Below are positions 1 to 64,000 of a DNA stretch of 64,000 bases, piece by piece. Each line of letters starts with the position of its first letter. Within the stretch, counting starts at the first letter, position 1. Under the pieces are notes generated by a model. The model did not search any database. It worked only from the letters and a program-made list of their open reading frames with translations, and had not been told where the DNA came from. The stretch covers positions 89,942 through 153,941 of the forward strand of contig JBAYGS010000001.1 in assembly GCA_041666545.1 (NCBI GenBank), in the 5' to 3' direction. Source of the DNA: Minisyncoccota bacterium (lineage in GTDB: Bacteria > Patescibacteriota > Minisyncoccia > Phycocordibacterales > JBAYGS01). The position numbers were made by a program, and so were the translations under genes.

Positions 1-357
1 GCTGATGACAAGGCGATAGGAGGACTTCGTACCCTTTTTGTCCGGCAGATAGCGGCCGCGAGTTTCCACACGAACGCCGCCCTTGTCACCGGATGCCCAA
101 GAAACCACTCGATGATTGAGAGCATCGCGACCTTCGGGTATGGTAATCCGATATGACCATCGGTGGCCGATATCGGTCGGGAAGTAATCCCATGGTTGGC
201 CGAGAGGATGTTCGCCGGCCATTTCGGCCGAGACTGCGACCGCTCTTGCGGTTGCGCCTCCGGGTCTGGGGTTGCTGGTTTGTTGCGGATTATCGCAACC
301 GAGAAACAAGACTGTACACGCCGTCAGGAGCAGGGTAATCTGAACACGACTTTTCAT
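1..357 (-). CDS. lipoprotein, 5' portion (gene runs off window start)
   Basis: Reverse-strand ATG at 357-355 gives MKSRVQITLLLTACTVLFLGC, a signal peptide plus lipobox. The frame stays open to position 1. It is absent from the ORF track because no stop lies within the window. Confidence 0.4.
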   Translation of the reverse strand, partial: MKSRVQITLLLTACTVLFLGCDNPQQTSNPRPGGATARAVAVSAEMAGEHPLGQPWDYFPTDIGHRWSYRITIPEGRDALNHRVVSWASGDKGGVRVETRGRYLPDKKGTKSSYRLVIS

Positions 358-452
358 GGGGTCCTCTCTTGCTGTTGATGGTTGACGAAGAAACTATCCG
401 CTCGAATTCTAGGATAAGAAAATCTGAGTGTCAACGGTTTGTAAAATTTAAA

Positions 453-482
453 GGCCCCTTTGCTCGTGCGAGCAAAGGGGCC
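453..482 (-). terminator. intrinsic terminator after pyrB
   Basis: Perfect 14-bp stem ggcccctttgctcg/cgagcaaaggggcc with a 2-nt loop, followed by a T-run on the minus strand. Confidence 0.6.
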
Positions 483-498
483 AAGTGTCGTTTTGGCA

Positions 499-1431
499 CT
501 AAGCCAGAATATTCTGAAGCAGGGCCATCCGGACAAACATGCCGTTTTGGGCTTGGTGAAAATAGCGGGCTTGCGGATGTTCATCCACTTCCCTGGCAAT
601 TTCGCCAACGATGGGTAGGGGGTGAAGCAAGATCGCCTTTGAACGGAGCAGGGCCATTGTTTCGAGAGTAATCCGATGAGGCAGATTGGCCGTGGCGTCA
701 CCAACGCGTTCTTTTTGGAAGCGGGTCCAGTAAACCACATCGGCCTCCGGGAATGACTCCTCAAGATCGGTATCCAAACGGAATTCAATCTGTTTTTCCT
801 TAAGGTGGGCCTGGATGTCTTCGCCGATGGTGAGCTCCGGAGTGGAGACAAAAATCAACTTGATATTAAACTTCGACAACAGATAGGCGAGAGATCGAGC
901 AGTTCGCCCGTGCGCCAAATCTCCACCAATCACAACCGTGAGACCGTCGATGTGATCAAATTGCTCATGAATGGTACAGAGGTCGAGGAGCGCCTGGGTG
1001 GGGTGCTGGCCAGTGCCATCACCGGCGTTCACGATTGGAATGTTGAAGCCACAACTGTCACTCACGGCGGCCGCGCGATCGGCCGCGCCGGTGTCACTGT
1101 GACGAATGACAATCACGGAAGGGTAGAATCCGCATAGTACGCGGATGGTGTGCTCAAGAGTTTCACCCTTCACTTCCGAAGAAAATTCCCGACCGCTTTC
1201 GGTGCCGAGAGTTCTCATGCCCAAGTTGAGCGCGGCCATTTGGAAAGAAATGCGAGTTCGAGTCGAAGGTTCGGAAAAATGGTAGAGCAGAGTTTTGCTT
1301 GGAAAAGAGGCCCGCAGGAGGTCGACCCCCTGCTGAGTTTGGAAATGATGACGAATTGTCTGGGTCTGAAGGAACAACTTTTCAAGGGCACTGCGATCAA
1401 ACTGCTGGGCGCGGAGAATGTGATGCTTCAT
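499..1431 (-). CDS. pyrB: aspartate carbamoyltransferase catalytic subunit
   Basis: STRTR, HPTQ and HPLP motifs at 310 aa. HPLP (rather than HCLP) and the length favour ATCase over OTCase. Confidence 0.8.
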   Translation of the reverse strand: MKHHILRAQQFDRSALEKLFLQTQTIRHHFQTQQGVDLLRASFPSKTLLYHFSEPSTRTRISFQMAALNLGMRTLGTESGREFSSEVKGETLEHTIRVLCGFYPSVIVIRHSDTGAADRAAAVSDSCGFNIPIVNAGDGTGQHPTQALLDLCTIHEQFDHIDGLTVVIGGDLAHGRTARSLAYLLSKFNIKLIFVSTPELTIGEDIQAHLKEKQIEFRLDTDLEESFPEADVVYWTRFQKERVGDATANLPHRITLETMALLRSKAILLHPLPIVGEIAREVDEHPQARYFHQAQNGMFVRMALLQNILA

Positions 1432-1482
1432 TTCAATCCTCTTGTTAAGGTTCGGGGTCCACTTCCATAGTAGCGAGAATCA

Positions 1483-1521
1483 GCGCCCTGTCAAACGCCG
1501 CCGCGGCGTTTGACAGGGCGC
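1483..1521. promoter_or_regulatory. perfect 19-bp inverted repeat in the divergent pyrB/1545 intergenic region
   Basis: gcgccctgtcaaacgccgc|cgcggcgtttgacagggcgc, seen directly. Candidate operator or structural element. Confidence 0.5.
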
Positions 1522-1544
1522 GAAAAACGCGTAAAGTTATCTAA

Positions 1545-2426
1545 ATGAAGAACCTAATTAAAGTTTTATTTTTACTGGTCGTAACAGCACTCCTGGCCAC
1601 GGGCTCCGATTTGGCCAGAGCCGAAAATTTACCCGTCACTATTTCGATTGATGCGGCTGGCAGCATTAAGCTTGGCGGGGTCAAAGTTGTTCAGGTGGCC
1701 GGTACAACTTTTTATGCTCGCACCACCTGGGGCAATTCATTCATCCGCTACATCATAAAGACCGATTCTGACACGGTTTTCACTCGCCATTTTGGCGGAC
1801 CGGCCGTAGTCGGCGAAGTCGTGGCCGATCATTTTCTAAACCTGGAGGGTTACCTCGACGCCTCGTCTGACACGATTTCAATTAAAGCCAAGACAATTCA
1901 GAATTTGTCACTGAATGACGAGAAATCAGCTTTTTCCGGTAAGGTCAAAAGTTTGAATCTGGCCAACTCGCAATTTACCCTAACTGACAAAACCAAGGGT
2001 GACATCACGGTCGCGCTTGGTTCCGACACTTCAATAATTCGAAATGGTCGAGTCATCGACCGCAGTATTTTGAAAGTTGGGGATACAATTACCAAAGCTG
2101 ACGGTACCTACGATATTCCGAAAAAAATTCTGACCGCTAAAAATTTGGAAGTCTACCTAAACAGGAGTATGTTTTGGCCAAAAAATTTTCAAGGCGTTTT
2201 GAGGCGTCTGGATTCAACCACTTTACCGACCCAGGCAACAATCGCCATCGCCGGCACCGATTATACGGTAAAATTGCCGACTGATATTTTGATTCTGGAC
2301 AACAAGAAAAACAAAACGAAGTTGGGGCGATATTTGGAAGGGGACACGGTCCGCGTTTACGGCGCCATCCAAGAAGACGATTTTTCACTAATTATTGCAG
2401 AGGTAATTCGAAATATTGATCTCTAG
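1545..2426 (+). CDS. secreted hypothetical protein
   Basis: N-terminal signal peptide MKNLIKVLFLLVVTALLATGSDLARA. No recognisable catalytic motif. Confidence 0.55.
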   Translation: MKNLIKVLFLLVVTALLATGSDLARAENLPVTISIDAAGSIKLGGVKVVQVAGTTFYARTTWGNSFIRYIIKTDSDTVFTRHFGGPAVVGEVVADHFLNLEGYLDASSDTISIKAKTIQNLSLNDEKSAFSGKVKSLNLANSQFTLTDKTKGDITVALGSDTSIIRNGRVIDRSILKVGDTITKADGTYDIPKKILTAKNLEVYLNRSMFWPKNFQGVLRRLDSTTLPTQATIAIAGTDYTVKLPTDILILDNKKNKTKLGRYLEGDTVRVYGAIQEDDFSLIIAEVIRNIDL

Positions 2427-2622
2427 AGCTTTCCGGTGCTAAAAGATTTTTGGTCCAGCTCGACCCTAATTATTGGCTTAAAATCGGGGCGGTTTCACTG
2501 ATGGCCCGAAAACCGGCTATTCTATTGACATTTTTGGACAATTAGTATATACAAAGTACAGAATGCTGAGCATCAATTTGCTTGGTTAGGAGACCTTTAA
2601 CAACAAAAAGAAAGGCTAGTAT

Positions 2623-3843
2623 ATGCACGTTTCAATTGCAACTGCACCAGGTTCGGCCCATATCAACCCGGGCCAACCCGGTAAGATCAATAACCAGGAT
2701 GTGGTTTTGCGAATCGACCGACCGGATGGTCTGGTCGCCGTCCTCTGTGACGGTTGCGGTTCGCAGCCAAATTCTGCGACCGGCGCCGATATCGGTGCCA
2801 AACTGGTCGCGAAGGCGCTTACAAGTCAGCTCGACCGAGGGGTCGTGCCGGACAAGCTCGACTGGGAGCAAGTAGAATCGGAAGTCTGTGAGCAAATCGC
2901 GGCAATTGCGAAGACGATGACCCGAGGAGATCAGAGGGCCGATTTCGAGAAAACAATCGAATCGACCTTTCTCTTCACGATTATCGCTCTCGTGATTGCT
3001 GGTGATGCGGTTGCAGTGGCTCATTTGGGCGACGGGGTTTTGATTGTTGAAGATGACGCGACCATTTTGGATCCGCCTATCAAGAACAGTCCGCCCTATC
3101 TGGCCTACAATCTGCTCACTAAGACCGCCTATCACGATCCGAATCTGGTGAAGCATCTAAGCTTCACCGTCTTTGTCGCCTTCGACCTCAAGAAACTTGA
3201 AAAGGGTTTGGTTGTGGCGACTGATGGTTTCAAGCCACTTGTCGGCGAGGATTTCCATCATCCGTCTTTAGTTCAGAAGACCAACCTGCAACGCTGGCTC
3301 AACATCCACACAGCCGAGCGAATCGAATCGGGCACGTTTGTTCCCGGGCAGTGTCGCGATGATGTCAGTCTGGTGATTGCCCGCTCTGATGAGGCTCAGA
3401 ATAAGCTTCTGGCTGCGCGTCATGAGATGGTGGTTCTCAAAGGCCAGATCACGAAACTGACTGGCAAGGTTGATGATCTGACCGCCAAGCTCGCTACGAC
3501 CACTGCCGAGGCGAAGGCGTTCGAAGAAGAATGCACAAGCCTCGAAGCTGAAGTCAAAAGGCTAAAAAGGGAGCTCGGCAAGCTTGAAGCTCTGTCGGAA
3601 ATGGCACCGAAACTTTTGGCTAAGGCCAAGGAGTTTGATGGTGTCACCGGACGAGGACAACTTCGGCGTCTCGCCACAGAACTGGTTGAACTGACCAGGG
3701 TCAAGAAGGTGACAGTGAGGCCTCCGGGCTTCCTGGGCACAATCGGTAGCCTACTTTCCGGCAAACCGGCTTCGTCAACCAAAATCGTTGTTGAAGACGA
3801 TGGTGGTGATCCCGGCGGTACGTTTATTACGACCTGTGGCTAG
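2623..3843 (+). CDS. PP2C-family protein phosphatase with C-terminal coiled-coil (TerY-P-like triad member)
   Basis: VAVLCDGCGS and VVATDGF are PP2C metal-binding motifs. The C-terminal heptad-rich region KLTGKVDDLTAKLATTTAEAKAFEEECTSLEAEVKRLKRELGKLEAL is a coiled coil. Upstream promoter: TTGACA-N15-TATATA. Confidence 0.6.
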   Translation: MHVSIATAPGSAHINPGQPGKINNQDVVLRIDRPDGLVAVLCDGCGSQPNSATGADIGAKLVAKALTSQLDRGVVPDKLDWEQVESEVCEQIAAIAKTMTRGDQRADFEKTIESTFLFTIIALVIAGDAVAVAHLGDGVLIVEDDATILDPPIKNSPPYLAYNLLTKTAYHDPNLVKHLSFTVFVAFDLKKLEKGLVVATDGFKPLVGEDFHHPSLVQKTNLQRWLNIHTAERIESGTFVPGQCRDDVSLVIARSDEAQNKLLAARHEMVVLKGQITKLTGKVDDLTAKLATTTAEAKAFEEECTSLEAEVKRLKRELGKLEALSEMAPKLLAKAKEFDGVTGRGQLRRLATELVELTRVKKVTVRPPGFLGTIGSLLSGKPASSTKIVVEDDGGDPGGTFITTCG

Positions 3844-3893
3844 ATCGGAACCAAAATCAAAAAAGGGCTCGCTAAAAGGGCCGGAAAGGAAAA

Positions 3894-4940
3894 ATGTTCC
3901 GCATCAAAGTGCGTGATTGGAAACAACGGAATTTCAAGCAGATTGGTGAGGGTGGCGAAGCCGTCATCTACAAAATGAGAGAAGACTTGGTTGCCAAAAT
4001 CTTCCGTCAGCCGGACGATTTGGAATTCAAGGAAGACGCTGCCTCAAGAGAGGCCGCGAAAGTCAGGCTGGATGAAATGCAAACTAAGCTCCTGGAATTC
4101 CCAACGGATCTGCCGGAGGCTCTGATTGCCCCGACTGCTGTCCTTGTTGATGGTCGCGACGAAGTCTTTGGTTATGTGATGCCGTTTGTCAAAGGCACCT
4201 CACTGGATGCCGAGACCCGAACCGACAGTAAACTTAGCCTGAGAGAGCGGTACAAAGTAATCACCGAACTTCACGACCTAATCTCTGGCCTTCATGCCAA
4301 AGATGTCGTGGTCGGAGATCTAGGCGAGAATAACCTCTTGCTCCGCGAGCAGGATTTGGCGCTTCGGATGATCGATGCTGATAGTCTCCAATTTGGACCC
4401 TATCAATGCCGGACATTTGTGCCCCGTTTCGTCGACCCGAAGATTTTGGGTATCGGCGGAAACGTGGGGCTAGAAATTCCGACGAAACTTGCAAAAGCCA
4501 AAAAGACTCGTTCGACCGGTCGGAAATCTTCGACCCAAACTACCCGAAAGCGGAAAACCAAAAAAGCTGAGAAGCTTATCCCTGAGGTGTCGGCAGTCAA
4601 CAAGGCTGTCTATTCTTTGGTGGCGCCGCACTACAAGCTGGGTGACTGGTACTCCTATTTGGTGACAGTCATGAGGCTTCTTACTTTCACTGATCCGTAT
4701 GCCGGCGTTGTTGCCGGAATGGATCTTAGTGAGAGATTGGCCAACCGCGTCACCGTCTTTGATCCACGGGTAATTTATCCGGAAAACGCCAGGTCCCTGA
4801 AAGAGGTTCCGAGGCCGATTCTTGAGATATTTTTCCAGGTGTTTCATCGTGGTGAGCGGTTTGTACCAGAGAAGGCAGTGTTCGAGTCCCTGTTGGGTAA
4901 GTCATCAGTGTCTGAAAACAAAAAACAAGCCAAGCTTTAG
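3894..4940 (+). CDS. Ser/Thr protein kinase-like protein (TerY-P-like triad member)
   Basis: Glycine loop IGEGGEAVIYK; VAKIF is the VAIK lysine; HAKDVVVGDLGENN is a degenerate catalytic loop; basic K/R-rich linker. Confidence 0.55.
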   Translation: MFRIKVRDWKQRNFKQIGEGGEAVIYKMREDLVAKIFRQPDDLEFKEDAASREAAKVRLDEMQTKLLEFPTDLPEALIAPTAVLVDGRDEVFGYVMPFVKGTSLDAETRTDSKLSLRERYKVITELHDLISGLHAKDVVVGDLGENNLLLREQDLALRMIDADSLQFGPYQCRTFVPRFVDPKILGIGGNVGLEIPTKLAKAKKTRSTGRKSSTQTTRKRKTKKAEKLIPEVSAVNKAVYSLVAPHYKLGDWYSYLVTVMRLLTFTDPYAGVVAGMDLSERLANRVTVFDPRVIYPENARSLKEVPRPILEIFFQVFHRGERFVPEKAVFESLLGKSSVSENKKQAKL

Positions 4941-4966
4941 AGCCTGGCCAACGAGAAAGGAAAAAA

Positions 4967-5740
4967 ATGGCAAATGCTCCAATTCTACGAGGTCAAGGTG
5001 GCCGGAATCCAAAACCAGTCGATGAGATTGATCTGGATTCGTTTCTGGGTGGTGCGACCCCTGGCAATCAAGATAGCGATTCGGATGTGAGCGAGGGCGA
5101 AAATGAACCGACCCCGCCGCGACGCCAAACTTTGGCGCCGCCAACCTCCGACCGCTTGGTTGTCGTCGGGATTCTTCTCGACGACTCTGGGTCGATGAAG
5201 GACGGCAACATCTACAAGTCAGCAATTGATGGTATTCACGTCGGAGTGGAGGCCTTCAGGGGTGCGAGAGGTAGCGACTTCTATCTCATTGTTGAAGGAT
5301 TCAATCAGCTCTACTTCGAAGGTCTGATTGGTGAAGTCACCAAGGACTCATTCAATGCGTATGTACCTAATCACGGTTGTACGCCCCTCGTTGGAACTGC
5401 CATCAGCCTGGTGAAGAAAATGCAACAAGTGGCTGAAGGCTATGCCGCCATGGGAATCTCGGCTAGCACGGCAATGCTTCTCATTACTGACGGCCTGCCC
5501 GATGACCAACCGGCAGACTTCAGGGCGTATGTCGAAAAGGTGGGATATGTCGTTGGGATGGGTTGTGCTCTCCGCATCAACTCCGATCGCCTCGACGAAG
5601 GGGCGGTCAGGGCGTACCATGCCTGCTTTACCGGAATGGGTATCAAGACGATTGTGACACCTGGCGCCGAGCCTCCGGAGATCCGTCATGAAATCAACCA
5701 GTTCAGCCGAAGCGTGGCGGCGATTGCCGGCAACGCCTGA
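4967..5740 (+). CDS. von Willebrand factor A domain protein (TerY-like)
   Basis: MIDAS motif DDSGSM, downstream T and ITDGLPDD, and an N-terminal low-complexity acidic linker. Confidence 0.65.
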   Translation: MANAPILRGQGGRNPKPVDEIDLDSFLGGATPGNQDSDSDVSEGENEPTPPRRQTLAPPTSDRLVVVGILLDDSGSMKDGNIYKSAIDGIHVGVEAFRGARGSDFYLIVEGFNQLYFEGLIGEVTKDSFNAYVPNHGCTPLVGTAISLVKKMQQVAEGYAAMGISASTAMLLITDGLPDDQPADFRAYVEKVGYVVGMGCALRINSDRLDEGAVRAYHACFTGMGIKTIVTPGAEPPEIRHEINQFSRSVAAIAGNA

Positions 5741-5772
5741 AATCGGTTCTCAGTTCTTTTGTTGGATAAGCC

Positions 5773-5800
5773 AGGCCCGATCCTTTGGATCGGGCCTTTT
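5773..5800 (+). terminator. intrinsic terminator after vWA gene
   Basis: aggcccgatcc-tttg-gatcgggcct followed by ttt. Confidence 0.6.
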
Positions 5801-5850
5801 ATATTTCTTAATATATCTTCAATCTCCGATTTTTTAGCCACAATCCCCAC

Positions 5851-5886
5851 CTGCACTAATTCCTGCGATAGCGGGAATTAGTGCAG
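5851..5886. repeat. 13-bp perfect inverted repeat with 10-nt spacer
   Basis: ctgcactaattcc ... ggaattagtgcag, at the boundary between the GC-rich triad island and AT-rich frr. Confidence 0.5.
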
Positions 5887-5977
5887 TCGTAAGTACCCGT
5901 CTAATGCCGAGTTTCGATTTCTCGAGCAATCGGTTATACTGTAGGCATAGTAAATAAACTAACTAAAAATTAAAAAT

Positions 5978-6526
5978 ATGTTTGATTTCACCAAAATTAA
6001 AAAGCAAATCGCCGAAGTTGAAGCTTGGCTTACTAAAGAATTCTCCGGCATCAGAACCAATCGCGCGACCCCGGCCTTTCTTGATGGCATCAAAGTCGAT
6101 TCCTACGGCTCATTGATGTCCATAAATCAGATTGCTGCGATTTCGGTCGAAGATGCCCGAAGCTTGCGCATTGCCCCTTGGGATCATTCACAAGGGAAGA
6201 CAATTGAGAAAGCAATTACTGCTGCCAATCTGGGAGTTTCGGTCTCGGCCGACGATAAGGGTGTGCGCGTGACTTTTCCGGAACTTTCGGCAGAGAGGCG
6301 AGAACAAATTATTAAATTAGCCAAGGCTAAACTGGAGGATGCCCGCAAATCCTTGCGCGCTAACCGCGACGAAGTTGTTCGCGAACTGCAAGGTAAGGAA
6401 AAGGAAGGGGGTCTCGGCAAAGATGACATTTTCCGTCTCAAAGGTGATGTACAAAAGTTGGTTGATGCCGGAAATAAAAAACTGGAAGAGATGCTCGGTA
6501 AAAAAGAGCAAGAAATTAGCTCGTAG
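5978..6526 (+). CDS. frr: ribosome recycling factor
   Basis: GIRTNRA, LDGIKVDSYG and the VTFPELSAERR signature at 182 aa. Confidence 0.9.
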   Translation: MFDFTKIKKQIAEVEAWLTKEFSGIRTNRATPAFLDGIKVDSYGSLMSINQIAAISVEDARSLRIAPWDHSQGKTIEKAITAANLGVSVSADDKGVRVTFPELSAERREQIIKLAKAKLEDARKSLRANRDEVVRELQGKEKEGGLGKDDIFRLKGDVQKLVDAGNKKLEEMLGKKEQEISS

Positions 6527-6672
6527 CGAGCAATAACCAATAACCAAGAGACGATAACCAAGTCCGAACGCGTAGTCATCAATTGGAATTTTGATTCATT
6601 GAATATTGTTTGGAGCTTGTTTCTTGATTATTGGTTATTTTGCAAAAACTTTGATTTAGTTTTTCACCTCTT

Positions 6673-7764
6673 ATGTCCATAATCATTTTTCTAATAATTC
6701 TCGCCGTGCTAATTTTTGTCCATGAATTAGGGCATTTTTTGATTGCCAAAAAATCCGGTATTAGAGTGGACGAATTTGCTATCGGCTTTCCGCCGAAAAT
6801 TTTCGCCTGGCAAAGAGGTGAAACTAAGTACACCATCAATCTGATACCCTTCGGCGGTTTCGTAAAAATTTTCGGCGAAAACCCTGACGATGAATCAATT
6901 TCCGGCCCCGACTCCGCCCGAAGTTTTGTAAATAAGAACCGTGGCATTCAGGCGGGGGTTCTGATTGCCGGCATCCTCTTCAACTTACTTTTTGCCTGGA
7001 TTTTAATTTCCGGCAGTTTAAGCTTAGGTCTTAACACTTCCGTTTCCGGTTATGAAAAATACTCGCCGGACGCCAAGGTTTTGGTTGTCTCAGTTCTGCC
7101 GAATTCGCCAGCCTTCAGAGCCGGTCTTCAGGCGGGGGATAAAATCGAAAATCTTTCAATTGGCGCTAATCAATTATCCAAACTTACGGTTGCCGACACT
7201 CAAAATTTCATTTTCAATTCCAACGGGACACCCATCAAAATCGCGGCAACTCGAGGGATGGAGAAGCTTGACCTAACAGTTTTACCGGAGGCGGGGATTG
7301 TGCCAGACAAAATGGCTATCGGGGTTTCTCTCGATCTGGTTGGCACCCTGCGACTGCCAATTCACCGGGCAATTTATGAAGGTGCCAAAATTACTGCGAG
7401 CCTGACAAAGGAAACAGCTATCGGCCTGGCTAAATTTGTCTATCAGATTTTTGCCGGCTCAGCTGATTTTTCTCAGGTAGCCGGGCCAGTAGGAATCGTC
7501 GGTTTAGTTGGTGGCGCCGCCAAGTCCGGCCTATCATACCTCTTAACCTTTACAGCTTTTATCTCTATTAACCTAGCCGTAATCAATCTGGTTCCTTTTC
7601 CAGCGCTCGATGGTGGTCGCTTACTTTTCGTCGCTATCGAAGCGATTCGCCGAAAAAATATTAATCCCAAAATTGCCAATATTGTAAACGGCATCGGTTT
7701 TGCCATTTTAATTCTCCTAATGATTTTGGTGACCTATCACGATATTGCCAAACTTGTCAGCTAG
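6673..7764 (+). CDS. rseP: RIP zinc metalloprotease RseP (site-2 protease, M50) with PDZ domain
   Basis: HELGHF HExxH motif in TM1, a central PDZ-like segment, and the C-terminal LDGG motif. Confidence 0.85.
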   Translation: MSIIIFLIILAVLIFVHELGHFLIAKKSGIRVDEFAIGFPPKIFAWQRGETKYTINLIPFGGFVKIFGENPDDESISGPDSARSFVNKNRGIQAGVLIAGILFNLLFAWILISGSLSLGLNTSVSGYEKYSPDAKVLVVSVLPNSPAFRAGLQAGDKIENLSIGANQLSKLTVADTQNFIFNSNGTPIKIAATRGMEKLDLTVLPEAGIVPDKMAIGVSLDLVGTLRLPIHRAIYEGAKITASLTKETAIGLAKFVYQIFAGSADFSQVAGPVGIVGLVGGAAKSGLSYLLTFTAFISINLAVINLVPFPALDGGRLLFVAIEAIRRKNINPKIANIVNGIGFAILILLMILVTYHDIAKLVS

Positions 7765-7788
7765 AAAGTATAAGTGTAAAGTATAGGT

Positions 7789-8283
7789 ATGAATCCGAAT
7801 CCAGAAGAGATAAAATTCGATAAGAGTGCACAAGCCGAAAAGTTGTTGGCCGATTTGCGACTTTACAATGGCGTGCAAATGAAATTGATGAAGCGAATGC
7901 TAAAAGATCACCCAGGTGGCGCCAGCGCCAATTTTGAAATTTGGGTTGATTGTTGCTCTCCCGAATATCGCGAGGGTTTCTTCCAAATACTAAGGGACGA
8001 TCCAGATTTCCTTAAACGCTACCAGGAATCCGAGGGCGACGCCCTCTCGGCTGTTGAAGACAGGATCGGTATGCTACAAGAATTGGAGAAGCAATTAGCA
8101 ATCAAATTTGCCGGGGAGACTTCAGATAAGGCAATCTCGGATTGGCGCAAGAAAAATGCCAAGAGGCTGATGCAAATTCTGCACGAGAACCAGGAACTAG
8201 CCCTGCCTTTCGTCAATCATACTCATGATGATATTGAGGATGAGCAAGTCGCTCTGCAAAAAATCGAGGAATTGCTGAAGTAA
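7789..8283 (+). CDS. hypothetical protein
   Basis: Clean ORF followed by a strong terminator at 8286-8315. No recognisable motif. Confidence 0.45.
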   Translation: MNPNPEEIKFDKSAQAEKLLADLRLYNGVQMKLMKRMLKDHPGGASANFEIWVDCCSPEYREGFFQILRDDPDFLKRYQESEGDALSAVEDRIGMLQELEKQLAIKFAGETSDKAISDWRKKNAKRLMQILHENQELALPFVNHTHDDIEDEQVALQKIEELLK

Positions 8284-8342
8284 TTAAAAAACCACCCGAT
8301 TTCGCGGGTGGTTTTCGATTTCTCTTGCGTTCTCTTCACTCT

Positions 8343-9116
8343 TCACTTCGTGTCCGGGAATCGAAACCGGACACTGGTGAGCCGAATCGGCGCGCCGTCG
8401 AGGCGGGGCCGAAGATAGTTCATGACCAGCTCCTCGAACCGTTTCTGTTGCTCCTGCCGGAGCGGGTTCGTGAACTCGGCCATTTCTTTGCTGTGCTGAT
8501 CTTGGAAATCATACAACAGCATCGCCAAGTACTTTTTCACGATTTCGTCCTCGGACTTCGTTTCGAAGCCGTACTTTTCGCTGGCCGTCGCCGTGAAGCT
8601 CAAGAGACTTGCCATCTCTGCCAGCGTGCCACCATATGTGAACCTTGTTTCGTACAGGATACTCCGAACTTTTGGGTTCGAGGTTATCGGCACAACATTC
8701 ATTTCCGTCATGGCAGGGTGTGTGTTGTAACTGACCAATCGAAGTCCGTTATTGAGTATCGTCTCATACGAATCACGACTGATAGCCTCTTCGTGCTTGA
8801 ACACGCGATAGACCACAGCCCCACTACGGCTCACCAGTAAGGTGTGCGGGTTGATAAGGACGATCTGTCGCGCCACACCCGTGATATTTCCGTCATGAAA
8901 TGTTCCGACCACCACTCCTCCGAGGATAAGCGCGACAAGGGCCGCAACGGCTCCAAACTCCAATTGATCACCGAAATCGAACCTCTTCGGAAAGCGTCGG
9001 CAAATCAGGCCGACGCCAAAGCCGACGGCAGGGACCAACCCTAACCAGAGGAAGAGACAGAAGTGGGTAGTGCTACAGAGGATGGAAGTGAAGTCTGTCA
9101 TAAGGCCACCTTTCAA
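8343..9116 (-). CDS. membrane-anchored protein, paralog 1 (possibly SPFH/band-7-like)
   Basis: N-terminal TM helices. The C-terminal domain shares blocks with the upstream paralog: NPKV, YxFQxQxSKExAxFxNP and RxxSVxF. GC-rich. Confidence 0.45.
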   Translation of the reverse strand: MKGGLMTDFTSILCSTTHFCLFLWLGLVPAVGFGVGLICRRFPKRFDFGDQLEFGAVAALVALILGGVVVGTFHDGNITGVARQIVLINPHTLLVSRSGAVVYRVFKHEEAISRDSYETILNNGLRLVSYNTHPAMTEMNVVPITSNPKVRSILYETRFTYGGTLAEMASLLSFTATASEKYGFETKSEDEIVKKYLAMLLYDFQDQHSKEMAEFTNPLRQEQQKRFEELVMNYLRPRLDGAPIRLTSVRFRFPDTK

Positions 9117-9203
9117 TTTTTTGGTTTTTGATGTTTACCGTTTCTGCATCGGACTATACACCCAAAAGGGGATAAAGTCAAGCCCTGAAAAACCATTAAA
9201 AAG

Positions 9204-9230
9204 CCCACGTTTTGCACTGCAAAACGTGGG
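9204..9230 (-). terminator. intrinsic terminator between the two paralogs
   Basis: cccacgttttgc-act-gcaaaacgtggg with a T-run on the minus strand. Confidence 0.6.
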
Positions 9231-9250
9231 CAATTGATTCAAATAGGTCC

Positions 9251-10087
9251 TCACTCCAACTGAAACTGAACCGACCTGATTCGAACCCAGCCCTCGGCCA
9301 ATTTCGGCTCGAGATAGGCGCGAACCATTTTCTCGAAGGCAATCTGCTGTTCGTAATCCATCGGATTGCTAAACTTCGCGAGCTCCTTGCTGTTTTGGAA
9401 CTGGAAGTTGTAAAGATGAAACCGGACACAGTCGGCGATGCTGCCCAGGTGCCTTTCCGCTCCCATTTTGCGCTTGAAGGCCGTCGCCTGGACCTTGGCC
9501 CGCGGACTGCCACCTTCGCTGTAAACGATTTGGTAAGAGATTTGCTGGACCTTGGGATTTTCGGTGACTGGTCGAACCACCATGGCGACCTCCACCGTCT
9601 GTTCGTGATAGTCGGTCAGGTGATAGCCCTGGCCGGTCCAGAGCTTCAAATCCGAACGGCGAACAAACTCACCGTGTCGGAAAATCCTCAAAACATGGCC
9701 TTCCCGGTTCTCAAGCATTGTCATGGGTTTGACTGTTTCGAATCGAAACTCTGACAACAGGACAGGCGGCAATGTTCCGAGGAGGACCAACACCATCGAG
9801 AGAATGGACAGTGACAAAACAGTTGCAAAGAACATCACCCGCCGACTCCGGCCGTGAGAGAAGACCGAGTAAAGGGTTGCTTTCTTGCGCACTTGGCGTA
9901 GCAAAATAATTCCACCAAAAAGTACACACAGGCCGCAGAAGACCGGGGACATTAACCAGAAGATGCCTGCACCATCCAAATTTGCGATGTCTAGGCTTAG
10001 TTGATCGAGAAGGTTCATAATTTCAGTCTGATTTGATTTTTTAGGGGAAGTAGCAGTGCCAGATCCCAACGGTTCTATTTCTAACAA
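9251..10087 (-). CDS. membrane-anchored protein, paralog 2 (possibly SPFH/band-7-like)
   Basis: Same architecture and conserved blocks as 8343..9116. Confidence 0.45.
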   Translation of the reverse strand: MLEIEPLGSGTATSPKKSNQTEIMNLLDQLSLDIANLDGAGIFWLMSPVFCGLCVLFGGIILLRQVRKKATLYSVFSHGRSRRVMFFATVLSLSILSMVLVLLGTLPPVLLSEFRFETVKPMTMLENREGHVLRIFRHGEFVRRSDLKLWTGQGYHLTDYHEQTVEVAMVVRPVTENPKVQQISYQIVYSEGGSPRAKVQATAFKRKMGAERHLGSIADCVRFHLYNFQFQNSKELAKFSNPMDYEQQIAFEKMVRAYLEPKLAEGWVRIRSVQFQLE

Positions 10088-10227
10088 TACAGATTAAATT
10101 AGAGTTGTCAACATCGTTTTAAAGCCATTTTTGCGGTACTATATTGGGACAAATCCTAAGTTTAGAGGTTTGAAAGTTTTGAAGTCAGAGTCGCTGGCAC
10201 TAAATTTTTGAACTATGAACCAACAAA

Positions 10228-11472
10228 ATGCGCCAGTCACAACTTTTCACTAAATCACGCAAAGAGGCTCCAAAAGATGAGGTGGCCAAGAACGCCGAAC
10301 TTTTGATTCGAGCCGGTTTTATCAATAAAGAAATGGCCGGTGCCTATTCTTATTTGCCTTTGGGCTTAAGGACTTTAAACAAAATTGTTGGGATCATCCG
10401 CGAGGAGATGAACGGCTTGGGCGCCCAGGAACTTTTTTTGACGGCGCTACAAGAAAAAACTGTTTGGGAAAAGACTGACCGCTGGAGCGACGATAAAGTT
10501 GATAACTGGTTTAAAACTAAATTAAAAAGTGGCACTGAATTAGGCTTAGGTTTTACTCACGAGGAACCACTGACGGCCTTGATGAAAAATCACATCAGCT
10601 CTTTTCGGGATTTACCACTCTCAGCCTACCAATTCCAAACCAAATTTAGAAATGAAGCCCGCGCCAAGAGTGGCATTTTGCGTGGTCGAGAATTTTTGAT
10701 GAAGGATTTGTATTCTTTTTCTAAAGACGAAAAAGAGCACAATGAATTTTATGAAAGGGTTAAGGGCGCTTACAGTCGAATTTTCCAAAAAGTCGGCTTG
10801 GGTGATCAGACCTATGTGACTTTTGCTTCCGGAGGAAGTTTTAGCAAATATTCCCACGAATTCCAAACTCTGACCTCAGCCGGTGAAGATAATATTTATG
10901 TTTGTAATTCCTGCCGCATCGCCGTCAACGAGGAAATTATTAAAGATCAGCCAACCTGTCCGAACTGTAAAAGCGACAAACTCGAAGTCAAAAAAGCGGT
11001 TGAAGTCGGCAATATTTTCAGTCTTGGCGATAGGTTTTCCAAAGCCTTGGATTTGGTGTATCTTGATCAGGCCGGCGTTAAGAAACCGGTGATTATGGGC
11101 TCCTACGGCATCGGCCCAGGCCGAGTCATGGGTACCATTGTTGAGATTAATTCCGATGAAAATGGCATCATCTGGCCAAAAGCGGTGGCACCCTTCCAAA
11201 TTCACCTGATTTCAGTTGACGGTGGCAAGCCGGAGATTAAGGAAAAGGCGGAGAAAATTTATGAGGCTCTACTCAAAAGTGGCACGGAAGTTTTGTTCGA
11301 TGACCGAGAATTGCGCGCCGGCGAAAAGTTTGCCGAAGCCGATTTGCTGGGTCTCCCGCTTCGAGTAGTCGTGAGTGATAAATCCTTGAAGGCTGGTGGC
11401 GTGGAAGTCAAAGAGCGCAAGGGTGGGGCAGTCCGAATTGTGGCAGAGGAGCACATTTTAAGCCAGGTCTAA
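10228..11472 (+). CDS. proS: prolyl-tRNA synthetase, short form without INS editing domain
   Basis: N-terminus QLFTKSRKEAPKDEVAKNAELLIRAGFI, class II motifs, only 414 aa. Confidence 0.85.
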   Translation: MRQSQLFTKSRKEAPKDEVAKNAELLIRAGFINKEMAGAYSYLPLGLRTLNKIVGIIREEMNGLGAQELFLTALQEKTVWEKTDRWSDDKVDNWFKTKLKSGTELGLGFTHEEPLTALMKNHISSFRDLPLSAYQFQTKFRNEARAKSGILRGREFLMKDLYSFSKDEKEHNEFYERVKGAYSRIFQKVGLGDQTYVTFASGGSFSKYSHEFQTLTSAGEDNIYVCNSCRIAVNEEIIKDQPTCPNCKSDKLEVKKAVEVGNIFSLGDRFSKALDLVYLDQAGVKKPVIMGSYGIGPGRVMGTIVEINSDENGIIWPKAVAPFQIHLISVDGGKPEIKEKAEKIYEALLKSGTEVLFDDRELRAGEKFAEADLLGLPLRVVVSDKSLKAGGVEVKERKGGAVRIVAEEHILSQV

Positions 11473-11582
11473 AATACCAATCTGCGAATTTGATTCCCAT
11501 CAACTAATATCCGAATGGGAAGTTTTTCTCCTATTAGTTATTCGTAGATTGGGATAAAATTCGTGGATTGGTATTACATTTT

Positions 11583-12644
11583 ATGAAAAGAATTATAAAT
11601 AAATTTGGCGAGATGTTTTCCCAGGATATCGGTATCGACTTGGGCACGGCTAATACTTTGGTTTATGTGAGTGGGGAAGGCATCGTCATCAACGAGCCGT
11701 CGGTAGTCGCTATCAACCAAAAAACCGGACGCGTGGTCGCCGTCGGTAGTGAGGCCAAACAAATGCTCGGCCGCACACCGGCCCACATCGTGGCGGTACG
11801 CCCGCTCGTTGACGGGGTCATTTCCGATTTCGAAGTGACCGAGGAAATGATTCTCTACCTTTTGAATAAAGCCCAAGGTGGGAAAAAGAAATTTTTTGGC
11901 CCGCGCGTGGTAGTCGGCGTGCCGTCCGGTGTCACCAATGTCGAGACTCGCGCTGTGCGTGACGCCACCAAAAACGCCGGCGCCAGGGAAGTTTTGATTG
12001 TTGAGGAGCCGATGGCCGGCGCAATCGGCATTAAACTGCCGGTAATGGAACCGGTCGGCAATATGGTAATCGACATCGGCGGAGGTACTTCGGATATCGC
12101 GGTGATTTCACTCGGCGGGATTGTGCGCTCGAAAAATTTGCGCGTGGCCGGCGACCGATTGAATAATGATATTATCGCTTACATCAGAAGCGAGTTTAAA
12201 ATTTTGATTGGTGAAAAAACTGCTGAGGAGGTGAAAATTAAAATTGGTGCGGTGATTTCCGGTGAACGCCCGACTGAAGCTACGATCCGTGGCCGAGATT
12301 TGGTGACCGGACTACCTCGCGAGGTAATCGTCACCGATTCGGACATTAGGGAGGCCATGGCTCAATCAATTGACAACTTGCTCGAATCATCAAAGGAAGT
12401 TTTGGAAACCACTCCGCCGGAAATTTTGGCCGATGTCATGCAACGCGGTATCCACTTGGTCGGCGGCGGGGCACTAATCCGTGGCCTTGATCGCCTACTT
12501 TCTGACTATTTGAAAATCCCGGTTTTCGTTTCTGACGATCCTCTAACGGCGATTGCGCGCGGGGCCGGCGTGATTTTGGAAAATTTGCCCCAATACCAGG
12601 AAGTACTTATTGAAAACGAAGATGACCTACCACCTAAGAAGTAG
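11583..12644 (+). CDS. mreB: rod shape-determining protein MreB
   Basis: MKRIINKFGEMFSQDIGIDLGTANTLVYV matches the MreB N-terminus. Actin fold. The ORF is open from 11568. Confidence 0.9.
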   Translation: MKRIINKFGEMFSQDIGIDLGTANTLVYVSGEGIVINEPSVVAINQKTGRVVAVGSEAKQMLGRTPAHIVAVRPLVDGVISDFEVTEEMILYLLNKAQGGKKKFFGPRVVVGVPSGVTNVETRAVRDATKNAGAREVLIVEEPMAGAIGIKLPVMEPVGNMVIDIGGGTSDIAVISLGGIVRSKNLRVAGDRLNNDIIAYIRSEFKILIGEKTAEEVKIKIGAVISGERPTEATIRGRDLVTGLPREVIVTDSDIREAMAQSIDNLLESSKEVLETTPPEILADVMQRGIHLVGGGALIRGLDRLLSDYLKIPVFVSDDPLTAIARGAGVILENLPQYQEVLIENEDDLPPKK

Positions 12645-13410
12645 CTCTAGACGAAGCCGGCCGATTTTTGCCCGATTAGTTTCGATTCTAGTAGTCGTCC
12701 TCCTTCTAGGCTGGTTCGGTAGTCTGGCACCGATCCGAAATTTGGCCATAGATTTGGCCCGGCCATTCTGGGATTTTAAAACTGCTGCTTGGCGGGGCTT
12801 CCTCGTGGACAGCAGTCTAATTCAGGCAAAGCAGTCCCTGATTATTGAAACTGCCGGCCTAAGACAGCAAATTCAAGGTCTGGACGCTAAACTTCTGGAG
12901 TTTAATCGGATTTCCGCAGAGAATCTTGAATTGAAAAATTTACTGGGTCGGAAAGAAATCAACCGATCCGAAATTCTGACACGGGTGATCAGTGGTCCCA
13001 ACCAGACGCCTTTCGACACAATTTTAATTGATCGGGGTGAAGAAAATGGTATTAAAATAGGTGATAGGGTTGTTGCGCTTGGCAGTGTGGCTATCGCCCA
13101 AATAACCGAGGTTTTCACAAACACGGCTCGCGCCACACTATTTTCCTTTCCAGGTAAAAGCGCCGACGCTCTGATTGGCGACAGCGGAGTTATCACCACG
13201 GCTATTGGTCGAGGTGGTGGAAATTTTGAAGCCAAATTGCCCCGAGAAGTCGAGGTTAAATCTGGCGATGCGATTGTAATTCCTGAAATTGACTCCCACG
13301 CCTTCGCCGTAGTTGAGGATGTCTTACTCAAGCCAACCGACTCTTTTCAGACTATCTACTTTAAAAATCCGGTCAATGTCTCCGAGTTAGACTGGGTTAC
13401 TGTTAACTAA
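12610..13410 (+). CDS. mreC: rod shape-determining protein MreC
   Basis: Directly follows mreB. TM segment, coiled coil, then beta-rich C-terminal domain. Confidence 0.65.
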   Translation: MKTKMTYHLRSSSRRSRPIFARLVSILVVVLLLGWFGSLAPIRNLAIDLARPFWDFKTAAWRGFLVDSSLIQAKQSLIIETAGLRQQIQGLDAKLLEFNRISAENLELKNLLGRKEINRSEILTRVISGPNQTPFDTILIDRGEENGIKIGDRVVALGSVAIAQITEVFTNTARATLFSFPGKSADALIGDSGVITTAIGRGGGNFEAKLPREVEVKSGDAIVIPEIDSHAFAVVEDVLLKPTDSFQTIYFKNPVNVSELDWVTVN

Positions 13411-13415
13411 ATCAG

Positions 13416-13700
13416 ATGACAACTCGACCAATATTAACGAGAGTGGTCTCCGGCGTTTTGCTTCTTTTGGCGTTGCTTCTCACGCCGTGGTGGCTGACAT
13501 TTGCTCTCGGTTTGGTCGCAGTTTTTGTTTTTAAAGACTTTTACGAAATCATTATTCTGGGATTCTGCTTCGATCTGCTTTACGGGCCAGGACACATCTC
13601 GGGAGAAATTTTTAGAAGTTTTGCCGGCCTTTTGCTTTCGGCTTCGGTTCTGTTGCTGGCCACGATCATTAAAACTCGGCTGATTGTCTACAATCGTTGA
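13416..13700 (+). CDS. small polytopic membrane protein, MreD-like by position
   Basis: 94 aa, hydrophobic, between mreC and mrdA. Confidence 0.35.
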   Translation: MTTRPILTRVVSGVLLLLALLLTPWWLTFALGLVAVFVFKDFYEIIILGFCFDLLYGPGHISGEIFRSFAGLLLSASVLLLATIIKTRLIVYNR

Positions 13701-13711
13701 TTGGGTGATAA

Positions 13712-15424
13712 TTGAAAACAATGTGGTTTGCTAAAATTAAAAGAATATTTGTGCGACGAGGGATGAGAAGGGGTGGCGAAATCGACCCGGACGAAATTCT
13801 GCTTGACGGCGCCAATTTGCCGGCCTTTGATGTTTACCAATTCGAAGGTCGGCTGGAAAAAGCCATCTCCAAAATTTCAGTGATTTCGGCCGGCATTTTT
13901 TTGCTCCTAGTGGGAGCTTTGTTCGGTGCCCGTATTTGGCACCTACAAATCGCCGAGGGTGCGCTTTACGAAGCCAAGAGCGAGGCCAATCGCTTGCGCC
14001 ACACTCTGGTATTTGCCGAGCGGGGAATTATCTCCGACCGCAATAAAAATCTCTTGGCCTGGAATATTCCAAGCGCCAAGGAAACCCAGTTTTCCCTCCG
14101 TCGCTACGCGCCGATTGATGGCGTGGGCAACCTGTTGGGTTATGTCAAATATCCTTCTAAGGATAGTGCTGGCTTCTACTATCGCGAAGACTTCATCGGT
14201 CTCGATGGGCTGGAAAAGACCTACAACGATAAGCTTGGTGGTCAGAACGGCCTCAAAATCACCGAGACAGATGCCTTGAATAAAATCCAGTCCGAGAGTG
14301 TCCTGCGTCCTCCTAAAGACGGCGAGAGTCTGACTCTCTCAATCGACTCCGGATTGCAATCGGCCATGTTTAAGTTCATCAAGGAATTAGCGAATTCGTC
14401 AAAATTTACCGGCGGGGCCGGCGTAATCATGGATGTTAAAACCGGAGAGCTCGTCGTGCTTACAACCTATCCGGAGTACCAATCGCAGGTACTTACTGAT
14501 GGAGACGATTCGGCGAAAATCGCCACCTTGGTTAATGACAAACGCACCCCATTTCTTTTTCGGACTATCGCCGGACTTTACACCCCTGGCTCAATCGTCA
14601 AACCATTTGTCGCTCTCGGGGCCCTCCAAGAAAATGTGATAGACCCGAGCACAAAAATCTTGAGTACCGGCTCAATCTCAATTCCAAACCAGTATGACCC
14701 GACCAAAAAATCAACTTTTCGAGATTGGCGCGCCCACGGCTGGGTTGATATGAGACAGGCCCTGGCTGTTTCGTCGGATGTTTATTTTTACGAAATTGGC
14801 GGCGGATTTGAGAGTCAGCCCGGCTTGGGAATCTCCCGAATCGATAAGTATGTCAGCTTGTTTGGTCTGGGTAGTGATGTGCCGGGCGAGATGTTCAACG
14901 GGACGGCCGGCACGATTCCCAACCCGGAGTGGAAAGCTGACAACTTTGAGGATAAAACTTGGCGAGTCGGCGACACCTACAACACCGCTATCGGTCAATA
15001 CGGTTTTCAAGTGACACCGCTTCAAATCGTGCGCGCCATTGGTGCAGTAGCGAACGGCGGAAAACTTTTTGACCCGCAAATTATCAGGTCGGAAACTCCG
15101 GCTCAATTTCTGCAAATTCCGATTGACGAAAAACATTATGCCGTGGTGCGAGAGGGGATGCGACAGGCCGTGCTCATGGGCACGACCCAGGCTCTGAATG
15201 TTCTGCAAGTCGAAGTCGCCGGTAAAACCGGTACAGCCGAACTCGGCACCACTAAAAGTTTCGTCAACTCCTGGGTGACTGGCTTTTTCCCATATCGAGA
15301 TCCACATTACGCCTTCGCGGTAATTATGGAAAAGGGACCAGTCGCCAATCTGGTCGGCGCCGCCTATGTAATGCGTCAATTTCTAGACTGGTTATACCAA
15401 AATGCCCCCGAGTATCTTGAGTAG
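13712..15424 (+). CDS. mrdA: penicillin-binding protein 2 (transpeptidase)
   Basis: SIVKP (SxxK), SSD (SxN) and KTGTA motifs, with an N-terminal TM anchor. Confidence 0.85.
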   Translation: MKTMWFAKIKRIFVRRGMRRGGEIDPDEILLDGANLPAFDVYQFEGRLEKAISKISVISAGIFLLLVGALFGARIWHLQIAEGALYEAKSEANRLRHTLVFAERGIISDRNKNLLAWNIPSAKETQFSLRRYAPIDGVGNLLGYVKYPSKDSAGFYYREDFIGLDGLEKTYNDKLGGQNGLKITETDALNKIQSESVLRPPKDGESLTLSIDSGLQSAMFKFIKELANSSKFTGGAGVIMDVKTGELVVLTTYPEYQSQVLTDGDDSAKIATLVNDKRTPFLFRTIAGLYTPGSIVKPFVALGALQENVIDPSTKILSTGSISIPNQYDPTKKSTFRDWRAHGWVDMRQALAVSSDVYFYEIGGGFESQPGLGISRIDKYVSLFGLGSDVPGEMFNGTAGTIPNPEWKADNFEDKTWRVGDTYNTAIGQYGFQVTPLQIVRAIGAVANGGKLFDPQIIRSETPAQFLQIPIDEKHYAVVREGMRQAVLMGTTQALNVLQVEVAGKTGTAELGTTKSFVNSWVTGFFPYRDPHYAFAVIMEKGPVANLVGAAYVMRQFLDWLYQNAPEYLE

Positions 15425-15502
15425 AGTACAAGGGCTTAGTGGGTCCAAAACCCCTAAAGTTGTGAGACCAAGTCATTTGACTTTGGCCCTGATTTCTGTA
15501 TA

Positions 15503-15997
15503 ATGGCTCAACTTTTAACCCAATTTTTTATGGATAAAGAAAAATCTTACCTAACTCAAGACAAATTTAACGAGCTAAAAATCGAGCTAGAAAGCCTCAA
15601 AACTGTGAAGCGAAAGGAGGTGGCAGAAAGCCTGGAAGCGGCCAAATCCTTGGGCGATTTGTCAGAAAACGCCGAATACCAGGAAGCCAGAGAGCTTCAG
15701 GCCCAGATTGAAGACCGTATCGGCTATCTAGAAAATATGCTCAAGACCGCTTCGATTGTCGGATCTCACCACAGCGAAAAGGTTGAGGTTGGTTCTACTG
15801 TGGTTGTCCACAAAGGCAAAGAGAAGACTGAATATAAGTACCAGATTGTCGGCTCCGAAGAGGCCAACATGGCCGCCGGCAAGCTGTCCAATCTCTCACC
15901 GCTCGGGCTCGCCTTGATGGGTAAAAAAGTTGACGAAACATTTACCTTCAAGACACCGGCCGGTGTTGTGAGCTACAAGGTCATCAACATCAAATAG
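15503..15997 (+). CDS. greA: transcription elongation factor GreA
   Basis: LTQDKFNELKIELESLKTVKRKEVAESLEAAKSLGDLSENAEYQEARE is the GreA N-terminal coiled coil. Confidence 0.9.
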   Translation: MAQLLTQFFMDKEKSYLTQDKFNELKIELESLKTVKRKEVAESLEAAKSLGDLSENAEYQEARELQAQIEDRIGYLENMLKTASIVGSHHSEKVEVGSTVVVHKGKEKTEYKYQIVGSEEANMAAGKLSNLSPLGLALMGKKVDETFTFKTPAGVVSYKVINIK

Positions 15998-16007
15998 CAG
16001 AAATTAA

Positions 16008-16033
16008 AAACTCGCGAGACTCGCGAGTTTCTG
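16008..16033 (+). terminator. intrinsic terminator after greA
   Basis: ctcgcgag-ac-tcgcgag followed by ttt. Confidence 0.6.
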
Positions 16034-16038
16034 CGTTA

Positions 16039-16419
16039 TCAGGAAAGACTTTTGGTCTTGCGTCCGGTAATCGAATGATGCCCGACCATTTGCGCAACCT
16101 TTCTGGCGGCAGCCATGAGCTCAACCTGACTTACCGGAGCAGAGAGAAGCGCGGCCGTAGCCAACAATTCGGCATGTCGTCTCTTTTGACAGGCGAAACA
16201 GACTCGAATCTCATTTTTTCCTTCAAATACCGTGGTGGTATTGTAGGTAGATAAGATTACTTCAGGATGCTGACACTTGGGATCCTGGCAATTGGCCCTT
16301 CCCTTGAAACGCTCGATCGGCGGCGACCCCAGACCACTACTTGCCGACCCAAGCGGTATCGCTGTGCCAGCCAGACTCTTAGCTGAAAAGCTATTGTCAA
16401 ACTTTAGGTTAACTTGCAC
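16039..16419 (-). CDS. hypothetical Cys-rich protein
   Basis: 126-aa ORF with CQDPKC and CFACQKRRHAE. No family could be assigned. It occupies an otherwise empty 500-nt gap. Confidence 0.3.
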   Translation of the reverse strand: MQVNLKFDNSFSAKSLAGTAIPLGSASSGLGSPPIERFKGRANCQDPKCQHPEVILSTYNTTTVFEGKNEIRVCFACQKRRHAELLATAALLSAPVSQVELMAAARKVAQMVGHHSITGRKTKSLS

Positions 16420-16539
16420 GCAACTTCCTTTGGTTGTCCTATCCCGACCTCTTGTTCTTTTCTAAATTTATCACTCTGGTATGAAAAAGCAACCCGAAAG
16501 CGCTATAATGGTGATACGGGGCGACCCGTTTTTACATTT

Positions 16540-17232
16540 ATGAAGAACCGAAAATATTGGGTCCCGAGACTAATACCACAAATCCTCCAGCCGATTATCT
16601 GCGCTTTGGCCTGGCTGTTTTTTAAGATTTTCGCCAAAATAGAGTTTCGCGGGACGGAAAAAGTCCGCGCTCTTTCCAGTGGCGCCATTTTTGCCGCCAA
16701 TCATGTGAGCGAGCTTGATGTTCCTTTGTTGCGCATCGGCCTGCCATTTTTCGGACCCTTAGCCCCACTCTATTATGTCTCGCGACCGAAAGAGTTTTAC
16801 ACCAAATCCGGCTGGCGGAAAATATTTTACGGTGGCCTGCTTTTTAGACTGCTCGGTTCCTATCCGGCCTATTCCGGTCATCGTGACTACGCCTATTCCT
16901 TGCAGGATTTTGATTCGCTCTTGAAAGCCGGTCGTAGTGTGGCAATTTTCCCCGAGGGCAAGCGAACTGTGAATGGGGAAATTGACTTTGCCCACGGTGG
17001 CGTGGCCTTTCTCGCCCATACCTACCGAAAGCCGGTAGTGCCGATTGCGATTCACGGTCTTTACAAGCTCAGCCTGCGCGACCTGCTACTATTCAAGCGC
17101 CGGATAGTCATCACTTATGGCGATCCGATTCAAGCCTCCGCCCTGGTACCGCAACAACACCCTACGGTCAAAGATTTTCAAGCCGGTAGCCAATACTTGA
17201 TGGCCAGGATTGCCGAAATGCTTCCGCGCTGA
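16540..17232 (+). CDS. plsC: 1-acyl-sn-glycerol-3-phosphate acyltransferase
   Basis: NHVSELD (HX4D) and FPEGKR motifs. Start taken at MKNRKYW, in frame with the ORF open from 16414. Confidence 0.8.
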   Translation: MKNRKYWVPRLIPQILQPIICALAWLFFKIFAKIEFRGTEKVRALSSGAIFAANHVSELDVPLLRIGLPFFGPLAPLYYVSRPKEFYTKSGWRKIFYGGLLFRLLGSYPAYSGHRDYAYSLQDFDSLLKAGRSVAIFPEGKRTVNGEIDFAHGGVAFLAHTYRKPVVPIAIHGLYKLSLRDLLLFKRRIVITYGDPIQASALVPQQHPTVKDFQAGSQYLMARIAEMLPR

Positions 17233-17263
17233 TATGATTCCAAAATCAATTTAAGCTAAAAAT

Positions 17264-18409
17264 ATGAGGACCCATCTGGAAATTAAAAACGAAACCGAGG
17301 CTAAATTACTCGCCGAAATTCACAAGCGAACGGATTTTAAAGGTATTAGAATTCAAAATCTTTTAAAATTACCAGACCTGACGCTAAAGACAAACTCACC
17401 AATCCGATTTATTGTCGACAAGGTTGTTGCTTTGCCGCGCTTCAAGGATTTCGATATTGTCTCAATTCCCCAAATTATCAGCGTTAAGAACAACTTTGAT
17501 GTCCTAAATACGCCCAAGGATCACCCGAGCCGACGCGAAAGTGACACCTATTACGCCTCGCCGGATATGGTCTTGCGGACCCAGATGACCGATGTCTGGC
17601 CCTTTTATCTCCGCGAACCTTCAATCGTCAAAAAACTCAACAACGACGGGGAAGCGGGGGCGCTTTGTTTTGGTAAGGTTTATCGCAAGGACGAAATTGA
17701 CCGCAACCATTTTCCGGCCTTCCACCAAATCGACGGCCTTTATTTGTGCAAACGCGAGAAGCGAACCATTACCCAAAAAGATTTAGTTGATGTACTGGTC
17801 GATATCGCCAAAAGTCTCTACGGCGAGAAAGTCGAGTGGAAGGTGATTCCGGATGATTTCCCTTACACGCACCAGAGTGTCGAAATGGACATCATGATGA
17901 ACGGCAATTGGCTGGAGATTCTTGGAGCGGGCCTGGTCCGGGATATTGTTCTCGAGAACTTGGGTGTTGACCCAAAAGTTTACAATGGCTGGGCCTTCGG
18001 CTTCGGCTTGGATCGTTTAGCGATGATTAAAATGGGTATCAATGATATCCGAGTACTTTGGTCTGATGACGAAAGAATTACCCGCCAATTCACCAGTTTG
18101 GATTCGAAATTCAAGGAAGTCAGCAAATACCCGCAAGCCGTTCGCGACATCTCCTTCATTGTTGGCAAAGGCGTCGGCCTCAATAACTACTACGAGATTG
18201 TCCGCGACTGTGGTGGCAATTTGATTGAAGAGGTTAAACTACTCGACACCTATGATGATGAGAAAAAATTCGGCAAGGACAACATCAGCTACACTTTTCG
18301 AGTTGTCTACCGTTCTCCGGAGCGAACCCTGACCAGCAAAGAAATTAACGACATTCACGAACAAATCCGCTCCAAAACTGTCTCTGAATTGTCGGCCAAA
18401 CTCCGCTAG
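17264..18409 (+). CDS. pheS: monomeric (mitochondrial-type) phenylalanyl-tRNA synthetase: PheS catalytic core fused to FDX-ACB anticodon-binding domain
   Basis: Class IIc motifs FGKVYRKDEIDRNHFPAFHQIDG and GWAFGFGLDRLAMI. The C-terminal SKYPQAVRDISFIV...YRSPERTLTSKEIN matches the FDX-ACB (PheT B8-like) domain. Confidence 0.75.
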   Translation: MRTHLEIKNETEAKLLAEIHKRTDFKGIRIQNLLKLPDLTLKTNSPIRFIVDKVVALPRFKDFDIVSIPQIISVKNNFDVLNTPKDHPSRRESDTYYASPDMVLRTQMTDVWPFYLREPSIVKKLNNDGEAGALCFGKVYRKDEIDRNHFPAFHQIDGLYLCKREKRTITQKDLVDVLVDIAKSLYGEKVEWKVIPDDFPYTHQSVEMDIMMNGNWLEILGAGLVRDIVLENLGVDPKVYNGWAFGFGLDRLAMIKMGINDIRVLWSDDERITRQFTSLDSKFKEVSKYPQAVRDISFIVGKGVGLNNYYEIVRDCGGNLIEEVKLLDTYDDEKKFGKDNISYTFRVVYRSPERTLTSKEINDIHEQIRSKTVSELSAKLR

Positions 18410-18420
18410 GCATTAAAAAA

Positions 18421-18443
18421 CCCCGACTTGTCATCGGGGTTTG
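18421..18443. terminator. bidirectional intrinsic terminator
   Basis: ccccga-cttgtca-tcgggg, flanked by A-run and T-run. Confidence 0.6.
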
Positions 18444-18447
18444 AAAT

Positions 18448-18521
18448 TGGCAGCGGCGAGGAGACTTGAACCCCTACGGGCGGTTTTGGAGACCGCTGGC
18501 CTACCATTAGCCGACGCCGCT
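18448..18521 (-). tRNA. tRNA-Trp (anticodon CCA)
   Basis: Hand-folded cloverleaf: acceptor AGCGGCG/CGCCGCU, D-loop AATGGTA, anticodon stem GCGGU/ACCGC with loop CUCCAAA, T-loop TTCAAGT, discriminator G, encoded CCA. Confidence 0.8.
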
Positions 18522-18584
18522 GCAAGGAAGCTACTCTGTGCCAAGGTTATCACAATTAGGAATCATGACAACTTTACAAATTAC

Positions 18585-19355
18585 CTAGTTGTCATTTAAT
18601 TTTTTTGCAGAAAAGCCGAAAATATCTTTGTACCTTTTTTCCCCAAATAGGACTGGGTAAAAATCCTGTGTGGCCTTAATCTCAGTTTTGTTCGAAGGAT
18701 TAAAACCATAGACCTCGCCCTTTTTAAAAACTTTCAAATTCTCAACACCTTTTGTCAGACGGAAGCCCCTCGGTTTTGGGACAGTGGCATAGACTTCGAG
18801 AAATAATTTCTTCTGCTCCGGATTTAGGCCAGATCGATCTAAAATTTTAAAATGCTGAAGTATCAGAAGAATGGCATTTCGAGTATCCTTAAAAGTCTTA
18901 GTGCTTCTGTCTTTGCCAAATTCGAGTCCAATCCCAATTCTCGCGTTTGATATCAGGGCATTTTTTTCGGTTGCCTTCATGTAGAGAACATTTTTTGCAT
19001 TCGTAGCCTTAACAACTTTCATTGTCTCAGCATCAAGTTTGGTGACAATCACGCAGGATTTAAGCTCGCTTTCAGTAGAGTGAACATCTATTACAACATC
19101 GTAGGATTTTATCCTAGGTAACAACTGATGAGCTAAGCGCTCCTCATAAGTGCCATCCTTCCTTCCGGGAAACGACCGGTTAAGGTCAGACTCGATAAAG
19201 CGCTTCCTTTCTTTAACCGCTCGCTCGTTGGCAATCATAAAATCAACCCTACCTTTTGACAGGTCGAGTTCCTTTAAAGAAGCGATCACTCTCTGGCCCA
19301 GGCTTTCTGTGCCATGAGTGCCACCATTAATTAATATTGATGTCAGTTTTTTCAT
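18585..19355 (-). CDS. succinylglutamate desuccinylase/aspartoacylase (AstE/AspA) family zinc deacylase
   Basis: N-terminal INGGTHGTE (the GGxHGNE-type motif) and a conserved downstream His. 256 aa. Confidence 0.55.
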   Translation of the reverse strand: MKKLTSILINGGTHGTESLGQRVIASLKELDLSKGRVDFMIANERAVKERKRFIESDLNRSFPGRKDGTYEERLAHQLLPRIKSYDVVIDVHSTESELKSCVIVTKLDAETMKVVKATNAKNVLYMKATEKNALISNARIGIGLEFGKDRSTKTFKDTRNAILLILQHFKILDRSGLNPEQKKLFLEVYATVPKPRGFRLTKGVENLKVFKKGEVYGFNPSNKTEIKATQDFYPVLFGEKRYKDIFGFSAKKLNDN

Positions 19356-19411
19356 ATGTATAAAAAAGGTTCCTTAAACTAAGTGGTAAAAGGAACCCTG
19401 AATATTTAGGA

Positions 19412-20122
19412 TTAGCAGGCTTCGCCCAAAAACAGAAAGCCGTCACGGGTTTTGCCGTCTCTAATCCGCAAGGAAGTCTGAAACCATCGGTTAACTTCCT
19501 CATCATCAGACTTCGGTATCTCATCGTACAGGCACTGACTGTAGAGGTCATGTGACACGAAGGTTTGCTCATTGAAGCTACCGTTTCGGTCGCTCATGAG
19601 CACCTTTGCAGATTTTCGCCACTCGGCAGGAACAATTGGACTGGCCGGGTTTGCGGAAACCCTTTTGCAAAGTTTCCGCAAAAAACAGAACATGACGGGA
19701 TTTTGGGTGGTAAACCCAATCTTCCGAAGTCCAGACTCTGCGAACAGTGTCTTAACTGTCGCAATACCAACACCGCGAGTCTTGTGTTGTTTCCCAATCA
19801 AAACCCCAAACAGATAGAAGAGATCATGCTCTGAATGAAGATTGGCCGAGGCAAACCCGAGCACATCCGTGTCGGAATAGGCCAAGGCAAGCATGTCTCC
19901 ATCCTGCGTATGCTCCTTCACATCGTCATAAAAGCCCCGGCTTTCAGGACGGCCGAAACTAGATATTCCAGTTCGGTAGAGTTTTTCCAGCAGGGCCTCT
20001 GAGAAATCCTTTGGAGCTCTGCTGAAAGCTAGTTTAGGTTTTGCCAGCACCCCTACGCTGAAACCTCGAAACTTGACTTCTTTTCCACTACCAGCCAAAA
20101 CAAAATCGCTTGGCGTCTTCAT
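19412..20122 (-). CDS. GNAT-fold acyltransferase-like protein
   Basis: GVLIGKQHKTRGVGIATVKTLF resembles the GNAT motif A (R-x-x-G-x-A). 236 aa. First gene downstream of the T-box leader. Confidence 0.4.
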   Translation of the reverse strand: MKTPSDFVLAGSGKEVKFRGFSVGVLAKPKLAFSRAPKDFSEALLEKLYRTGISSFGRPESRGFYDDVKEHTQDGDMLALAYSDTDVLGFASANLHSEHDLFYLFGVLIGKQHKTRGVGIATVKTLFAESGLRKIGFTTQNPVMFCFLRKLCKRVSANPASPIVPAEWRKSAKVLMSDRNGSFNEQTFVSHDLYSQCLYDEIPKSDDEEVNRWFQTSLRIRDGKTRDGFLFLGEAC

Positions 20123-20164
20123 AATTGCTCCTCGATTGACGAAGATTTTAAGGAACTATTGCGG

Positions 20165-20420
20165 CAGTTTCTTGCCCAAAAGCAAGAATCCGCCCTTATA
20201 ACACAATCCAATGATTATGTACTAAGGGCGGATTACCGCGGTGCCACCTTATTTGCAAAAAGGTATTCCTTTCTGCCACTTCGCTGTCTTACGCCACTTC
20301 AGGCAAACAACAGCATTCCTGATAACGGGGGAGTCCGGATTTCCACTATCGCAGAAATCACTTTCGCTACCAACTATCTTACAGTCGGCAGCAAATTTCG
20401 ACCCAGCCCTCGGAAACATT
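20165..20420 (-). promoter_or_regulatory. T-box riboswitch leader (antiterminator bulge UGGC; discriminator-compatible with tRNA-Trp)
   Basis: Minus-strand sequence AAUAAGGUGGCACCGCGGUAAUCCGCCCUU matches the T-box consensus. Antiterminator: A1 AAGG:CCUU, 7-nt bulge UGGCACC, A2 GCGG:CCGC. Competing terminator AAUCCGCCCUUA...UAAGGGCGGAUU plus a U-run. Promoter TTGACA-N18-TAAACT. The Stem I specifier was not resolved. Confidence 0.7.
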
Positions 20421-20531
20421 TCGCCGAGGATCGAAATAAGTTTGTTTAAGTTTACTTGAATCCAACTCTTGGTGTCAACTTGACTTTTGTCTTCCAGATG
20501 ATAAGGTTCGGACAGGAAAGGACAATAACAA

Positions 20532-21902
20532 ATGAAAACGAAAGCCGTTCCGATTACCGAAATTAGTGAAATCCGTCGAATTCTCTGCCCACCAAATCTG
20601 GACCGTTCTGAACTGTTGGCGTCCAGGAGACAAGGGTCTCCTGAGCTAAAAGTCGAACAGGAAGTGCGAGCCATGAAATCTGTCACTTTCCACTGTGGAA
20701 AGTGTAAGGTCAATACGTGTGGCATCGAAAATGATCCTGGTGCCTCTGTCCGCCACTGTCCAGGCTGCAATTCAATCTTGATGCTCTGCCCGGTCTGCCA
20801 CAAGGCAACATCTGGCACGGAAAAATTCAAGATTCTCATCTGCGACAGTTGCCACACAGAGTTTGTCACCGACACAACAGTCCAATCGCTTATCGATATG
20901 GACCGCAAATCTCGACAAGTGGTACTCTCTGGAATCCGGGCGACCAACCGTCTTCACCTGGGAAATTTCCTGGGTGCAATCCGACAGTTCGTCCAGTATT
21001 CAACAGGCGACAACCTGTGTCTCTATTTCATTGCCGATTGGCACACTCTGACGACCTGTCAGGATGCCGCCACCGTTACCGGCAACAGTGTTGAAATCGC
21101 CATGAATTACATCGCCGCAGGACTCGATCCGGAGCGATCAATCATCTACGCGCAGTCCAGTGTTCCAGAAATTGCCGAGCTTGCCCTGTATCTTTCGATG
21201 ATTCAGGACAAAGGTGAACTCGAAGTTCTGCCGACACTCAAGGATCTGCTCCGTGGTGGTGCCAACATGAATCTGGGCCATCTCTCTTACCCGGTCCTCA
21301 TGGCTGCCGACATCCTGGGTCCAAAGGCGACCTTAGTGCCGGTTGGTTCTGATCAGATTCCAAATGTTGAATTGGCGCGTCGTTTGGCGAAGAAGTTCAA
21401 CCGCCGTTTCGGCCAGACCTTCGTGATTCCCGAAATCGGAGAGCAGAAGGTTAAGATCCCGGGCCTCGGTGGCGGTAAAATGGCCAAGTCAGACGAAAGT
21501 TCCTGCATCTTCATTGATGACGCCGCTGAGGTTGTGGCGAAAAAGTATGCCAAGCACGGAGTCACCGACAAGAACAAGGTCAAACGCGACGATTCCGGTG
21601 TTCCCGAAAATTGTGCCTCAATCTATCCGGTCTACCAAGTCCTTCTTGGGGAGGAGTCCTCCTTGCTTCAAGAAGTTGCAAACGGATGTAGGGTCGGTTC
21701 GCGAACCTGCCAGGAGTGCAAGGCTGAACTCGCCAAAATGGTGAACTCAATTCTTGAACCAGTTCGCGTCAAACGCCGCGAACTGGGGGGGAAGAGGGAA
21801 TTCGTCCGTGAAGTCCTGCACTTCGGTGGCTTAAAAGCCCGTGAGATAATTCGGCCGACCCTCGAGCTGGTTCGAGAAAAGCTCGGTATCATCGCGCCTT
21901 AG
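20532..21902 (+). CDS. trpS: tryptophanyl-tRNA synthetase paralog with N-terminal tandem zinc-ribbon extension
   Basis: Core: VVLSGIRATNRLHLGN (HIGH), YPVLMAADIL, VPVGSDQIPNVELARRLAKKFN, KMAKS. The N-terminal 120 aa carry four CxxC pairs (HCGKC/HCPGC, LCPVCH/ICDSCH). A canonical-looking internal start exists at 20898 (MDRKSRQVVLSG). GC-richer than the backbone. Confidence 0.75.
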   Translation: MKTKAVPITEISEIRRILCPPNLDRSELLASRRQGSPELKVEQEVRAMKSVTFHCGKCKVNTCGIENDPGASVRHCPGCNSILMLCPVCHKATSGTEKFKILICDSCHTEFVTDTTVQSLIDMDRKSRQVVLSGIRATNRLHLGNFLGAIRQFVQYSTGDNLCLYFIADWHTLTTCQDAATVTGNSVEIAMNYIAAGLDPERSIIYAQSSVPEIAELALYLSMIQDKGELEVLPTLKDLLRGGANMNLGHLSYPVLMAADILGPKATLVPVGSDQIPNVELARRLAKKFNRRFGQTFVIPEIGEQKVKIPGLGGGKMAKSDESSCIFIDDAAEVVAKKYAKHGVTDKNKVKRDDSGVPENCASIYPVYQVLLGEESSLLQEVANGCRVGSRTCQECKAELAKMVNSILEPVRVKRRELGGKREFVREVLHFGGLKAREIIRPTLELVREKLGIIAP

Positions 21903-21920
21903 TTCACTCAGTTCATCTAG

Positions 21921-21947
21921 CCCCGCGAAGCAATTCACGGGGTTTTT
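21921..21947 (+). terminator. intrinsic terminator after trpS paralog
   Basis: ccccg-cgaagcaattca-cgggg followed by ttttt. Confidence 0.6.
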
Positions 21948-22292
21948 AATTTGCCAAATCAGCTTGACACACTGTGTGCGAGCGCTAAACTTTACGGTAG
22001 AGGAACATACCAAGAAAGGACAGACGTTATGAGTGCAACCTCAACCGAGCCGAAAGTCACCAGTGATGGCCGTTTGTTCTATTGCAAAACACTCGACCAG
22101 TGGTTTAGCATCGAGGCCATCGAAGCTGATCCGCATTTGAGCCTGCAGGAAGACGAGACGGTGAAATTTTCGCCGAGCGCCGACAAGGAGGCATCCGTAG
22201 CCTAATTTGGCCATTTCCACCAAGCCCCGCCGCCCTAAAACCTAGTGGCGGCTTTTAATTTTCGAGGACTAATCATCTGCTATAATCAAAAC

Positions 22293-22790
22293 ATGGAAAT
22301 CAAATCGACTTTCACAAATCAGGCCAATCAGGTTCTAGATGTGATTTATCGCGAGGCCAACCCGACCAATAGGCTCGAAGGTAGAATTGTGCAAGGCGTC
22401 CACGCCTTCTGTTTCTGCGAAGGCAAATTTGTCCTGGTCTACAATGGAGAAAAGGGAAGTTGGACGCCACCAGGTGGTGGCATCGAGCCAGGCGAAACCT
22501 TTGAAGAAGCCGTCACTCGCGAGGTCAAGGAGGAAACGAATATGCGCGTTTTACAGCAGAAATTTATCGGTTATCAAGATGTCTTCGAGCCAACAAAAAT
22601 TGTCAGACAGACCCGTTCGGTTTGTCTCGTTGAGCCTTTTGGCGACTTCATCTCCGACCCGGACGGAGACATCACTGAAATCAAGCTTATCGACCCTTCC
22701 GACTATAAAAAATACTTCGACTGGGGAGCGGTTGGCAGTCACCTCATGTCCAAGGCTATAAAGATCGCAAACAGTCTCAAGAAGGAATAA
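22293..22790 (+). CDS. NUDIX hydrolase
   Basis: Nudix box GGGIEPGETFEEAVTREVKEETN. A TATAAT lies just upstream of the ATG at 22293. Confidence 0.75.
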   Translation: MEIKSTFTNQANQVLDVIYREANPTNRLEGRIVQGVHAFCFCEGKFVLVYNGEKGSWTPPGGGIEPGETFEEAVTREVKEETNMRVLQQKFIGYQDVFEPTKIVRQTRSVCLVEPFGDFISDPDGDITEIKLIDPSDYKKYFDWGAVGSHLMSKAIKIANSLKKE

Positions 22791-22795
22791 AAGCG

Positions 22796-22900
22796 CCTCA
22801 CTACTCACCACCCACCACTCACTACTCACTACTCACTACTCACTACTCACTACTCACTACTCACTACTCACTACTCACTACTCACTACTCACTACTTACC
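22796..22900. repeat. tandem 9-bp repeat (ctcactact) x ~11
   Basis: Seen directly. On the minus strand it reads agtagtgag, matching the AGTAGT repeat family at 55151-55181, 55566-55599 and 61391-61430. Confidence 0.9.
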
Positions 22901-22937
22901 CCCTCACACTATCCACATTTTGTCTATGGGCTTATTC

Positions 22938-22961
22938 GCGCGAATGGTAGAATAGATGAGG
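22938..22961 (+). promoter_or_regulatory. palindromic operator ttcgcgcgaa fused to extended -10 (tggtagaat), copy 1
   Basis: ttcgcgcgaatggtagaatagat is repeated verbatim at 24099-24122. The palindrome attcgcgcgaat recurs at 23264-23275. Confidence 0.55.
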
Positions 22962-23012
22962 GGGTCGAGAGTAGATAACAGAGAGCAAATGTAAATTGAA
23001 GTAAAGAATAAA

Positions 23013-23273
23013 ATGAATAATTTGGAAAAAATTTTAAAAGCTGTGGCAAATAAACGACGCATCGCCATTATTAAATATTTAGCGCTAAACAAAGAGGCGA
23101 GTGTGAGCGACATTTCGACCATAATCAAGCTCTCATTCAAGGCCACCTCCAAGCACCTGGGCGTTCTATACGCGGCTGATATTGTTGAAAAGGAACAGCG
23201 AAGTCTGCAAATGTTCTACCGTCTGGCCAGCACTCATCCGGTCATTAAATATATCTCTGATTCGCGCGAATAG
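23013..23273 (+). CDS. ArsR/SmtB-family winged-helix transcriptional regulator
   Basis: Metalloregulator-like HTH: NKRRIAIIKYLALNKEASVSDISTIIKLSFKATSKHLGVLYAADIV. Confidence 0.7.
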   Translation: MNNLEKILKAVANKRRIAIIKYLALNKEASVSDISTIIKLSFKATSKHLGVLYAADIVEKEQRSLQMFYRLASTHPVIKYISDSRE

Positions 23274-23401
23274 GCGAATAATAAGGTGGCGGTGAATTTT
23301 TGGGTGCAGACAAAATCTCGCGTCCGAAAAAACAAGACAAGAAAGTCAGGATCTGGTATAATTTTGGCACAGTCAGCCACGAAATACCCATCCTATTCAG
23401 A

Positions 23402-24100
23402 ATGAATCGATTTTTTTTAATTTCACCTTTGGTATTACAGACTCTGATTTGGCCGATTACTCGACCAGTTTTTCGTTTTTTTCTGCACCTCAAAATCGAC
23501 GGGGTGGAAAATCTAAAGTCTGTCACGAATAACCACGGCCTGATTTTTGCTTGCAATCACTCAAGTGAGCTTGATCCGATTCTCGTGCCGGCCAGCTTAC
23601 CGTTTCTATCACGATTGATGCCGATGTTTTACACCTCACGAGAGCAGAAGTTCTATCAGAACAGCGGCTGGCGACAAATATTCTACGGTGGACTATTTTT
23701 CAAAATTTGGGGCTCGCACGCGCTTCATTCGGGAAAACACAACTACGCCGAATCACTCCAAGACCACATTAAGATTTTGGGCCATGGTAAAAGTTTACTG
23801 ATTTTCCCCGAAGGCCGAAAAACTAAAGACGGCCAAATGCAGGAAGGGCACGGGGGAGTGGCTTTTTTGTCGCACACTCTCGACATTCCGATTGTGCCGG
23901 TACACATCAGTGGCCATTTCCAAATCTCCCTTTCAGATTTCCTACTCCGCCGACGCCACGTCAAGGTTGCATTTGGAAAAGCGATGAATCAGTCAGATGT
24001 TTTCGCTGGTATTCAATCACCATCAAGTCCAGACGGTAACGCCGAATATTTTAAATCTGCCGCCCAGAGTGTCATGCTTGAAATCAGCAAACTCGGCTAA
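23402..24100 (+). CDS. 1-acyl-sn-glycerol-3-phosphate acyltransferase paralog
   Basis: NHSSELD and FPEGRKT motifs. About 50% identical to the 16540..17232 product across its length. Confidence 0.75.
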   Translation: MNRFFLISPLVLQTLIWPITRPVFRFFLHLKIDGVENLKSVTNNHGLIFACNHSSELDPILVPASLPFLSRLMPMFYTSREQKFYQNSGWRQIFYGGLFFKIWGSHALHSGKHNYAESLQDHIKILGHGKSLLIFPEGRKTKDGQMQEGHGGVAFLSHTLDIPIVPVHISGHFQISLSDFLLRRRHVKVAFGKAMNQSDVFAGIQSPSSPDGNAEYFKSAAQSVMLEISKLG

Positions 24101-24122
24101 TTCGCGCGAATGGTAGAATAGA
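24099..24122 (+). promoter_or_regulatory. palindromic operator + extended -10, copy 2 (near-leaderless start of 24124 ORF)
   Basis: Identical 24-mer to 22938-22961. The ATG lies 7 nt after TAGAAT. Confidence 0.55.
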
Positions 24123-24123
24123 T

Positions 24124-24609
24124 ATGTACCCAAAAAAGCAAACGAAAATCATCGAAGATTTTTACGATACAGACCAACAATCTATTAAGCTATTTAGACT
24201 AGGGAAGTTGTCTGGACCAGAATTAGAAAAAATAAACCAAGAAAGCACAGAGACACTTAAGCAGATTATCGCTGAATATGGTTTTCCGTTTAGAAACGTG
24301 GCCTCAGAAAAGGCCTACTTAAGCGCCTTTTTAATTACACAGCACTCCTGCGACCACGGCTTTATGGGCAAGGTAATTGAAATATTTTTAAAAGCAAACA
24401 ATGAGCAGATTCGTCGAAAGGATTTGGGGTATCTGATTGACCGACTGAGAATTTTAAAAAATCTCCCCCAGCTCTACGGCACGCAATACAAGAAAAATGG
24501 CGACGATGTTCAGTTCCTGCCAATCGAGGACGAGGCAAACCTAGAAAAACGCCGCGCCGATTTGGAAATGGGCAGTTGGGACGATTATAAAAAACTAATT
24601 CGCGGTTAG
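24124..24609 (+). CDS. hypothetical protein
   Basis: 161-aa ORF immediately downstream of the repeated operator/promoter. Confidence 0.5.
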   Translation: MYPKKQTKIIEDFYDTDQQSIKLFRLGKLSGPELEKINQESTETLKQIIAEYGFPFRNVASEKAYLSAFLITQHSCDHGFMGKVIEIFLKANNEQIRRKDLGYLIDRLRILKNLPQLYGTQYKKNGDDVQFLPIEDEANLEKRRADLEMGSWDDYKKLIRG

Positions 24610-24694
24610 GGTCGGTATAACCAAGTGATTTATAAAATTGCGTGGTCGGTTTCAGAAAAAAGGGGAAGAGTCTGAAAATTTGATATATACCCTC

Positions 24695-24793
24695 ATGCTA
24701 AGCCAAAGAGCGATTGAGAAGATGTTGAGTATTAAAGAGGGGACTCGAATTACGGCCGAGGAGATGGCCAAGAGTTTGAAGATGGCCTTTTAA
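24695..24793 (+). CDS. small conserved peptide, copy A (MLSQRAIEKMLSIKEGTRITAEEMAKSLKMAF)
   Basis: Paralog of 26908..26991, inside a duplicated ~150-bp block. It is followed by a truncated copy of the hydrolase start (ATGAATTTTGAAGAGCAGTTTTAG). Confidence 0.35.
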   Translation: MLSQRAIEKMLSIKEGTRITAEEMAKSLKMAF

Positions 24794-24971
24794 TTAAAAT
24801 TTTGACTTTCCGCATGAATTTTGAAGAGCAGTTTTAGAATTTTTGCTGGTTGTTGGAACAATATTGCTCATGTTGACAGTAATATATAGAGTACTTATAC
24901 TTAACATCAGAGAACCGTAAATGCGGTTACTCCTAACAACCAGTCAAACCCCAAATGGTGAGGAAATCAGT

Positions 24972-25181
24972 ATGATAAGCAGACCAGTCCCCGACAGCTC
25001 TTTTGTGAAATCGAGCTACAGCCAGCCAGGAGGAATCATCAATTGTGTTGCCGTGGCCCGCACCCCCGATGTGGTGGCGGTTCGCGACACAAAGGATCCT
25101 TCCAAAACAACCCTCGCATTTACACACTCCGAATGGAAGGCGTTTTTGCAAGGAGTTCGTGCCGGTGAATTCGACATCTGA
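24972..25181 (+). CDS. DUF397-family protein
   Basis: SSYSQPGGIINCVAVA...VAVRDTKDPSKTTLAFTHSEWKAFLQGVRAGEFD matches the DUF397 signature known from actinobacteria. RBS gaggaa upstream; the ORF is open from 24921. Confidence 0.7.
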   Translation: MISRPVPDSSFVKSSYSQPGGIINCVAVARTPDVVAVRDTKDPSKTTLAFTHSEWKAFLQGVRAGEFDI

Positions 25182-25203
25182 ACGACGACACGGATACTAA
25201 AGG

Positions 25204-25225
25204 GCACGCGAAAAACGTGCTCTTT
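25204..25225 (+). terminator. intrinsic terminator after DUF397 gene
   Basis: gcacg-cgaaaaa-cgtgc followed by tcttt. Confidence 0.5.
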
Positions 25226-25256
25226 ATATTTTCAAATAGATATCGGAAAAATAAAA

Positions 25257-26867
25257 ATGATGATTAAAGTCAAAAATATTTCAAAAAGCTACGGAACACT
25301 CGTTGCTCTCAATGAGATATCTTTTTGTCTGGAAGATAGATGGAAAGTCGCGCTTGTCGGACCAAACGGCACAGGGAAAACTACTTTGCTCAAAATTCTT
25401 GCTGGCATAGAAGATTATGATGGTGGCTCGATCAAATACCCAGCCAAAATTCGAATTGGTTATTTGCCTCAAGATGTAAGTTTTGTCGAAGAGATGACAA
25501 TACTCTCATATATTCATCTTGTGTCTGACTTTGGAAATAAGGCTGGGAGCAAAGCGGCTGAATATAATTTTGAGCATCAAATGAAACTGGTACTGGCAGG
25601 TTTTGGTTTGGGTGACATTTCTCTAGACAGAGAGCTTTCAAGTTTAAGTAGTGGGCAGAAAACAAAAATTGCGCTTACTGGATTGCTACTTAAAGACGTT
25701 GACCTTTTGCTGCTTGATGAACCGACCAATAATCTTGACATACCCTCTCTCATTTGGCTTGAGGATTTTCTTAAAAAATCCCACGCAATTTACATTGTCG
25801 TCTCCCACGATAAACGCTTCTTGGATAACGTGACTAGTAGAGTTTTGGAGCTGGATTGGGCGAAACATACTATAACCGCAGAAAAAGGCAGTTATAGTTC
25901 CTACCTCGAAAGAAAATTAAAGTTGATTAAGCGACAAAAGGAATCATATCTATCTCAGCAACAGGAAATTGAACGACTTACGCTGGAGGCAAAAAAAAGA
26001 AAAGAAAAATCTGCTAAGGGCACACGCTGGACGGGGACGGACAACGATAAGTTTTTAAGAGGTTTCAAACGGGAACAAGCTGGTAAATCAGGGCGGGGGG
26101 CTAAGACGTTGGAAAAGCGAATTGAACAGATGGAAGAAATTGAAAAGATTGAAGAAAAAATCCCGCTCAATATCAACCTAGAAGCTATACATTCAGGTGC
26201 ACAGGCGGATATCAATCTGGTCGATGCGGTGGCGCGCTATGCTAGTGGTTTTTCCGTTGGCCCTGTTTCTCTGGAGATTAGATACGGTAAACGAATTGGC
26301 CTAGTCGGAGAAAATGGTTCGGGCAAATCGACCTTGCTCAAAATTATTTCGGGAGAAACTATGCCTAAAAGTGGCCAGACTAGCATTGGTTCAGGAGTTC
26401 GTGTCGGCAATATGATGCAGGAACATAACAATCTTCCACGAACCGAAATGGTGATGACCTTTTTAATGCAAAAGACAGGACTTGCCGAGAATGAGATTTA
26501 CAACGCTTTAGTAAAAATTGGTTTCTCTGAGAGAAATATTCGAGGTCAGATTTCAGAATTAAGCCCAGGTGCCCGTGCCCGACTTTCGCTCACAATATTC
26601 TCTCTACTCTCTGTAAATGTCTTGATCCTAGACGAGCCGACAAATCATCTGGACATTGAAGCCACCGCAGTTTTGGAAGAGTTACTTAAAAAGTATGAAG
26701 GAACGGTTATTTTAGTCTCTCATGATCGTTATTTTCTTGAAAAAACGCGACTGGATTCTATCTATCTACTCGAACACAAAATTATCAGAAGAATTTCAGG
26801 CCTACAGGAATATACTGCTCAAGCCGAAAAAGATGCACAAAAATTATTAAAAAAATTAGCTTTCTAA
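25257..26867 (+). CDS. ABC-F family ATPase (tandem ABC domains, no TMD)
   Basis: Two Walker A sites (GPNGTGKTT, GENGSGKST), two signature motifs (LSSGQKTK, LSPGARAR) and a charged inter-domain linker. 536 aa. Confidence 0.85.
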   Translation: MMIKVKNISKSYGTLVALNEISFCLEDRWKVALVGPNGTGKTTLLKILAGIEDYDGGSIKYPAKIRIGYLPQDVSFVEEMTILSYIHLVSDFGNKAGSKAAEYNFEHQMKLVLAGFGLGDISLDRELSSLSSGQKTKIALTGLLLKDVDLLLLDEPTNNLDIPSLIWLEDFLKKSHAIYIVVSHDKRFLDNVTSRVLELDWAKHTITAEKGSYSSYLERKLKLIKRQKESYLSQQQEIERLTLEAKKRKEKSAKGTRWTGTDNDKFLRGFKREQAGKSGRGAKTLEKRIEQMEEIEKIEEKIPLNINLEAIHSGAQADINLVDAVARYASGFSVGPVSLEIRYGKRIGLVGENGSGKSTLLKIISGETMPKSGQTSIGSGVRVGNMMQEHNNLPRTEMVMTFLMQKTGLAENEIYNALVKIGFSERNIRGQISELSPGARARLSLTIFSLLSVNVLILDEPTNHLDIEATAVLEELLKKYEGTVILVSHDRYFLEKTRLDSIYLLEHKIIRRISGLQEYTAQAEKDAQKLLKKLAF

Positions 26868-26907
26868 ATTTTTCGGCAGAAAGATAGGGATTTGATATAA
26901 TACCCCC

Positions 26908-26991
26908 ATGCTAAGCCAAAGAGCGATTGAGGAAATGCTGGGGATTAAAGAGGGGACTCAGGTCACAGCCGAGGAGATGGCGAAATTATAA
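26908..26991 (+). CDS. small conserved peptide, copy B (MLSQRAIEEMLGIKEGTQVTAEEMAKL)
   Basis: Paralog of 24695..24793 with conservative substitutions. Immediately upstream of the intact hydrolase gene. Confidence 0.35.
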   Translation: MLSQRAIEEMLGIKEGTQVTAEEMAKL

Positions 26992-27013
26992 TCAGAATTT
27001 TTGAATTTGCAGT

Positions 27014-27829
27014 ATGAATTTCGAAGAGCAGTTTCGGAAAAAATTTTCAGTAACTGTCCGCGGTAAAAACATTTACTTTGTGGATGTTGCCCCAAATCAA
27101 GCGGTCGAGGTGCCGATTTTTTTGGGACCCGGTTGGGGAGAGACACCGAATACCTTTAAGGATACCATCCGGGTGTTATTTGAGGCCGGATTTCGGGTTT
27201 TATGTGTTGAACATTCAAGGCAGGATCTGAAATTGATTACAAAGGGCAATTTGCCTCATCTGGAATTACAAAAAGCTGAGACTATCCTGCAAATACTGGA
27301 GGCGCAGAAAGTGGACGCAGTCAGCCTGATTGCTCATTCTGAAGGAGCTATTAATTGTATTATATCGGCTTCGCTCCGGCCGGAACTTTTTCGGAACATG
27401 ATTCTAGTTGGACCCTGTGGCCTGATGCGAGAAGAGACATTCATTAAACTAGTTGGCCGTTTTATTCTGAACCTATTGGAGGGGGTGGCTAGAGCCGCTA
27501 GAGAACCGGCGGCCCGCGTTCGATTGTTGCGATCTGCTGAAGAAACCGCAAAATATTTTCTTAAGAACCCGATTATGGGCCTACTTGAGGGCGGAGCCAT
27601 TTCTCATACCAAGCTTTTGGTTCTTTTAGAAAAACTATACCGAAGCGGTCTCAAGGCTGTAATCATTCACGGCTCTGACGATTGGGTTTTCCCAATTAAA
27701 GGGATGCGAGACCTTAGAAATTTAAGCTACATAGACTTTCATTTGGTTAAAGGCGACCATCATGATATTTATGCCAATCCAAAAAATTACCTATCATTCT
27801 TTAAGGACAGTCTCGCTAAGACAAATTGA
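27014..27829 (+). CDS. alpha/beta-fold hydrolase
   Basis: Nucleophile elbow AHSEG, conserved Asp/His downstream. 271 aa. Confidence 0.65.
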   Translation: MNFEEQFRKKFSVTVRGKNIYFVDVAPNQAVEVPIFLGPGWGETPNTFKDTIRVLFEAGFRVLCVEHSRQDLKLITKGNLPHLELQKAETILQILEAQKVDAVSLIAHSEGAINCIISASLRPELFRNMILVGPCGLMREETFIKLVGRFILNLLEGVARAAREPAARVRLLRSAEETAKYFLKNPIMGLLEGGAISHTKLLVLLEKLYRSGLKAVIIHGSDDWVFPIKGMRDLRNLSYIDFHLVKGDHHDIYANPKNYLSFFKDSLAKTN

Positions 27830-27864
27830 GCGTTTAGGTTATCCGTTTACCACGTGAGCCTGGT

Positions 27865-28767
27865 TTGATATCATTGATTGATATGGAAAAATACTTATCG
27901 ACCGAAAATCTGGAAAGACATAGTCTTGGCGTAAAAGTCATTAGGATTTTTACTGTTCCTTTATTGAACAATCTACCCGCCTCCTTAGTCCAGAAAATGA
28001 TGAAAAAATCTAGCAAGGATGCCTCGGCCGTGGTAGAGAGGGGAGGATCGACTCATGCCCTCGAAGCCATGTATAGCCGCCACAGCCGGAGTATTTTTTC
28101 AAGAGGATTTTGGCAAGGACTGGCCGATAGTTTCTGGCATCATGTGATTTCTCAGCCAAAAGCGATTCGAAATCGGTTAAAAATTGTAGAGCTGGCGATT
28201 GAAAAGGAGCTTGTGAAAATAATCTCCGAGAAAAGTGTAGACACTGACCCCGTTAGGATTCTAAATGTTGGGGGCGGTTCGTCTCGAGCGATTATGCACG
28301 TTCTGAATCGAATCTTCCAAGACCACCCGAATGTTCAAATTAAGGTAACCAATATTGATAAAGATGCTCGAGCTATCGAGCTGGGTAAAAAGATTGCAGA
28401 GCAACAAAAGCTCGGCCACTGTTTTGAGTGGATTAATGACGATGCTCGTAATATCTCAAAACTGGTGAGCCCAGAATCATTCGACCTAGTTGAAATGGTT
28501 GGTTTGCTAGATTACTTTCAAAACGATCGAGGCACCCAAGTCATCGGACAAATCTATAATGCCCTCAAAGTTGGCGGTATGTTTATTGTCGCCAATGTTT
28601 TTCCGAATTCGGAAATGCCTTTTGTCTACAAGACTGGCTGGCCCAAAATGTACTACAAGACGCCTGAAGATATTCGCACGATTTTAAAGCAAAGCGGGTT
28701 TAACGCCGAACCCGACATTTTTACAGAGCCCCTGAAAGTTCATATAATAGGTGTTGTAAGAAAATAA
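27865..28767 (+). CDS. class I SAM-dependent methyltransferase
   Basis: Motif I ILNVGGGSSRA, acidic post-I residue, FIVANVF motif. Confidence 0.6.
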   Translation: MISLIDMEKYLSTENLERHSLGVKVIRIFTVPLLNNLPASLVQKMMKKSSKDASAVVERGGSTHALEAMYSRHSRSIFSRGFWQGLADSFWHHVISQPKAIRNRLKIVELAIEKELVKIISEKSVDTDPVRILNVGGGSSRAIMHVLNRIFQDHPNVQIKVTNIDKDARAIELGKKIAEQQKLGHCFEWINDDARNISKLVSPESFDLVEMVGLLDYFQNDRGTQVIGQIYNALKVGGMFIVANVFPNSEMPFVYKTGWPKMYYKTPEDIRTILKQSGFNAEPDIFTEPLKVHIIGVVRK

Positions 28768-28769
28768 TT

Positions 28770-30413
28770 ATGGAGATATTTGCGATATCGGGTTTAATCA
28801 ACGGGATTGTCGCCACCGCGTTCGGTGTTCTTGTTATTTTAAAAAACTGGAAGGATCGTTCGAACCAGTTATACTTTTTGATGACTGCAGCTCTAGCTCT
28901 CTGGTCTTTCAGCTATTGGCAGTGGCTTTTATCTAGTGACTACACAACCGCCCTCTTTTGGGTGCGCACCCTCTCTGTTGGATCATTGTTTATCCCAATT
29001 TTTTTCTTTCATTGGGTCATTCAGCTAACTAAAAATAGGACATATAACTGTGTTGTTCTAAAAATTGTCTACGCAATCGCCGTAATCATTATCTTTTTTG
29101 TAAATTCACCACTTTTTATTGCAAACCTAGAAGGTAAATCGATTTTTACCTTCTGGCCAAATGCCGGAATGGTGTATGACATTTATTTTTCTTATATTTA
29201 TGTCGGCTTAATTCTTTATACAATTTATATTTTGATCCGCTCGTATCGACTTGCCGCTGACAACGATCGCAAGGGACAGATTCTTTACATACTCATCGGA
29301 GCGATTCTTGGTTTTGGTGGCGGTCTGACAAATTTCCCACTTTGGTTCGGGATTCCTCTTCCGCCATATGGAAATTTTCTGGTCGCCGCCTTTCCATTTT
29401 TGCTAGGCTACTCAGTTTTAAAGTTTAAATTATTCGACGCAAAAACAATCGCCACCGAGCTCTTAGTTTTCTTCATCGAAATTATTCTACTTGTCCAAGC
29501 CGTTCTATCCAAGTCGGCTACTGAAGCAGTCCTCAAAGGGGGTCTTTTCATCGTTGTCGGAATCTTCGGCTATTTACTTATTAAAAGTGTGTATCGCGAA
29601 GTTGAGCAACGCCAACAAATCGAGCAATTGGCCGCTAAGCTTGAAGCGTCGAATGAGGCCCTGGAAGGGGTTAACAAAAATTTGGCGGTGGCGAATGAAA
29701 AGCTGAAGGAGTTGGATCAGCTGAAAAGTGAATTTGTGTCGCTGGCAACCCATCAAATCCGCGGCCCGCTTACCGCGATCAAGGGCTACGCGTCACTCAT
29801 TATGGAAGGAGATTACGGCCGAATTTCGGCCAAGGTGAAGGAGGCGCTCGACTATATTTATAAATCGACCGAATCACTTGTCCTCGTGGTTAGTGACTTC
29901 TTGGATGTCTCGCGCATCGAGCAGGGCCGAATGAAATATGATTTTAAAATTTTTGATTTTCGAGATTTGGTGAAAGAGATTGTCAATGAATTAAAACCGA
30001 ATATCGACAAAGCCGGCCTGAATTTTACTTTTGAATCCAAGGAGGAGGAAAAATTCCCAATCAACGGCGACCAGGTCAAACTCAAGCAGGTCATCGCCAA
30101 CATCATCGACAATTCGGTCAAATACACACCTAAAGGCTCCGTCAAAGTCTCCGTCACTAAGCATGGCAAGAAAATCAAGTTTGCCGTCAAGGATACGGGG
30201 GTGGGAATTTCGCCAGATACTCTGCCGAGACTCTTTGCCAAATTTAGCCGCGCCCAAGATGCCAGCTTGACCAACACTAGCGGCACAGGTCTCGGTTTGT
30301 ATCTCGCCAAAGCCATCATCGAAGCCCATCAGGGCAAAATCTGGGCCGAGTCGGAGGGGAAGGGGAAGGGTTCACAATTCTATGTCGAACTTGACGAAAC
30401 TAAGAAAATTTAG
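28770..30413 (+). CDS. sensor histidine kinase with N-terminal 7TM domain (no cognate response regulator in window)
   Basis: H-box HQIRGPLTAIKGY, N-box IIDNSVKYT, G1 DTGVGIS, G2 GTGLGLYLAK. Seven predicted TM helices. Confidence 0.85.
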   Translation: MEIFAISGLINGIVATAFGVLVILKNWKDRSNQLYFLMTAALALWSFSYWQWLLSSDYTTALFWVRTLSVGSLFIPIFFFHWVIQLTKNRTYNCVVLKIVYAIAVIIIFFVNSPLFIANLEGKSIFTFWPNAGMVYDIYFSYIYVGLILYTIYILIRSYRLAADNDRKGQILYILIGAILGFGGGLTNFPLWFGIPLPPYGNFLVAAFPFLLGYSVLKFKLFDAKTIATELLVFFIEIILLVQAVLSKSATEAVLKGGLFIVVGIFGYLLIKSVYREVEQRQQIEQLAAKLEASNEALEGVNKNLAVANEKLKELDQLKSEFVSLATHQIRGPLTAIKGYASLIMEGDYGRISAKVKEALDYIYKSTESLVLVVSDFLDVSRIEQGRMKYDFKIFDFRDLVKEIVNELKPNIDKAGLNFTFESKEEEKFPINGDQVKLKQVIANIIDNSVKYTPKGSVKVSVTKHGKKIKFAVKDTGVGISPDTLPRLFAKFSRAQDASLTNTSGTGLGLYLAKAIIEAHQGKIWAESEGKGKGSQFYVELDETKKI

Positions 30414-30483
30414 CTAGAATACAAGGGAACAGCCGATAGGTGTCGGATTTGCTCCAAAAAAACCCAAAATGAAAGGCGATTGT

Positions 30484-30633
30484 ATGGATTCCCAGGCCCA
30501 ACAACCCTTCATGTTCGGTTTCAAGGTTAGCGTCGACTTGAAAGAAGAGGTCGCTAACTCGCAGGCGTGTGGCGGTACCTACTACACCACAAGCTCCGGC
30601 GGAAGAGAAACCGAATATGATGAGGACCCGTAA
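30484..30633 (+). CDS. candidate graspetide (microviridin-like) precursor peptide
   Basis: 49-aa ORF absent from the track. Leader QQPFMFGF resembles the PFFARFL recognition motif. Core TYYTTSSGGRETEYDEDP is rich in Thr/Ser donors and Asp/Glu acceptors. RBS aaagg; alternative start at 30469. Confidence 0.4.
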   Translation: MDSQAQQPFMFGFKVSVDLKEEVANSQACGGTYYTTSSGGRETEYDEDP

Positions 30634-30678
30634 GTTTTGACGGAACAAGCACACACTTTGATCAGATCAGATTTCTAG

Positions 30679-31179
30679 TCAAAGTGTTTTTTTATTAAGT
30701 CTCACCAGTTTAGCTTTTATTTCCTTTAGGGTTGGGACATTAAACTCAATCCTTTCCGAGTCGGTCGTTTTTGGATCGATCGGAAACAGCTTCCACCTGC
30801 CGGTCTTAATGTTTCTCTGAAATTGAGTCCCGAATTTCTGCTTTAATCCTTGTTGGGTGAGAATTCGGTCTGTGACGGCAGCGAAAAGCCATTTCGCTGG
30901 TTTATAATTCCTTTCCATACTCCCATTGACAAGTCGCAAGGCAATTTTTGTGTCGGAGAGCTTGCCACTATGGTGAAATATCATAGCTGCGCAGTAAAAT
31001 TCCTTACCATTCTTTAGTTGTCCACTTTTAACTATCCGCTTAGCTTCTGCCAGTCGATAGTTGTCCCTCTTAACCATAAGAGCGAAGTCTTTTTCGAAAA
31101 GTTTCGCTTTTCTATCTCGTTGGCCAGCTAAGAACAGACCCACAATTTTACTCAATCTTTTCCTTGACATGTCTACCAT
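30679..31179 (-). CDS. hypothetical protein
   Basis: 166-aa ORF between the precursor candidate and the ATP-grasp gene. Confidence 0.45.
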   Translation of the reverse strand: MVDMSRKRLSKIVGLFLAGQRDRKAKLFEKDFALMVKRDNYRLAEAKRIVKSGQLKNGKEFYCAAMIFHHSGKLSDTKIALRLVNGSMERNYKPAKWLFAAVTDRILTQQGLKQKFGTQFQRNIKTGRWKLFPIDPKTTDSERIEFNVPTLKEIKAKLVRLNKKTL

Positions 31180-31231
31180 GCTATATTACTCTAATTTTGA
31201 AGTCAACCGAACATTCAAAAATTGAGGATTT

Positions 31232-32185
31232 ATGATTCTTATTCTAACCAAGTCCTACGACCCAACGGCAGATTTTGTCTGTGAAAAAGCAAAAATGCGC
31301 GGGATAGGAGTTCACAGGGTTGATCTGGACTCCTTGCCGAAAGAAGGAACAGTGTCGATCATGGGTAACGGCTCCTGGGCTATTGATGCCAACACCGGCA
31401 AAATCGATAGCAGGGAGATTAAAAGGGTGTGGCAAAGGCGAATTCCCACAATCAAAATGGGGTTTCCTGACCCAGAAGCAAACGAGTACGCGGAAAAAGA
31501 ATGGAGACTATTGTTTGAGTGGTGGATTAATTCACTTCCGGATGGCCGGGTGTTGGATCCCGAGCACCGGCTAAAATTCGCTTACAACAAACTCCTTCAG
31601 CTTCAGTGTGCGAAACGAGTGGGATTGACTGTTCCTGACACCTTGGTCACAACAGACAGGGTGCTAGTGGAGCAATTTTATGAAAAGCACGGTGGCATGA
31701 TTGTTGTCAAATCTCTTGGTGGTTTTGGTAAAGTCCATACCGATCGGCAAGAGTTTGAAGCGATCTATACGAGCCAAGTTACAGAAAAGGATTTGGCTAG
31801 ATTATCGGAATTGAAATGTGTGCCAGTTGTTTTCCAGACCTGTATCGAAAAACTCTACGAGATCAGGGCAACGGTCGTAGGTGATCAAATCTTCTCTTGC
31901 AAAATTGAGTCCCAAAAGAGCGAGAAAACTAAAATCGACTGGAGAAAATATGATTTCAAGAATGTGCCACATACTCAGATTGAATTACCACCCGCAATTA
32001 ATGAGAAAATTCTCTCTGTGATGAGCACCTTCGGAATTCACTTCGCCTCCTTTGATCTTGCGTTTGACCAGTCCGGCCAGTACATTTTTTTTGAAATGAA
32101 CCCTAATAGTCAATGGGTTTGGATTGAAAATCTCACCGGCATGCCGATAACCGAAGCGTTGCTAGACTATCTTAACTGCGACTAA
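31232..32185 (+). CDS. ATP-grasp peptide maturase (MvdD/MdnC-like graspetide ligase)
   Basis: Collinear blocks with microviridin MvdD: VWQRRI, KLLQLQCAKRVGL, VTEKDLARLSELKCVPVVFQ, IRATVVGDQIFS, IDWRK, YIFFEMNPNSQWVWIE. Confidence 0.7.
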   Translation: MILILTKSYDPTADFVCEKAKMRGIGVHRVDLDSLPKEGTVSIMGNGSWAIDANTGKIDSREIKRVWQRRIPTIKMGFPDPEANEYAEKEWRLLFEWWINSLPDGRVLDPEHRLKFAYNKLLQLQCAKRVGLTVPDTLVTTDRVLVEQFYEKHGGMIVVKSLGGFGKVHTDRQEFEAIYTSQVTEKDLARLSELKCVPVVFQTCIEKLYEIRATVVGDQIFSCKIESQKSEKTKIDWRKYDFKNVPHTQIELPPAINEKILSVMSTFGIHFASFDLAFDQSGQYIFFEMNPNSQWVWIENLTGMPITEALLDYLNCD

Positions 32186-32197
32186 AACAACCACGCA

Positions 32198-32224
32198 AAC
32201 CCGATGTATTTTGTCGGGTTTTTA
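32198..32224 (+). terminator. intrinsic terminator after ATP-grasp gene
   Basis: acccga-tgtattttg-tcgggt followed by ttttaaatttt. Confidence 0.6.
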
Positions 32225-32261
32225 AATTTTGCAATCTTTTGAAAAAATTATTAGGAGCTAC

Positions 32262-32333
32262 ATCTGGGCCGAGTCGGAGGGCAAAGGCAAAGGCAGCCAG
32301 TTTTATGTGGAGTTGGAGGCTAAACCAGATTAG
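32262..32333 (+). pseudogene. histidine-kinase 3'-end remnant (IWAESEGKGKGSQFYVELEAKPD*)
   Basis: Translates to near-identity with the last 20 aa of the 28770..30413 kinase. No start codon and no upstream kinase body. Confidence 0.6.
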
Positions 32334-32528
32334 TAAATTTGGTCGCCCGAACCGTTCGGAACGGTTTTAGGGAGGCGAGGGATTAGTTGAGAAGTTAAAA
32401 AGCCCCGACGCTTGTCGCAAGGTCGGGACCCCGACTGAAACGCCGGGGTTTTGAAGTTGGGAGGTTTGGAAGTTTAGAAGGTAGTGGACTTATTGCGCAT
32501 CCAATTTCGCTGTGGTATTATTTACGAT

Positions 32529-32735
32529 ATGAGCACAATCGCTATTCCCAAAACAATAACTAAGGGGGAGGAACTAGTCATTATTCCTAGACGGGAGTAT
32601 GATCGCTTTTTAGCCATTATTTCCGGCAATGAAGAAATAAAAGGTGATGATGTTCTACGCTGGTCTCGAGAAGCTAAAAGACTTAAAAGAGCTGGTAAAT
32701 TACCTCTTCTGAACTCTCTTAAAAATCTTTTGTAA
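32529..32735 (+). CDS. Phd/YefM-like antitoxin
   Basis: Small acidic protein; VIIPRREYDRFL resembles the YefM core. Overlaps/abuts the downstream RelE-family toxin. The ORF is open from 32484. Confidence 0.45.
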   Translation: MSTIAIPKTITKGEELVIIPRREYDRFLAIISGNEEIKGDDVLRWSREAKRLKRAGKLPLLNSLKNLL

Positions 32736-32743
32736 AAGATTGC

Positions 32744-32998
32744 ATGAAAATTTATTTTCATCCACGATTTGCAAAGTCATTTAGCAAATTGTCGACTACG
32801 CTCAAGGCAAGGGCAATCGATAGGGAAAAGATATTTCGAATTAATCCGTTTAATTCGAGTCTCGATACTCACAAACTTCACGGAAAATTAAGAAATCAAT
32901 GGAGTTTTTCGGTTAATAGAAAGTGTAGAATTATTTTTGAATTTGTCGACAAGAATGTCATATTCCTCGACATAGGGGACCACTCACTATATCAGTAA
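32744..32998 (+). CDS. RelE/ParE-family toxin
   Basis: HKLHGKLRNQWSFSVNRKCRIIFEFVDKNVIFLDIGDHSLY is the characteristic RelE/ParE C-terminal core. Confidence 0.7.
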   Translation: MKIYFHPRFAKSFSKLSTTLKARAIDREKIFRINPFNSSLDTHKLHGKLRNQWSFSVNRKCRIIFEFVDKNVIFLDIGDHSLYQ

Positions 32999-33007
32999 TT
33001 TTAGATT

Positions 33008-33112
33008 CTCGCCAAATCAATCATCGAAGCCCACCAAGGCAAAATCTGGGCCGAATCCGAGGGTAAAGGTAAGGGGAGTCAGTTTTATGTGGAGCTGGGG
33101 GCCAAGGAATAA
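33008..33112 (+). pseudogene. histidine-kinase 3'-end remnant (LAKSIIEAHQGKIWAESEGKGKGSQFYVELGAKE*)
   Basis: Near-identical at protein level to the last 35 aa of the intact kinase. No start codon. Confidence 0.6.
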
Positions 33113-33190
33113 TTAGGACTCGGTAATTTAAGCCCCCTCCTGTGAGGTACGCTACCTTAAAGGAGGGATATAACGAATTAAAATCATTTC

Positions 33191-33658
33191 ATGAAAAGAA
33201 ACCGTTCAGCTGGAATAGTAATTAAGGACGATAAAGTTCTTGTGATGCATCGTATCAATAGAGGCGATGAATACTGGGTATTTCCTGGTGGCGGACAGGA
33301 AGACGGCGAAACATCAGAACAAACAGCGGTCCGTGAAATTGATGAGGAAACAACCATCAAAGTAAAGGTAGGAAGACCCGTATATCACATTACCTGGGAT
33401 ACGGGTGAAGAGAATTTTTTCTACCTCTGCGATTACATTTCAGGAGAGCCGAAATTGAGATCGGACTCGGAAGAAATTCATCAGATGAAGAGTGGCAAAC
33501 AAGTATATGAACCAATGTGGATCGAGATTAGTAAACTGTCCGAACTCAAGCTTTATCAATTGGAAGTACGAGATTTATTCTTGAGAGACTATAAGTCTGG
33601 TTTTCTAGAGCACATGCAAGAATTATTCATTAAGCTCGCCGAGCGAAGACATAAGTAA
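33191..33658 (+). CDS. NUDIX hydrolase
   Basis: Nudix box GGGQEDGETSEQTAVREIDEETT. Confidence 0.75.
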   Translation: MKRNRSAGIVIKDDKVLVMHRINRGDEYWVFPGGGQEDGETSEQTAVREIDEETTIKVKVGRPVYHITWDTGEENFFYLCDYISGEPKLRSDSEEIHQMKSGKQVYEPMWIEISKLSELKLYQLEVRDLFLRDYKSGFLEHMQELFIKLAERRHK

Positions 33659-33677
33659 ATTTAATAACAAAAGCCAT

Positions 33678-34286
33678 ATGAAATCTGGCAAATTACTTCT
33701 AACATCAACAGGTTTATCTTCTGGAAATATCGCAAAAAGATTTCAGAGTTTTTTTGCTGATCCTAGAAGCCAGACTGTTGCAATAGTAACAACGGCGGCA
33801 GAAGGTAAGGATCAAAATAAATATTCTCAATTGGCAAAAAAACAGTTAGAGGAAATGGGATTCGTTAAGATTGATTTTGTTGATCTTGAGGCAGAGCCAA
33901 GCAGAGACTTTTCTTCATACGGAGTTATCTATGTATGTGGAGGAAACACTTTTAAGCTTCTCAAATTTGCCCGAGAAGCAAATTTTAAAACTTCAATTGA
34001 AAACCTCCTGAGTCGAGGTGGTGTATATGTTGGCGTTAGTGCCGGAAGCATTATTGTCGGTCCTTCAATTGACATCACCAACGAGGTAGAACCCGAACCA
34101 AATGATATCGGCTTAAAAGATCTTGCTGGTTTTAGCATTACTAATCTTATTATTCTTCCTCATTATTCCTCAGAAAAGGAGCCGGCAACGGCTGATTTTG
34201 AGAAAAAATACGGAGTGAGAGTTGAGCGCTTGAACGACTCCCAGGCTGCTCTCCTAGAAAACGGAGAAGAAACTATTGTTGAATAA
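33678..34286 (+). CDS. peptidase S51 family (dipeptidase E/cyanophycinase-like)
   Basis: GGNTFKLL and GVSAGSII motifs. 202 aa. Confidence 0.6.
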   Translation: MKSGKLLLTSTGLSSGNIAKRFQSFFADPRSQTVAIVTTAAEGKDQNKYSQLAKKQLEEMGFVKIDFVDLEAEPSRDFSSYGVIYVCGGNTFKLLKFAREANFKTSIENLLSRGGVYVGVSAGSIIVGPSIDITNEVEPEPNDIGLKDLAGFSITNLIILPHYSSEKEPATADFEKKYGVRVERLNDSQAALLENGEETIVE

Positions 34287-34317
34287 AAATGGAGACACAC
34301 TTGCGTATGTCTCCATG

Positions 34318-35073
34318 TTAGAGCAACTTCTCAATATTACCTGTCAGATCCTTCACCCTTTTCCTTTTAGAAAGTCCGAGGGCGATTTCATAGATAGGCC
34401 GGTCCGAGGGCCGAAGGAGAATTGCTTGTCGCTCAAGCGAACGGAATCCACGGAGGTACTGGCGGCTGCGTGCAAACGCCAACCTGATCATTGCAGCTGT
34501 AGCATCTGAGAGGCATAGCTCTCGCTCGATGGTTGCATTTCCATGCAATTTTTCAAGTGTTGAGAGTTTTTGTTTTATCTCTTCAGTGCACAACTCAATG
34601 ATGTTTTTCGAGAGCAAAGCAGGATAGGGAATAAGTAACTCCCTCAAGCGGTCACCGGTGTCGGTTACGTCGTACAAAGTTTCAGCCGTAGCCAAATCTC
34701 CGCACAACGCCTCCGGCAACCAGTACCCGGTAGCCCATGAGCGATGTTGACCGCCCAGGTTCTTGCCCTTGATCCATCCTTCAACCTGCCGAACAAGTAG
34801 GGCCACATCGCAAACTGCGACACCACCCGTACCCGCTGGTAGATCAAAGCGTACGCTATCGTCGCACACGAAAAAGTTTCCATCAGGCCATCGTTTTCTC
34901 AGTAAAGATTCGATGATGGACGAATATGTCTCAATTCTACCCTCATCGCAACCTGCCAAGAGATCAATTTTGCCTTCCGACGAATTCCTCTTCCGTCCGA
35001 CACGTAAGAGCATTTTCATACCCTGCATCTCACGCAGAACGTGAGCAAGATCAGAGGTTACGCTACTTTTCAT
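34318..35073 (-). CDS. hypothetical protein (last gene of overlapping 4-gene operon)
   Basis: 4-nt start/stop overlap with the upstream AlaRS-like gene. GC-rich. No confident motif; possibly a nucleotidyltransferase-like fold. Confidence 0.45.
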   Translation of the reverse strand: MKSSVTSDLAHVLREMQGMKMLLRVGRKRNSSEGKIDLLAGCDEGRIETYSSIIESLLRKRWPDGNFFVCDDSVRFDLPAGTGGVAVCDVALLVRQVEGWIKGKNLGGQHRSWATGYWLPEALCGDLATAETLYDVTDTGDRLRELLIPYPALLSKNIIELCTEEIKQKLSTLEKLHGNATIERELCLSDATAAMIRLAFARSRQYLRGFRSLERQAILLRPSDRPIYEIALGLSKRKRVKDLTGNIEKLL

Positions 35074-36188
35074 AGCGCCCCCTTTCCGCGTTTCGCTTCC
35101 TCAAACCCGATTAAGGCCTTTGGAAAACCGAATGTGGATGCCAGATACTCGATGTCTGATTCGGTTAGAGGGCCATCCCTGTGGTAAACGAGCTTTTGAT
35201 ACTCTTTTCTCCCACGCTCAAGGCCTTTCTCGAATTTTGACACCTCTTCAGCAAATACGGTTTTCACCGTCTCGGCCGAAGACCACTGGTTTCCTGATAT
35301 CATGACAAACTCATCAAATGGAATCGATGCCTGCTGACAGAGGATGAATGCTTCTCGGATAAGTTTCCGAAGAACATAGTCCGCTGCCTTGTTTCCAGGC
35401 CGAAGCCCTTGTGATACCAGGATCACCGCCGCCTTGCCGAGATCGGCTAAGCGACACATGTTGGCTTGATCCTGAACTTTGGATCGTTTAGTGAGAGAGC
35501 TGACCACACCTACCCAGTTCGAGTTTTCATAGTCGCTTCGGCTGCACTCAACGGCAGTTACGATGCGATCAATACTAGCCCCTGAATCGGCAGCAATCAT
35601 CTCCAGCGGAGATTCAAAGAGGACTTCGCCTTGGAATTGGGTAAAGACCAAGTTCCAAAGTTCCATTGACTTCCCTGTGCCTGGATTTTGCCAAACAATC
35701 TCCGTACGAACGCCGCATCGGTTCCGAGTCGGTGTATAAGTGACGTTTCCATCATTGCTGATGATCCTAACACCTAGCCTTTCCCAGATTCTTTGAGACG
35801 TTTCATCTTGTGGGTGCACGGTCGCTGACAGTGTGCTGGGATTAATACCTAAGCACACCGTCAAATATCTCCATGCACTTTCGATCATCACATCCTTCAC
35901 TTCAGCTTCTTTGTCCTCGTAGAGGGAAAAGTGGCCAAGCATGTCGAATGCTAGATGATGCCTTCCTGAACGACCGATTTTCTCCCATCCATCAGTTCTC
36001 AAGCAGGTTTGCACCGAGACGACGCGACTACTTTTGGGAGATGTCCCATTAGAGATCGCGTCTTCGAATACAACTCCACCAGAGATGTTAAACAGGAGTT
36101 TCGGATTTGAACTTGCGATCGGAACACTGTCTTGCCACTTGAAACCGAAGGTCCCGAAGTGGCGCTTTATTTCAGCATACGACTTCAT
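35070..36188 (-). CDS. AlaRS aminoacylation-domain paralog (standalone, divergent)
   Basis: QTCLRTDG..HHLAFDMLGHFSL..IESAWRYLT..ELWNLVFTQFQ aligns with AlaRS QKCIRAGGKHNDLDDVG..HHTFFEMLGNFSFGDY..IQFAWELLT..EIWNIVFMQFNR. No editing or C-Ala domain. Confidence 0.6.
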   Translation of the reverse strand: MKSYAEIKRHFGTFGFKWQDSVPIASSNPKLLFNISGGVVFEDAISNGTSPKSSRVVSVQTCLRTDGWEKIGRSGRHHLAFDMLGHFSLYEDKEAEVKDVMIESAWRYLTVCLGINPSTLSATVHPQDETSQRIWERLGVRIISNDGNVTYTPTRNRCGVRTEIVWQNPGTGKSMELWNLVFTQFQGEVLFESPLEMIAADSGASIDRIVTAVECSRSDYENSNWVGVVSSLTKRSKVQDQANMCRLADLGKAAVILVSQGLRPGNKAADYVLRKLIREAFILCQQASIPFDEFVMISGNQWSSAETVKTVFAEEVSKFEKGLERGRKEYQKLVYHRDGPLTESDIEYLASTFGFPKALIGFEEAKRGKGAL

Positions 36189-37411
36189 GTGGAACCTCCC
36201 ATTGCCAAGTGTTTGAATACAGTCTGCCTGACTGCGTAGGTGAACTTGTTCATCACGGGATGAGTGACAAGTCCGTGGTTAGTGTCCCAACTTACGACAT
36301 GAGCCGGAATCCCGAGATTATCCAATATTGCCTGAGCACGTTCGATGTTCATGGAATATGCTGATCCATGAGCACAGATTTGCCGCTGAGCAAGAGGACA
36401 ACGAGACTCCTCACACTCGTGTCTGGCAAATGCCTGAACCGAAGTGATGCTAGGAATCTTGAGCATCCGAGTAAGCGCGCATGAGGATTTCAGGTATACT
36501 GGAACTCCAGAGAAGTGTTCAGCGCTCAAGGAAAAGATAAAGTCTATCAGATCTTGAGGCAGCATCTTCACATTGTCATTCTTAGGAATTTTTGGCATGG
36601 GAAGTTTGTGAATCTCCACCAGGCCATTTTCGATACCTTCAGTCCAACGCAATCCTCCAGGGATGATCATGTCAATGACGTTGCCATAGTGCTTTTCGAC
36701 CCAGAGCATCATCATTTCGATGCGATCCTTGTTTCCGCTCCATTCAGGAACGATCGGTCGCATGTACCATGCGATGGTGGCACCAGCTTCCTTTGCTTCT
36801 TCAGCATTCAGAAAGCGGTTGTTGTGAGCAGGTTCAATCGTATCAGGATTGTCTGCCCAGCACAGAGACAACATCAAGCCCCGCGTCGCATTTGTGATGC
36901 GGGCGATATCGAGCTTTCTCCCTTTCGGAACGCCACCTTTAGTGACGATCCAAAAGGGATTTCGCAGACCACGTTGCACGAATGCTTCCATGATCTCGAA
37001 TGTGCTATCTGTGACCGGTCCAGGAGCGAACGGTTCAGTGCTTGCGGTTCCGATGCTGATGATTGTCTCATTTGCAACGAAGAATGGATGCTTGATCAGT
37101 TCGTCGATGATTTGGTCAACGGTGAACTGATTGCGTCGCCTCGGTCTTTTCGGCATTGTGCCTTGATCAGCAAGATCCTGATTGGTGTCTTGCACGTGGC
37201 AGTATCTGCACTGCCACGAGCATCCAATCCAGAGATCAATACTCAGTGAGCTGTTAGACACACTGACGCACGAGAGGGGATGATTACTGTCAGGAACAAG
37301 AACTCCATACGTGTATTCACGCACAGAAAATTCTCGGCCCGTAGTCATCCCGTTGATTGTGACACGCGGTTCCGAACTGGCTGCCGCGAAGTATTCCTGT
37401 TTGGAATTCAT
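36185..37411 (-). CDS. radical SAM enzyme
   Basis: CSWQCRYC is the CxxxCxxC 4Fe-4S/SAM motif. 408 aa. Possibly SPL/COG1533-like. Overlaps both neighbours by 4 nt. Confidence 0.65.
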   Translation of the reverse strand: MNSKQEYFAAASSEPRVTINGMTTGREFSVREYTYGVLVPDSNHPLSCVSVSNSSLSIDLWIGCSWQCRYCHVQDTNQDLADQGTMPKRPRRRNQFTVDQIIDELIKHPFFVANETIISIGTASTEPFAPGPVTDSTFEIMEAFVQRGLRNPFWIVTKGGVPKGRKLDIARITNATRGLMLSLCWADNPDTIEPAHNNRFLNAEEAKEAGATIAWYMRPIVPEWSGNKDRIEMMMLWVEKHYGNVIDMIIPGGLRWTEGIENGLVEIHKLPMPKIPKNDNVKMLPQDLIDFIFSLSAEHFSGVPVYLKSSCALTRMLKIPSITSVQAFARHECEESRCPLAQRQICAHGSAYSMNIERAQAILDNLGIPAHVVSWDTNHGLVTHPVMNKFTYAVRQTVFKHLAMGGST

Positions 37412-38145
37412 GTGACAACTCCTTTCAAGTGGTTGATGTTGCGGTTTATTTGTTCTTCCGTCGTCATACCAATGACAACGGATGTTTTAAGCTGCAGGGC
37501 ATCTTTGACGAGCTGCTCGGCGGTGTGACTGGTAAGCAACTTACCCTGGCAGAAAAGACTTCTCAGAAGAATTTCCTTTTTCATCGCGAGTAAAGAAGGG
37601 AGCTGCTTAAGCACCCATTTTTGATTCCGATTGAAAGGAGCTTCGACAACATCAATGTAAGGCAAGACCTTATCACTGATGTCTGATGAAAAATCGTCTG
37701 GCAGAGAAATTCCTACCTTTTTAGCGATACCACTATCCTTCACCTCTTGCAGGTGCTGAAGAATAAACACTGCGTCTGACGACCATGAAGGAAGCCAGTT
37801 GTGCAGTAAGACTGTGTCGATCTGTGTTCTCCTGAGCCTACTCAGTGAGTTCTCTACACTTTGATCGAGATGATCACGCGAGTAGAATTCATTGATTGGA
37901 GCAGGAGCTTTCAAATCAGGTTTTTTGATCGCGGGAATTTTGGTCACAATGACCGCATCTTCCGGCAAGCATGAACCAAGTATCTCTTCAACTTCCCCTC
38001 CACCATAGACAGCCGCCGTATCAAAACGACGAATACCGTAGCTGATGGCGAAAAGTAGAAGCGATTCAATGTAGGCGGGGGACAGATTTTTGAACTGTCC
38101 TCCAAGTTGCCATGTGCCGAAGTAGAGCCGTTCAAACCATTTCAT
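37408..38145 (-). CDS. aldo/keto reductase
   Basis: GTWQLGG and FDTAAVYG N-terminal AKR signatures. Confidence 0.7.
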   Translation of the reverse strand: MKWFERLYFGTWQLGGQFKNLSPAYIESLLLFAISYGIRRFDTAAVYGGGEVEEILGSCLPEDAVIVTKIPAIKKPDLKAPAPINEFYSRDHLDQSVENSLSRLRRTQIDTVLLHNWLPSWSSDAVFILQHLQEVKDSGIAKKVGISLPDDFSSDISDKVLPYIDVVEAPFNRNQKWVLKQLPSLLAMKKEILLRSLFCQGKLLTSHTAEQLVKDALQLKTSVVIGMTTEEQINRNINHLKGVVT

Positions 38146-38310
38146 GTTTTTTCTCCTAATTTTGAGGTTGTTAAAGAGCTTTTAGTTAATTGCTTCTAGC
38201 ATAAGACTATAACAAAATCGGTGCCAGGTCAACTATACTCTTGTCAATAATTAGAATACATGTTAATCTATTCTAGGATTTGAAACCTTAACAAAAGAGA
38301 GGATACTGCA

Positions 38311-39603
38311 ATGAAACTGCCGTACAAGACAACAGAGGAAGTGCGCCAGACATTTCTGGGGCATTTTCTGAAACGTGATCATCGTCTCATCGAGCCATCA
38401 GGGATCATCCCAAAGAACGATCCGACCCTCATGTTCATTAACTCGGGCATGGCTCCGCTCAAGCCCTTCTTCACGGGCCAAGAGAAGCCCCCATCCCCAC
38501 GTCTGACGAATGTGCAGGACTGCATCAGGTTTGTGGATGTTGAAAGCGTCGGCGACTCTTATCACGGAACGAACTTTCGGATGATGGGGTCGTGGTCCTT
38601 CGGAGATTATTTCAAGGAACGAGCTATTGAGCTTGCCTTTGAACTCATTACCGACGGATTCGGAATCCCTGTTGACCGACTTTCTGCCACAGTATTCATG
38701 GCCGACGAAAGTCTACCCGGTGTGCCGAGCGATGAAGAGTCAGCCCGTATCTGGGAAAAGTTCCTGCCACGAGATCGTATCATTGGCCGACCGCCAGTCG
38801 ATAACTTCTGGGGTCCAGCTGGAACCAGTGGTCCATGTGGACCGTGCACTGAAGTTTTTTTTGATCGAGGTGAGGAATTCGCCGAGAAAAAAATCGACGA
38901 CGTGCTGGTTCCTGGGCGGCACATTGAGATCTGGAATGCCGGAGTGTTCATGCAATACTTCAAGGATGAGCAGGGGAATTTTTCCTCGCTTCCTATGAAG
39001 TGTGTGGATACAGGCGCAGGGCTCGAGCGTTTCGCAATGATTCTTCAGGATCGTGCTTCGATTCACGAAATCGATCAGTACGATTTGACCTATCAACTCA
39101 TCAATCAGCGCGTTGGTGATACGGCATGGACACGGGTCATACTTGATCATGTCAAGACCTCGATTCTGATGATTCGGGAAGGTATCGTCCCAAGCAACAC
39201 TCGGGAAGGGTATCTTCTCCGTCGTGCGCTTCGGCGTGCAATGATTGGTGTCTTCCTGCGGGGGATCAATCTGACCATTCTTCAGGAGTGGGCAGACTCC
39301 CTTAGTCAAGTGATTGATAACAAGGACCTGACCTTCCGTCAGAAATCTGTTATTGCTCACTGGCTCAGCGAGGAGCGTGACAGCTTCGAGAAGCTGATGC
39401 GTCGCAGCAGGAAGTATCTCGACAAGATCGTGGCCTCTAAGGAGTTGGATGCGCAACACGCATTCACTTTGAAAACCGGCATAGGCATCCCCGAAGATCT
39501 TTTGGAGGAATTCTGTGTTCGTCAAGGCATTCTGTTTCCGAAGGTTGAGTTCCTTCGACTTATCGGGGAACACCGGAACATCTCTCGTCGGCCGAAGAAG
39601 TAG
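38311..39603 (+). CDS. alaS: alanyl-tRNA synthetase, N-terminal aminoacylation + tRNA-recognition half only (430 aa)
   Basis: FINSGMAPLKPFF, QDCIRFVDVESVGDSYHGTNFRMMGSWSFGDYFK, GPCGPCTEVFFDRG, EIWNAGVFMQYF, VDTGAGLERFAMILQ. Ends with a strong terminator at 39622-39653. No editing or C-Ala domains. Confidence 0.8.
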   Translation: MKLPYKTTEEVRQTFLGHFLKRDHRLIEPSGIIPKNDPTLMFINSGMAPLKPFFTGQEKPPSPRLTNVQDCIRFVDVESVGDSYHGTNFRMMGSWSFGDYFKERAIELAFELITDGFGIPVDRLSATVFMADESLPGVPSDEESARIWEKFLPRDRIIGRPPVDNFWGPAGTSGPCGPCTEVFFDRGEEFAEKKIDDVLVPGRHIEIWNAGVFMQYFKDEQGNFSSLPMKCVDTGAGLERFAMILQDRASIHEIDQYDLTYQLINQRVGDTAWTRVILDHVKTSILMIREGIVPSNTREGYLLRRALRRAMIGVFLRGINLTILQEWADSLSQVIDNKDLTFRQKSVIAHWLSEERDSFEKLMRRSRKYLDKIVASKELDAQHAFTLKTGIGIPEDLLEEFCVRQGILFPKVEFLRLIGEHRNISRRPKK

Positions 39604-39741
39604 TTCTTTCGGCAACAAACAAGCCCACCTCGTTCATATCGGGGTGGGCTTTTATTTTGCTACCCCCAAGTCATCCAGAGATGATTTTTGTTAAAAGGTT
39701 ATCTTGAGTTTCCCATCGGTTCCATTCGAAGGTAGGATCGG

Positions 39742-39807
39742 ACCGAATCCGAAGGTAAGGGCAAGGGTAGCCAATTCTATGTGGAGGTTGAGGAAGCAAG
39801 GGATTAG
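39742..39807 (+). pseudogene. histidine-kinase 3'-end remnant (TESEGKGKGSQFYVEVEEARD*)
   Basis: Third degenerate copy of the kinase C-terminus. Followed by the junction motif agggattagttgagaagtt shared with the 32262 remnant. Confidence 0.55.
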
Positions 39808-39904
39808 TTGAGAAGTTTTGAAGTTTAGATGTTGAGGAGTTAAAGAGTTTTAGAATTAAGCTGAGGTTGTTTTATGACACAAAATATGCTATTCTATCAA
39901 ATAT

Positions 39905-40150
39905 ATGATTTCAGAATTTGTTGAAAATAAGCTTAAAAATGCTCTATATAAAATCCTAGAAGACAAGACCTACTTTGGCGAAATCAAAGGGGTTAAGGGT
40001 GTTTGGGCAAATGCCAAAACCCTTGAGTCTTGTCGGGCAGAGCTCCGTGAGGTGCTTGAGGATTGGATTTTACTGCAAGTGCGAAACGGAAACAAAATCT
40101 CCGGCTTACCACTGAGTTTCGATCGACGCAAAGATTTTTCCTATGCCTAG
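39905..40150 (+). CDS. hicB: HicB-family antitoxin
   Basis: UPF0150-like small protein (EIKGVKGVWANAKTLESCRAELREVLEDWILL) overlapping the downstream HicA. Confidence 0.55.
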   Translation: MISEFVENKLKNALYKILEDKTYFGEIKGVKGVWANAKTLESCRAELREVLEDWILLQVRNGNKISGLPLSFDRRKDFSYA

Positions 40151-40355
40151 GAACATCTCGCTTCGGATGTTAGTTAAAAAGTTTCGGGCACTGGGTTTTG
40201 ACGGCCCCTATTCCGGTAGTCGTCATCTTTTTATGGCCAAAAGGGATCTAAAAGTGAGAATCCCCAACCCACACAAAGGCGACATTTCAAAACATTTGGT
40301 AGCAGAGATACTTAGGCAGGCGGAAATTACAAGTGACGAATGGGAAAAAGCATAA
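40143..40355 (+). CDS. hicA: HicA-family toxin (mRNA interferase)
   Basis: KKFRALGFDGPYSGSRHLFMAKRDLKVRIPNPHKGDISKHLVAEILRQAEI matches the YcfA/HicA fold signature. Confidence 0.6.
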   Translation: MPRNISLRMLVKKFRALGFDGPYSGSRHLFMAKRDLKVRIPNPHKGDISKHLVAEILRQAEITSDEWEKA

Positions 40356-40362
40356 TCAGCGA

Positions 40363-41817
40363 CTATACCCTCGGCCTCATGAGAGGGAAAAGCTGAGCTT
40401 CGCGGATGCTTTTACCAGAGAGGAAACTGAAGAGTCGCTCCGAGACACCGAAACCAAACATCGGCGGCATGCCATATTCCATCGCCTCAACATATTCAAA
40501 GTCGGCCATTTGGGCCTCTTCATCGCCGGCATCACGGAGTTTTTGCTGTTTTTCAAAGCGCTCACGCTGATCGATAGGATTATTAAGCTCATTAAAAGCC
40601 TTGCCAACTTCACTACCCGCCAGGACAATCTGAAAGCGATCAACTACCCGATTATCTTTAGCATTCATCTTAGCGAGTGGTTCCAGATACACCGGAATAC
40701 CAGTCAAAACTGCCGGACCGCCGAGAGTCTTGCGGATTTGCTTCCAGAGCAAATCCACGCCTCGCCCGACATCAATCTTGGGTTCGTGAGGAATTTTTTC
40801 TTTTTTCAGAGAATCAAACACCGTGTTCAAATCAACCGTGCAGGGGTCAAAACCATATTTTTCAGACATCAGGTCGTTGTAATCAAGCTTTTGCCAGTCT
40901 GCCCCGAGATCAATCTCAAACTTTCCAATCGTAAATTTCAGAGTGCCGAAAGTTTTCTGGGCGACTTCGCGATACAAATCAATCAACATCGGCACACCCT
41001 TTCTCGCATCTTGAAAAGCCTCGTAAAATTCGAAGTGAGTGTAGTCTTGAGCGTGTTCGTAGGACATACCTTCGTTTCGGAACACTCGTCCGATTTCAAA
41101 GGTTTTTGGAATCCCGCCGACCATCAACTTCTTGTGCCACAATTCGGTCGAAATGCGAAGATAAACATCCAAGTCCAAGGCATTGTGGTGAGTGATAAAA
41201 GGTCGGGCTTCAGCGCCACCAGTTTTGGTCTCCAGAATCGGAGTTTCAACTTCAACAAAACCCCGCACAAGCATAAACGAACGGACCGCATTCCAAAAAA
41301 TCGAGCGCTTCCTCGCAATTTCGGCCACCTCGGGATTTAAAAGCATATCCAAGTAGCGTTTGCGGTACCGTTCATCCTCATCCTTCAGACCAAACCATTC
41401 GTCCGGCACTTGGCGCAGACTTTTAGCGAGCATTCGCCAACTGGTGCCGAGTAGGGAATTGGCCCCGCGTTTGGTAGTAAATGGGGTGCCTGTCACCTCT
41501 ATAAAATCGCTGGTATCAACTGTTTCAGTGAACAATTTAAAACTGTCCTCACCCAAGTCATCTTTCTTAATCAATGCCTGGACACGAGCGGTGCCATCAA
41601 ACAAATCGACGAAAATAATGCTACCTTGATCTCGACGAGACATAATCCGGCCAGCCAGGGTGACCGACTTTCCGGATTTCAAAAGCGCCTCAAAAGACTC
41701 GGCAAAAGTCCGATTATCATGACTACGAAAAGACTCGGCCGGATAAGGATCGATGCCGTGTCCCCTCAATATTTCCAATTTGGCCAGACGCTCAGAGCGT
41801 GTATCTTCGATAGACAT
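40363..41817 (-). CDS. lysS: lysyl-tRNA synthetase (class II)
   Basis: N-terminal OB domain, class IIb motifs. 484 aa. Confidence 0.9.
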   Translation of the reverse strand: MSIEDTRSERLAKLEILRGHGIDPYPAESFRSHDNRTFAESFEALLKSGKSVTLAGRIMSRRDQGSIIFVDLFDGTARVQALIKKDDLGEDSFKLFTETVDTSDFIEVTGTPFTTKRGANSLLGTSWRMLAKSLRQVPDEWFGLKDEDERYRKRYLDMLLNPEVAEIARKRSIFWNAVRSFMLVRGFVEVETPILETKTGGAEARPFITHHNALDLDVYLRISTELWHKKLMVGGIPKTFEIGRVFRNEGMSYEHAQDYTHFEFYEAFQDARKGVPMLIDLYREVAQKTFGTLKFTIGKFEIDLGADWQKLDYNDLMSEKYGFDPCTVDLNTVFDSLKKEKIPHEPKIDVGRGVDLLWKQIRKTLGGPAVLTGIPVYLEPLAKMNAKDNRVVDRFQIVLAGSEVGKAFNELNNPIDQRERFEKQQKLRDAGDEEAQMADFEYVEAMEYGMPPMFGFGVSERLFSFLSGKSIREAQLFPLMRPRV

Positions 41818-41859
41818 ATTTAAAATTTAACTTGTTATGGATTATATCAAAAATCGCGA

Positions 41860-41945
41860 TTTCATCAATCGTTAAGAACCCTTACGAATAGGGCATGCGA
41901 ATACAAAGAAGTTAAGAACCCTTACGAATAGGGCACACGAATATA
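41860..41945. repeat. two ~26-bp direct repeats (gttaagaacccttacgaatagggca) plus a cluster of seven ACGAAT hexamers
   Basis: Seen directly in the lysS/glyQS divergent intergenic region. Confidence 0.6.
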
Positions 41946-42120
41946 GTATGCGAATCACGAAACCACGAATACGCGCACACAAATTGGGGCACGGAGTTGA
42001 AAGCCCCTACGAATTTGGCTATGGCTGTAGGTTATCAGTTTCCCATTATTCCTAATTCATAATTCTCAATTCAATCCATTGCCGCTTTTCTAATTTGGTA
42101 AATTCTGATAAACTTCTCAT

Positions 42121-43452
42121 ATGAAAAAAGCTCCCGCCAAGGACAACCCGGCCGTCATGGAGGATATAATCTCACTCGCCAAGAGGCGAGGCTTTATCTA
42201 TCAAGGCTCCGAGATTTACGGCGGTCTTTCCGGAACCTGGGACTACGGCCCTTTGGGTGTGGCACTTAAAGACAACATCCGCCAGATTTGGTGGAAACAA
42301 TTTGTACTCGACCGTGACGATATGTACGGGATGGATGCCGCGATTTTGATGAATCAAAAAGTTTGGCAGGCGACCGGCCACGCGACTAACTTTTCCGACC
42401 CTCTCACCCCATGTCTAAAATGCAAAAAACAATTCCGCACTGACCACCTAAACGGCGCCACCAAGTGTCCGGAATGTGGGGGCAATTTCGGCCCAGAGAG
42501 AAAATTCAACATGATGTTTAAGACCAATGTCGGCCCTGAAGAAGGTGGAGGAAGTTTGTCATATTTGCGACCGGAAACCGCTCAAGGTATGTTTGTGAAT
42601 TTCAAAAATGTTTTGGATTCCTTCCATCCTAAATTGCCTTTTGGTCTGGCCCAAGTCGGTAAGGCTTTCCGAAACGAAATCTCGCCTCGAGACTTCACTT
42701 TCCGAGCTCGTGAGTTTGAACAAATGGAGATTGAATATTTTGTTAAACCAGAGGGTTGGGAGAAGATTTTTGAACATTTCGTTTCTGAAATGAGAAACTT
42801 TATCTCGGCCGTTGGAATTTCTGCGGACAAAGTCCACGAAAAAGAAATCGGCGATGCCGATCGGGCCTTTTATTCCAAACGCACGATTGATTTTGAATTT
42901 GATTTCCCTTTTGGCCAAAGCGAGCTTTACGGCTTGGCTTACCGTACCGATTATGACCTGAAAGCCCACGAAACCGAAAGTGGCAAGACTTTGGTTTATA
43001 CTGACACCGAAGCCAACGAGACTTTAGTGCCACACTGCATCGAGCCATCATTTGGTCTTGATCGAACCGTTTTGGCGGTCCTTTCAAGCGCCTTCAAAAA
43101 AGAGAAAACTGGCGAGGATGAGAGGATTGTTTTGAAATTTAACCCTAAAGTTGCTCCGGTATTGCTCGCAGTCTCGCCGCTTCTCCGAAACAAGCCGAAG
43201 TTGGTTGAAAAAGCCCAAGAAATCTACAAAACCTTGAAAAAGGAATTTGGCCGAGTGATGTTTGATGACAATGGCAACATCGGCAAGCGTTATCGCAGGC
43301 AAGATGAAATCGGCACGCCATTTTGCATTACTGTCGACTTCGACACCATTGAAAAAGATGACACTGTCACTGTCCGTGACCGAGACACGATGGAACAAGT
43401 CCGAATTAGATCCGACGAACTCGTCTCATTTTTTAAGAACAAATTAGCCTAG
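42121..43452 (+). CDS. glyQS: glycyl-tRNA synthetase, dimeric (glyQS-type)
   Basis: Eukaryote/archaeal-like class II GlyRS motifs. 443 aa. Confidence 0.9.
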   Translation: MKKAPAKDNPAVMEDIISLAKRRGFIYQGSEIYGGLSGTWDYGPLGVALKDNIRQIWWKQFVLDRDDMYGMDAAILMNQKVWQATGHATNFSDPLTPCLKCKKQFRTDHLNGATKCPECGGNFGPERKFNMMFKTNVGPEEGGGSLSYLRPETAQGMFVNFKNVLDSFHPKLPFGLAQVGKAFRNEISPRDFTFRAREFEQMEIEYFVKPEGWEKIFEHFVSEMRNFISAVGISADKVHEKEIGDADRAFYSKRTIDFEFDFPFGQSELYGLAYRTDYDLKAHETESGKTLVYTDTEANETLVPHCIEPSFGLDRTVLAVLSSAFKKEKTGEDERIVLKFNPKVAPVLLAVSPLLRNKPKLVEKAQEIYKTLKKEFGRVMFDDNGNIGKRYRRQDEIGTPFCITVDFDTIEKDDTVTVRDRDTMEQVRIRSDELVSFFKNKLA

Positions 43453-43516
43453 AGGACACCAGCTTGCAATTCAATTGAATATGAGTATTCTAAACCTAGA
43501 ATACTGAAAGGCTTTT

Positions 43517-43975
43517 ATGTTACCTAAAATTTTTGTAAAGGTTTCTGGGGGTCTTTTTACCTCAGCAGAGTTTCTAAGAATGATGTCGCGACTACAGTAT
43601 CACCGACTGGTGATTTGTGTCGGTGGTGGTTCACAGATTAATGCTGCCCTCGAAAAGATCGGAATCGAACGAAAATCCCATGGTCCACTTGGTCGGGAAT
43701 TGGCAACCCCACAACTGAGACAGGTGGCGGAAGGCGAGCTACTGAAAAATCAAGCGCTTCTTGAGGACAAACTGGCACGTTTAGGAATTACCGCAAAGGT
43801 GATTGTGCCTGTTTTAGACCTAGGAGGAGTTAGGACCCATGTTAACGGTGACCAGATGGTCAAAACTGCCTACCTTGGCTTTGACCGGCTCGTGGTGATG
43901 ACCACACCTGACAGATTGCAAGCCAAGAGGAGTATTTTCGCCGAATTGCCCAAGGTCGAAATCGTGGCAATCTAA
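43517..43975 (+). CDS. minimal amino-acid-kinase-fold protein
   Basis: KVSGG and ICVGGGSQINAALEKIGIE resemble the N-lobe of PyrH/ArgB-family kinases, but only 152 aa. Confidence 0.3.
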   Translation: MLPKIFVKVSGGLFTSAEFLRMMSRLQYHRLVICVGGGSQINAALEKIGIERKSHGPLGRELATPQLRQVAEGELLKNQALLEDKLARLGITAKVIVPVLDLGGVRTHVNGDQMVKTAYLGFDRLVVMTTPDRLQAKRSIFAELPKVEIVAI

Positions 43976-43984
43976 AACCCAGCC

Positions 43985-44006
43985 TCCTTCTTCGGGAGGT
44001 TTTTTA
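43985..44006 (+). terminator. intrinsic terminator
   Basis: cctcc-ttcttcg-ggagg followed by tttttt. Confidence 0.6.
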
Positions 44007-44049
44007 ATTGCTTTATCACAATTAAATTTTGAGATATACTGAAGCAACT

Positions 44050-45009
44050 ATGGCCGACAAAAAGAAAATTTTACTATCGGGCATCAAACCAACCGGCAAT
44101 TTGCATTTGGGCAACTATTTCGGAGCGATCAAGCAATTCGTAGAATTGCAAAATAAGTACGATTCCTATGTTTTCATCGCCGACTATCACGCCATGACAA
44201 CTCTCCTTGATGCCAAGGAACTATCAGAGAATAGTTTTAACATTGCGGTAGATTACATGGCCTTGGGTCTTGACCCGACGAAAATGACGCTTTTCAAGCA
44301 AAGCGACCTGCCCCAAGTGACCGAACTTTGCTGGATTTTCAACTGTCTAACAACTGTGCCATACCTCGAAAGAGCTCACGCCTATAAGGACGCGGTCGCC
44401 AAAGGTAAAGAGGCCAACATCGGACTTTTTGATTACCCAATTTTGATGGCCGCTGATATTTTAATCCAGGATGCTGATATCGTACCGGTGGGGCAAGACC
44501 AGAAACAACATGTCGAATACGCTCGCGACACGGCGGAAAAATTTAACCGCACCTTCGGTAAAGCCTTTAAAATTCCTGAACCTTACATCCTGAAAGATGT
44601 CGCCGTGGTCCCCGGAATTGACGGTCAAAAAATGAGCAAGAGCTATAACAACACCATTCCTATTTTCGCTTCAGATGAAGAGATCAAAAAACTAGTTATG
44701 GGGATTGTCACCGATTCCAACTCCGGACGTCCCGAAAATGTTTACGCCATTCATAAGCTGATTAAACCGGAAGCCGAGCTTGAAAAAGTTTACACAGAAT
44801 TTGCCGGCAAGTATCAAAAATTAAAGGAGGCTCTTTACAATGACCTCGTCTCATTCTTGACACCCTTCCGTGAAAAACGGGAGCAACTGCTTAAGGATAG
44901 GGCAGGGGTCTTGGCAATTCTCAAAGCTGGAGGCGACAAAGCCCGCGCCCGCGCTGAAGCTAAAATGGCAGAGGTCCGTAAACTGACCGGCCTGACTTTG
45001 ACCGCTTAA
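44050..45009 (+). CDS. trpS: tryptophanyl-tRNA synthetase (canonical)
   Basis: ILLSGIKPTGNLHLGNYFGAI, YPILMAADIL, VPVGQDQKQHVEYARDTAEKFN, KMSKS. The ORF is open from 44029. Confidence 0.85.
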   Translation: MADKKKILLSGIKPTGNLHLGNYFGAIKQFVELQNKYDSYVFIADYHAMTTLLDAKELSENSFNIAVDYMALGLDPTKMTLFKQSDLPQVTELCWIFNCLTTVPYLERAHAYKDAVAKGKEANIGLFDYPILMAADILIQDADIVPVGQDQKQHVEYARDTAEKFNRTFGKAFKIPEPYILKDVAVVPGIDGQKMSKSYNNTIPIFASDEEIKKLVMGIVTDSNSGRPENVYAIHKLIKPEAELEKVYTEFAGKYQKLKEALYNDLVSFLTPFREKREQLLKDRAGVLAILKAGGDKARARAEAKMAEVRKLTGLTLTA

Positions 45010-45013
45010 ACTT

Positions 45014-46819
45014 ATGGATTACAACAAAATGGAGTGGAAGTTGACGGGGCTCCAAAGCCTTTGGAAAAACGCCGTTAGGATCCTGAAAATCTGCTTTGAA
45101 GATCAGGGCCGTCTCCTAATAACGATCATTAGCTTGACCCTGGTGGTTTCGGCTTTGCCGTTTCTGAAACAGGGCGCCTATGCCTTGTTGGTTGACGTCA
45201 TTGCCGTGCCGAATTCCGGTAAACTGACATACGTGCTCGGGCTCGTGGTTTTGCTTCTGGTTTTGCCAGAATTTATTTACAGTCTGAAAGGTTATTTTGA
45301 TAAAAGATTTTATATTGATATTCAGAAGATTTTCGAATTGCGCTATCTCAAACACAAGGCCAAAATTGATGTGGCGAGATATGAAGATTCGAACTTCAAT
45401 AATTTACTGAATAATGCGGCTGAAAGGGGGATGTGGCCGATTGTAAATTTAGCTGACGGCCTGATTGCCAACATTTCCAACATTATCGGGGTCATCGTGG
45501 CCGGTATAATTTTGATTTTCTACAATTGGGTGTTTTTCCTGCTGATTTTCGTAGCCTTGATTCCCAAGCTCTACGTGGAAATCAAATATAGCCGCGATGT
45601 TTGGGGAATTTTTAACGCGAGCGCGCACGACCGAAGACGCTATTGGGATTTGCGCGGGCATTTTTATGACGTACCGAAGCTTACCGAACTAAAACTATTT
45701 CAGAACGTCTCCGAATTTTCCAAACGCATCAATAAAATTCTAGCCGATTTTAGCAGCGACCAAAAGGCTAACGAGTGGCGCAAAACACGACTGACCCTAT
45801 TTGCTCTGATTTTGAGTGGCTTAGCCTATCTGTTTTTTGGTTTTACTGTTGCCAATTCAGCTTTCTCCGGTCAGATTAGTCCCGGTACGATGATTTTCGT
45901 AATCGGTTCGGTCATTGAGTTTGGCAACGCACTATCCGGATTTTTCTTGAATGTCGGCAAGAGATACGAGGAAAATCTTTTTGTGACTGATATTTTCAGT
46001 ATTATGGAAACTCAGCCAATAATCACACCGCCGCAAAATCCGACCCTCGTGGACTACACAATCGCGCCCAGGGTTGAGTTCAAAAATGTCTCGTTTAAAT
46101 ACCCGAAGAGTGAGAGCTTAATTCTTAAAGACATTAGTTTTACAATTGAGCCGGGTGAAAAACTGGCTCTAGTAGGAATCAATGGCTCAGGGAAGACTAC
46201 GCTTATTAAACTGTTGTGCCGATTCTATGATCCAGTTGCGGGACAGATTTTGGTGAATGGTGTTGATTTGAAAGAAATCGACCTGGACTCATGGTGGAAA
46301 CATTTAGGTGTCCTGTTTCAGGATTTTGCTTCCTACAATTTTTTGGCCCGGGAGGTAATCGCGCTTGGGCGTTCACAGGTCGAAGCCAAGCACGAGCACA
46401 TCTCCAGGGCTGCGCAAATGGCGGAGGCCGATGAATTTATCATGAGATGGAAGAAAGGCTATGAACAGATGCTCGGTAAAGAATTTGAGGAGGGGATTGA
46501 CCCTTCAAAGGGTCAAATCCAAAAACTGGCCTTGGCCAGAGTCTTCTTCCGCGACCCTAAAATTATGGTTTTGGATGAACCGACCGCTTCGGTAGATGCT
46601 GAATCAGAGGCTAAAATTTTCGAGAGATTTACCGCTCTGCCGGATTCGGTCTCGGCTATTTTAATTTCTCACCGATTCTCGACTGTTAAAAAGACCGACA
46701 AAATTATTGTCTTGAAAGACAAAAAAATAGCTGAAATCGGCAGTCATAAGACACTGATTGCTCAAAATGGCATTTACGCTGGTCTCTTTAGGCTCCAAGC
46801 CAAGGGATATAAGGAGTAA
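45014..46819 (+). CDS. ABC exporter, fused permease-ATPase
   Basis: Six TM segments, then Walker A GINGSGKTT, signature-like SKGQIQKLALAR, Walker B MVLDEPTA. Confidence 0.8.
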   Translation: MDYNKMEWKLTGLQSLWKNAVRILKICFEDQGRLLITIISLTLVVSALPFLKQGAYALLVDVIAVPNSGKLTYVLGLVVLLLVLPEFIYSLKGYFDKRFYIDIQKIFELRYLKHKAKIDVARYEDSNFNNLLNNAAERGMWPIVNLADGLIANISNIIGVIVAGIILIFYNWVFFLLIFVALIPKLYVEIKYSRDVWGIFNASAHDRRRYWDLRGHFYDVPKLTELKLFQNVSEFSKRINKILADFSSDQKANEWRKTRLTLFALILSGLAYLFFGFTVANSAFSGQISPGTMIFVIGSVIEFGNALSGFFLNVGKRYEENLFVTDIFSIMETQPIITPPQNPTLVDYTIAPRVEFKNVSFKYPKSESLILKDISFTIEPGEKLALVGINGSGKTTLIKLLCRFYDPVAGQILVNGVDLKEIDLDSWWKHLGVLFQDFASYNFLAREVIALGRSQVEAKHEHISRAAQMAEADEFIMRWKKGYEQMLGKEFEEGIDPSKGQIQKLALARVFFRDPKIMVLDEPTASVDAESEAKIFERFTALPDSVSAILISHRFSTVKKTDKIIVLKDKKIAEIGSHKTLIAQNGIYAGLFRLQAKGYKE

Positions 46820-46830
46820 CATTAACGCAA

Positions 46831-46864
46831 TACATTATAATTTACGGTCGTAAATTATAATGTA
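46831..46864. repeat. perfect 16-bp inverted repeat with 2-nt spacer
   Basis: tacattataatttacg-gt-cgtaaattataatgta. The 2-nt spacer precludes a hairpin loop, so this is more likely a dimeric protein-binding site. Confidence 0.55.
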
Positions 46865-47053
46865 TGGGGGTAGGTCGGGAGCTAAAGTTTTGGTTTTAAT
46901 GACCCCCTCCCCGGCCTCCGCCAAGCCTCCGACCGGGGTTTCCTTTCAAGGCATCAGAATGATTACGGCTTAGCACATCAGAATGCGCTAAGCCGTTGCC
47001 CATTCAGCCCCGCCCTAGAGGGGGAAGAGTCGGACGGGGTTTCCTGGGATTGA

Positions 47054-47085
47054 AAAAACTCCGAGGCGACCCGCTTCGGAGTTTG
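47054..47085 (-). terminator. intrinsic terminator for minus-strand lipoprotein gene
   Basis: ctccgag-gcgacccgc-ttcggag with T6 on the minus strand. Confidence 0.6.
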
Positions 47086-47092
47086 TTGCAGA

Positions 47093-47479
47093 TTATTCGA
47101 TTACCGTGGTACTGCCGGCGCGCCCCTTAGTACCCTGCCAGCCCGAACCGTTGACCTCGGACAGAGAGCGGAGATGAATCTCCATTTCCTCGGCCATTCC
47201 CATCCTGTTCATTTTAATCTTGACCCACATACTATCCTCCGGCCGGACATCGACAATAAACCGAGCCCGCTGACGGCGCAGGTAGAAGTCCCTGAGGACA
47301 TAGCTATTCGTGCCTTGCTCAACTAAAAACGAGAAGTGGGTTCCCGTATGCATAAAGACTTTTTCGACACGACCCTGCTCAATCCGCGTATTTTCACCGT
47401 TCGAGTCGTTGCAGGCTGGCAAGAGTAGCAACAGACTTAAAAGACTGGCACCGATAAGAATATTCCATATTTTTTTCAT
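47093..47479 (-). CDS. lipoprotein
   Basis: MKKIWNILIGASLLSLLLLLPAC, signal peptide with lipobox. The ORF is open to 47533. Confidence 0.5.
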   Translation of the reverse strand: MKKIWNILIGASLLSLLLLLPACNDSNGENTRIEQGRVEKVFMHTGTHFSFLVEQGTNSYVLRDFYLRRQRARFIVDVRPEDSMWVKIKMNRMGMAEEMEIHLRSLSEVNGSGWQGTKGRAGSTTVIE

Positions 47480-47588
47480 AATAAGTACTCTCCATTTCTC
47501 TCCATATTTTGCATGACACAGTGTTTTTGTCAACCCTTGAAATTAAAAACCAGCAGGGGAGCGTGAGCTCCTCTGCTGGTCGAGGCGA

Positions 47589-47990
47589 CTATGCCCCCTC
47601 TAGGTATTTGACGGACCACGTCGGCCTGCCGTGGTCTTCACAGACCGGACGACCCCGGCATATGGCTGATGGCCGGTTGCCATTTTGTACGTGACATTCT
47701 GGCACCCAGTGCCAGACATCAGAGCAAACCGGATGATCAACCCACCAACGTTCCCAGTGACCGCCAAGAAGTCGGCGGACGATTCTGAGCTTGGGGAGTT
47801 GCAGGAAGAAGAACAGCAATCGGAGGAACCCCCTCCAAATGCCGAGCAACTTCCGGCCGGAAGAGATCTGCGGATTCCCCCGACGATGATGTTCGTGCCA
47901 CTCCATAACCAGAGCGGCGATAAGCCACCCCAGCACACAAGACACTACTAGGGTAACCCATAGCTCTGCGACTCCAACTAATGTTTTCAT
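47589..47990 (-). CDS. hypothetical small membrane protein
   Basis: N-terminal TM helix, Trp-rich, GC-rich segment. It overlaps a plus-strand ORF of similar length, so coding status is uncertain. Confidence 0.2.
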   Translation of the reverse strand: MKTLVGVAELWVTLVVSCVLGWLIAALVMEWHEHHRRGNPQISSGRKLLGIWRGFLRLLFFFLQLPKLRIVRRLLGGHWERWWVDHPVCSDVWHWVPECHVQNGNRPSAICRGRPVCEDHGRPTWSVKYLEGA

Positions 47991-48279
47991 AACTTTTCCT
48001 TAAGTTAGTTTGCGGCCAATTCTATGCCGTCCGTATCAGAGTCTCGGATGACTCATGGCTTGTCGCTAATTATGATAGAGCGACACGCAAAGAGTTGACC
48101 ACACAGTGACCAACCCGACATCGCCGGCCTTTTCTCTCCGGCGATACCAAATTCCTATAATTCATAAGTAGGGAGCTGGTATCGCTAGAGAGAGTTTTAA
48201 AGATCAATTTTGGCTATTATAGCATAAACGGTGTACTTTGTCAATCATTGGCAGCCCTATCGGATATGCTAATATACAG

Positions 48280-48465
48280 GAAAGCATTGATGCCTAAAAC
48301 AAGGCGGAGCTTGGGGAAGAAAGGGTACAAATACCTGATTAGACCCTCACGGGTGGCCCGTTAAAGCCTAAAAGAGAAATAAGCGAGGTGGTACCGCGGC
48401 GAATCATCGCACGCCCTTGCAAGAACGAAAATCGTTTCGTTTTTGCAAGGGCGTTTTATTTTATA
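48280..48465 (+). promoter_or_regulatory. T-box riboswitch leader upstream of class IIb aaRS
   Basis: AAAUAAGCGAGGUGGUACCGCGG at 48375-48398 matches the T-box consensus (bulge UGGU). Terminator cgcccttgcaa...ttgcaagggcg plus ttttatttt at 48412-48460, 22 nt before the ATG. Confidence 0.65.
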
Positions 48466-48487
48466 TTATTAACTATTCACCATTAAC

Positions 48488-49816
48488 ATGGAAAGAGCAT
48501 ACATCAAGGACTTAAAAACCAAGGTAGGCGAGGAAGTTACAATCGCCGGTTTTGTCGATATCAGGCGAGATCACGGCAAGCTGATTTTTATGGATTTGCG
48601 AGATGTCACCGGCAAAGTTCAGATGGTAATTTTGCCAAACCATAAGGAGGCGCAAGAGGTGGCAAAGGAATCGCGGCCGGAGTGGGTACTGGAAATCAAG
48701 GGCAAGGTGAACGCCCGGCCCGAGAAAATGATTAACAAGGATGAGCTTAATGGGACAATTGAAATTGAGGCGCTTGAAGTAAAGGTGCTCGGCAAAGCCC
48801 AAGAATTGCCGTTTGAAAAAAATACTGAAGTTAACATCGACACTTATCTCGACAACCTACCTTTCACCTTGCGCAAGGATCGCTCCCGAGCCATCTTCAA
48901 AGTTCAGTCACAAATCATGAAGAGTTTTCGCAATTATTTTATGAGCGAGGGCTTCATTGAATTTCAGGCCCCAAAGCTTATCGGTGACGATGCTGAAGGT
49001 GGAGCCAACTCTTTTGACATTACCTACTTCAAGCATGTGGCCCACTTGGCGCAAAGCCCACAGCTTTACAAACAAATTATGGTGGGAGTTTTTGAGCGAG
49101 TTTTCACTTCCGGCAACGTCTACCGAGCCGAGAAGCACAGTACCACTCGCCACTTAAACGAGTACACCTCGCTCGATATTGAAATGGGCTTCATCAAAGA
49201 CCACACAGATGTGATGCTGACCGAGACTGGCTTCCTCCAAAAATTGGAGGCTGACTTACAGGCCAACTGCGCCGGTGAGTTCGCCACCTTGAAAGCCGAA
49301 ATTCCAAGAGTACCAAAAGAAATTCCGGCTCTGTCTTTGCGAGAGGCCCAGAAATTGATTACCAAGGAGACCGGTAAGGATTGCACCCATGAGCCGGATC
49401 TCGAGCCGGAGCATGAAAGATGGCTCTGTGAATATGCCAAAAAAGAGTTTGGTTCAGATTTTATCTTCGTCACCAATTTCCCGACTGCTAAAAGGCCTTT
49501 TTACACCTATCGAGATGAGAAAGACCCGACCTACACCAAAGGCTTCGACCTTTTGTTCAGGGGAGTGGAAATTACGACCGGTGCCCAGCGAATCCACGAC
49601 TATGACGCTCTGGTTTCTTCGATGAAAGAGAAAGGATTAAATCCGGAGAAATTTGCTTTCTACCTTCAGGCCTTCAAATACGGCATGCCGCCGCACGGTG
49701 GTTTCGGCTTGGGCTTGGAGAGATTGACCCAAAAAATGCTTGGCTTGGACAACGTGAAAGAAGCTACTCTTTTCCCACGAGACCTAAACCGAATTGACGT
49801 CCGATTGTCGGAGTAG
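48488..49816 (+). CDS. aspartyl/asparaginyl-tRNA synthetase, archaeal-type class IIb (Asp vs Asn not resolved)
   Basis: N-terminal OB fold, QSPQLYKQ, FRAE and GGFGLGLERL motifs. 442 aa. Confidence 0.8.
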   Translation: MERAYIKDLKTKVGEEVTIAGFVDIRRDHGKLIFMDLRDVTGKVQMVILPNHKEAQEVAKESRPEWVLEIKGKVNARPEKMINKDELNGTIEIEALEVKVLGKAQELPFEKNTEVNIDTYLDNLPFTLRKDRSRAIFKVQSQIMKSFRNYFMSEGFIEFQAPKLIGDDAEGGANSFDITYFKHVAHLAQSPQLYKQIMVGVFERVFTSGNVYRAEKHSTTRHLNEYTSLDIEMGFIKDHTDVMLTETGFLQKLEADLQANCAGEFATLKAEIPRVPKEIPALSLREAQKLITKETGKDCTHEPDLEPEHERWLCEYAKKEFGSDFIFVTNFPTAKRPFYTYRDEKDPTYTKGFDLLFRGVEITTGAQRIHDYDALVSSMKEKGLNPEKFAFYLQAFKYGMPPHGGFGLGLERLTQKMLGLDNVKEATLFPRDLNRIDVRLSE

Positions 49817-50425
49817 ACTTTCGGTAAAAACTCTTGAAGAAAGCGGAGCAGCTAAAACTGATTCGAGTCGGCGCAAGGAGCAGGTCAGATCGTCCTGAAT
49901 CCTGCAGGTGGTTTTGACTTTCACAATTGCTTCAATCTGCCGATAATAGGAAAGTTTACGCTCAATGGAAGCGCCGAATTTCTTCCAAATCTGTGGCCCG
50001 CACTTCTCATAAGTTGCGACCAGTGAATCCAAATTCTGAATTGTGTCCGCTGCTGAAATCAAAACTGCACCCTCGGTGGCAGAGGACAACCTCGCCAGGT
50101 AACCGGCCTTACGCTCTTGCCAACTTTCCTTGAAGCAACCGCTCGCATCGGCGGTCCGTTTTTCCGTCACACTATCAACTAAATCTGCCACACCTTGCCC
50201 AAATTCTCGAGTCAGATAGTCGATTGAATAACTGAAATTATCTTCAACCGTATCGTGAAGCAGGGCGGCGCAAAGTAAATCCTCATTTTCAGTGTATTGT
50301 GAAAGAATCAGCATCACCGCAAAAGGATGAACGACGTAGGGTAGATCAAGGCCTACTCGCTTGAAGTCGCGATGGGCAAGCGCCGAGACATCGATGGCCT
50401 TTTGAATTTTGGGTGTAAAAATCAT
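49784..50425 (-). CDS. HD-domain (p)ppGpp hydrolase-like protein (RelA/SpoT hydrolase-only, Mesh1-like)
   Basis: HRDFKRVGLDLPYVVHPFAVMLIL...AALLHDTVED is the HD motif arrangement of SpoT-type hydrolases. 213 aa. Confidence 0.55.
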   Translation of the reverse strand: MIFTPKIQKAIDVSALAHRDFKRVGLDLPYVVHPFAVMLILSQYTENEDLLCAALLHDTVEDNFSYSIDYLTREFGQGVADLVDSVTEKRTADASGCFKESWQERKAGYLARLSSATEGAVLISAADTIQNLDSLVATYEKCGPQIWKKFGASIERKLSYYRQIEAIVKVKTTCRIQDDLTCSLRRLESVLAAPLSSRVFTESLLRQSDVNSV

Positions 50426-50653
50426 AAGAACTATTTTTGATTAGAATTTTGAGAAAAAAATACATCCGCCGGAGCGGAGGGAAGTAGTAGTATAACAAAG
50501 AGAAAATCCAAAACTCAAAAAAACTGTGGACAACCCCGTGCCCAAGGTGGGGAATAATCAGGCACCAAGAAACAATAACCAAGGATAGAGAAAAGAGGTA
50601 TGGGAAATAATCAATATCTTGAGGAAATGGCCTTTTTGGGTTATATTTCAAGG

Positions 50654-51385
50654 ATGATTGGCGCAACCTATCAGGTGAAAACCGCTGTTTTTGAAGGCCC
50701 TTTAGACCTGCTCCTGCAATTGATTGAGAAGCGTAAGCTGCTGATTAATGATATCGCCCTTTCGAAAGTAGCTGACGACTATATTGCCTATATTAAAGGC
50801 CTGGGACAATTTCCGGTCGGGGAGGCGGCCCACTTTGTCCTGATTGCTTCGACACTTTTGCTTATCAAGTCGAAATCGCTTCTGCCGACCCTGGAGCTAA
50901 CCGAAGAAGAGCGGGGTGACATCAGAGATTTGGAATTGCGACTTAAGATTTATCAACGCTTCAAAGCCTTGGCAACCATGATTCGGCCCAAACTTGGAGC
51001 CACACCATTATTTTTATCAGAGCCTCGACCAACAGCTCCGATTTTTTCGCCAAGCGCCGACATTACTCTGGAATCCTTGCTTGGCGCCATTCATAACACC
51101 CTACAAAACTTGCCAAAGAAGCAATTTGTACCCAAGGCGGTTGTCGACAAAGTTATCAGCCTTGAAGAAATGATCGGCAACCTAACCCAACGAATCAGTA
51201 GGAATCTGAAAATGAGCTTTAAGGAATTCTCCGGTTTCGGCAAAGCCGGGAAAGTTAATATCATCGTCGGTTTTTTGGCAATGCTCGAGCTCGTCAAGCA
51301 GGGTAGCATCCAGGTCAGACAAGAAAGACAGTTCGATGACATTTTTATGGAGACCAATCACGTCGGCTTACCAACTTATAATTAA
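50654..51385 (+). CDS. scpA: segregation and condensation protein A
   Basis: VFEGPLDLLLQLIEKRKLLINDIAL is the ScpA N-terminus. The ORF is open from 50600. Confidence 0.75.
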   Translation: MIGATYQVKTAVFEGPLDLLLQLIEKRKLLINDIALSKVADDYIAYIKGLGQFPVGEAAHFVLIASTLLLIKSKSLLPTLELTEEERGDIRDLELRLKIYQRFKALATMIRPKLGATPLFLSEPRPTAPIFSPSADITLESLLGAIHNTLQNLPKKQFVPKAVVDKVISLEEMIGNLTQRISRNLKMSFKEFSGFGKAGKVNIIVGFLAMLELVKQGSIQVRQERQFDDIFMETNHVGLPTYN

Positions 51386-51389
51386 TCAA

Positions 51390-51998
51390 ATGGAAAAGGA
51401 AACTCTAAACTTAATCGAGGCAGTCTTGTTTTGGCAAAGCGAGCCGATCACTGTCAAAAAACTGGCCGGCATGGTCAAAGTTTCCATTCCTGAACTCGAA
51501 AGCCGGCTCGCCGAACTTGCAACCAACCTGGAAACTCGTGGTGTTCGACTGGTGAGGAAAGACGACGAAGTCACACTCGCCACCGCACCCAATGCTTCGA
51601 CCCTGATTCAAGAGCTGACTAAAGAAGAGCTGACACGAGAACTTGGTAAGGCCGGTCTCGAGACTTTGGCGATTGTGCTATATCAAGGACCGATTACCAG
51701 ATCAGAAATTGATTATGTTAGAGGTGTCAATTCAAGTTTTATCTTAAGAAATCTCTCAATCCGAGGCTTAGTTGAAAGAATCAGCGATCCCAAAGATGAG
51801 CGCCGCTTCTTGTATCGACCAACCTTCGAATTGCTAACCCTCTTGGGTATCAGCAAAATCAGTGACTTACCTGAATACGGGGCGGTCAAAAAGGAACTTG
51901 AGGCCTTTCAAACTGAAAAGGCGACAAGTGAGGGTAAGCTCGAAGCGCCCGAGCAGGCGAGCCATCAGGATGAGAACAACCAAAATGCCACCCAGTAA
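51390..51998 (+). CDS. scpB: segregation and condensation protein B
   Basis: LIEAVLFWQSEPITVKKLAGMV and two winged-helix repeats. Follows scpA. Confidence 0.75.
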   Translation: MEKETLNLIEAVLFWQSEPITVKKLAGMVKVSIPELESRLAELATNLETRGVRLVRKDDEVTLATAPNASTLIQELTKEELTRELGKAGLETLAIVLYQGPITRSEIDYVRGVNSSFILRNLSIRGLVERISDPKDERRFLYRPTFELLTLLGISKISDLPEYGAVKKELEAFQTEKATSEGKLEAPEQASHQDENNQNATQ

Positions 51999-52983
51999 TC
52001 AAAACTACATAATTTTCTGGAAAAAATACTACCCGACAATTTTTTCGGTGGCGGTTATTTTAATTATTTTTGCGATTATCCGAGGTCTCATCAGTTATTC
52101 GGAAATTAAAGTTGCAGAAGAGAAAACCAAGGTCGAGCTAATCGCCAAACAAGAAGCCGCCAACCCTTTCAAGTCAATTGAGCTCGGGGCCAGGGCAGCC
52201 TATGTCTTCGACCTTACGACCGGCAGGGAGATTTTCAGTAAGAACGCCGAGGCGCAACTGCCTTTGGCTTCGCTCACGAAAACCATGGCGGCAATCGTCG
52301 CTCTCGAGGCGGTACCAGATTTTACAAATATTAGAATTAGCAACTCTTCACTTCGAGAAGAAGGGGACAGTGGCCTTAAAGTCGGGGAGGACTGGCCACT
52401 TCGCAAAATTCTAGGTTTTTCACTTACCGCCTCATCAAATGACGGAGTAAGAGCCATCGCCGAGACCATCGGCGAACAGGCACTAAACCAAAACCAAACT
52501 GCCGATTTATCCGATCGAGGTAAATTTGTTAACCTGATGAATCAGAAGTCAAATACCCTCGGACTGTCCCAAACCTTTTTCCTCAACGAAACCGGACTTG
52601 ATGTAAGCAGTAGCACAAGTGGCGCCTATGGCTCTGCGCGGGATGTCGCCAAACTGTTTGGCTATGCCCTAAACAGACATGCAGATGTTTTTCTGGATAC
52701 CGGTTATCCTGATTTTTCTGTTAAAATTAATGATGGTATCCATATCGCGAAAAATACCAACAAAATCGTTTCGGAAATTAGCGGCCTCGTCGCCTCTAAG
52801 ACCGGCTTCACCGATTTGGCCGGCGGCAACTTGGTAATCGCTTTCGATGCCGGCCTGATGCACCCGGTCATTGTTTCCATTTTGGGATCAACTGAAACCG
52901 GCCGGTTCGATGACGCACTGGCGCTTGTCAAATCCGCCATTGAGTATCTCGGAGACCACGAACCTAGAGTAAACTCTAAATAA
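51970..52983 (+). CDS. D-alanyl-D-alanine carboxypeptidase (PBP5-like)
   Basis: SLTK (SxxK), SSND (SxN) and SKTGFT (KTG) motifs, with an N-terminal TM. The ORF is open from 51862 overlapping scpB; start taken near MRTTKMPPSNQ. Confidence 0.65.
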   Translation: MRTTKMPPSNQNYIIFWKKYYPTIFSVAVILIIFAIIRGLISYSEIKVAEEKTKVELIAKQEAANPFKSIELGARAAYVFDLTTGREIFSKNAEAQLPLASLTKTMAAIVALEAVPDFTNIRISNSSLREEGDSGLKVGEDWPLRKILGFSLTASSNDGVRAIAETIGEQALNQNQTADLSDRGKFVNLMNQKSNTLGLSQTFFLNETGLDVSSSTSGAYGSARDVAKLFGYALNRHADVFLDTGYPDFSVKINDGIHIAKNTNKIVSEISGLVASKTGFTDLAGGNLVIAFDAGLMHPVIVSILGSTETGRFDDALALVKSAIEYLGDHEPRVNSK

Positions 52984-52989
52984 GACTAA

Positions 52990-54063
52990 ATGATAATCGA
53001 CATCGTAAAAATTTTTATTCCGGCCGCACTTTCCTTCATCATCGGAATTTTACTGACCCCATCTCTAACCGCCATTTTGTATCGAAAGGAAATGTGGAAA
53101 AAAAAGGCCAAGACCGTCTCTTTTGACGGCAGTAGCACGCCAATTTTTAATAAGCTTCACCAGGTCCGCGAGACCAGCACACCCCGATTAGGTGGCATCA
53201 TTATTTGGGGCTCAACTGCCATTACGGTAATTTTCATTTGGCTTTTGGCTCGGTTTTTCCCTTCGGACTTTACGCAAAAATTGGACTTTTTAAGTCGCTC
53301 ACAAACCTGGGTACCGCTCTTTGCGATGGTTTTCGGCGGCCTGGTCGGCTGGGTCGATGACCTTTTGGACATCCGTGGCACCGGTGATCATATTGCCGGC
53401 GGGCTCTCATTGAAGAAACGCCTCTTGATTGTCGGCTTCGTCGCCTTGCTATCGGCCCTCTGGTTTTACTTTAAGCTCGGCATCACTTCAATCGGTCTCC
53501 CGTTTGGTGGGGAATTGCAGATTGGCTGGCTCTTCGTGCCACTCTTTGTTATTGTTGCGGCCGCCATCTACTCTGGCGGTATCATCGATGGGCTCGATGG
53601 TTTGGCCGGTGGAATTTTTGCGGCAATTTTTGCCGCCTACGCCGGCATTGCTTTCTACCAGCAACAAATCAACTTGGCGGCTTTTTGCGTGACGATCGTC
53701 GGCGCCATTCTCGCTTTCCTTTGGTTCAATATCCCGCCGGCGCGATTTTATATGTCCGAGACCGGTAGCATGGCCCTGACGATTACCCTCACGATTGTGG
53801 CGTTTATGACAGACGCAGTTGGTGAAGGGCACGGACTGATTGTTTTGCCAATTATCGCCTTTCCACTCGTCATTACCACAGCCTCTGTTATTATCCAGTA
53901 TATATCAAAAAAATTCCGAAATGGGAAAAAAGTTTTTCTGGTCGCGCCTTTGCATCACCACTTCGAGGCGCTCGGTTGGCCGGCCTATAAAGTCACCATG
54001 CGCTACTGGGTTTTAGGTGTCGTCTTTGCCATTATCGGTCTAATCCTCGGACTAATTGGCTAG
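52990..54063 (+). CDS. mraY: phospho-N-acetylmuramoyl-pentapeptide transferase
   Basis: APLHHHFE motif, 10 TM helices, DD motifs. Confidence 0.9.
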   Translation: MIIDIVKIFIPAALSFIIGILLTPSLTAILYRKEMWKKKAKTVSFDGSSTPIFNKLHQVRETSTPRLGGIIIWGSTAITVIFIWLLARFFPSDFTQKLDFLSRSQTWVPLFAMVFGGLVGWVDDLLDIRGTGDHIAGGLSLKKRLLIVGFVALLSALWFYFKLGITSIGLPFGGELQIGWLFVPLFVIVAAAIYSGGIIDGLDGLAGGIFAAIFAAYAGIAFYQQQINLAAFCVTIVGAILAFLWFNIPPARFYMSETGSMALTITLTIVAFMTDAVGEGHGLIVLPIIAFPLVITTASVIIQYISKKFRNGKKVFLVAPLHHHFEALGWPAYKVTMRYWVLGVVFAIIGLILGLIG

Positions 54064-54065
54064 GT

Positions 54066-55160
54066 ATGCGCGATAAACCTCTCGACAAACCTTTTTTAGT
54101 TGCGGTTTTCCTGCTTGCAGCTGTCGGCCTTTTGATTTTCATTTCTGCCTCGATGGGGCTACTCGCGAGAACCGGGGCAAGTTTTAGCAGTACCGCCTTT
54201 AACCAAATTGTCTTCGGACTGGTCTTTGGCTCTATCGCCGCCTATCTCACTTCAAGATTAAATTACAAATTCTGGCGAACTTACGCTTTTTATATCTTTC
54301 TCGGCTCGCTGCTTGTGAGCCTGCTGGTCTATGTTCCAGGACTCGGTTTCAGTCATGGGGGAGCCACCCGTTGGATAATTGTTGCCGGAATTTCCTTCCA
54401 GCCGGCCGAGCTGATTAAAATCGGCTTCATCATTTATTTTGCCGCCTGGCTATCCGGTGTGAAGGAGAAGATAAAATTATTCAGGTTTGGCATGTTGCCA
54501 TTTTTGATTATTGTCGGGCTTGTCGGGGCCATCCTCTTGGCCCAGCCAGACACCGACACTTTTATGGTTATTTTTGCTGCCGGCTTGGCAATGTTTATTT
54601 CGGAAGGTGGCCGTTTTAGAGATATCCTCATTCTGGGAATTTTATCACTCCTTGCCATCGGTCTCCTCGCGATGCAGCGACCATATTTGATGTCACGGAT
54701 TACAGTCTTTTTAAACCCGGCCAGCGACCCTTTGGGTGCCGGCTATCAGATCCAGCAGTCCTTAATCGCCATTGGGTCGGGCCAAATCACGGGGCGCGGT
54801 TTCGGACAGAGTATTCAAAAATTTAACTTCTTACCAGAACCGATTGGGGACTCGATTTTCGCGGTAGCCGGAGAAGAATTTGGCTTCGTGGGGACAGTCT
54901 CGCTTTTACTTCTATTTTTGTACTTTACTTTGCGTGGGCTTAAAATCGGAACCCAAGCACCGGACGCCTTCAGTAGACTCGTAGTGGTCGGCATTGTTAT
55001 ACTTATCATTATCCAAGCCTATCTGAACATCGGCGCGATGCTTGGTCTTCTGCCACTTTCCGGAATTACTCTACCTTTCGTGAGTCACGGCGGCACAGCA
55101 CTCTTCTTTGTCCTGGCAGAAATTGGAATTATTTTGAACATTTCTAGATATAGTAAGTAG
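54066..55160 (+). CDS. ftsW: SEDS-family peptidoglycan glycosyltransferase FtsW/RodA
   Basis: Polytopic; conserved GFQPAE, ITLPFVSHGG and ALFF blocks. Confidence 0.85.
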   Translation: MRDKPLDKPFLVAVFLLAAVGLLIFISASMGLLARTGASFSSTAFNQIVFGLVFGSIAAYLTSRLNYKFWRTYAFYIFLGSLLVSLLVYVPGLGFSHGGATRWIIVAGISFQPAELIKIGFIIYFAAWLSGVKEKIKLFRFGMLPFLIIVGLVGAILLAQPDTDTFMVIFAAGLAMFISEGGRFRDILILGILSLLAIGLLAMQRPYLMSRITVFLNPASDPLGAGYQIQQSLIAIGSGQITGRGFGQSIQKFNFLPEPIGDSIFAVAGEEFGFVGTVSLLLLFLYFTLRGLKIGTQAPDAFSRLVVVGIVILIIIQAYLNIGAMLGLLPLSGITLPFVSHGGTALFFVLAEIGIILNISRYSK

Positions 55161-55200
55161 TTAGTAGTAAGTAGTAAGTAGGAAATGCAGAATAGCGGAA

Positions 55201-55578
55201 ATGGAAAAAAGTTATAAAAAACTTATTGTGTGGCAAAAAGGAGTTGACCTGGTGACAGAGATTTATGCACTTACCGCGAAACTGCCCAGGTCAGAAACCT
55301 ACGGATTAATTTCACAAATCCAACGATCCGCCGTCTCGATTCCGTCAAATATAACTGAAGGAAGCCGGCGACGGAGCAAGAAGGATTTTCAGCACTTCCT
55401 AAGTATTTCCTTTGGCTCAGGGTCAGAACTTGAAACACAAATTGAAATCTTAAGACGCTTGCCTTTTGGTAAAAATCTAAAGTATGAGAAAATTGATTCA
55501 TTGCTAACCGAAATCATGAAAATGCTTAATGTGATGGTGTATGGGAGCAAAATTCATTCTGAACCTACTAACTACTAA
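55201..55578 (+). CDS. four-helix-bundle protein (23S rRNA intervening-sequence protein family)
   Basis: LIVWQKGVDLVTEIYALTAKLPRSETYGLISQIQRSAVSIPSNITEG is the family signature. Flanked by imperfect inverted AGTAGT-type repeats at 55151-55181 and 55566-55599. Confidence 0.8.
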   Translation: MEKSYKKLIVWQKGVDLVTEIYALTAKLPRSETYGLISQIQRSAVSIPSNITEGSRRRSKKDFQHFLSISFGSGSELETQIEILRRLPFGKNLKYEKIDSLLTEIMKMLNVMVYGSKIHSEPTNY

Positions 55579-55601
55579 CTACTTACTACTAACTACTAGC
55601 T

Positions 55602-56729
55602 ATGAAAATTCTATTTACAGGCGGCGGTACGGGCGGACACTTTTACCCAATCATCGCCGTCGCTGAAGCCCTTAACAAAATTGCCAAGGATGAGAAACTG
55701 CTAGAGGCCAGTCTGTACTTTATGTCGAATGCGCCTTACAACGAACGCGCTCTGCTCGATAATCAAATCACCTTTGTCCAAAGTCCGGCCGGCAAAGTCC
55801 GACGCTATTTTTCACTGTTAAATTTTTTTGATTTGTTCAAAACAGCTTTCGGGGTTCTCAAGGCCACCATCATTATTTTTAGAATTTTTCCTGATGTTAT
55901 TTTCGGTAAAGGTGGTTATACCAGTTTTCCGGCACTCTTCGCCGGCCGACTGCTCGGTATTCCGGTCATGATCCACGAGTCAGACAGCTCGCCGGGCCGA
56001 GTCAACAAATGGGCAGGGAAGTTCGCCAAGCGAATTGCCGTCTCATATCCCGAAGCCGGTGAATTTTTTGACCAAGAAAAAGTTGCTTACACCGGCAACC
56101 CCGTTCGAGCCGAGATTGTCACCCCAACCACGGCCGGAGTTTTCGAATATTGGCAATTTTCACCGACCCTGCCGGTCATCATGATTCTCGGCGGTTCACA
56201 GGGCGCTTCCGCTATTAATGATGTCATTTTGGATGCCTTGCCAGATTTATTGGCCAGCTACCAGATTATTCATCAGACCGGCAAGGAGAAATTTGAGGAG
56301 GTCAGGGCTACTGCCGAATCAATTCTCAAGGACAATACTTACAAAAATCGCTACAAGCCATTACCTTATGTAAACGACTTAGCAATGCGAATGGGCGCCG
56401 GCGCTGCCAAGCTGATAATCTCTCGAGCCGGTTCAACAATTTTTGAAATTGCCATTTGGGGAATTCCAAGTATCATCGTGCCGATACCGGAGTCAATTTC
56501 CCACGACCAGAAAAGCAACGCTTTCGCTTATGCCAAAAGTGGGGGAGCGTTAGTCATTGAAGAGGAGAATTTTTCCACCCACTTGCTAGTTTCCGAAATT
56601 AACCGCCTATTTGGGAACCCGGGTATTTTAAAAAATATGTCGATAGGCGCCAAAGCTTTTGCTAGACCCGACGCCGCCGATAAAATCGCCCGAGAACTTA
56701 TTCGAATTGGTCTCTCCCACGAAAAATAA
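55602..56729 (+). CDS. murG: UDP-N-acetylglucosamine--N-acetylmuramyl-(pentapeptide) pyrophosphoryl-undecaprenol N-acetylglucosamine transferase
   Basis: GGGTGGHFYP N-terminal motif, GT-B fold. Confidence 0.9.
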   Translation: MKILFTGGGTGGHFYPIIAVAEALNKIAKDEKLLEASLYFMSNAPYNERALLDNQITFVQSPAGKVRRYFSLLNFFDLFKTAFGVLKATIIIFRIFPDVIFGKGGYTSFPALFAGRLLGIPVMIHESDSSPGRVNKWAGKFAKRIAVSYPEAGEFFDQEKVAYTGNPVRAEIVTPTTAGVFEYWQFSPTLPVIMILGGSQGASAINDVILDALPDLLASYQIIHQTGKEKFEEVRATAESILKDNTYKNRYKPLPYVNDLAMRMGAGAAKLIISRAGSTIFEIAIWGIPSIIVPIPESISHDQKSNAFAYAKSGGALVIEEENFSTHLLVSEINRLFGNPGILKNMSIGAKAFARPDAADKIARELIRIGLSHEK

Positions 56730-56781
56730 TCTAACCGGCAGGCAGCCTTAAAACTACGCGATTTTCTGCTATAATAGATTT

Positions 56782-58146
56782 ATGACTAAGACTTCAAATA
56801 CGAAGCCAGTTGTTCGTTTTGCACCATCACCAACCGGACTTTTTCACATCGGCAGTGCCCGGACCGCGCTTTTTAACTACCTTTTTGCCAGGCACAATCG
56901 GGGCCGTTTTCAGATCCGAATTGAAGACACGGATAAGGAGCGATCGGAAGCCAAATACGAGAAAGAAATTTTCGATTCCTTGGCCTGGCTCGGGCTGGAA
57001 TTCGACAATCAAGACAAGGTCGTTCGCCAATCCGAAAGAACCACGATTTACCGTGGCTATCTGGAAAAAATGATTGCCGATGGAACAGCCTACATTTCCA
57101 AGGAAGCCCCCAAGGAAGGCGGCCGGGCCGAAGTAATTCGTTTTAGAAATCCGGGCGAGAAGATTACCTTCAACGACGAAATCCGAGGTGAAATTACTTT
57201 TGACACTGCTGAGCTCAAGGATTTTGTCATTGCCAAAAGCTTGGATGAACCGATTTTCCATTTGGCGGTGGTAGTCGACGATTTCGAAATGGGCGTCACC
57301 CATGTCATTCGAGGTGAAGACCACATCTCAAACACACCAAGGCAAATTTTGATCCAAAGGGCCATTGGCGCCCCTCAGCCAATTTATGCCCACATTCCTT
57401 TAATTCTAGCTCCGGATAAATCCAAACTTTCCAAGCGCAAACATGGCGAGAGCGTCTCCTTGAGTTATTTTAAAAATGCCGGCTACCTGCCGGAAGCCAT
57501 GCTTAACTTCCTGGCACTTTTGGGCTGGGGCGCCGATGCCACCAAGGAAATTTTTACCAAAAGCGAGCTGATTGAAAAATTTGCGCTCGAGAAAGTAAAC
57601 AAGGGTGGGGCAATTTTCAACCTCGAAAAGCTAAACTGGTTAAACAAAGAGTACCTGAAACTGGAAATTAGAAAACCTGATTTCGAGCCAACAACCTATT
57701 TGCCGACAGAAATTCTGGAAGGTAAAAGCCCCGCCCAAATTAAGTTGATTTTCGAGACGATTTTCGAGCGAATCCAGGTTTGGGATGACATTAAAAAAAT
57801 GCTCACCTCAGGCGAGATTAATTACTTAAAATCCGACCCTAAATATGACGGAGAAAAATTGATTTGGAAGGGGAGTGACGCCACGAGAACCGCTCAAAAC
57901 CTCGAGCAAATCCTTGGTCTCATTCGGCCGATAGACGAGAGCGATTTTGCAGATAAAGACCGACTAAGGACTGCCGTTTGGGATTACGCCGAGAAAACTG
58001 GGCGCGGGGCGGTCCTCTGGCCAATGCGCTTTGGCTTGACTGGCCTGGATAAATCACCCGACCCCTTTAGTGTTGCCGCCATGATTGGCAAAACCGCGAC
58101 TGTAAGACGGCTGGAGGAAGCGGTTCGAATTCTAAGTCTGAAATAA
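56782..58146 (+). CDS. gltX: glutamyl-tRNA synthetase
   Basis: RFAPSPTGLFHIGSARTALFNYLFARH (HIGH) and KLSKR (KMSKS). Confidence 0.9.
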   Translation: MTKTSNTKPVVRFAPSPTGLFHIGSARTALFNYLFARHNRGRFQIRIEDTDKERSEAKYEKEIFDSLAWLGLEFDNQDKVVRQSERTTIYRGYLEKMIADGTAYISKEAPKEGGRAEVIRFRNPGEKITFNDEIRGEITFDTAELKDFVIAKSLDEPIFHLAVVVDDFEMGVTHVIRGEDHISNTPRQILIQRAIGAPQPIYAHIPLILAPDKSKLSKRKHGESVSLSYFKNAGYLPEAMLNFLALLGWGADATKEIFTKSELIEKFALEKVNKGGAIFNLEKLNWLNKEYLKLEIRKPDFEPTTYLPTEILEGKSPAQIKLIFETIFERIQVWDDIKKMLTSGEINYLKSDPKYDGEKLIWKGSDATRTAQNLEQILGLIRPIDESDFADKDRLRTAVWDYAEKTGRGAVLWPMRFGLTGLDKSPDPFSVAAMIGKTATVRRLEEAVRILSLK

Positions 58147-58154
58147 CTGCCAAA

Positions 58155-59435
58155 ATGAAGACGCTTGTTTCCAGAATTCTAATTTCAGTTTCGATTCTTG
58201 CCGTTTTTGGATTCCTGGCCTCGCCATCTCTGGGAGCCGAAATTGACGATCTCAAGGCCAAAATTGCCGAAAAAAATCAGGCGATTTCAGATTTGGAAAA
58301 GGAAATTGAGACTTACCAGAAACAAATCAACGAAGTCGGTGACAAGGCCAAGACTCTGCAAAATTATATCAAGACCCTAAACCTAACCATCACCAAACTA
58401 AACCGCGATGTCGCCCTGACCGAAACCCAAATTGCCGCTACCGGCTATACCATCAATCAGCTGACACTAGAGATTAAAAAACAGCAAGCGAGCATTGAGA
58501 CCAATACCGAGGCGGTGGCAAAAATCTTACGGGAAGTCGACCGCAGTGAGGGCCAATCAATGGTTGAGGCGGCTCTTATTTACAACAGCTTCAGTGAAGT
58601 CTGGAACGATATCGAAGCCTCAAACCGACTGCAAGAAAGTGTGCGTGAAAAAATCAATCAGTTGATCGCCACCAAGGCCGACCTTGAATCCAAAAGGAAA
58701 TCCCAGGAAGCCGAAAAGGACAAACTCGGCAAGCTCAAAAACAATCTCTCCGGTCAAAAGCAGGTTGTAAACCAGAACAAGGCTGCCCAAAATAATTTGC
58801 TAATTGCCACCAAAAATCAGGAGTCCGAATATCAGCGCATCCTAAAGGATAAACTGGCAAAAAAGTCCGCTTTCGAGGCCGAGTTGTTTGCCTTTGAGTC
58901 GCAGTTGCAAATTGCGATCGACCCTTCAAAATTACCCTCAGTCGGGACTGGAGTACTTAAGTGGCCAGTCGACAAGGTCTTAATCACTCAATATTTCGGC
59001 AACACTGATTTTGCTTCAAAGAATCCTCAAGTCTATAACGGTAAAGGCCACACCGGCATAGATTTCCGCGCCTCAATCGGCACAGCCATCAAGGCTGCCG
59101 GCGCCGGAAAAATCACCGGAGTAGGGGATACCGACTTGATTAAAGGTTGCTACTCGTATGGTCGCTGGGTCATGATTGACCACAACGACGGTCTCTCTAC
59201 TCTCTACGCCCATCTTTCGGTAATTTCAGTAAGACAGGGACAAACCGTGAATACCGGAGATATTATTGGCTATAGTGGCAGTACCGGCTATGCGACCGGA
59301 CCCCACTTACACTTTGGTGTCTATGCAACACAGGGTATAAGAATTGTCAAGTACGAGAACAGCCTCAACTGCAAAAACGCAATCGTTCCGATTGCTGACC
59401 CGAAAGCATACCTGAATCCGTTATCCTACTTGTAG
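58155..59435 (+). CDS. M23-family peptidoglycan DD-metalloendopeptidase with N-terminal coiled coil (EnvC-like)
   Basis: Signal/TM, long coiled coil, then HTGIDF and GYSGSTGYATGPHLHF motifs. Confidence 0.8.
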   Translation: MKTLVSRILISVSILAVFGFLASPSLGAEIDDLKAKIAEKNQAISDLEKEIETYQKQINEVGDKAKTLQNYIKTLNLTITKLNRDVALTETQIAATGYTINQLTLEIKKQQASIETNTEAVAKILREVDRSEGQSMVEAALIYNSFSEVWNDIEASNRLQESVREKINQLIATKADLESKRKSQEAEKDKLGKLKNNLSGQKQVVNQNKAAQNNLLIATKNQESEYQRILKDKLAKKSAFEAELFAFESQLQIAIDPSKLPSVGTGVLKWPVDKVLITQYFGNTDFASKNPQVYNGKGHTGIDFRASIGTAIKAAGAGKITGVGDTDLIKGCYSYGRWVMIDHNDGLSTLYAHLSVISVRQGQTVNTGDIIGYSGSTGYATGPHLHFGVYATQGIRIVKYENSLNCKNAIVPIADPKAYLNPLSYL

Positions 59436-59475
59436 GCTTGTTTTTAGTGGCTTTTATTTTGTATAATTACACTCA

Positions 59476-59814
59476 ATGAATATATTCAATTTTCCCAGGA
59501 ATCGAGGTCTAGTTAGAACCGTTCTCATCGTTCTGGTTGCAATTCTGGTCTTAAGCTACTTTCATATTGATATCAAGGGCATAGTTGAGTCACCGCTAGC
59601 CCAAAATAACTTAGGCTATGTCTGGGGTATCGTCACCAATGTGTGGAATAACTACTTATCACAGCCGGTCACTTATTTTTGGAACAATATCTTTATCGGA
59701 ATACTCTGGGAGAGTTTTACCGGAGCGCTTGGCCACATCAAGAATGGCGAGCAGCCACAGCTCAATACTTCAGGACCAAATGTCGATCTATTAAATACTG
59801 CCGGGGCCAACTAG
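59476..59814 (+). CDS. hypothetical membrane protein
   Basis: N-terminal TM helix, W-rich. 112 aa. Confidence 0.35.
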   Translation: MNIFNFPRNRGLVRTVLIVLVAILVLSYFHIDIKGIVESPLAQNNLGYVWGIVTNVWNNYLSQPVTYFWNNIFIGILWESFTGALGHIKNGEQPQLNTSGPNVDLLNTAGAN

Positions 59815-59949
59815 GCCTCGGTTTTCGTTTTTGTAATATGTACAAATCCGGTTCAGGGATTTATTAATGTACAAAAGATATATTGTGCGACACATAATCT
59901 AAAGCGAGACGATGCGTGTCCACCTTTTGACCCCCCTCCCCCAATAATT

Positions 59950-59978
59950 GACAGTGAGAGGTTGATATGCTATAATTG
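59950..59978 (+). promoter_or_regulatory. consensus sigma-70 promoter
   Basis: TTGACA-N17-TATAAT immediately upstream of the 59999 ORF. Confidence 0.55.
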
Positions 59979-59998
59979 CTCAAGAAAGGAATCTAGCT

Positions 59999-60340
59999 GT
60001 GAGTACTATTATCTTGCTCGGAAGCTATATCGGACTATCCGACTTCATTTTCGATGTCCAATGCAATGGATCACCTATCGCAGAATCGGAAGCTCGCGCG
60101 ATGGGCCTAATGGACGACAACACTGCTCGTCGCCATGCCCGCTCTAGCTATACTCGTGATTGGTATAGAGTAAAGCCAGGTGACCAGGTGCAGGTTCACT
60201 GGCAGGATGACGAACGGAACATTAAGACCACATTCGTCATTCTGACAGATCTTCCGAACCCACCACAGAGCCCAGACCACGAGAGCACTGGCATGCGGCT
60301 CTACGAGTACCTTAAAGCCAACTGCGAGCGCGTTCAATGA
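59999..60340 (+). CDS. hypothetical protein
   Basis: 113-aa ORF (GTG start) downstream of a consensus promoter. Confidence 0.35.
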   Translation: MSTIILLGSYIGLSDFIFDVQCNGSPIAESEARAMGLMDDNTARRHARSSYTRDWYRVKPGDQVQVHWQDDERNIKTTFVILTDLPNPPQSPDHESTGMRLYEYLKANCERVQ

Positions 60341-60460
60341 GGAGATCTTCAATCTGGAGGTCTCCTTTTTCTTTTGATACATTGTATTTCCGGAATAATT
60401 AAAACCCCTCAACAAATAAATTCGTTAAGGGGTTAAAAAGTAATCGATCGGTGTTATGGC

Positions 60461-60781
60461 TCACCGCCGTCGGCGAATTTTTTTGGCTTCCGGCCAAATC
60501 TCAAATTCCCTACTCATGTAGGGCCGGCACAACTTCAGGATTTCACCAAAGGTTTTCTTTAGGGCCAAGGTCTCAGTTTGAGCTCTGGCGAGCAAGGCCG
60601 AAAGCTTAATGCGACCTCGCTTTCTATCACCTTTGGACTGTCGGCCGAGCTCTTTGGCCAGGGCCTCGAGAATCAAAGGCTGTTGATCATATCTGAGCCG
60701 ACCAATGGCTTCACCGAGAATACTGTTTGATTCAAGTGCGCGACCGGGAACTTCAACCGGGTGAACTTTTTCTCGATTCAT
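60461..60781 (-). CDS. hypothetical basic protein
   Basis: 106 aa, Arg/Lys-rich C-terminus. Precedes the 60816-60845 terminator. Confidence 0.3.
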   Translation of the reverse strand: MNREKVHPVEVPGRALESNSILGEAIGRLRYDQQPLILEALAKELGRQSKGDRKRGRIKLSALLARAQTETLALKKTFGEILKLCRPYMSREFEIWPEAKKIRRRR

Positions 60782-60815
60782 AAGAACTTCTCCTTAAATA
60801 ACCCTACCAGAAAAC

Positions 60816-60845
60816 AAAAACCTCCGCGAGTGGCGGAGGTTTTTG
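60816..60845. terminator. bidirectional intrinsic terminator
   Basis: aaaaacctccgc-gagtg-gcggaggttttt. Confidence 0.65.
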
Positions 60846-60860
60846 TTTTCCTTATCCATA

Positions 60861-60910
60861 TTCCAGTCATACAATTTACTCACGACCGCGAGTAAATTGT
60901 ATGACTGGAA
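60861..60910. repeat. perfect 21-bp inverted repeat with 8-nt spacer
   Basis: ttccagtcatacaatttactc-acgaccgc-gagtaaattgtatgactggaa. Confidence 0.6.
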
Positions 60911-60932
60911 AACTGGATTTCTTTTAATTGAC

Positions 60933-61385
60933 TTAGTTTAGTTTCGCGATGAGCGGAGCCGAAGCGGCTACCGACTGTTTCCAACATGGTTTAGACGAAG
61001 CCCAAGGCCTGGTACCTTCTTTCTCATAGAGCCACTTGGCATAGGCCAGGTTGCCGTCAAGAGTTTTGATGTCAAAGCCCATTTCTTTGGCCTGCTTGGC
61101 ATGATAGAACTCATTAATCTGCATCACGCCCACATCGGCTCGGTTGACCTCGCCACGGAGAATCCTGCCATCTTTAGTAAGTTGCCGATAAGTCGATTCG
61201 CACTTGGCGATCTCGGCCATAATCGGAGCATCTTTGAAGTATTCCTTCACATGATCCTCCAAAGTAATCGGGCTTACAATCGCCTGCGGTTCAGAGCTTA
61301 CCGAAGCAATCCCCTCGGCCGAAGCGACCGGACTGCCGTACAAAGTTGAGACTAAAAGTGTCAAAGTGGTTGCAAGTTCAATCAT
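60933..61385 (-). CDS. secreted lytic transglycosylase-like (SLT domain) protein
   Basis: Signal peptide MIELATTLTLLVSTLYG; CESTYRQ (catalytic E-S) and GVMQIN are typical SLT blocks. The ORF is open to 61433. Confidence 0.45.
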   Translation of the reverse strand: MIELATTLTLLVSTLYGSPVASAEGIASVSSEPQAIVSPITLEDHVKEYFKDAPIMAEIAKCESTYRQLTKDGRILRGEVNRADVGVMQINEFYHAKQAKEMGFDIKTLDGNLAYAKWLYEKEGTRPWASSKPCWKQSVAASAPLIAKLN

Positions 61386-61630
61386 ATATTTTAGTTTATA
61401 GTGAGTGGTTAGTAGTTTGTAGTAAAGCCACAAATATTCGAGGAAATCTCACCTTGTTTCGTTTTAGAGAAACAAAAACAGAGCCGAAGCTCTATTTGCA
61501 ATAGTTTAGCATATTCGTGGGCACTTGTCAATACTAAACAACGGTCAGAACCTTGTGTCAAATGCCAAAAAATGGCTTAATGAAGCCATTTTTTACTTGA
61601 CAGCCGGCCGAAGTCTTTGGATAAAAACGG

Positions 61631-62233
61631 CTAGGATTGGCCGTTTTTGAGCCATGGGATTGGATATTGTCCAAAGTCTTCGAAAAACGGCCTGTTATAT
61701 AGCAATCTGGAAAGGGCCTCTGCCTCCCACTTCGCCCCATTGATTCCGATGTGGGGTTTCGGCTCGGCCGGAATTCCGATATAAGCCATTATTTTATCCG
61801 AATTCAAATCTGTCTTTTTGTCCTTAATTGGAAGCCTGATTCCCCTTTTAATCATGTCGGCGAGGCAAATTGAGTGCAAATCGATTGTACGATGATGCAG
61901 TGGCGCGGTCATATGAGCTCTCCTAGCCCCCGCCACAATAAAAGCCACATCAAGCGACGGGTTCTCCCCCGCTACCGTGTACTCTTCGGAAGCTTGCGCC
62001 CAATCCAGAAAGTCCTTCACGATCTCGGCCTCAGATTTCTTCTTTGGATCAACAATCTGCTCTTTAGTAAAACCGTTAACCGCCAGAGCCTCGCCATCAA
62101 TATGGGCACCGTCCCAAATCCGACATTCTTCATAAAATTGCCTTTTTGAATTACTAAAATCGACTGCCCCAATTGAGAGAAGTGAGTGCTTGTCCGGATT
62201 TAAACCTGATGTTTCAACATCAACGACAATCAT
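61631..62233 (-). CDS. DEDD-family 3'-5' exonuclease (DnaQ-like)
   Basis: Exo I MIVVDVETSGLN, conserved downstream D/H residues. The ORF is open to 62290. Confidence 0.6.
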   Translation of the reverse strand: MIVVDVETSGLNPDKHSLLSIGAVDFSNSKRQFYEECRIWDGAHIDGEALAVNGFTKEQIVDPKKKSEAEIVKDFLDWAQASEEYTVAGENPSLDVAFIVAGARRAHMTAPLHHRTIDLHSICLADMIKRGIRLPIKDKKTDLNSDKIMAYIGIPAEPKPHIGINGAKWEAEALSRLLYNRPFFEDFGQYPIPWLKNGQS

Positions 62234-62293
62234 TTTAAGAGTATATGGTATTAAGTATAAGGTATGCGGTATAAGAATCAAAGAAGACAAAAT

Positions 62294-62551
62294 CTAATCA
62301 TGGAACCAGTGACCAATTTTCTTTTCGATTTTCTCCTCAATAATTGAGATCCTTGCGTGGAGACCAGAAAATTTTTTTCGCCAGTTATGCCACCGAGTCT
62401 TAAAAGGGTCAGAAACTAGGGATAAAATAAATAGACCAAGCAAAATAAAAATTATCCCCTGAAGAAACGGCAAAAGAAGCCCCGCAGCACCGACCAAAAT
62501 GAGGCCGATCGCCACAACCTGCCAAGCAATTTTTTTGAAATTCTTTTTCAT
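62294..62551 (-). CDS. small membrane protein
   Basis: Two TM helices. 85 aa. Confidence 0.4.
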   Translation of the reverse strand: MKKNFKKIAWQVVAIGLILVGAAGLLLPFLQGIIFILLGLFILSLVSDPFKTRWHNWRKKFSGLHARISIIEEKIEKKIGHWFHD

Positions 62552-62592
62552 TCAATAAGGAAATCTCTGGTGAGTCTAAACCATTTGAACAA

Positions 62593-63666
62593 TCACTTTT
62601 GTCCTCCGCCCTTACCAGTTAGTTTTTCAATCCGCTCTTTCCGCTTATACCAGCCGTTTTGCAAAAGCACTCCATTACTCTTGGCATATTGTTCTGCTTG
62701 TTCAAAAAGCATAAGTGCCTCATCATTCCTGCCCGCCTCGGAAAAGTCGGCAAAATCCTGAAATAGCACACTAAGGTGGGTCATGTGCTTCCGAATCCGA
62801 CGCTCTTCAAAACCACCAGGTTGGTCAGTGCCCTTTCCTGAATAAATTGTAGCATTTGGAAACTGTTCGCCGACAGCCCAAAGGGCGGTCAGTATCGTAC
62901 CACCCTTATCAATCATATCATCAACAACTACGACTGTTTGCATAGTATCATCGGCGTCATCAGATTCAAAAACTGCTTTTTTCTTTTCCTTATCGACAGC
63001 AATTGCAAAAGTATTTACAGTGAGAGCCTGGTCAGAATATCTTTCGACTAGTTTTTTAACAACCTCAACATAAACACTTCCGCCGCTCAAAATTCCACCA
63101 ATCTTTGTATTTTTAAGAAAAAACTTCTTTATTGCATTCACACTAAGATCATTTGTACCCAACAGAAACTCTTGCAACACATACCGTGTTTCCTCCTCCG
63201 TCAATCTGTGATTCGGGTTTTTCAATGATTGACACTTTTCTTCAACCCTGACCAGCATATCGTCTACCGCCCTAAACAGATTACCTATCGAAAATTGGGG
63301 AGGAAGATCATGTGCCGAGCCTGCGCCTGTGTCCTGATAATCATCCCGCATTTTCCGCAATGTCTCCAAAAAATCAGGGTTAACCGATGTTGGCTTTTCG
63401 CTAATTGCTTGATCAAGAATTACATCGGCCATTCTGCTAGAGAATTGATGCGCTTTTCTTAGATGACTCTGGCACTCGGCAAAATCCTGATCTGCCAGTG
63501 CTTGCGTTCTAAATTTCCGCAAGATTACAATCCCCTCCTGCAGTCTCCGTTCATTCTCCAATCTAAGCTCATTTTCTTGCTCGGAAAGTGGTGACCTCTC
63601 ACGCTTCCTAAAATTGACATGGCTACCACCAAGCATCGCTTCAAAATTATCTGGTCTAGAAAACAT
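62593..63666 (-). CDS. type I phosphoribosyltransferase-domain protein with long N-terminal extension
   Basis: PRPP-binding loop VVVVDDMIDKGGT. 357 aa. Confidence 0.55.
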   Translation of the reverse strand: MFSRPDNFEAMLGGSHVNFRKRERSPLSEQENELRLENERRLQEGIVILRKFRTQALADQDFAECQSHLRKAHQFSSRMADVILDQAISEKPTSVNPDFLETLRKMRDDYQDTGAGSAHDLPPQFSIGNLFRAVDDMLVRVEEKCQSLKNPNHRLTEEETRYVLQEFLLGTNDLSVNAIKKFFLKNTKIGGILSGGSVYVEVVKKLVERYSDQALTVNTFAIAVDKEKKKAVFESDDADDTMQTVVVVDDMIDKGGTILTALWAVGEQFPNATIYSGKGTDQPGGFEERRIRKHMTHLSVLFQDFADFSEAGRNDEALMLFEQAEQYAKSNGVLLQNGWYKRKERIEKLTGKGGGQK

Positions 63667-64000
63667 AAATTTAATTCACTGTAACAATTCAACTGCGGGA
63701 TGCCGGGATATTTGATCCTTACAGGATCAGAGCCTATGGGTTAGGGAGAAAGTGCGCCAGGATTTGAAACTTACAGTTTCAGTACCCCTGTTGGATAAAT
63801 TTTTCGCCCGCAACGGACTCAAATTTATACTCAACAGGGCTTCAAATCCCGGGCGCATGTGCTCCCCAGCACATGCTCATCCCGCCAATTCTCACTTCGT
63901 TCGACTTGTCGGGATGCCGGGATTTGGCTACTACATAGCCAGGTGCTTTTCCATCTCGCAGACTCGATAAGGAAAAGCCTTTCACATCCCGGATGTGAGC

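Follow-up and report, generated by a model that had tools for sequence, protein, structure and literature searches.

What does an additional, N-terminally extended TrpRS do in a very small genome? To our knowledge, the bacterial TrpRS is considered a minimal class I synthetase, free of extensions and of accessory subunits. The 64-kb stretch of DNA analysed here (the window) nevertheless encodes two such enzymes, one of which is preceded in frame by a cysteine-rich extension. The answer depends on whether the extension is real, to which class its TrpRS core belongs and in which company the extension is found among related genomes. The features on which the analysis is based are summarized in Table 1.

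Table 1. Positions of the fused gene, its parts and the associated features within the window

Feature	Positions	Strand	Size, properties or basis
Double zinc-ribbon + [4Fe-4S]-type bacterial TrpRS, entire ORF	20532..21902	+	456 aa; ATG start, TAG stop
N-terminal leader, residues 1-47	20532..20672	+	Alignments, AF2 pLDDT
Double zinc-ribbon module (predicted), residues 50-112	20679..20867	+	Cys conservation, pLDDT, standalone homologs
Linker helix (predicted), residues 114-126, from module to strand 1 of the Rossmann fold	20871..20909	+	DSSP, both AF2 models
TrpRS core, residues 127-456	20910..21902	+	Profile, motif and structure matches
Predicted [4Fe-4S] ligand motif, anticodon-binding domain	21612..21719	+	Alignment to 2G36
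tRNA-Trp (CCA)	18448..18521	-	A1-U72, G73, encoded CCA end; followed by intrinsic terminator
AstE/AspA-family zinc amidohydrolase-like protein	18585..19355	-	256 aa; PF24827, E 1e-22
GNAT-like protein, first gene after the T-box	19412..20122	-	236 aa; 32% identical to L003 homolog
T-box-like leader, short Stem I	20172..20436	-	Rfam RF00230 match, fold z-score -7.7
Second TrpRS	44050..45009	+	319 aa from ATG 44050; TTG 44029 upstream also open

Extent of the fused gene

An earlier note on this DNA had reported two trpS genes, and both were recovered with the TIGR00233 profile (248 bits for 20532..21902 and 280 bits for 44029/44050..45009). It had further described approximately 120 extra N-terminal residues with four CxxC pairs, in frame with the first gene, and predicted that they form two zinc ribbons. 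We found approximately 125 such residues. The extension is kept in approximately 32 independent clusters (NCBI, JGI, ENA and Logan; 48-62% identity) with all eight cysteines conserved, supporting both proposals and providing the check on conservation in relatives that the note had called for. The identical protein is also on record from a 341-kb contig of 'Candidatus Paceibacterota'. This record, together with the approximately 32 clusters, shows that the extension is neither a fortuitous open frame nor a product of misassembly.

A Shine-Dalgarno-like GGA is present 9 nt 5' of the ATG at 20532, and a second in-frame ATG (20898, Met123) is located inside the linker helix. It is highly improbable that the product starts at Met123 and that the upstream frame is fortuitous or a separate small ORF: although this ATG lies seven residues before the VLSGIRAT strand, approximately where extension-less homologs start, its column contains Met in only one of approximately 31 homologs, no Shine-Dalgarno element was found before 20898, no stop codon separates module and core in approximately 32 independent homologs, and the helix is continuous across the junction in the AF2 models. 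Translation from 20898 only, with a CxxC-coding frame unconserved in relatives, which the earlier note had named as the outcome that would speak against a genuine fusion, was therefore not borne out. The fused ORF may contain an additional internal start.

The leader was seen in fused forms only in our alignments. It contains a conserved motif, P-[IV]-x-[DN]-x-x-E-I, which is predicted to be helical (residues 11-18), and then a linker that varies in sequence and is modelled with low confidence (AF2 pLDDT 70-91 for residues 1-20 and approximately 50-65 for residues 21-47). The model of the whole fused protein has a pLDDT of 86 and a pTM of 0.82.

The fused copy had also been described as GC-richer. 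This is correct in comparison with the other trpS gene (52.2 versus 45.9%), but the value is unremarkable among the 53 long ORFs of the window, where it ranks fifth. We did not adopt horizontal transfer as an explanation of the GC content, because the signal is weak, only +1.5 SD from the gene mean of the window (46.9 +/- 3.6%).

The TrpRS core and its predicted iron-sulfur cluster

The core matches TIGR00233 at residues 128-453 (248.3 bits versus a cutoff of 176.75) and Pfam tRNA-synt_1b at residues 128-408. The HLGN (H142-L-G-N145, 20955..20966) and KMAKS (K316-M-A-K-S320, 21477..21491) motifs are present, GSDQ is intact, and the Trp-recognising Asp is D274. In comparison with solved TrpRS structures, the AF2 model comprises a Rossmann fold and a C-terminal helical anticodon-binding domain (328-340 aligned columns, TM 0.83-0.90 on target). 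In the latter domain, each cysteine of C361-x24-C386-x6-C393-x2-C396 has its counterpart in Cys236/259/266/269 of aligned Thermotoga maritima TrpRS (PDB 2G36), and the four cysteines are invariant in an alignment of 37 sequences. By its sequence, the fused core is a member of the [4Fe-4S] TrpRS class known from T. maritima, with a predicted cluster. This class is common in Parcubacteria.

The TrpRS encoded at 44050 is of the Cys-free type with HLGN and KMSKS, the other widespread TrpRS type of Paceibacteria. The term 'diverged', previously applied to the fused copy, is appropriate insofar as the two enzymes are distinct (38% identity over the core), but it is incomplete, as the fused copy represents the [4Fe-4S]-type class. 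Fe-S and Cys-free TrpRS genes occur on one contig in the window and in loci L001, L146, L150 and L173. At least one further TrpRS gene is present near the fused gene in the window, L001, L096, L173 and L175, and L173 contains three TrpRS genes within 12 kb.

Because the catalytic and anticodon-domain signatures are all intact, the fused protein of the window probably still charges tRNA-Trp, as an auxiliary synthetase. The catalytic motifs are complete in 30 of the 33 fused proteins, including that of the window. In three fused homologs (P0019, P0021 and P0028), the second Lys of KMSKS has been lost, as has the Asn of HLGN in two of them, whereas the Zn and Fe-S cysteines are retained despite this decay. 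This gives a hint that the fused paralog may be kept for a non-catalytic purpose. The fused copy looks auxiliary because it is usually found near another TrpRS gene and because these three homologs have degenerate catalytic motifs. Recoding of UGA to Trp by means of a second TrpRS was considered and rejected; UGA terminates 10 of the 53 long ORFs, and the linked tRNA-Trp anticodons are all CCA.

The double zinc-ribbon module and its split forms

The CxxC pairs of the module are C55/C58 and C76/C79, followed by C86/C89 and C104/C107. All eight cysteines are invariant or nearly so in 25 aligned fused homologs, and T62 and G64 ('TSG'), L83 and S94 are also invariant. Strands are predicted at residues 53-55, 60-62, 82-85, 92-98 and 101-104 (AF2 pLDDT 94-97). 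The module is predicted to be a tandem zinc ribbon, a fold that its sequence does not separate from a rubredoxin-type site.

No Pfam or NCBIfam profile reached its cutoff against the module (best E 0.006-0.09, 13-17 bits versus cutoffs of 25-27), which places it outside the curated zinc-ribbon families (Pfam DZR, Zn_ribbon_6 and similar). A PDB sequence-profile search yielded no match below E 0.03, a Foldseek search against the PDB yielded generic zinc ribbons only, none of them significant (E >= 0.14, TM <= 0.46), and a literature search on zinc ribbons and TrpRS yielded nothing useful. The module is previously undescribed, with no matching Pfam family or solved structure. The earlier statement that a zinc-ribbon fusion is not standard for TrpRS agrees with these results, as no such architecture was found in Pfam, the PDB or the literature searched.

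Homologs of the module also exist as standalone proteins (approximately 45 representatives at 50% clustering; E 1e-13 to 1e-7). In related Parcubacteria, a standalone gene encoding 66-116 aa is located immediately 5' of an extension-less Fe-S TrpRS gene. This arrangement was found in all 10 loci examined (L007, L008, L010, L015, L016, L017, L026, L150, L154 and L167), with ATGA overlaps or gaps of 4-31 nt, and the two genes are translationally coupled. Because relatives carry it as a small gene just 5' of the same enzyme, the module looks like a dedicated partner of the Fe-S TrpRS class. Apart from the monophyletic fused clade, P0033 represents a separate fusion; the module and Fe-S TrpRS have undergone Rosetta-stone fusion at least twice. 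The module has also been fused once to a GCS2/YbdK-like ligase, adjoining an AstE gene (P0272, L006). Many Fe-S TrpRS lineages that are interleaved with the split forms have no module at all, and the module is therefore dispensable for charging.

A conserved tryptophan island

The locus of the fused gene is a conserved tryptophan island that consists of a tRNA-Trp(CCA) gene, a UGG T-box leader and a two-enzyme operon. Like the split forms of the module, the tRNA-Trp gene and the T-box operon lie beyond the coordinates covered by the earlier note, and they proved decisive for its interpretation. The tRNA-Trp gene is the sole tRNA gene in the window and lies 2 kb from the fused gene; in approximately 20 loci, it is 0.1-3.6 kb from the Fe-S TrpRS gene.

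The Rfam RF00230 match of the leader (20221..20379; 45.3 bits, E 7e-9) is below the gathering score of 93 and does not include most of Stem I. However, the sequence displays the hallmarks of a T-box, namely a UGG specifier in the 3' internal loop of Stem I (20403..20405), an F-box (CCGUUA), a T-box (GGUGGCACC, the UGGC of which pairs with G73-CCA) and a terminator (12 bp plus U tract), the 5' arm of which directly follows the T-box sequence. This terminator would compete with a putative antiterminator. The same layout, likewise with a UGG specifier, is present in more than 55 related loci. A literature search on T-boxes in CPR yielded nothing useful.

The leader governs the divergent operon and not the fused TrpRS gene, with which the operon shares a 409-nt intergenic region. 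No T-box or other riboswitch was found 5' of the fused gene on the + strand. In L005, the fused gene is located downstream of the T-box operon in the same orientation.

The GNAT-like protein has no Pfam or NCBIfam match of its own, but its L003 homolog matches Acetyltransf_1 (E 8e-6). In most relatives, its position is occupied by a GCS2/YbdK-like ligase, a family for which a PDB sequence-profile search yielded nothing useful. Orthologs of the AstE-like protein (41-46% identical) adjoin Zn-ribbon/TrpRS genes in L001, L005, L006, L010, L015, L174 and L175. A NUDIX gene is also among the neighbours of the fused gene, and L001 contains YcaO and Peptidase_C39 genes approximately 5-8 kb from its fused gene.

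Possible roles of the fused protein

The explanation that we favour, and hold as a whole to be slightly more probable than not, is that translation begins at 20532 and yields a single polypeptide, and that this polypeptide is a bacterial-type [4Fe-4S]-class TrpRS with a captured double zinc ribbon, an auxiliary enzyme that still charges tRNA-Trp and uses the module as a binding domain. A [4Fe-4S]-class TrpRS would have gained, by gene fusion, the module of approximately 60 residues and a short N-terminal leader, with an alpha-helix connecting the module to strand 1 of the catalytic domain. The module would serve as an added binding domain that holds tRNA-Trp and/or docks the co-regulated ligase and hydrolase, and would thus be the built-in equivalent of a small TrpRS accessory subunit. 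A precedent in CPR is B2-TyrRS, a class Ic synthetase whose N-terminus carries an RNA-binding domain fused by way of a long helix (PMC5370408). Three observations weigh against this explanation: the basic charge of the zinc core is only slight (mean net on average approximately +2), the module is dispensable for charging, and catalytic motifs have been lost in three fused homologs. Nevertheless, we infer that binding of tRNA or a partner is a better account of the module than a redox or regulatory function.

A wider proposal, possible but doubtful in our estimation, is that the Cys8 zinc ribbon is the defining subunit of an unrecognised CPR system of Trp homeostasis. Acting in cis or in trans, it would physically couple the Fe-S TrpRS both with tRNA-Trp and with the GCS2- or GNAT-like ligase and AstE-like hydrolase under T-box(UGG) control. 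If this is true, tRNA-Trp charging would be tied to Trp salvage or protection, or gated by the redox or metal state, and the fused paralog would be a non-catalytic sensor in some lineages.

It seems unlikely that the module is a redox or metal partner, the rubredoxin-like Cys4 sites of which (Fe or Zn) serve the [4Fe-4S] cluster of TrpRS by transferring electrons, by protecting or repairing the cluster or by redox gating, while the Cys-free 44050 enzyme acts as a metal-independent back-up. The role of the cluster is unexplained in the solved T. maritima enzyme (PMC2954223). Among TrpRS genes, the module occurs only with those encoding the four cluster cysteines and never with Cys-free types, and the co-existence of both types on the single contigs mentioned above is also consistent with such a division of labour; however, many Fe-S TrpRSs lack the module, and the pairing with the Fe-S type may simply be due to phylogeny. 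The knuckle fold is common to zinc ribbons and rubredoxins, but the module has no rubredoxin Pfam match. Moreover, it is also fused to the GCS2-like ligase, for which we know of no Fe-S cluster.

Rather improbable, too, is a regulatory paralog that has the sensing or sequestration of Trp or tRNA-Trp as its main function and catalysis as a secondary one. Its zinc ribbons would bind nucleic acid, and it would tune either its own expression or the T-box(Trp) operon next to it. The intergenic region shared with that operon, the arrangement in L005, the further TrpRS gene that is nearly always nearby and the decayed motifs of P0019, P0021 and P0028 would fit this role. However, the great majority of fused proteins, including that of the window, have complete catalytic motifs, the split form may accompany the sole Fe-S TrpRS of its locus, and an operator was found in neither DNA nor RNA.

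Antibiotic self-resistance or the supply of Trp-tRNA to a natural-product pathway, as in indolmycin-resistant Streptomyces TrpRS or VlmL-type enzymes, is very unlikely. Such roles are known for auxiliary TrpRS copies elsewhere (PMC9437257), and a Trp-derived compound is conceivable as the product of neighbours of the GNAT, ligase and amidohydrolase types. However, these neighbours are preceded by a T-box that responds to Trp starvation, an arrangement characteristic of supply genes and not of secondary metabolism, no recognisable biosynthetic cluster was found within +/-10 kb in the loci with called genes, despite the YcaO and Peptidase_C39 genes of L001, and the system is widespread among tiny CPR genomes. 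The inhibitor-contacting His is not substituted: the His of FIADWH, which we take to be the equivalent of the indolmycin-resistance site H43 in B. stearothermophilus TrpRS, is retained. The link to antibiotic resistance, which the earlier note had mentioned for auxiliary TrpRS copies of other bacteria, thus finds no support in a neighbourhood of tRNA-Trp, T-box, GNAT-like, AstE-like and NUDIX genes.

A whole clade possesses what looks like a dedicated Cys8 partner module for TrpRS, in trans or fused, on the Fe-S form. The fusion/split pair leads to the testable hypothesis of a two-component TrpRS, and provides a handle on the purpose of the TrpRS iron-sulfur cluster, on what makes tiny CPR genomes retain two or three TrpRS genes and on the function of the widespread T-box(Trp)-controlled pair of GCS2-like ligase and AstE-like hydrolase. 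The hosts of this pair are believed not to synthesise tryptophan. Orthogonal-pair engineering is a further, practical reason for interest in co-existing TrpRS/tRNA-Trp systems.

Comparison with known systems

The [4Fe-4S] TrpRS of T. maritima (PDB 2G36, PMC2954223) is the best PDB sequence match of the fused protein (E 2e-57; TM 0.89 on target), and PDB 1yi8 is a weaker one. The two proteins share the bacterial class Ic fold and the aligned cluster cysteines, but the first spacer is C-x22-C in T. maritima and two residues longer, C-x24-C, in the fused protein. Furthermore, the T. maritima enzyme has neither an N-terminal extension nor a known accessory protein, in contrast to the 125-residue zinc-ribbon extension and the second TrpRS found here.

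The top Foldseek matches of the module, all non-significant, were ZifS TTHA0897 (PDB 8yoz), LysW and the ribosomal proteins eL43 and eS27, with which it has a Cys4 knuckle and a beta-hairpin in common. LysW is acidic, whereas the module is basic with an unconserved C-terminal tail. A LysW-like role as an amino-group carrier found no support in view of the basic core and the unconserved C-terminal tails of the standalone forms.

Deinococcus radiodurans TrpRS II, a NOS partner, and the indolmycin-resistant Streptomyces TrpRS (PMC9437257) are similar in that a second TrpRS of approximately 30-40% identity exists beside the housekeeping enzyme, and in the idea that a protein partner modifies the role of the enzyme. 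However, neither has a zinc-ribbon module or an Fe-S motif, and their context is a stress or antibiotic cluster, whereas that of the fused gene is tRNA-Trp and a Trp T-box operon.

The TrpRS-A/ORF1 system (Mukai et al. 2017, PMC5370408) also belongs to CPR and combines an extra TrpRS, clustered with tRNA-Trp, with a co-evolving partner ORF that is small or unknown. TrpRS-A is, however, archaeal-type, with an A73 tRNA-Trp and an obligate, aaRS-like helical ORF1, and its lineage is Microgenomates. The fused TrpRS, of a Parcubacteria/Paceibacteria lineage, has a Cys8 zinc ribbon, its best matches are all bacterial TrpRSs, and its tRNA carries G73 and A1-U72. The B2-domain-TyrRS described in the same study resembles the fused protein in architecture: in this case, too, a long helix joins an acquired N-terminal domain to a class Ic synthetase.

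Fusion of a double zinc ribbon to TrpRS

The fused gene is an uninterrupted frame of 456 codons. Over residues 128-453 its product scores 248 bits with TIGR00233, the equivalog for trpS (cutoff, 176.75), and Pfam tRNA-synt_1b also matches this region. As the earlier note had described, an N-terminal stretch with four CxxC pairs (C55/58, C76/79, C86/89 and C104/107) precedes this match; it comprises ~125 residues. An identical protein is already recorded from a 341-kb 'Candidatus Paceibacterota' contig, and independent assemblies contribute approximately 32 more clusters (clustered at 90% identity), which show 48-62% identity at equal length and 89-100% query coverage. The extension is thus kept in related genomes: the eight cysteines are conserved across these clusters, invariant or nearly so in the alignment, as are T62, G64, L83 and S94. 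Because an N-terminal motif, P-[IV]-x-[DN]-x-x-E-I, recurs in most fused homologs, the start is placed at ATG 20532, which has a Shine-Dalgarno-like GGA 9 nt upstream. In the AlphaFold2 model obtained with the homolog alignment as input (whole protein: pLDDT 86, pTM 0.82), the predicted double zinc ribbon (residues 50-112, hereafter the module) has a pLDDT of 94-97, and an unbroken helix (114-126) connects it to the first Rossmann-fold strand. The homolog conservation, the shared N-terminal motif and the continuous helix therefore show that the fusion is real, module and TrpRS core being translated as one protein. Nothing favours an additional internal start, which had been suggested at ATG 20898: Met123 is not conserved among the homologs, and no Shine-Dalgarno element precedes this codon. 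At 52.2% the gene is GC-richer, as stated previously, but is no outlier against the 46.9 +/- 3.6% of 53 long ORFs.

Synthetase core and additional TrpRS genes

The best solved relative of the core is T. maritima TrpRS (2G36; E 2e-57), to our knowledge the sole TrpRS structure with a [4Fe-4S] cluster. C361, C386, C393 and C396 align with its four cluster ligands and are invariant in 37 of the 37 aligned relatives; the first spacer is x24, versus x22 in the C-x22-C-x6-C-x2-C arrangement of the T. maritima enzyme (PMC2954223). HLGN, GSDQ and KMAKS are all intact. In superpositions on solved structures of bacterial TrpRS, none of which covers the extension, the core model reaches TM 0.83-0.90. Judged by these signatures, the core is a bacterial TrpRS of the predicted Fe-S subclass. 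Its closest extension-less relatives are Parcubacteria TrpRSs of ~330 aa (55% identity; Giovannonibacteria, Azambacteria and Moranbacteria).

The window does contain two trpS genes, as reported earlier. The second product (280 bits to TIGR00233) is 38% identical to the fused protein over the core, has none of the four cluster cysteines and has hundreds of relatives at 66-71% identity in Paceibacteria, e.g. Taylorbacteria and Zambryskibacteria. This Cys-free gene lies 22 kb from the fused copy; in locus L001 a Cys-free gene, 65% identical to that of the window, is 8.5 kb away, and a third type is found 2.5 kb away in L096 and 1.7 kb away in L175. L173, a single 46-kb contig as assembled with a transposase fragment at its start, carries three TrpRS genes within 12 kb, and L003 probably has a second TrpRS as well, encoded by a putative trpS (tRNA-synt_1b) at the edge of this locus. 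Fe-S and Cys-free types also co-occur, with no fusion, in L146 and L150. KMxKS is kept in 30 of 33 fused proteins; in the other three (P0019, P0021 and P0028) its second Lys is gone (KMSES, KMDES and KMGEP among them), and P0019 and P0028 have HLGI in the HLGN position, while every Zn and Fe-S cysteine is kept. The nearby TrpRS genes and this motif decay suggest that the fused copy is an auxiliary enzyme. A non-catalytic function may explain its retention in a few lineages; in the window's protein none of the motifs has been lost.

In L175, the TrpRS gene 1.7 kb from P0019 encodes a Cys-free protein of 346 aa, and a YbaK-like tRNA_edit gene is found there too. Beside tRNA-Trp in L001 is a 24-25 codon remnant resembling a TrpRS N-terminus (HIGH region); it shares 67% identity with the Cys-free type and may derive from a trpS that was lost or rearranged. 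Separate GluRS/GlnRS-type catalytic fragments (PF00749; 289 and 86 aa) flank the fused TrpRS locus in L003.

Split and fused forms of the module

The module scores below the cutoff of every Pfam and NCBIfam family, giving only weak generic zinc-ribbon matches, and PDB searches by sequence and fold returned nothing significant (best: ZifS, eL43 and LysW, all E >0.1). A search of 1.84 billion representative proteins with an extension profile yielded 52 matches: a few fused TrpRSs, ~45 standalone proteins (66-116 aa) that likewise have these four CxxC pairs and the 'TSG' motif, and P0272, in which the module is N-terminal to a GCS2/YbdK-like carboxylate-amine ligase. The P0272 gene adjoins an AstE-like gene and has no TrpRS within 8 kb. 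Every standalone gene with readable context (L007, L008, L010, L015, L016, L017, L026, L150, L154 and L167) lies immediately 5' of an extension-less Fe-S TrpRS gene, with ATGA stop/start overlaps or 4-31 nt gaps. In two standalone partners (P0243 and one in L150) the zinc-ribbon unit is partly duplicated, giving six CxxC pairs.

In a rough neighbour-joining tree, the fused proteins of the main group are monophyletic, split and module-less Fe-S TrpRSs are interleaved in its sister clade, and P0033 represents a second, independent fusion. The module-less loci were checked for a module ORF, which is truly absent. At the sequence level, this distribution is a classic Rosetta-stone pattern, and the module appears as a dedicated yet dispensable partner of Fe-S TrpRS.

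Tryptophan-related gene neighbourhood

A T-box-like leader precedes, and would control, the divergent operon of GNAT-like, AstE/AspA-family and tRNA-Trp genes, instead of a synthetase or trp biosynthesis gene. It scores below gathering against Rfam RF00230 (45 bits, E 7e-9) because its Stem I is ultrashort. Its 3' internal loop contains a UGG (Trp) specifier. The F-box reads CCGUUA, UGGC within the T-box sequence GGUGGCACC fits the G73 discriminator, and a 12-bp terminator is followed by a U tract (fold z-score -7.7). In approximately 20 related loci, the distance between an Fe-S TrpRS gene and a tRNA-Trp gene is 0.1-3.6 kb.

In L001, L005, L010, L096 and L175, the same leader (specifier, [CU]UGGG) lies 5' of a gene for a GCS2/YbdK-like ligase of 260 aa, usually followed by an AstE-like gene; in L005 the fused TrpRS lies downstream of both on the same strand. 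Among 80 metagenomic loci with the ligase gene at their centre (L093-L172), a motif scan placed a T-box(UGG) 5' of it in at least 55, and a TrpRS gene occurs within 8 kb in 22; an AstE/AspA-like gene is 3' of the ligase in ~27. The ligase family has invariant YELSACQ and HGTIEFRMF motifs and no PDB relative by sequence. In split loci, Fe-S TrpRS is often followed directly by a fusion (~370-406 aa) of a chorismate-mutase-like N-terminal domain, assigned from sub-threshold matches, and a class I SAM methyltransferase. T-box-like leaders also precede Glycos_transf_3 (TrpD-like) genes with BtpA-like or LMWPc neighbours in L008 and L173, which suggests that this Trp regulon extends to further genes. 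Another recurrent neighbour of the zinc-ribbon/TrpRS genes encodes a NUDIX hydrolase.

Coordinates of features in the window and in related loci (L numbers)
Feature	Locus	Position	Strand	Remark
Fused TrpRS	window	20532..21902	+
Cys-free TrpRS	window	44050..45009	+
tRNA-Trp(CCA)	window	18448..18521	-	sole tRNA gene; A1-U72, G73 (canonical bacterial identity)
AstE/AspA-family	window	18585..19355	-
GNAT-like	window	19412..20122	-
T-box-like leader	window	20172..20436	-	between fused gene and divergent neighbour
NUDIX hydrolase	window	22245..22790	+	60% identical to L007
NUDIX hydrolase	L007	1627..2115
NUDIX hydrolase	L001	6069..6602
NUDIX hydrolase	L173	6300..6650
Fe-S TrpRS, extension-less	L173	3029..4021	-	by tRNA-Trp
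Fused TrpRS	L173	4622..5986	+
Cys-free TrpRS	L173	14074..15027	+
Fused TrpRS P0019	L175	10001..11368
TrpRS remnant	L001	7695..7769	-
GluRS/GlnRS-type fragments	L003	3553..4422; 11453..11713	-
Module-ligase P0272	L006	8001..9008
Standalone module	L150	11964..12311	-
GCS2/YbdK-like ligase	L001	8830..9612
GCS2/YbdK-like ligase	L005	8315..9100
GCS2/YbdK-like ligase	L010	9136..9936
Chorismate-mutase-like/methyltransferase	L008	7312..8532		between Fe-S TrpRS and tRNA-Trp
Same	L010/L011	7426..8541		same
Same	L015	9169..10317		same
Same	L017	11154..12233		same
T-box-like leader (TrpD-like)	L008	8860..9103	+
T-box-like leader (TrpD-like)	L173	2607..2701	-

Possible role and comparison with known systems

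The window's fused protein would charge tRNA-Trp, with the module as a putative binding domain that the helix joins to the catalytic domain at its N-terminal end. We favour binding of tRNA or of a partner enzyme, because the helix-tethered domains of the B2-TyrRS fusions of CPR bacteria are analogous (PMC5370408) and because one protein (P0272) combines this module with the co-regulated ligase. That the module is instead a rubredoxin-like redox or metal partner of the Fe-S cluster is a less likely alternative, as is, with similar weight, a role of the fused protein as a regulatory sensor. An antibiotic-resistance role carries low weight: the context contains no recognisable biosynthetic cluster within +/-10 kb, the neighbouring operon is under supply-type T-box control, and the fused TrpRS retains the inhibitor-contacting His, which we take to be the indolmycin-contacting site. 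A LysW-like carrier role is disfavoured by the module's charge (mildly basic, mean net about +2) and unconserved tails, and UGA-to-Trp recoding is excluded, UGA being used as a stop.

In Pfam, NCBIfam, PDB and the literature searched, coverage of which was incomplete, we saw no account of the module, its split and fused association with TrpRS or the T-box(UGG) ligase-hydrolase operon of CPR bacteria; earlier descriptions of any of these are possible. D. radiodurans TrpRS II, the indolmycin-resistant TrpRS of Streptomyces (PMC9437257) and the CPR TrpRS-A/ORF1 system (PMC5370408) each resemble the window in the presence of two TrpRSs, but their defining features are not shared.

Follow-up and report, generated by a model that had tools for sequence, protein, structure and literature searches.

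Do a short open reading frame and a gene for an ATP-grasp protein, separated by one gene on the opposite strand, make up a biosynthetic pathway in a CPR bacterium, and if so of what kind? CPR bacteria are tiny, mostly uncultured episymbionts in which, to our knowledge, very few secondary-metabolite pathways have been recognised, graspetides being among the few RiPP classes predicted for them. The 64-kb stretch of DNA analysed here, referred to as the window, had been read from its sequence as containing a graspetide locus of the microviridin type. The claim of a graspetide locus is supported, given a ligase of the MvdD/MdnC clade and a conserved precursor alongside it, and we conclude that the locus is very probably a compact graspetide (omega-ester peptide) biosynthetic cassette of three genes and about 1.8 kb in a Candidatus Paceibacterota genome. 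The ATP-grasp protein is 100% identical to a protein encoded on a 341-kb contig of a Candidatus Paceibacterota MAG.

The ATP-grasp protein is a graspetide macrocyclase

The gene at 31232..32185 (+ strand; GenBank locus tag WC250_01070) encodes a 317-aa protein that sequence, profile and fold searches identify as a graspetide ATP-grasp macrocyclase. Its residues 1-112 match the MvdD-type pre-ATP-grasp domain of Pfam (PF21068, 6e-9, above cutoff), and its full-length NCBIfam matches are to the SAV_5884 family (1e-64), MvdC (1e-59) and MvdD (8e-59), with weaker ones to RimK (2e-14) and GshB (1e-3). For every named equivalog, the protein stays under the curated NCBIfam cutoff (218 versus 350 for the SAV_5884 family, 202 versus 425 for MvdC and 199 versus 475 for MvdD). 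Among PDB sequences the best solved relatives are MdnB (2.6e-44), MdnC, AMdnB, CdnC and PruB, the MdnB and MdnC matches spanning 1e-43 to 1e-44, and LysX-type proteins follow at 3e-5. The AF2 model of the ligase (pLDDT 89) gives a TM of 0.86 to MdnA-bound MdnC and 0.84 to CdnC, compared with 0.62-0.69 to RimK and LysX, and the best 31 chains returned by Foldseek are all graspetide macrocyclases. The protein is thus akin to the microviridin ligases, as the sequence-only reading had it, and NCBIfam, PDB and fold searches agree in placing it in the MvdD/MdnC clade and not with RimK/GshB; a grouping with the latter had been named beforehand as grounds for rejecting the reading. Over 15 orthologues, 48 alignment columns are invariant, among them DWR (236-238) and E288-x-N290. 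The ATP-grasp profile has one match only in the 64-kb window, which therefore holds a single ligase.

A conserved precursor peptide gene accompanies the ligase

On the same strand, the ORF at 30484..30633 (ATG 30484, TAA 30631-30633) encodes 49 aa plus stop, with the translation MDSQAQQPFMFGFKVSVDLKEEVANSQACGGTYYTTSSGGRETEYDEDP. Like the other two ORFs it is present where it had been placed, but it is not unannotated, as had been claimed, since GenBank carries it as hypothetical protein WC250_01080 (MFA6535925.1). An in-frame alternative ATG at 30469 would give 54 aa; because this ATG is missing in the closest relative, L098 (JGI 3300009514), and a Shine-Dalgarno-like GAAAGG located 7 nt upstream of 30484 is kept there, 30484 is the likely start. 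Conservation suggests a division of the peptide into a leader (residues 1-31, 30484-30576), with a putative recognition motif PFMFGF at residues 8-13 (30505-30522), and a core (residues 32-49, 30577-30630), TYYTTSSGGRETEYDEDP, whose 18 residues include 7 Thr/Ser and 6 Asp/Glu, with no Lys and no KYPSD. Family conservation also points to T35 (30586-30588), T36 (30589-30591), E42 (30607-30609) and D46 (30619-30621) as putative ring residues.

The 14 distinct precursor homologues have in common a PF(L/M)F.F leader and a [ST]-T-x5-[ED]-x3-D core, so that the conserved leader motif beside a Thr/Ser- and Asp/Glu-rich core, already seen in the single sequence, holds across 14 loci. Conservation of the small ORF next to homologous ATP-grasp genes, proposed earlier as a test of the assignment, was found in 13 of these 14 loci, the neighbour being in each case an orthologous ATP-grasp; 4 of the loci came from a peptide-side search, and within the ATP-grasp tree the precursor family is confined to one clade. 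A profile made from 8 family peptides and run on the six-frame ORFs of subsequently fetched loci identified new independent members in L018 (E 4e-20), L020 (2e-15) and L098 (1e-22), its own training peptides scoring 1e-18 to 1e-25, as expected by construction. With the exception of L098, each profile match has an ATP-grasp homologue no further than about 1 kb away. The profile finds no second precursor copy in the 64-kb window, where the single match (3.6e-23) is followed only by its own antisense strand (E 7.5).

The window and L098 precursors are identical at 45 of 49 residues. Eighteen codons differ, 14 of the changes being synonymous and 4 non-synonymous, and none of the latter falls in PFMFGF or in residues 30-49; the 14:4 ratio indicates purifying selection on the precursor. 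Judged by this pattern of conservation, the small ORF is well beyond chance. That it might be a chance ORF next to a RimK/LysX-type ligase with a protein or small-molecule substrate is effectively refuted and has next to no probability in our view, since the secondary RimK matches on which such a reading could draw are weak (1.5e-3 in Pfam, besides the NCBIfam match given above) and are surpassed by the RiPP maturase models by about 45 to 50 orders of magnitude, graspetide macrocyclases rank first in the PDB fold and sequence searches, and the ORF shows conservation, purifying selection and, in 13 loci, synteny with the ligase.

The intervening gene encodes a DUF6624-like third component

The gene lying between the two, at 30679..31179 on the - strand, encodes a 166-aa DUF6624-like accessory protein, recognised as such from Pfam, a family alignment and an AF2 model. 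It converges on the precursor gene and is transcribed away from the ligase gene, whose start codon lies 52 bp from its own. The sequence-only reading had called this opposite-strand gene atypical, which proved mistaken: it is the standard third component of the clade, and the same order of precursor, opposite-strand partner and ligase occurs in L014, with a DUF6624 protein, and in L007 and L021, with a TPR protein. The Pfam DUF6624 match (PF20329) reaches 18.7 bits (E 1.2e-3), leaving the gathering threshold of 27 bits unmet, and PF20329 is found in 2 of 19 homologues of the protein; the window's bona fide DUF6624 paralogue at 24124..24609 scores 70.8 bits. The two proteins align and have FHH, TDR and QKFGTQ motifs in common, and H70, R105, Q114, G117, T118, Q119 and R143 are invariant in the DUF6624-like family, which on these alignments is best described as a divergent DUF6624 subfamily. 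The AF2 model (pLDDT 93) is mostly helical and TPR-like, with a small C-terminal beta hairpin, and its weak structural resemblances are solely to TPR-like proteins. PADLOC defence models gave no match to the ligase or to either DUF6624 protein.

Every assessable family locus has an adjacent DUF6624 or TPR protein, the former directly adjacent in the window, L014, L001 and L009 and the latter in L005, L007, L011, L018, L020, L021, L102 and L103. Homology between the two kinds of partner was considered and rejected, with nothing detectable and an hhalign probability of 0.3%; as no sequence homology can be detected, it is position alone that suggests their functional equivalence. In L011 the called TPR gene overlaps the precursor, and a fusion by read-through under genetic code 25 was considered; it was also discarded, since translation gives a different frame and the overlap is an over-extended gene call. 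Since unrelated TPR proteins replace DUF6624 in sister loci, the DUF6624-like protein most likely serves the ligase as a helical-repeat partner or by binding the peptide and is not a classical enzyme, while a tailoring or hydrolytic role stays conceivable because of the invariant His, Arg and Gln-Gly-Thr-Gln. The swap between DUF6624 and TPR proteins in sister loci is in effect a natural experiment on whether this component is an enzyme or a partner or binding protein.

Partner-dependent graspetide synthetases have been demonstrated (Carter et al. 2026, PMC13097080), and rosaritide MirB and MirC provide a precedent for a strictly co-occurring non-ligase protein. MirC is needed for the stability and activity of its ligase, but it comes from Actinomycetota, contains a PpiC-type chaperone domain and bears no relation to DUF6624 or TPR proteins (PMC13097080). 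DUF6624 itself is frequent in graspetide groups 18, 20, 23 and 42 and was flagged as a possible new biosynthetic enzyme in the same study, whose dataset comprises 17,967 BGCs. Group 42 of that study, delimited in a sequence similarity network cut at alignment score 70, has 22 BGCs; DUF6624 is present in 82%, and candidate phyla are the source of many (PMC13097080). The window peptide resembles group 42 precursors in having a hydrophobic P-motif leader and a short C-terminal Thr/Asp-rich core, but the representative precursor of that group, MKKNSTPKPLILDRLRQPIEDIYKGGEKAMEGFTTHGTPNDPDSGGTD, could not be aligned with the window family, and none of the loci gathered in our analysis contains a relative of it.

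The exception among the family loci, L098, keeps the precursor and a DUF6624-like protein 86% identical to that of the window, and no ATP-grasp is found in its fetched 11-kb locus on a 15-kb contig. The lack of an adjacent ligase implies that the graspetide module can break up or that the ligase acts from elsewhere in the genome. It could also be taken to mean that the precursor and the DUF6624-like protein form the core pair, with the ATP-grasp dispensable or supplied in trans and DUF6624 perhaps processing or binding the peptide, as the invariant His, Arg, Gln and Thr and the proposal of an undiscovered enzyme (PMC13097080) might suggest. We consider this very unlikely, given that the ligase is adjacent in the other 13 family loci, that TPR proteins devoid of DUF6624 motifs stand in at 8 loci, that DUF6624 paralogues exist away from precursors, such as the one at 24124..24609, and that the ligase of L098 could lie outside so short a contig.

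Relation to microviridins and to predicted CPR graspetides

The label microviridin-type stands only in part. Kinship with the microviridins (MdnA with MdnB/MdnC; MvdE with MvdC/MvdD) is seen in the ligase, whose closest solved relatives are microviridin enzymes at 30-32% identity. In the leader, PFMFGF is a putative counterpart of the PFFARFL-type helix, with the P-F-h-h-x-h pattern but a different sequence; the i,i+6 Thr-to-acid spacing proposed for the window peptide also matches a known microviridin ring. However, the window has one ligase, below the MvdC and MvdD equivalog cutoffs, whereas microviridins have two (MvdC/MdnB plus MvdD/MdnC), and the locus contains neither a GNAT acetyltransferase nor an ABC exporter. 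The microviridin core motif is TxKxPSDx(E/D)(E/D), its Lys serving the lactam ring, and the window core has no Lys, hence no lactam, and no such motif. Conversely, the window has a DUF6624 partner, and we know of no such partner in the canonical mdn/mvd cluster.

A closer fit is found among the CPR graspetide loci with DUF6624 or TPR neighbours that were described bioinformatically in 2022 and 2026 (PMC8939145, PMC13097080). Those of the first study (Makarova et al. 2022, PMC8939145) are characterised by a leader signature Phhx(1,2)h in the N-terminal 30 aa, a TxxxTx(6-10)Dx(1-4)D core, and TPR and "cluster 23" proteins, and alignment with gi 1091068289 identifies cluster 23 with the DUF6624 family. 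The window peptide fits both signatures, with P8-F-M-F-G-F13 in the leader and T32-xxx-T36-x9-D46-x-D48 in the core. Branches 1 and 2 of that study are like the window in their Parcubacteria / Paceibacterota host, single MvdD-like ligase, small precursor with the same leader and core signatures, adjacent cluster 23 (DUF6624) or TPR protein and lack of a dedicated exporter. The locus is a further member of this already predicted kind of CPR system and not a new kind of system.

Within it, the ligases of the window's clade (39-54% identity to the window protein) lie apart from the branch-1 locus L050 (genome GW2011_GWA2_40_143, ligase 32% identical to the window's) in a NJ tree without bootstrap, in which L050 is the sole branch-1 representative of the PMC8939145 dataset. 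The precursor family appears to be new relative to the 2022 CPR set and was not found there, the strings YDEDP, YDDDP, SSGGRE, PFLFGF, PFLFRF and GREDEYDD being absent from the supplementary text of PMC8939145, including its per-cluster precursor alignments, where gapped rows could hide a match.

Proposed biosynthesis

It is reasonable to suppose that the 49-aa precursor would be made with its N-terminal leader, PFMFGF being the likely counterpart of the microviridin PFFARFL, and that, as in the MdnC-MdnA complex, the leader would dock onto the ligase's pre-ATP-grasp domain. With ATP, the enzyme would convert the side-chain carboxylates of Asp/Glu residues within the core TYYTTSSGGRETEYDEDP into acyl phosphates, which Thr/Ser hydroxyls would capture to give macrolactones, and the DUF6624-like protein would take part as the conserved third component. 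Since Lys is missing from the core, esters alone are expected, not lactams. The number of rings and the way they are connected are predicted from conservation only: the conserved [S/T]35, T36, E42 and D46 imply at least two ester rings, for example T36-E42 (i,i+6, the spacing of the microviridin T4-D10 ring) and S/T35-D46. No leader peptidase or exporter is encoded within the cassette, and that the mature peptide might be a protease inhibitor, like microviridins, is only a guess by analogy. No chemical characterisation of a CPR graspetide was found in the literature covered, and the minimal cassette, the 14-member precursor family and the four conserved ring candidates lend themselves to a straightforward heterologous-expression test.

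Genomic context

The cassette follows immediately on a gene for a 7TM-type histidine kinase (HK; HisKA_7TM, HisKA and HATPase_c domains) at 28770..30413 (+ strand). A sigma-70-like promoter match at 30391..30420 (+; TTGACG, 18 nt, TAGAAT; 10/12), a consensus match only, overlaps the final codons of this kinase gene and precedes the start codon of the precursor by 64 nt; the region has 5 promoter-like matches versus 2.4 +/- 1.6 in shuffles. On the other side, 12 nt past the ligase stop codon, lies a terminator-like hairpin at 32197..32221 (+), again a consensus match only, with a 10-bp stem followed by a T run. Rfam gave nothing at gathering threshold in 28000-34000, and no response regulator was found among the neighbouring ORFs scanned.

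The cassette is part of a hypervariable island in which the HK 3' end is present in four copies, and toxin-antitoxin cassettes lie next to it. Copy 1 (30302-30413, +) is the end of the HK gene just described, and copy 2 (32262..32333, +) is a fragment that closes the cassette on the right; when extended by 47 nt (32262-32380), this fragment matches the genuine 3' end and terminator of the L098 HK gene at 95% identity. Directly downstream of three of these copies lie, respectively, the graspetide module, a HigB-type pair and a HicAB pair. The precursor, ligase and TPR genes of L049 are precisely framed by 119-nt direct repeats with 99% identity, and L069 and L098 likewise have an HK fragment followed by the module. 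The HK genes of the window and L098 share just 55% identity, compared with 81-89% for the flanking housekeeping genes.

In such a recombination-prone island the locus might be a decaying or silent remnant, perhaps no longer yielding a modified peptide, as the HK fragments and toxin-antitoxin cassettes around it, the loss of the adjacent ligase in L098 and the decaying HK fragment beside the L098 precursor could suggest. This seems improbable to us, since all three ORFs of the window are intact and full length, the ligase retains 48 of 48 family-invariant residues, the precursor differs from its relative mostly by synonymous changes with the core unchanged, and the genes are bracketed by promoter-like and terminator-like sites.

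The HK 3'-end repeats hint at movement of small accessory cassettes in streamlined CPR genomes. We tentatively postulate, as a possibility that is itself rather doubtful, that the module of precursor, ligase and interchangeable partner (DUF6624 or TPR) is an integrase-less cassette recruited to the 3' ends of CPR 7TM HK genes, where each insertion would supply the kinase gene with a new 3' end while the old one, pushed aside, would stay in place, resulting in integron-like arrays with toxin-antitoxin cassettes. Alternatively, kinase and cassette might be coupled in function, with the graspetide being sensed by the 7TM kinase.

The HK gene and the genes upstream of it, encoding an alpha/beta hydrolase (27014..27829) and a SAM methyltransferase (27865..28767), were considered as cluster members and left out. 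A hydrolase or methyltransferase occurs in 0 of the 13 other family loci, and L098 carries HAD and acyltransferase genes at the upstream position instead.

A conserved precursor, partner and ligase cassette

Three intact ORFs make up the cassette: a 49-aa precursor (ATG 30484 to TAA 30631-30633), a 166-aa DUF6624-like partner on the opposite strand (30679..31179) and a 317-aa ATP-grasp ligase (31232..32185), with a 52-bp spacer between the divergent partner and ligase genes. The precursor start was taken as 30484 because an alternative in-frame ATG at 30469, which would add five residues, reads CCG in the closest relative, L098 (L numbers denote homologous loci from other genomes and metagenome contigs), and because a GAAAGG motif 7 nt 5' of ATG 30484 is kept there. 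A promoter-like site 5' of the precursor (30391-30420) and a terminator-like hairpin 3' of the ligase (32197-32221) are consensus matches only. No peptidase or exporter is encoded in the cassette, and neither a second precursor nor a second ligase was found within the 64-kb window. The precursor had been called unannotated from the sequence alone, but GenBank already contains it as hypothetical protein WC250_01080. At L011, the precursor ORF (2694..2852) is hidden in public annotation by a TPR gene call (2081..2902, minus strand) that is over-extended at its N-terminus across it in a different frame.

When the surroundings of ligase homologues were fetched and scanned for small ORFs in all six frames, an ORF of the same design was found beside every close ligase homologue. 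Precursor homologues were identified at L014 (...ELPFMLAFYEEVDLQNPSYCAAGGTSYSTNSGGRETEYDEDP), L002 (METTIPFLFGFFERVEIVKDSAKANVTEYSTSSGSRESGYDEDP), L011 (...VVPFLFGFFERVEIPKISPESPMATTYTTSSGGRESGYDDDP), L018 (...AVPFMFRFFETVQVPKISPECSMATQYTTSSGGRETEYDDDPDPE) and L005 (...QTPFLFRYREFVPEVPDAYYSNSTGCAGREDEYDD), with more distant family members at L007, L021, L012 and L009. A search of metagenome contigs starting from the peptide returned four loci, all four with the ligase and partner genes adjacent. In the precursor alignment P8 and T36 are invariant and D46 nearly so, only Ser or Thr occurs at position 35, and only Glu or Asp at position 42. The window and L098 are 81% identical in DNA across the aligned 30241-31217, and 18 precursor codons differ, 14 synonymously and 4 non-synonymously, the latter all outside PFMFGF and residues 30-49. 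Because it is conserved, adjacent to the ligase and changed mostly at synonymous sites relative to L098, the small ORF is, on this comparative evidence, a real gene evolving together with the ligase. Lack of conservation beside homologous ATP-grasp genes had been named as grounds for abandoning the sequence-only reading; both the six-frame scans and the peptide-side loci revealed such conservation.

The ligase belongs with graspetide macrocyclases

The ligase is 100% identical to a Candidatus Paceibacterota MAG protein encoded on a 341-kb contig, which places the window in a Candidate Phyla Radiation (CPR) bacterium. It contains an MvdD pre-ATP-grasp domain above the Pfam cutoff (6e-9), RimK being a sub-threshold match. 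Its whole length aligns to three RiPP maturase models of NCBIfam (SAV_5884 family, 1e-64; MvdC, 1e-59; MvdD, 8e-59), with RimK at 2e-14 and glutathione synthetase at about 1e-3. Because all NCBIfam scores lie below the curated equivalog cutoffs, the ligase is no orthologue of MvdC or MvdD. MdnB (2.6e-44), MdnC, AMdnB, CdnC, PruB and PsnB were the closest by sequence among proteins of solved structure; outside the RiPP ligases, the first match was a LysX/ArgX-type enzyme (2.9e-5). An AlphaFold2 model (pLDDT 89) gave TM scores of 0.86 to MdnC bound to MdnA and 0.84 to CdnC; the top 31 chains of the fold search were all graspetide macrocyclases, with RimK, LysX and ArgX at 0.62-0.69. Across 15 orthologues 48 columns are invariant, among them D236-W-R238 and E288-x-N290. 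NCBIfam, PDB and fold matches thus all favour graspetide macrocyclases and an MvdD-like clade, rather than the RimK/GshB grouping that would have spoken against the original assignment. Of the proposed microviridin-type graspetide locus, the graspetide part stands, given the ligase clade and the conserved precursor, but the locus is not a strict microviridin, given a core devoid of Lys and a ligase below the MvdC and MvdD cutoffs.

The opposite-strand gene as a third component

The intervening opposite-strand gene had been regarded as atypical; instead, it proved to be a third conserved component, as local profiles place a partner, of one of two types, beside the ligase in every assessable family locus. 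The order precursor, opposite-strand partner, ligase recurs at L014, with a DUF6624 protein, and at L007 and L021, with a TPR protein. The partner is of the DUF6624 type in the window, L014, L001 and L009, and a specific TPR protein in L005, L007, L011, L018, L020, L021, L102 and L103. A neighbor-joining tree, which lacks bootstrap support, gathers the ligases that accompany the precursor family in one clade, with at least two switches of partner type inside it. No sequence homology was detected between DUF6624-like and TPR partners (hhalign probability 0.3%).

The window partner matches Pfam DUF6624 weakly (1.2e-3), and PF20329 was found in 2 of its 19 homologues. About 6 kb upstream there is a canonical DUF6624 paralogue (24124..24609, plus strand; Pfam 1.3e-19) with no ligase or precursor adjoining, to which the partner aligns through common FHH, TDR and QKFGTQ motifs. 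At L099, canonical and divergent DUF6624 genes both follow closely downstream of the ligase, with a NUDIX gene as the sole gene between the two. The DUF6624-like protein was modelled (pLDDT 93) as a bundle of helices carrying a small beta hairpin, and its resemblances, all weak, are to TPR-like repeat proteins alone. We infer a binding or partner role for this protein; the invariant residues H70, R105, Q114, G117, T118, Q119 and R143, several of them polar, may alternatively reflect a catalytic role.

Proposed mechanism

The integrity of the three genes, the families they belong to, their co-occurrence and the selection on the peptide were all observed directly, whereas the mechanism, probably that of a graspetide with a partner protein, is drawn by analogy from established work on MdnC-MdnA and PsnB. 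A PFMFGF leader helix would dock on the pre-ATP-grasp domain of the ligase; the ligase would then use ATP to phosphorylate core Asp/Glu side chains, and attack by Thr/Ser hydroxyls would form macrolactones. Lactams are not expected because the core lacks Lys. From the conserved [S/T]35, T36, E42 and D46, at least two rings are predicted, and the candidate T36-E42 ring would match the microviridin T4-D10 ring in its i,i+6 spacing.

Comparison with published graspetides

The kind of locus is already known from bioinformatics, since it was described by Makarova et al. 2022 (PMC8939145) and Carter et al. 2026 (PMC13097080). In the former, CPR graspetide loci fall into two ATP-grasp branches and combine TPR proteins with precursors that have Phhx(1,2)h leaders and a core of the form TxxxTx(6-10)Dx(1-4)D; the window precursor fits both motifs. 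Their "cluster 23", an uncharacterised family near CPR graspetide loci with conserved His and Arg, includes in its alignment the ligase neighbour of Parcubacteria GW2011_GWA2_40_143 (our L050), with the DUF6624 motifs present. Carter et al. raised the graspetide groups from 24 to 43 and found DUF6624 to be frequent in groups 18, 20, 23 and 42, the last comprising 22 BGCs, 82% with DUF6624 and many from candidate phyla; they proposed DUF6624 as a possible new biosynthetic enzyme, and partner-dependent synthetases have been demonstrated in other groups (PMC13097080). Diagnostic strings of the window precursor family are absent from the supplementary files searched for PMC8939145, per-cluster precursor alignments included, and the group 42 representative peptide (PMC13097080) is unrelated to it; on these two comparisons, the family may be new. 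The role of DUF6624/TPR partners and the pattern of cassettes at histidine kinase (HK) gene ends hold more interest than the locus itself.

Possible cassette mobility at histidine kinase 3' ends

Immediately upstream of the cassette is a 7TM-type HK gene (28770..30413), and the window carries four copies of its final 70-110 nt. Copy 1 (30302-30413), which serves as the functional end of the gene, lies before the graspetide module; copy 2 (32262-32333) comes shortly after the terminator-like hairpin of the ligase and before a HigB-type toxin-antitoxin pair (32484..32735 and 32744..32998; an 83-aa protein upstream of a HigB/RelE-like toxin); copy 3 (33007-33105) follows this pair; and copy 4 (39740-39800) precedes a HicAB pair (UPF0150, HicB-like, and HicA toxin, 39905..40150 and 40143..40355). 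Most differences between the copies fall at third codon positions, and the arrangement resembles a cassette array or an insertion hot spot.

In L098 (5964-6958; JGI 3300009514 contig Ga0129284_10001541) the precursor (45/49 residues identical) and DUF6624-like gene (86% identical) are kept, in the order HK, MNT/HepT, decayed HK fragment, precursor, DUF6624, HD_4. No ATP-grasp ligase is present in the 11 kb of the L098 locus that were analysed, and homology with the window ends at window 31217, 15 nt short of the ligase start. The functional HK end of L098 is 95% identical to copy 2. Because the HK proteins (28770..30413 and L098 7757..9406) are only 55% identical while the flanking HisRS, Trp/TyrRS and DUF6624 proteins are 81-89% identical, comparison of the two lineages suggests a putative HK allele replacement. 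The cassette is separated from HisRS by about 11 kb in the window, compared with about 2 kb in L098.

In Candidatus Ryanbacteria (L049, MHNR01000021.1), 119-nt HK 3'-end direct repeats that are 99% identical (3488-3606 and 5687-5805) bracket exactly the precursor, ATP-grasp and TPR genes (~2.1 kb), the pattern that a recent insertion or duplication leaves. At L069 an HK fragment lies 5' of the ligase, after four unrelated genes, and in L023, L033, L072 and L102 intact HK ends are close upstream of the module. Tyrosine-recombinase (phage integrase) genes adjoin it in L009 (5862..6749) and L012 (95..1429), the latter accompanied by an HTH_17 excisionase-like gene. These arrangements suggest either that the module moves like a cassette at HK 3' ends or that it is functionally linked to the kinase.

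Other neighbouring genes

Two ORFs of the window with alanyl-tRNA-synthetase catalytic domains (34318..38145, minus strand, and 38311..39603, plus strand) may be split or paralogous AlaRS genes. The 372-aa AlaRS-domain ORF appears to share an operon with an aldo/keto reductase and two unknown proteins (251 and 408 aa); the 430-aa one matches just the N-terminal portion of the domain model and is followed by HK copy 4. A more distant ligase (35% identical) at L016 (3558-8966) is accompanied by a TPR protein, an M16 peptidase and a YcaO/nitroreductase gene, and this locus may be a hybrid RiPP cluster.

Follow-up and report, generated by a model that had tools for sequence, protein, structure and literature searches.

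The 64-kb window analyzed here comes from an uncultured Paceibacterota (CPR) bacterium and contains an intact sensor histidine kinase gene of 547 codons, with accessory gene blocks downstream of it and conserved tRNA-synthetase genes on the right flank (Table 1). The HATPase_c domain of the kinase is complete (positions 1-110 of the 111 in the Pfam profile are covered), its orthologues in Paceibacterota are 42-62% identical, and its live 3' end is what we term the K-type tail (...FYVELDETKKI, then stop). Each of the four accessory blocks starts with its own copy of the kinase tail, comprising the last 23-35 codons, and these copies all lie on one strand, each marking the left edge of a separate block of cargo. 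On balance, we read the 10 kb that separate the kinase from LysRS as an array of four units, each consisting of a kinase tail, its own terminator and cargo.

Table 1. Features of the kinase-to-GlyRS interval (window coordinates)
Feature	Position	Strand	Evidence or remark
Intact sensor histidine kinase (7TM sensor, HisKA, HATPase_c)	28770..30413	+	Pfam HisKA_7TM, HisKA, HATPase_c
Unit A cargo span	30414..32261	.	Pfam, terminator scan
Unit A: conserved small ORF, 54 aa	30469-30633	+	
Unit A: DUF6624-like gene	30679-31179	-	Pfam
Unit A: MvdD-like ATP-grasp gene	31232-32185	+	Pfam
Unit A: terminator	32197-32221		terminator scan
F1, start-less kinase tail (IWAESEGKGKGSQFYVELEAKPD, then stop)	32262..32333	+	repeat search, tblastn, nhmmer
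Native downstream of F1-type tail	32334..32380	+	part of 119-nt block, 6 differences vs L051 3541-3659
Fourth, minimal tail-end remnant and junction (GGAGGCGAGGGATTAGTTGAGAAGTT)	32371..32396	+	equals F3 end plus F3 native downstream
Hairpin-rich 56-nt insert interrupting the junction	32397..32452	+	single occurrence
Unit B TA cassette	32529..32998	+	
Unit B: putative antitoxin, 68 aa	32529-32735	+	
Unit B: RelE/HigB-like toxin, 84 aa	32744-32998	+	PF05015, 28.1 bits vs cutoff 27
F2, start-less kinase tail (LAKSIIEAHQGKIWAESEGKGKGSQFYVELGAKE, then stop)	33007..33112	+	repeat search, tblastn, nhmmer
Unit C part 1: Nudix hydrolase	33191-33658	+	Pfam
Unit C part 1: S51 peptidase	33678-34286	+	Pfam
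Unit C part 2: GC-rich (49-52%) five-gene cluster	34318..39603	.	composition profile, Pfam
Unit C: terminator ending the GC-rich cluster	39621-39651		terminator scan
F3, start-less kinase tail (...ESEGKGKGSQFYVEVEEARD, then stop)	39729..39807	+	repeat search, tblastn, nhmmer
Junction after F3	39808..39904	+	octamer-periodic GTTNAGAA-type repeats, then HicB promoter region; repeat D3
Unit D TA cassette	39905..40355	+	abuts stop codon of convergent LysRS gene
Unit D: HicB	39905-40150	+	PF21748, 89 bits
Unit D: HicA	40143-40355	+	PF07927, 33 bits
Conserved right flank: LysRS	40363-41817	-	Pfam
Conserved right flank: GlyRS, to 43452	42121-43452	+	Pfam

The cargo comprises toxin-antitoxin (TA) modules, an ATP-grasp/peptide pair, the Nudix/S51 pair, which follows F2 as the initial annotation had noted, and a GC-rich foreign cluster; the smallest units measure 0.6-0.75 kb. 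Both TA modules are small two-gene operons with a recognised toxin family of type II systems (HigB/RelE-like and HicA, respectively). The earlier assignment of HicB/HicA is clear and the first toxin matches the HigB/RelE family, but the partner of that toxin, previously called YefM-like, has no Pfam match. The GC-rich cluster encodes a 251-aa protein of unknown type, two truncated AlaRS-like proteins, a radical-SAM-like protein and an aldo/keto reductase (Pfam). At the left edge of this cluster, as placed by the composition profile, the nhmmer tail profile found no tail copy, and therefore not all insertions at this locus took the tail route.

The three tail fragments, first reported at 32262, 33008 and 39742, were recovered at those places by repeat search, tblastn and nhmmer. 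Repeat family D2 unites the kinase end with the three copies (30334-30400, 32257-32323, 33039-33105 and 39731-39797), and repeat D5 pairs 30302-30391 with 33007-33096 at 81% identity. With the last 60 kinase residues as query, tblastn returned F2, F1 and F3 at E = 1.5e-15, 2.5e-8 and 1.5e-6, and a tail profile run against the window with nhmmer gave E-values of 1e-30 to 1e-14 and found no further copies in the 64 kb. F2 starts at 33007/33008, 9 nt past the stop codon of the toxin gene, and the homology of F3 sets in at about 39729, its first 15 nt containing a stop codon and a 1-nt deletion. Chance similarity, low-complexity sequence or metagenome mis-assembly could produce spurious repeats, and the GKGKG codons of the tail do form a short 6-nt repeat, but this explanation is hardly credible and is already refuted by E-values of 1e-6 to 1e-30, by the preservation of the protein across synonymous change, by flanks held in common with the related contig L051 and by three independent assemblies from different samples, whose identical layout rules out mis-assembly. 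The same evidence answers the possibility, raised at the outset, that the fragments resemble each other by chance. The three assemblies of this population show neither a circular form nor an empty site, which counts against the recombination reading favored below.

Over the 17 codons shared by the tail copies every difference is synonymous. Compared with the live tail, F1 carries 10 synonymous codon differences, F2 carries 11 and F3, over 14 codons, carries 8, with no non-synonymous difference in any of them; between tail pairs 7-11 codons differ, again all synonymously, and none of 20,000 random placements left the peptide unchanged. The codons for IWAESEGKGKGSQFYVE (ESEGKGKGSQFYVE in F3) are 75-86% identical in DNA and the peptide is 100% conserved, so the description of these copies as degenerate does not apply at the protein level. 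We conclude from the purely synonymous differences that each copy was once a working kinase end that evolved while live, and that the tails are not in-place duplicates that decayed. The latter point bears on the notion that full-length kinase paralogues or in-place tandem duplications once stood here and that the fragments are what remained after their 5' parts had been lost by deletion. Tandem kinase pairs do occur in one relative (L005), and in another (L031) a decayed tail fragment, from a different kinase type, stands alone upstream of the operon, but the L005 paralogues are only about 35% identical, as against 95-100% protein identity among the tails here, and the F1 module matches the live tail of a second genome at 95% identity. 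This origin would moreover call for three or four separate deletions that each ended within the last 60 codons, and we regard it as quite improbable.

A second element of the initial annotation was a junction motif that might act as a cassette attachment site. The 19-nt motif AGGGATTAGTTGAGAAGTT does recur, exactly twice (32378-32396 and 39799-39817; 0.01 occurrences expected), yet it consists of the last codons and native downstream sequence of an F3-type tail. Its first part at the F1 side is a fourth tail-end remnant of 26 nt, which matches 39792-39817 at 24 of 26 positions. Nothing marks the junction as an attachment site, and its GAAGTTT-type octamer repeats, being present also upstream of a housekeeping tRNA-synthetase gene, are not specific to it. 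The recombining homology is the kinase tail itself and not the junction motif. Direct reading of the native sequence downstream of F1 reveals a short hairpin (AACCGTT-CGG-AACGGTT) followed by TTTT. The 56-nt insert that interrupts the junction behind the remnant is missing at the F3 junction, and no other copy of it was found in the window or in any locus.

Comparison with relatives places these tails in a variable interval. GlyRS directly follows the kinase in L007 and closes the variable interval on its right side in L051, the kinase-to-GlyRS distance growing from empty (L007) to 3.7 kb (L051) and 11.7 kb (window); other orthologous loci carry an AbiE-type TA system (L032) or an ATP-grasp gene (L028) downstream of the kinase, so that different genes occupy the space between the same conserved flanks. 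Duplicated tails are confined to two lineages, the window and L051, and about 13 other orthologous loci show none, a restriction that counts against the recombination reading. In L051 the histidine kinase ends in an F1-type live tail, followed by an MNT/HepT TA pair, a K-type fragment starting at codon -58, the small ORF and the DUF6624-like gene, that is, the unit order is the reverse of that in the window with an unchanged right flank. Window positions 30241-31217 align at 81% identity with L051 4411-5405, which there follows the displaced K-type fragment, and the 54-aa ORF is 92% identical at the protein level. F1 and the downstream 47 nt with its terminator match the live kinase end of L051 at 95% identity (6 of 119 nt differ), against a background of 75-76% for the GlyRS and TrpRS genes (P = 1.4e-8 for the excess identity), a mosaic in the homology flank that, judged by these alignments, reflects recent sharing of the F1 tail module between the two genomes.

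Blocks of identity also connect live and displaced tails within each genome. At the 5' edge of F1, K and F1 agree without mismatch over 20 nt, which includes an identical run of six codons (P = 0.004), and the live and displaced tails of L051 share an identical run of 16 codons (about 50 nt, P = 0.008); these blocks indicate crossover or conversion. As an observation in its own right, 20 nt is short for RecA-type recombination and counts against a homologous-recombination reading. The fragments begin at variable points (codons -23, -34 and about -25, and -58 in L051), giving repeats of 72 to about 190 nt, and the longest run invariant across all six tails is about 5 nt. The starts of F1 and F3 are no more than about 8 nt apart and both lie near ATCTGGGCC, a hint that crossover prefers one point and may be site-specific there.

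Variable starts could also arise if DNA of related strains were imported by one-sided homology, anchored in the downstream tRNA-synthetase genes and joined illegitimately on the left so as to keep part of the donor's kinase end. Such imports would explain the donor-type synonymous divergence, why no recombinase is found and why strand and order stay constant, and both F2 and the L051 fragment begin merely 6-9 nt after a preceding stop codon. They give no reason, however, why all left ends should fall within the last 23-58 of 547 codons, and they leave unexplained both the identity blocks held in common with the live tail and the reversed unit order of the window and L051 beside the same right flank; we consider them improbable, if slightly less so than paralogue remnants.

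Tandem accretion at the 3' end of a gene is already known, and what is new here is a variant form. In ICESt1/ICESt3-type systems, integrative elements and cis-mobilizable elements (CIMEs) accrete in tandem at the 3' end of their target gene (PMC5704250). As there, each element is framed by direct repeats that stem from the 3' end of its target, which remains intact because a replacement end comes in with the element; some units have no integrase of their own, and TA modules are typical cargo. In contrast to those elements, the units here seem to lack a constant core and have repeats of variable length, sizes down to well below 1 kb and no transfer genes, and the host is a CPR bacterium with a sensor kinase as target. 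Among the ORFs of 100 aa or more scanned across the 64-kb window and the gene calls of L051 (13.6 kb), none matched a Pfam family of integrases, transposases or recombinases, although a recombinase may act in trans from the genome beyond the window. The array could consist of decayed, integrase-less (CIME-like) elements carrying a surrogate tail, brought in by a tyrosine or serine integrase now lost or encoded elsewhere. In architecture the locus corresponds exactly to attL/attR repeats made from the 3' end of an intact target, as in the accretion model (PMC5704250), and the neighbouring starts of F1 and F3, with the exact K/F1 block at that place, fit as well. The missing integrase, the spread of starts from codon -23 to -58 with so short an invariant run, the tiny size of some units, the lack of a match in viral contigs and a similar duplication at the 5' end of an unrelated gene all speak against it, and we hold site-specific accretion to be unlikely.

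Genomic islands can leave displaced 3' fragments of tRNA or tmRNA genes at their far end, and islands can be found by such target-gene fragments. The kinase locus follows the same logic, in that an intact target and a downstream partial copy define the boundaries and serial events leave several partial copies; it differs in that the target is protein-coding, the copies differ synonymously and no integrase lies beside it. Integron arrays and Xer-dependent dif/pdif modules likewise are ordered series of small cassettes, often TA modules, split by a recurring short sequence, but the locus has no IntI, attI, attC structure or dif-like site, and its separator is the end of a coding gene, repeated in direct orientation. 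An integron was rejected on the grounds that the scanned ORFs include no integrase and that coding sequence in direct repeat is what recurs; the repeat search of the window reported no inverted repeat common to cassette ends. A diversity-generating retroelement was rejected too: the scanned window ORFs contain no Pfam match to a reverse transcriptase, and the mismatches are not confined to template adenines (only 1-3 of 7-13 tail mismatches involve A in either copy).

The synonymous-only tails, the permuted order in L051, the F1 module, the identity blocks and the variable downstream flank lead us to favor, with some reserve, an array of cassettes that accumulated through duplicative recombination at the conserved kinase 3' end. 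The core of the original proposal, serial cassette integration at a hotspot of kinase 3' ends, survives in this form; its site-specific aspect is unproven, given that no recombinase was found and that the fragment starts vary. As to the order in which the events took place, their direction and the enzyme responsible, we infer the following. A unit would recombine into the conserved terminal 23-58 codons of the live kinase, its tail would take over as the working kinase 3' end, and the old tail would be displaced downstream as a start-less fragment along with its earlier cargo; repeated rounds would yield the order K (live), F1, F2, F3, and units would travel among related Paceibacterota lineages. 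The enzyme would most likely be host homologous recombination acting on taken-up DNA, so that no dedicated integrase is required, either by a Campbell-type single crossover of a tail-bearing circle or by a double crossover in which the tail copy serves as one homology arm. Patescibacteria are reported to retain genes for DNA uptake and homologous recombination and to carry genomic islands (PMC12455944); DNA-uptake and RecA-type recombination genes are not found in the 64-kb window.

Recombination of this kind resembles the minimal mobile elements of Neisseria, in which cassettes are exchanged between conserved flanks by transformation and homologous recombination (PMC3787668). As there, the kinase locus shows no involvement of a recombinase, has varied gene sets between the same flanks in related genomes and carries recombination mosaics in these flanks, and the phylum Patescibacteria is reported to be naturally competent. 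The Neisseria elements, however, swap cassettes without duplicating the flank, whereas here the flank was duplicated three to four times, and because the kinase tail is duplicated at every step, cassettes accumulate. CPR bacteria have tiny genomes with few recognisable mobile-element genes and yet carry foreign-gene islands whose route of entry is poorly understood. The locus records, at the level of sequence, insertions that recurred at a single gene end, and the sequence read contains no integrase gene; TA pairs and a peptide-modifying gene set move together with replacement gene ends. If driven by homology, this would give naturally competent bacteria with streamlined genomes a simple and general way to acquire genes, and displaced gene ends could serve as islet markers in metagenome-assembled genomes.

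More tentatively, the locus may exemplify a recombinase-free gene-capture platform in CPR bacteria, where cassettes would bring replacement kinase ends and pile up through host recombination, the tails would provide portable homology for later gain, loss and reshuffling, and other gene ends, such as the 5' end of an abhydrolase gene, would behave alike. That second duplication (24676-24842 and 26889-27042) is a direct repeat of about 160 nt comprising the abhydrolase leader and first 8 codons, and it flanks a 2.2-kb insert with DUF397 and ABC-F genes. As a mirror image of the kinase case, with the 5' rather than the 3' end duplicated, it points to a general, probably homology-driven mechanism and not to a kinase-specific site.

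The window derives from an uncultured Paceibacterota (Parcubacteria, CPR) bacterium and encodes an intact sensor histidine kinase whose live 3' end (K-type tail) forms, together with three start-less downstream copies (F1, F2 and F3), a single family in a repeat search of the window. The presence of kinase 3'-end copies at three sites, reported in the initial annotation, was confirmed by this repeat family, by tblastn (see the table) and by profile searches (E = 1e-14 to 1e-30), the latter revealing no further copy in the whole window. The live tail, F1 and F2 have 17 codons in common (IWAESEGKGKGSQFYVE), F3 shares 14 codons, and DNA identity across the shared codons is 75-86%. All codon differences from the live tail are synonymous (10 in F1, 11 in F2 and 8 within the 14 codons of F3, with no non-synonymous difference in any copy), and the peptide was kept in 0 of 20,000 random placements of equal numbers of changes. 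We conclude that each tail accumulated its differences while serving as the functional end of a kinase gene; a copy made locally and then left to decay neutrally could not produce this pattern. The copies had also been described as degenerate, which does not hold at the protein level. F1 and F2, albeit lacking a start codon, retain an intact reading frame; the first 15 nt of F3 carry a 1-nt deletion and a stop codon. Chance similarity, which had been named as refuting the proposal, and low complexity are excluded by the E-values and by a protein sequence that stays conserved despite the synonymous changes, and mis-assembly is excluded by a 20-kb stretch common to three independent assemblies (99.97-100% identity).

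Kinase-tail copies and the units that they begin in the window
Feature	Position	Strand	Content	tblastn E
Sensor histidine kinase	28770-30413		7TM sensor, HisKA, complete HATPase_c (Pfam)	
F1, start-less kinase tail	32262-32333	kinase strand		2.5e-8
F2, start-less kinase tail	33007-33112	kinase strand		1.5e-15
F3, start-less kinase tail	~39729-39807	kinase strand		1.5e-6
Unit A	30339-32261		live K-type tail (...VELDETKKI-stop); conserved 54-aa ORF, DUF6624-like, MvdD-like ATP-grasp	
Unit B	32262-33006		F1 (...VELEAKPD-stop); short hairpin, junction, putative antitoxin, RelE/HigB-like toxin	
Unit C	33007-39728		F2 (...VELGAKE-stop); Nudix, S51 peptidase, five-gene cluster	
Unit D	39729-40362		F3 (...VEVEEARD-stop); junction, HicB/HicA	

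Every tail begins one unit, consisting of the tail, its native downstream sequence and cargo. F1 and F3 each directly follow a terminator that, according to a terminator scan, belongs to the gene before them, F2 starts 9 nt past the toxin stop codon, and unit D runs up to the stop codon of LysRS, which is encoded convergently. The five-gene cluster of unit C (34318-39603) has a GC content of 49-52% compared to a background of 42-44% and is probably of foreign origin; it encodes an aldo/keto reductase, two truncated proteins resembling alanyl-tRNA synthetase (372 and 430 aa), a 408-aa product that weakly matches radical SAM and another of 251 aa without family match, and may be a tRNA-dependent biosynthetic set. 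In unit A, the 54-aa ORF (30469-30633, ending in ...ACGGTYYTTSSGGRETEYDEDP) adjoins the MvdD-like ATP-grasp gene (31232-32185), a pair reminiscent of a graspetide-type precursor peptide with its ligase; a counterpart of the ORF on the comparison contig L051 (4661-4819, 92% protein identity) has no adjoining ATP-grasp gene. Beyond the array, the divergent LysRS/GlyRS intergenic region contains two tandem 33-nt repeats (41871-41943, GTTAAGAACCCTTACGAATAGGGCAYRCGAATA), each with a small hairpin and without Rfam match.

The 19-nt junction motif AGGGATTAGTTGAGAAGTT was likewise verified, occurring exactly twice in the window, once behind F1 and once where F3 ends, compared to 0.01 occurrences expected by chance. 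Aligned with the final codons of F3 and the sequence that follows them, positions 32371-32396 show 24 matches over 26 nt, which identifies the motif after F1 as a fourth remnant of a kinase tail. Past this point the junction is broken up by a 56-nt hairpin insert, whose single occurrence argues against a repeated mobile element. The GAAGTTT-type octamer repeats 3' of the junction (4 matches in the window versus 0.64 expected) are not junction-specific, since similar ones lie near 10160, upstream of a housekeeping tRNA-synthetase gene. The proposal that the junction motif serves as an attachment site is therefore not upheld, whereas the accompanying view of a hotspot with serial entry at the kinase end is supported.

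No kinase relative in public data exceeds 62% identity, a value reached by the best match among 5.8 billion proteins. Searching with the C-terminal 109 aa for closer relatives returned short fragments only, mostly from short contigs, and a GlyRS-based search yielded two loci (L052 and L053), neither of them informative. One comparison contig, L051, encodes a relative (P0050) with an F1-like C-terminus, in the order acyltransferase, HAD, kinase (its live tail being of the F1 type and followed by the hairpin also seen in the window), MNT/HepT toxin-antitoxin (TA) pair, K-type fragment, small ORF, DUF6624-like gene, HD, HIT and GlyRS. The K-type fragment lacks a start, extends from codon -58 (counted back from the end of the kinase gene) to VELDETNK and is interrupted by a 17-nt insert, and the small ORF and DUF6624-like gene share 81% DNA identity with window unit A over ~1 kb. 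Thus, the K-type and F1-type units stand in opposite order in the window and in L051, the first unit provides the working kinase tail in both, and the TA genes behind the F1-type tail are not the same. The F1 tail and hairpin differ at only 6 of 119 nt, whereas GlyRS and TrpRS are 75-76% identical (P = 1.4e-8), indicating that this module, with identity at the 95% level, was shared recently. Moreover, live and displaced tails share blocks of identity, one of 20 nt right at the F1 edge in the window (P = 0.004) and 16 identical codons (~50 nt) in L051 (P = 0.008), which we interpret from the alignments as marks of crossover or conversion. A window-like donor for the 5' part of the L051 fragment was not supported, this part being nearly identical to L051's own gene.

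The best-supported interpretation is that units recombine into the live kinase 3' end, displacing the earlier tail and its cargo. A unit with a replacement tail would recombine into the conserved 3' end of the live gene, the incoming tail would take over as the kinase end with the earlier tail and cargo displaced downstream, and the tail copies would then provide homology for more exchange. Two other scenarios, imports with an anchor on a single side and remnants left by the deletion of kinase paralogues, fit less well. As for the enzyme, Pfam searches of the cargo genes and of scanned ORFs of at least 100 aa across the window revealed no integrase, transposase, resolvase or reverse transcriptase, the matches in the rest of the window being housekeeping genes, and none was found among the L051 gene calls either. 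A site-specific integrase acting in trans is possible: F1 and F3 start a few bases from ATCTGGGCC, near which the exact 20-nt block common to the live tail and F1 is also located. Nevertheless, we favour host homologous recombination on taken-up DNA as the likely route, because no recombinase is present in the available sequence, because the fragment starts vary (codons -23, -34, about -25 and -58), because the identity blocks are mosaic and because a second footprint exists at another gene. By this route, a unit might enter either when a circle bearing a tail undergoes one crossover or through a double crossover in which a tail copy provides one of the arms. Patescibacteria are reported to retain uptake and recombination genes (PMC12455944). 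A tRNA or other RNA gene as the true target was rejected, with no tRNA gene or Rfam family within 28-42.5 kb, as was a phage or viral origin, the tail pattern having no match in viral contigs.

The second footprint is a direct repeat of ~160 nt (~83% identity; 24676-24842 and 26889-27042) comprising an abhydrolase leader, with a small ORF (MLSQRAIE[K/E]ML...), and the first 8 abhydrolase codons, the left copy ending in MNFEEQF and a stop codon. The copies flank a 2.2-kb insert encoding DUF397 (24921-25181) and an ABC-F ATPase (25257-26867), making this a mirror image of the kinase-tail footprint. An insertion of this duplicative kind, located at the end of an unrelated gene, speaks against a kinase-specific attachment site. 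Two DUF6624-family paralogues (24124-24609 and 30679-31179) each adjoin one duplication-bounded insert, which may be coincidence. Nearby, a 29-nt element with the palindrome TTCGCGCGAA followed by TAGAAT (22929-22957, 23255-23283 and 24095-24123) lies upstream of consecutive genes for an HTH_5 regulator, an acyltransferase and DUF6624, and looks like a shared promoter/operator. Just past a Nudix gene are 14 tandem CTCACTA heptamers (22797-22896), with akin low-complexity arrays at 55150, 55565 and 61382. Inverted heptamer arrays (TAGTAAG, 55150-55181; CTACTAA, 55565-55603; 91% complementary) bracket a gene of the 23S-rRNA-intervening-sequence/Avd-like family (55201-55578) between ftsW and murG, unrelated to the kinase locus.

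The array architecture matches the tandem accretion of integrative elements and integrase-less cis-mobilizable elements (CIMEs) at the 3' end of a target gene (PMC5704250), but the available sequence lacks the integrase of such systems, and the signs of a fixed crossover core are mixed, with an exact 20-nt block common to the live tail and F1 but varying fragment starts. It operates in the manner of Neisseria cassette exchange, which needs no recombinase and takes place between conserved flanks (PMC3787668), except that the latter replaces cassettes, whereas here the flank is duplicated and cassettes accumulate. The array is neither an integron, with neither an integrase nor the shared inverted-repeat structure of integron or dif-type sites, nor a diversity-generating retroelement, with no reverse transcriptase and mismatches that are not adenine-specific.

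At orthologous loci, a DUF6922/AbiEii pair (L032) or an MvdD-like ATP-grasp gene (L028) resides right behind the kinase, and the suggested synteny comparison did reveal an emptier site (L007), with GlyRS directly 3' of the kinase. No duplicated tails were found among ~13 such loci. The varied cargo marks the kinase flank as a general hotspot, but an array bounded by tails has so far been seen in the window/L051 lineage alone. Another locus, L031, carries a lone tail from another type of kinase, lacking a start and with a damaged frame (7504-7617; LFLAKEMVTAHHGTIREKSMGEGGLTFIVESEPFTKV followed by a stop codon), located 24 nt past the stop of an unrelated, unannotated 479-aa ORF and 2.4 kb upstream of the locus's own kinase operon.
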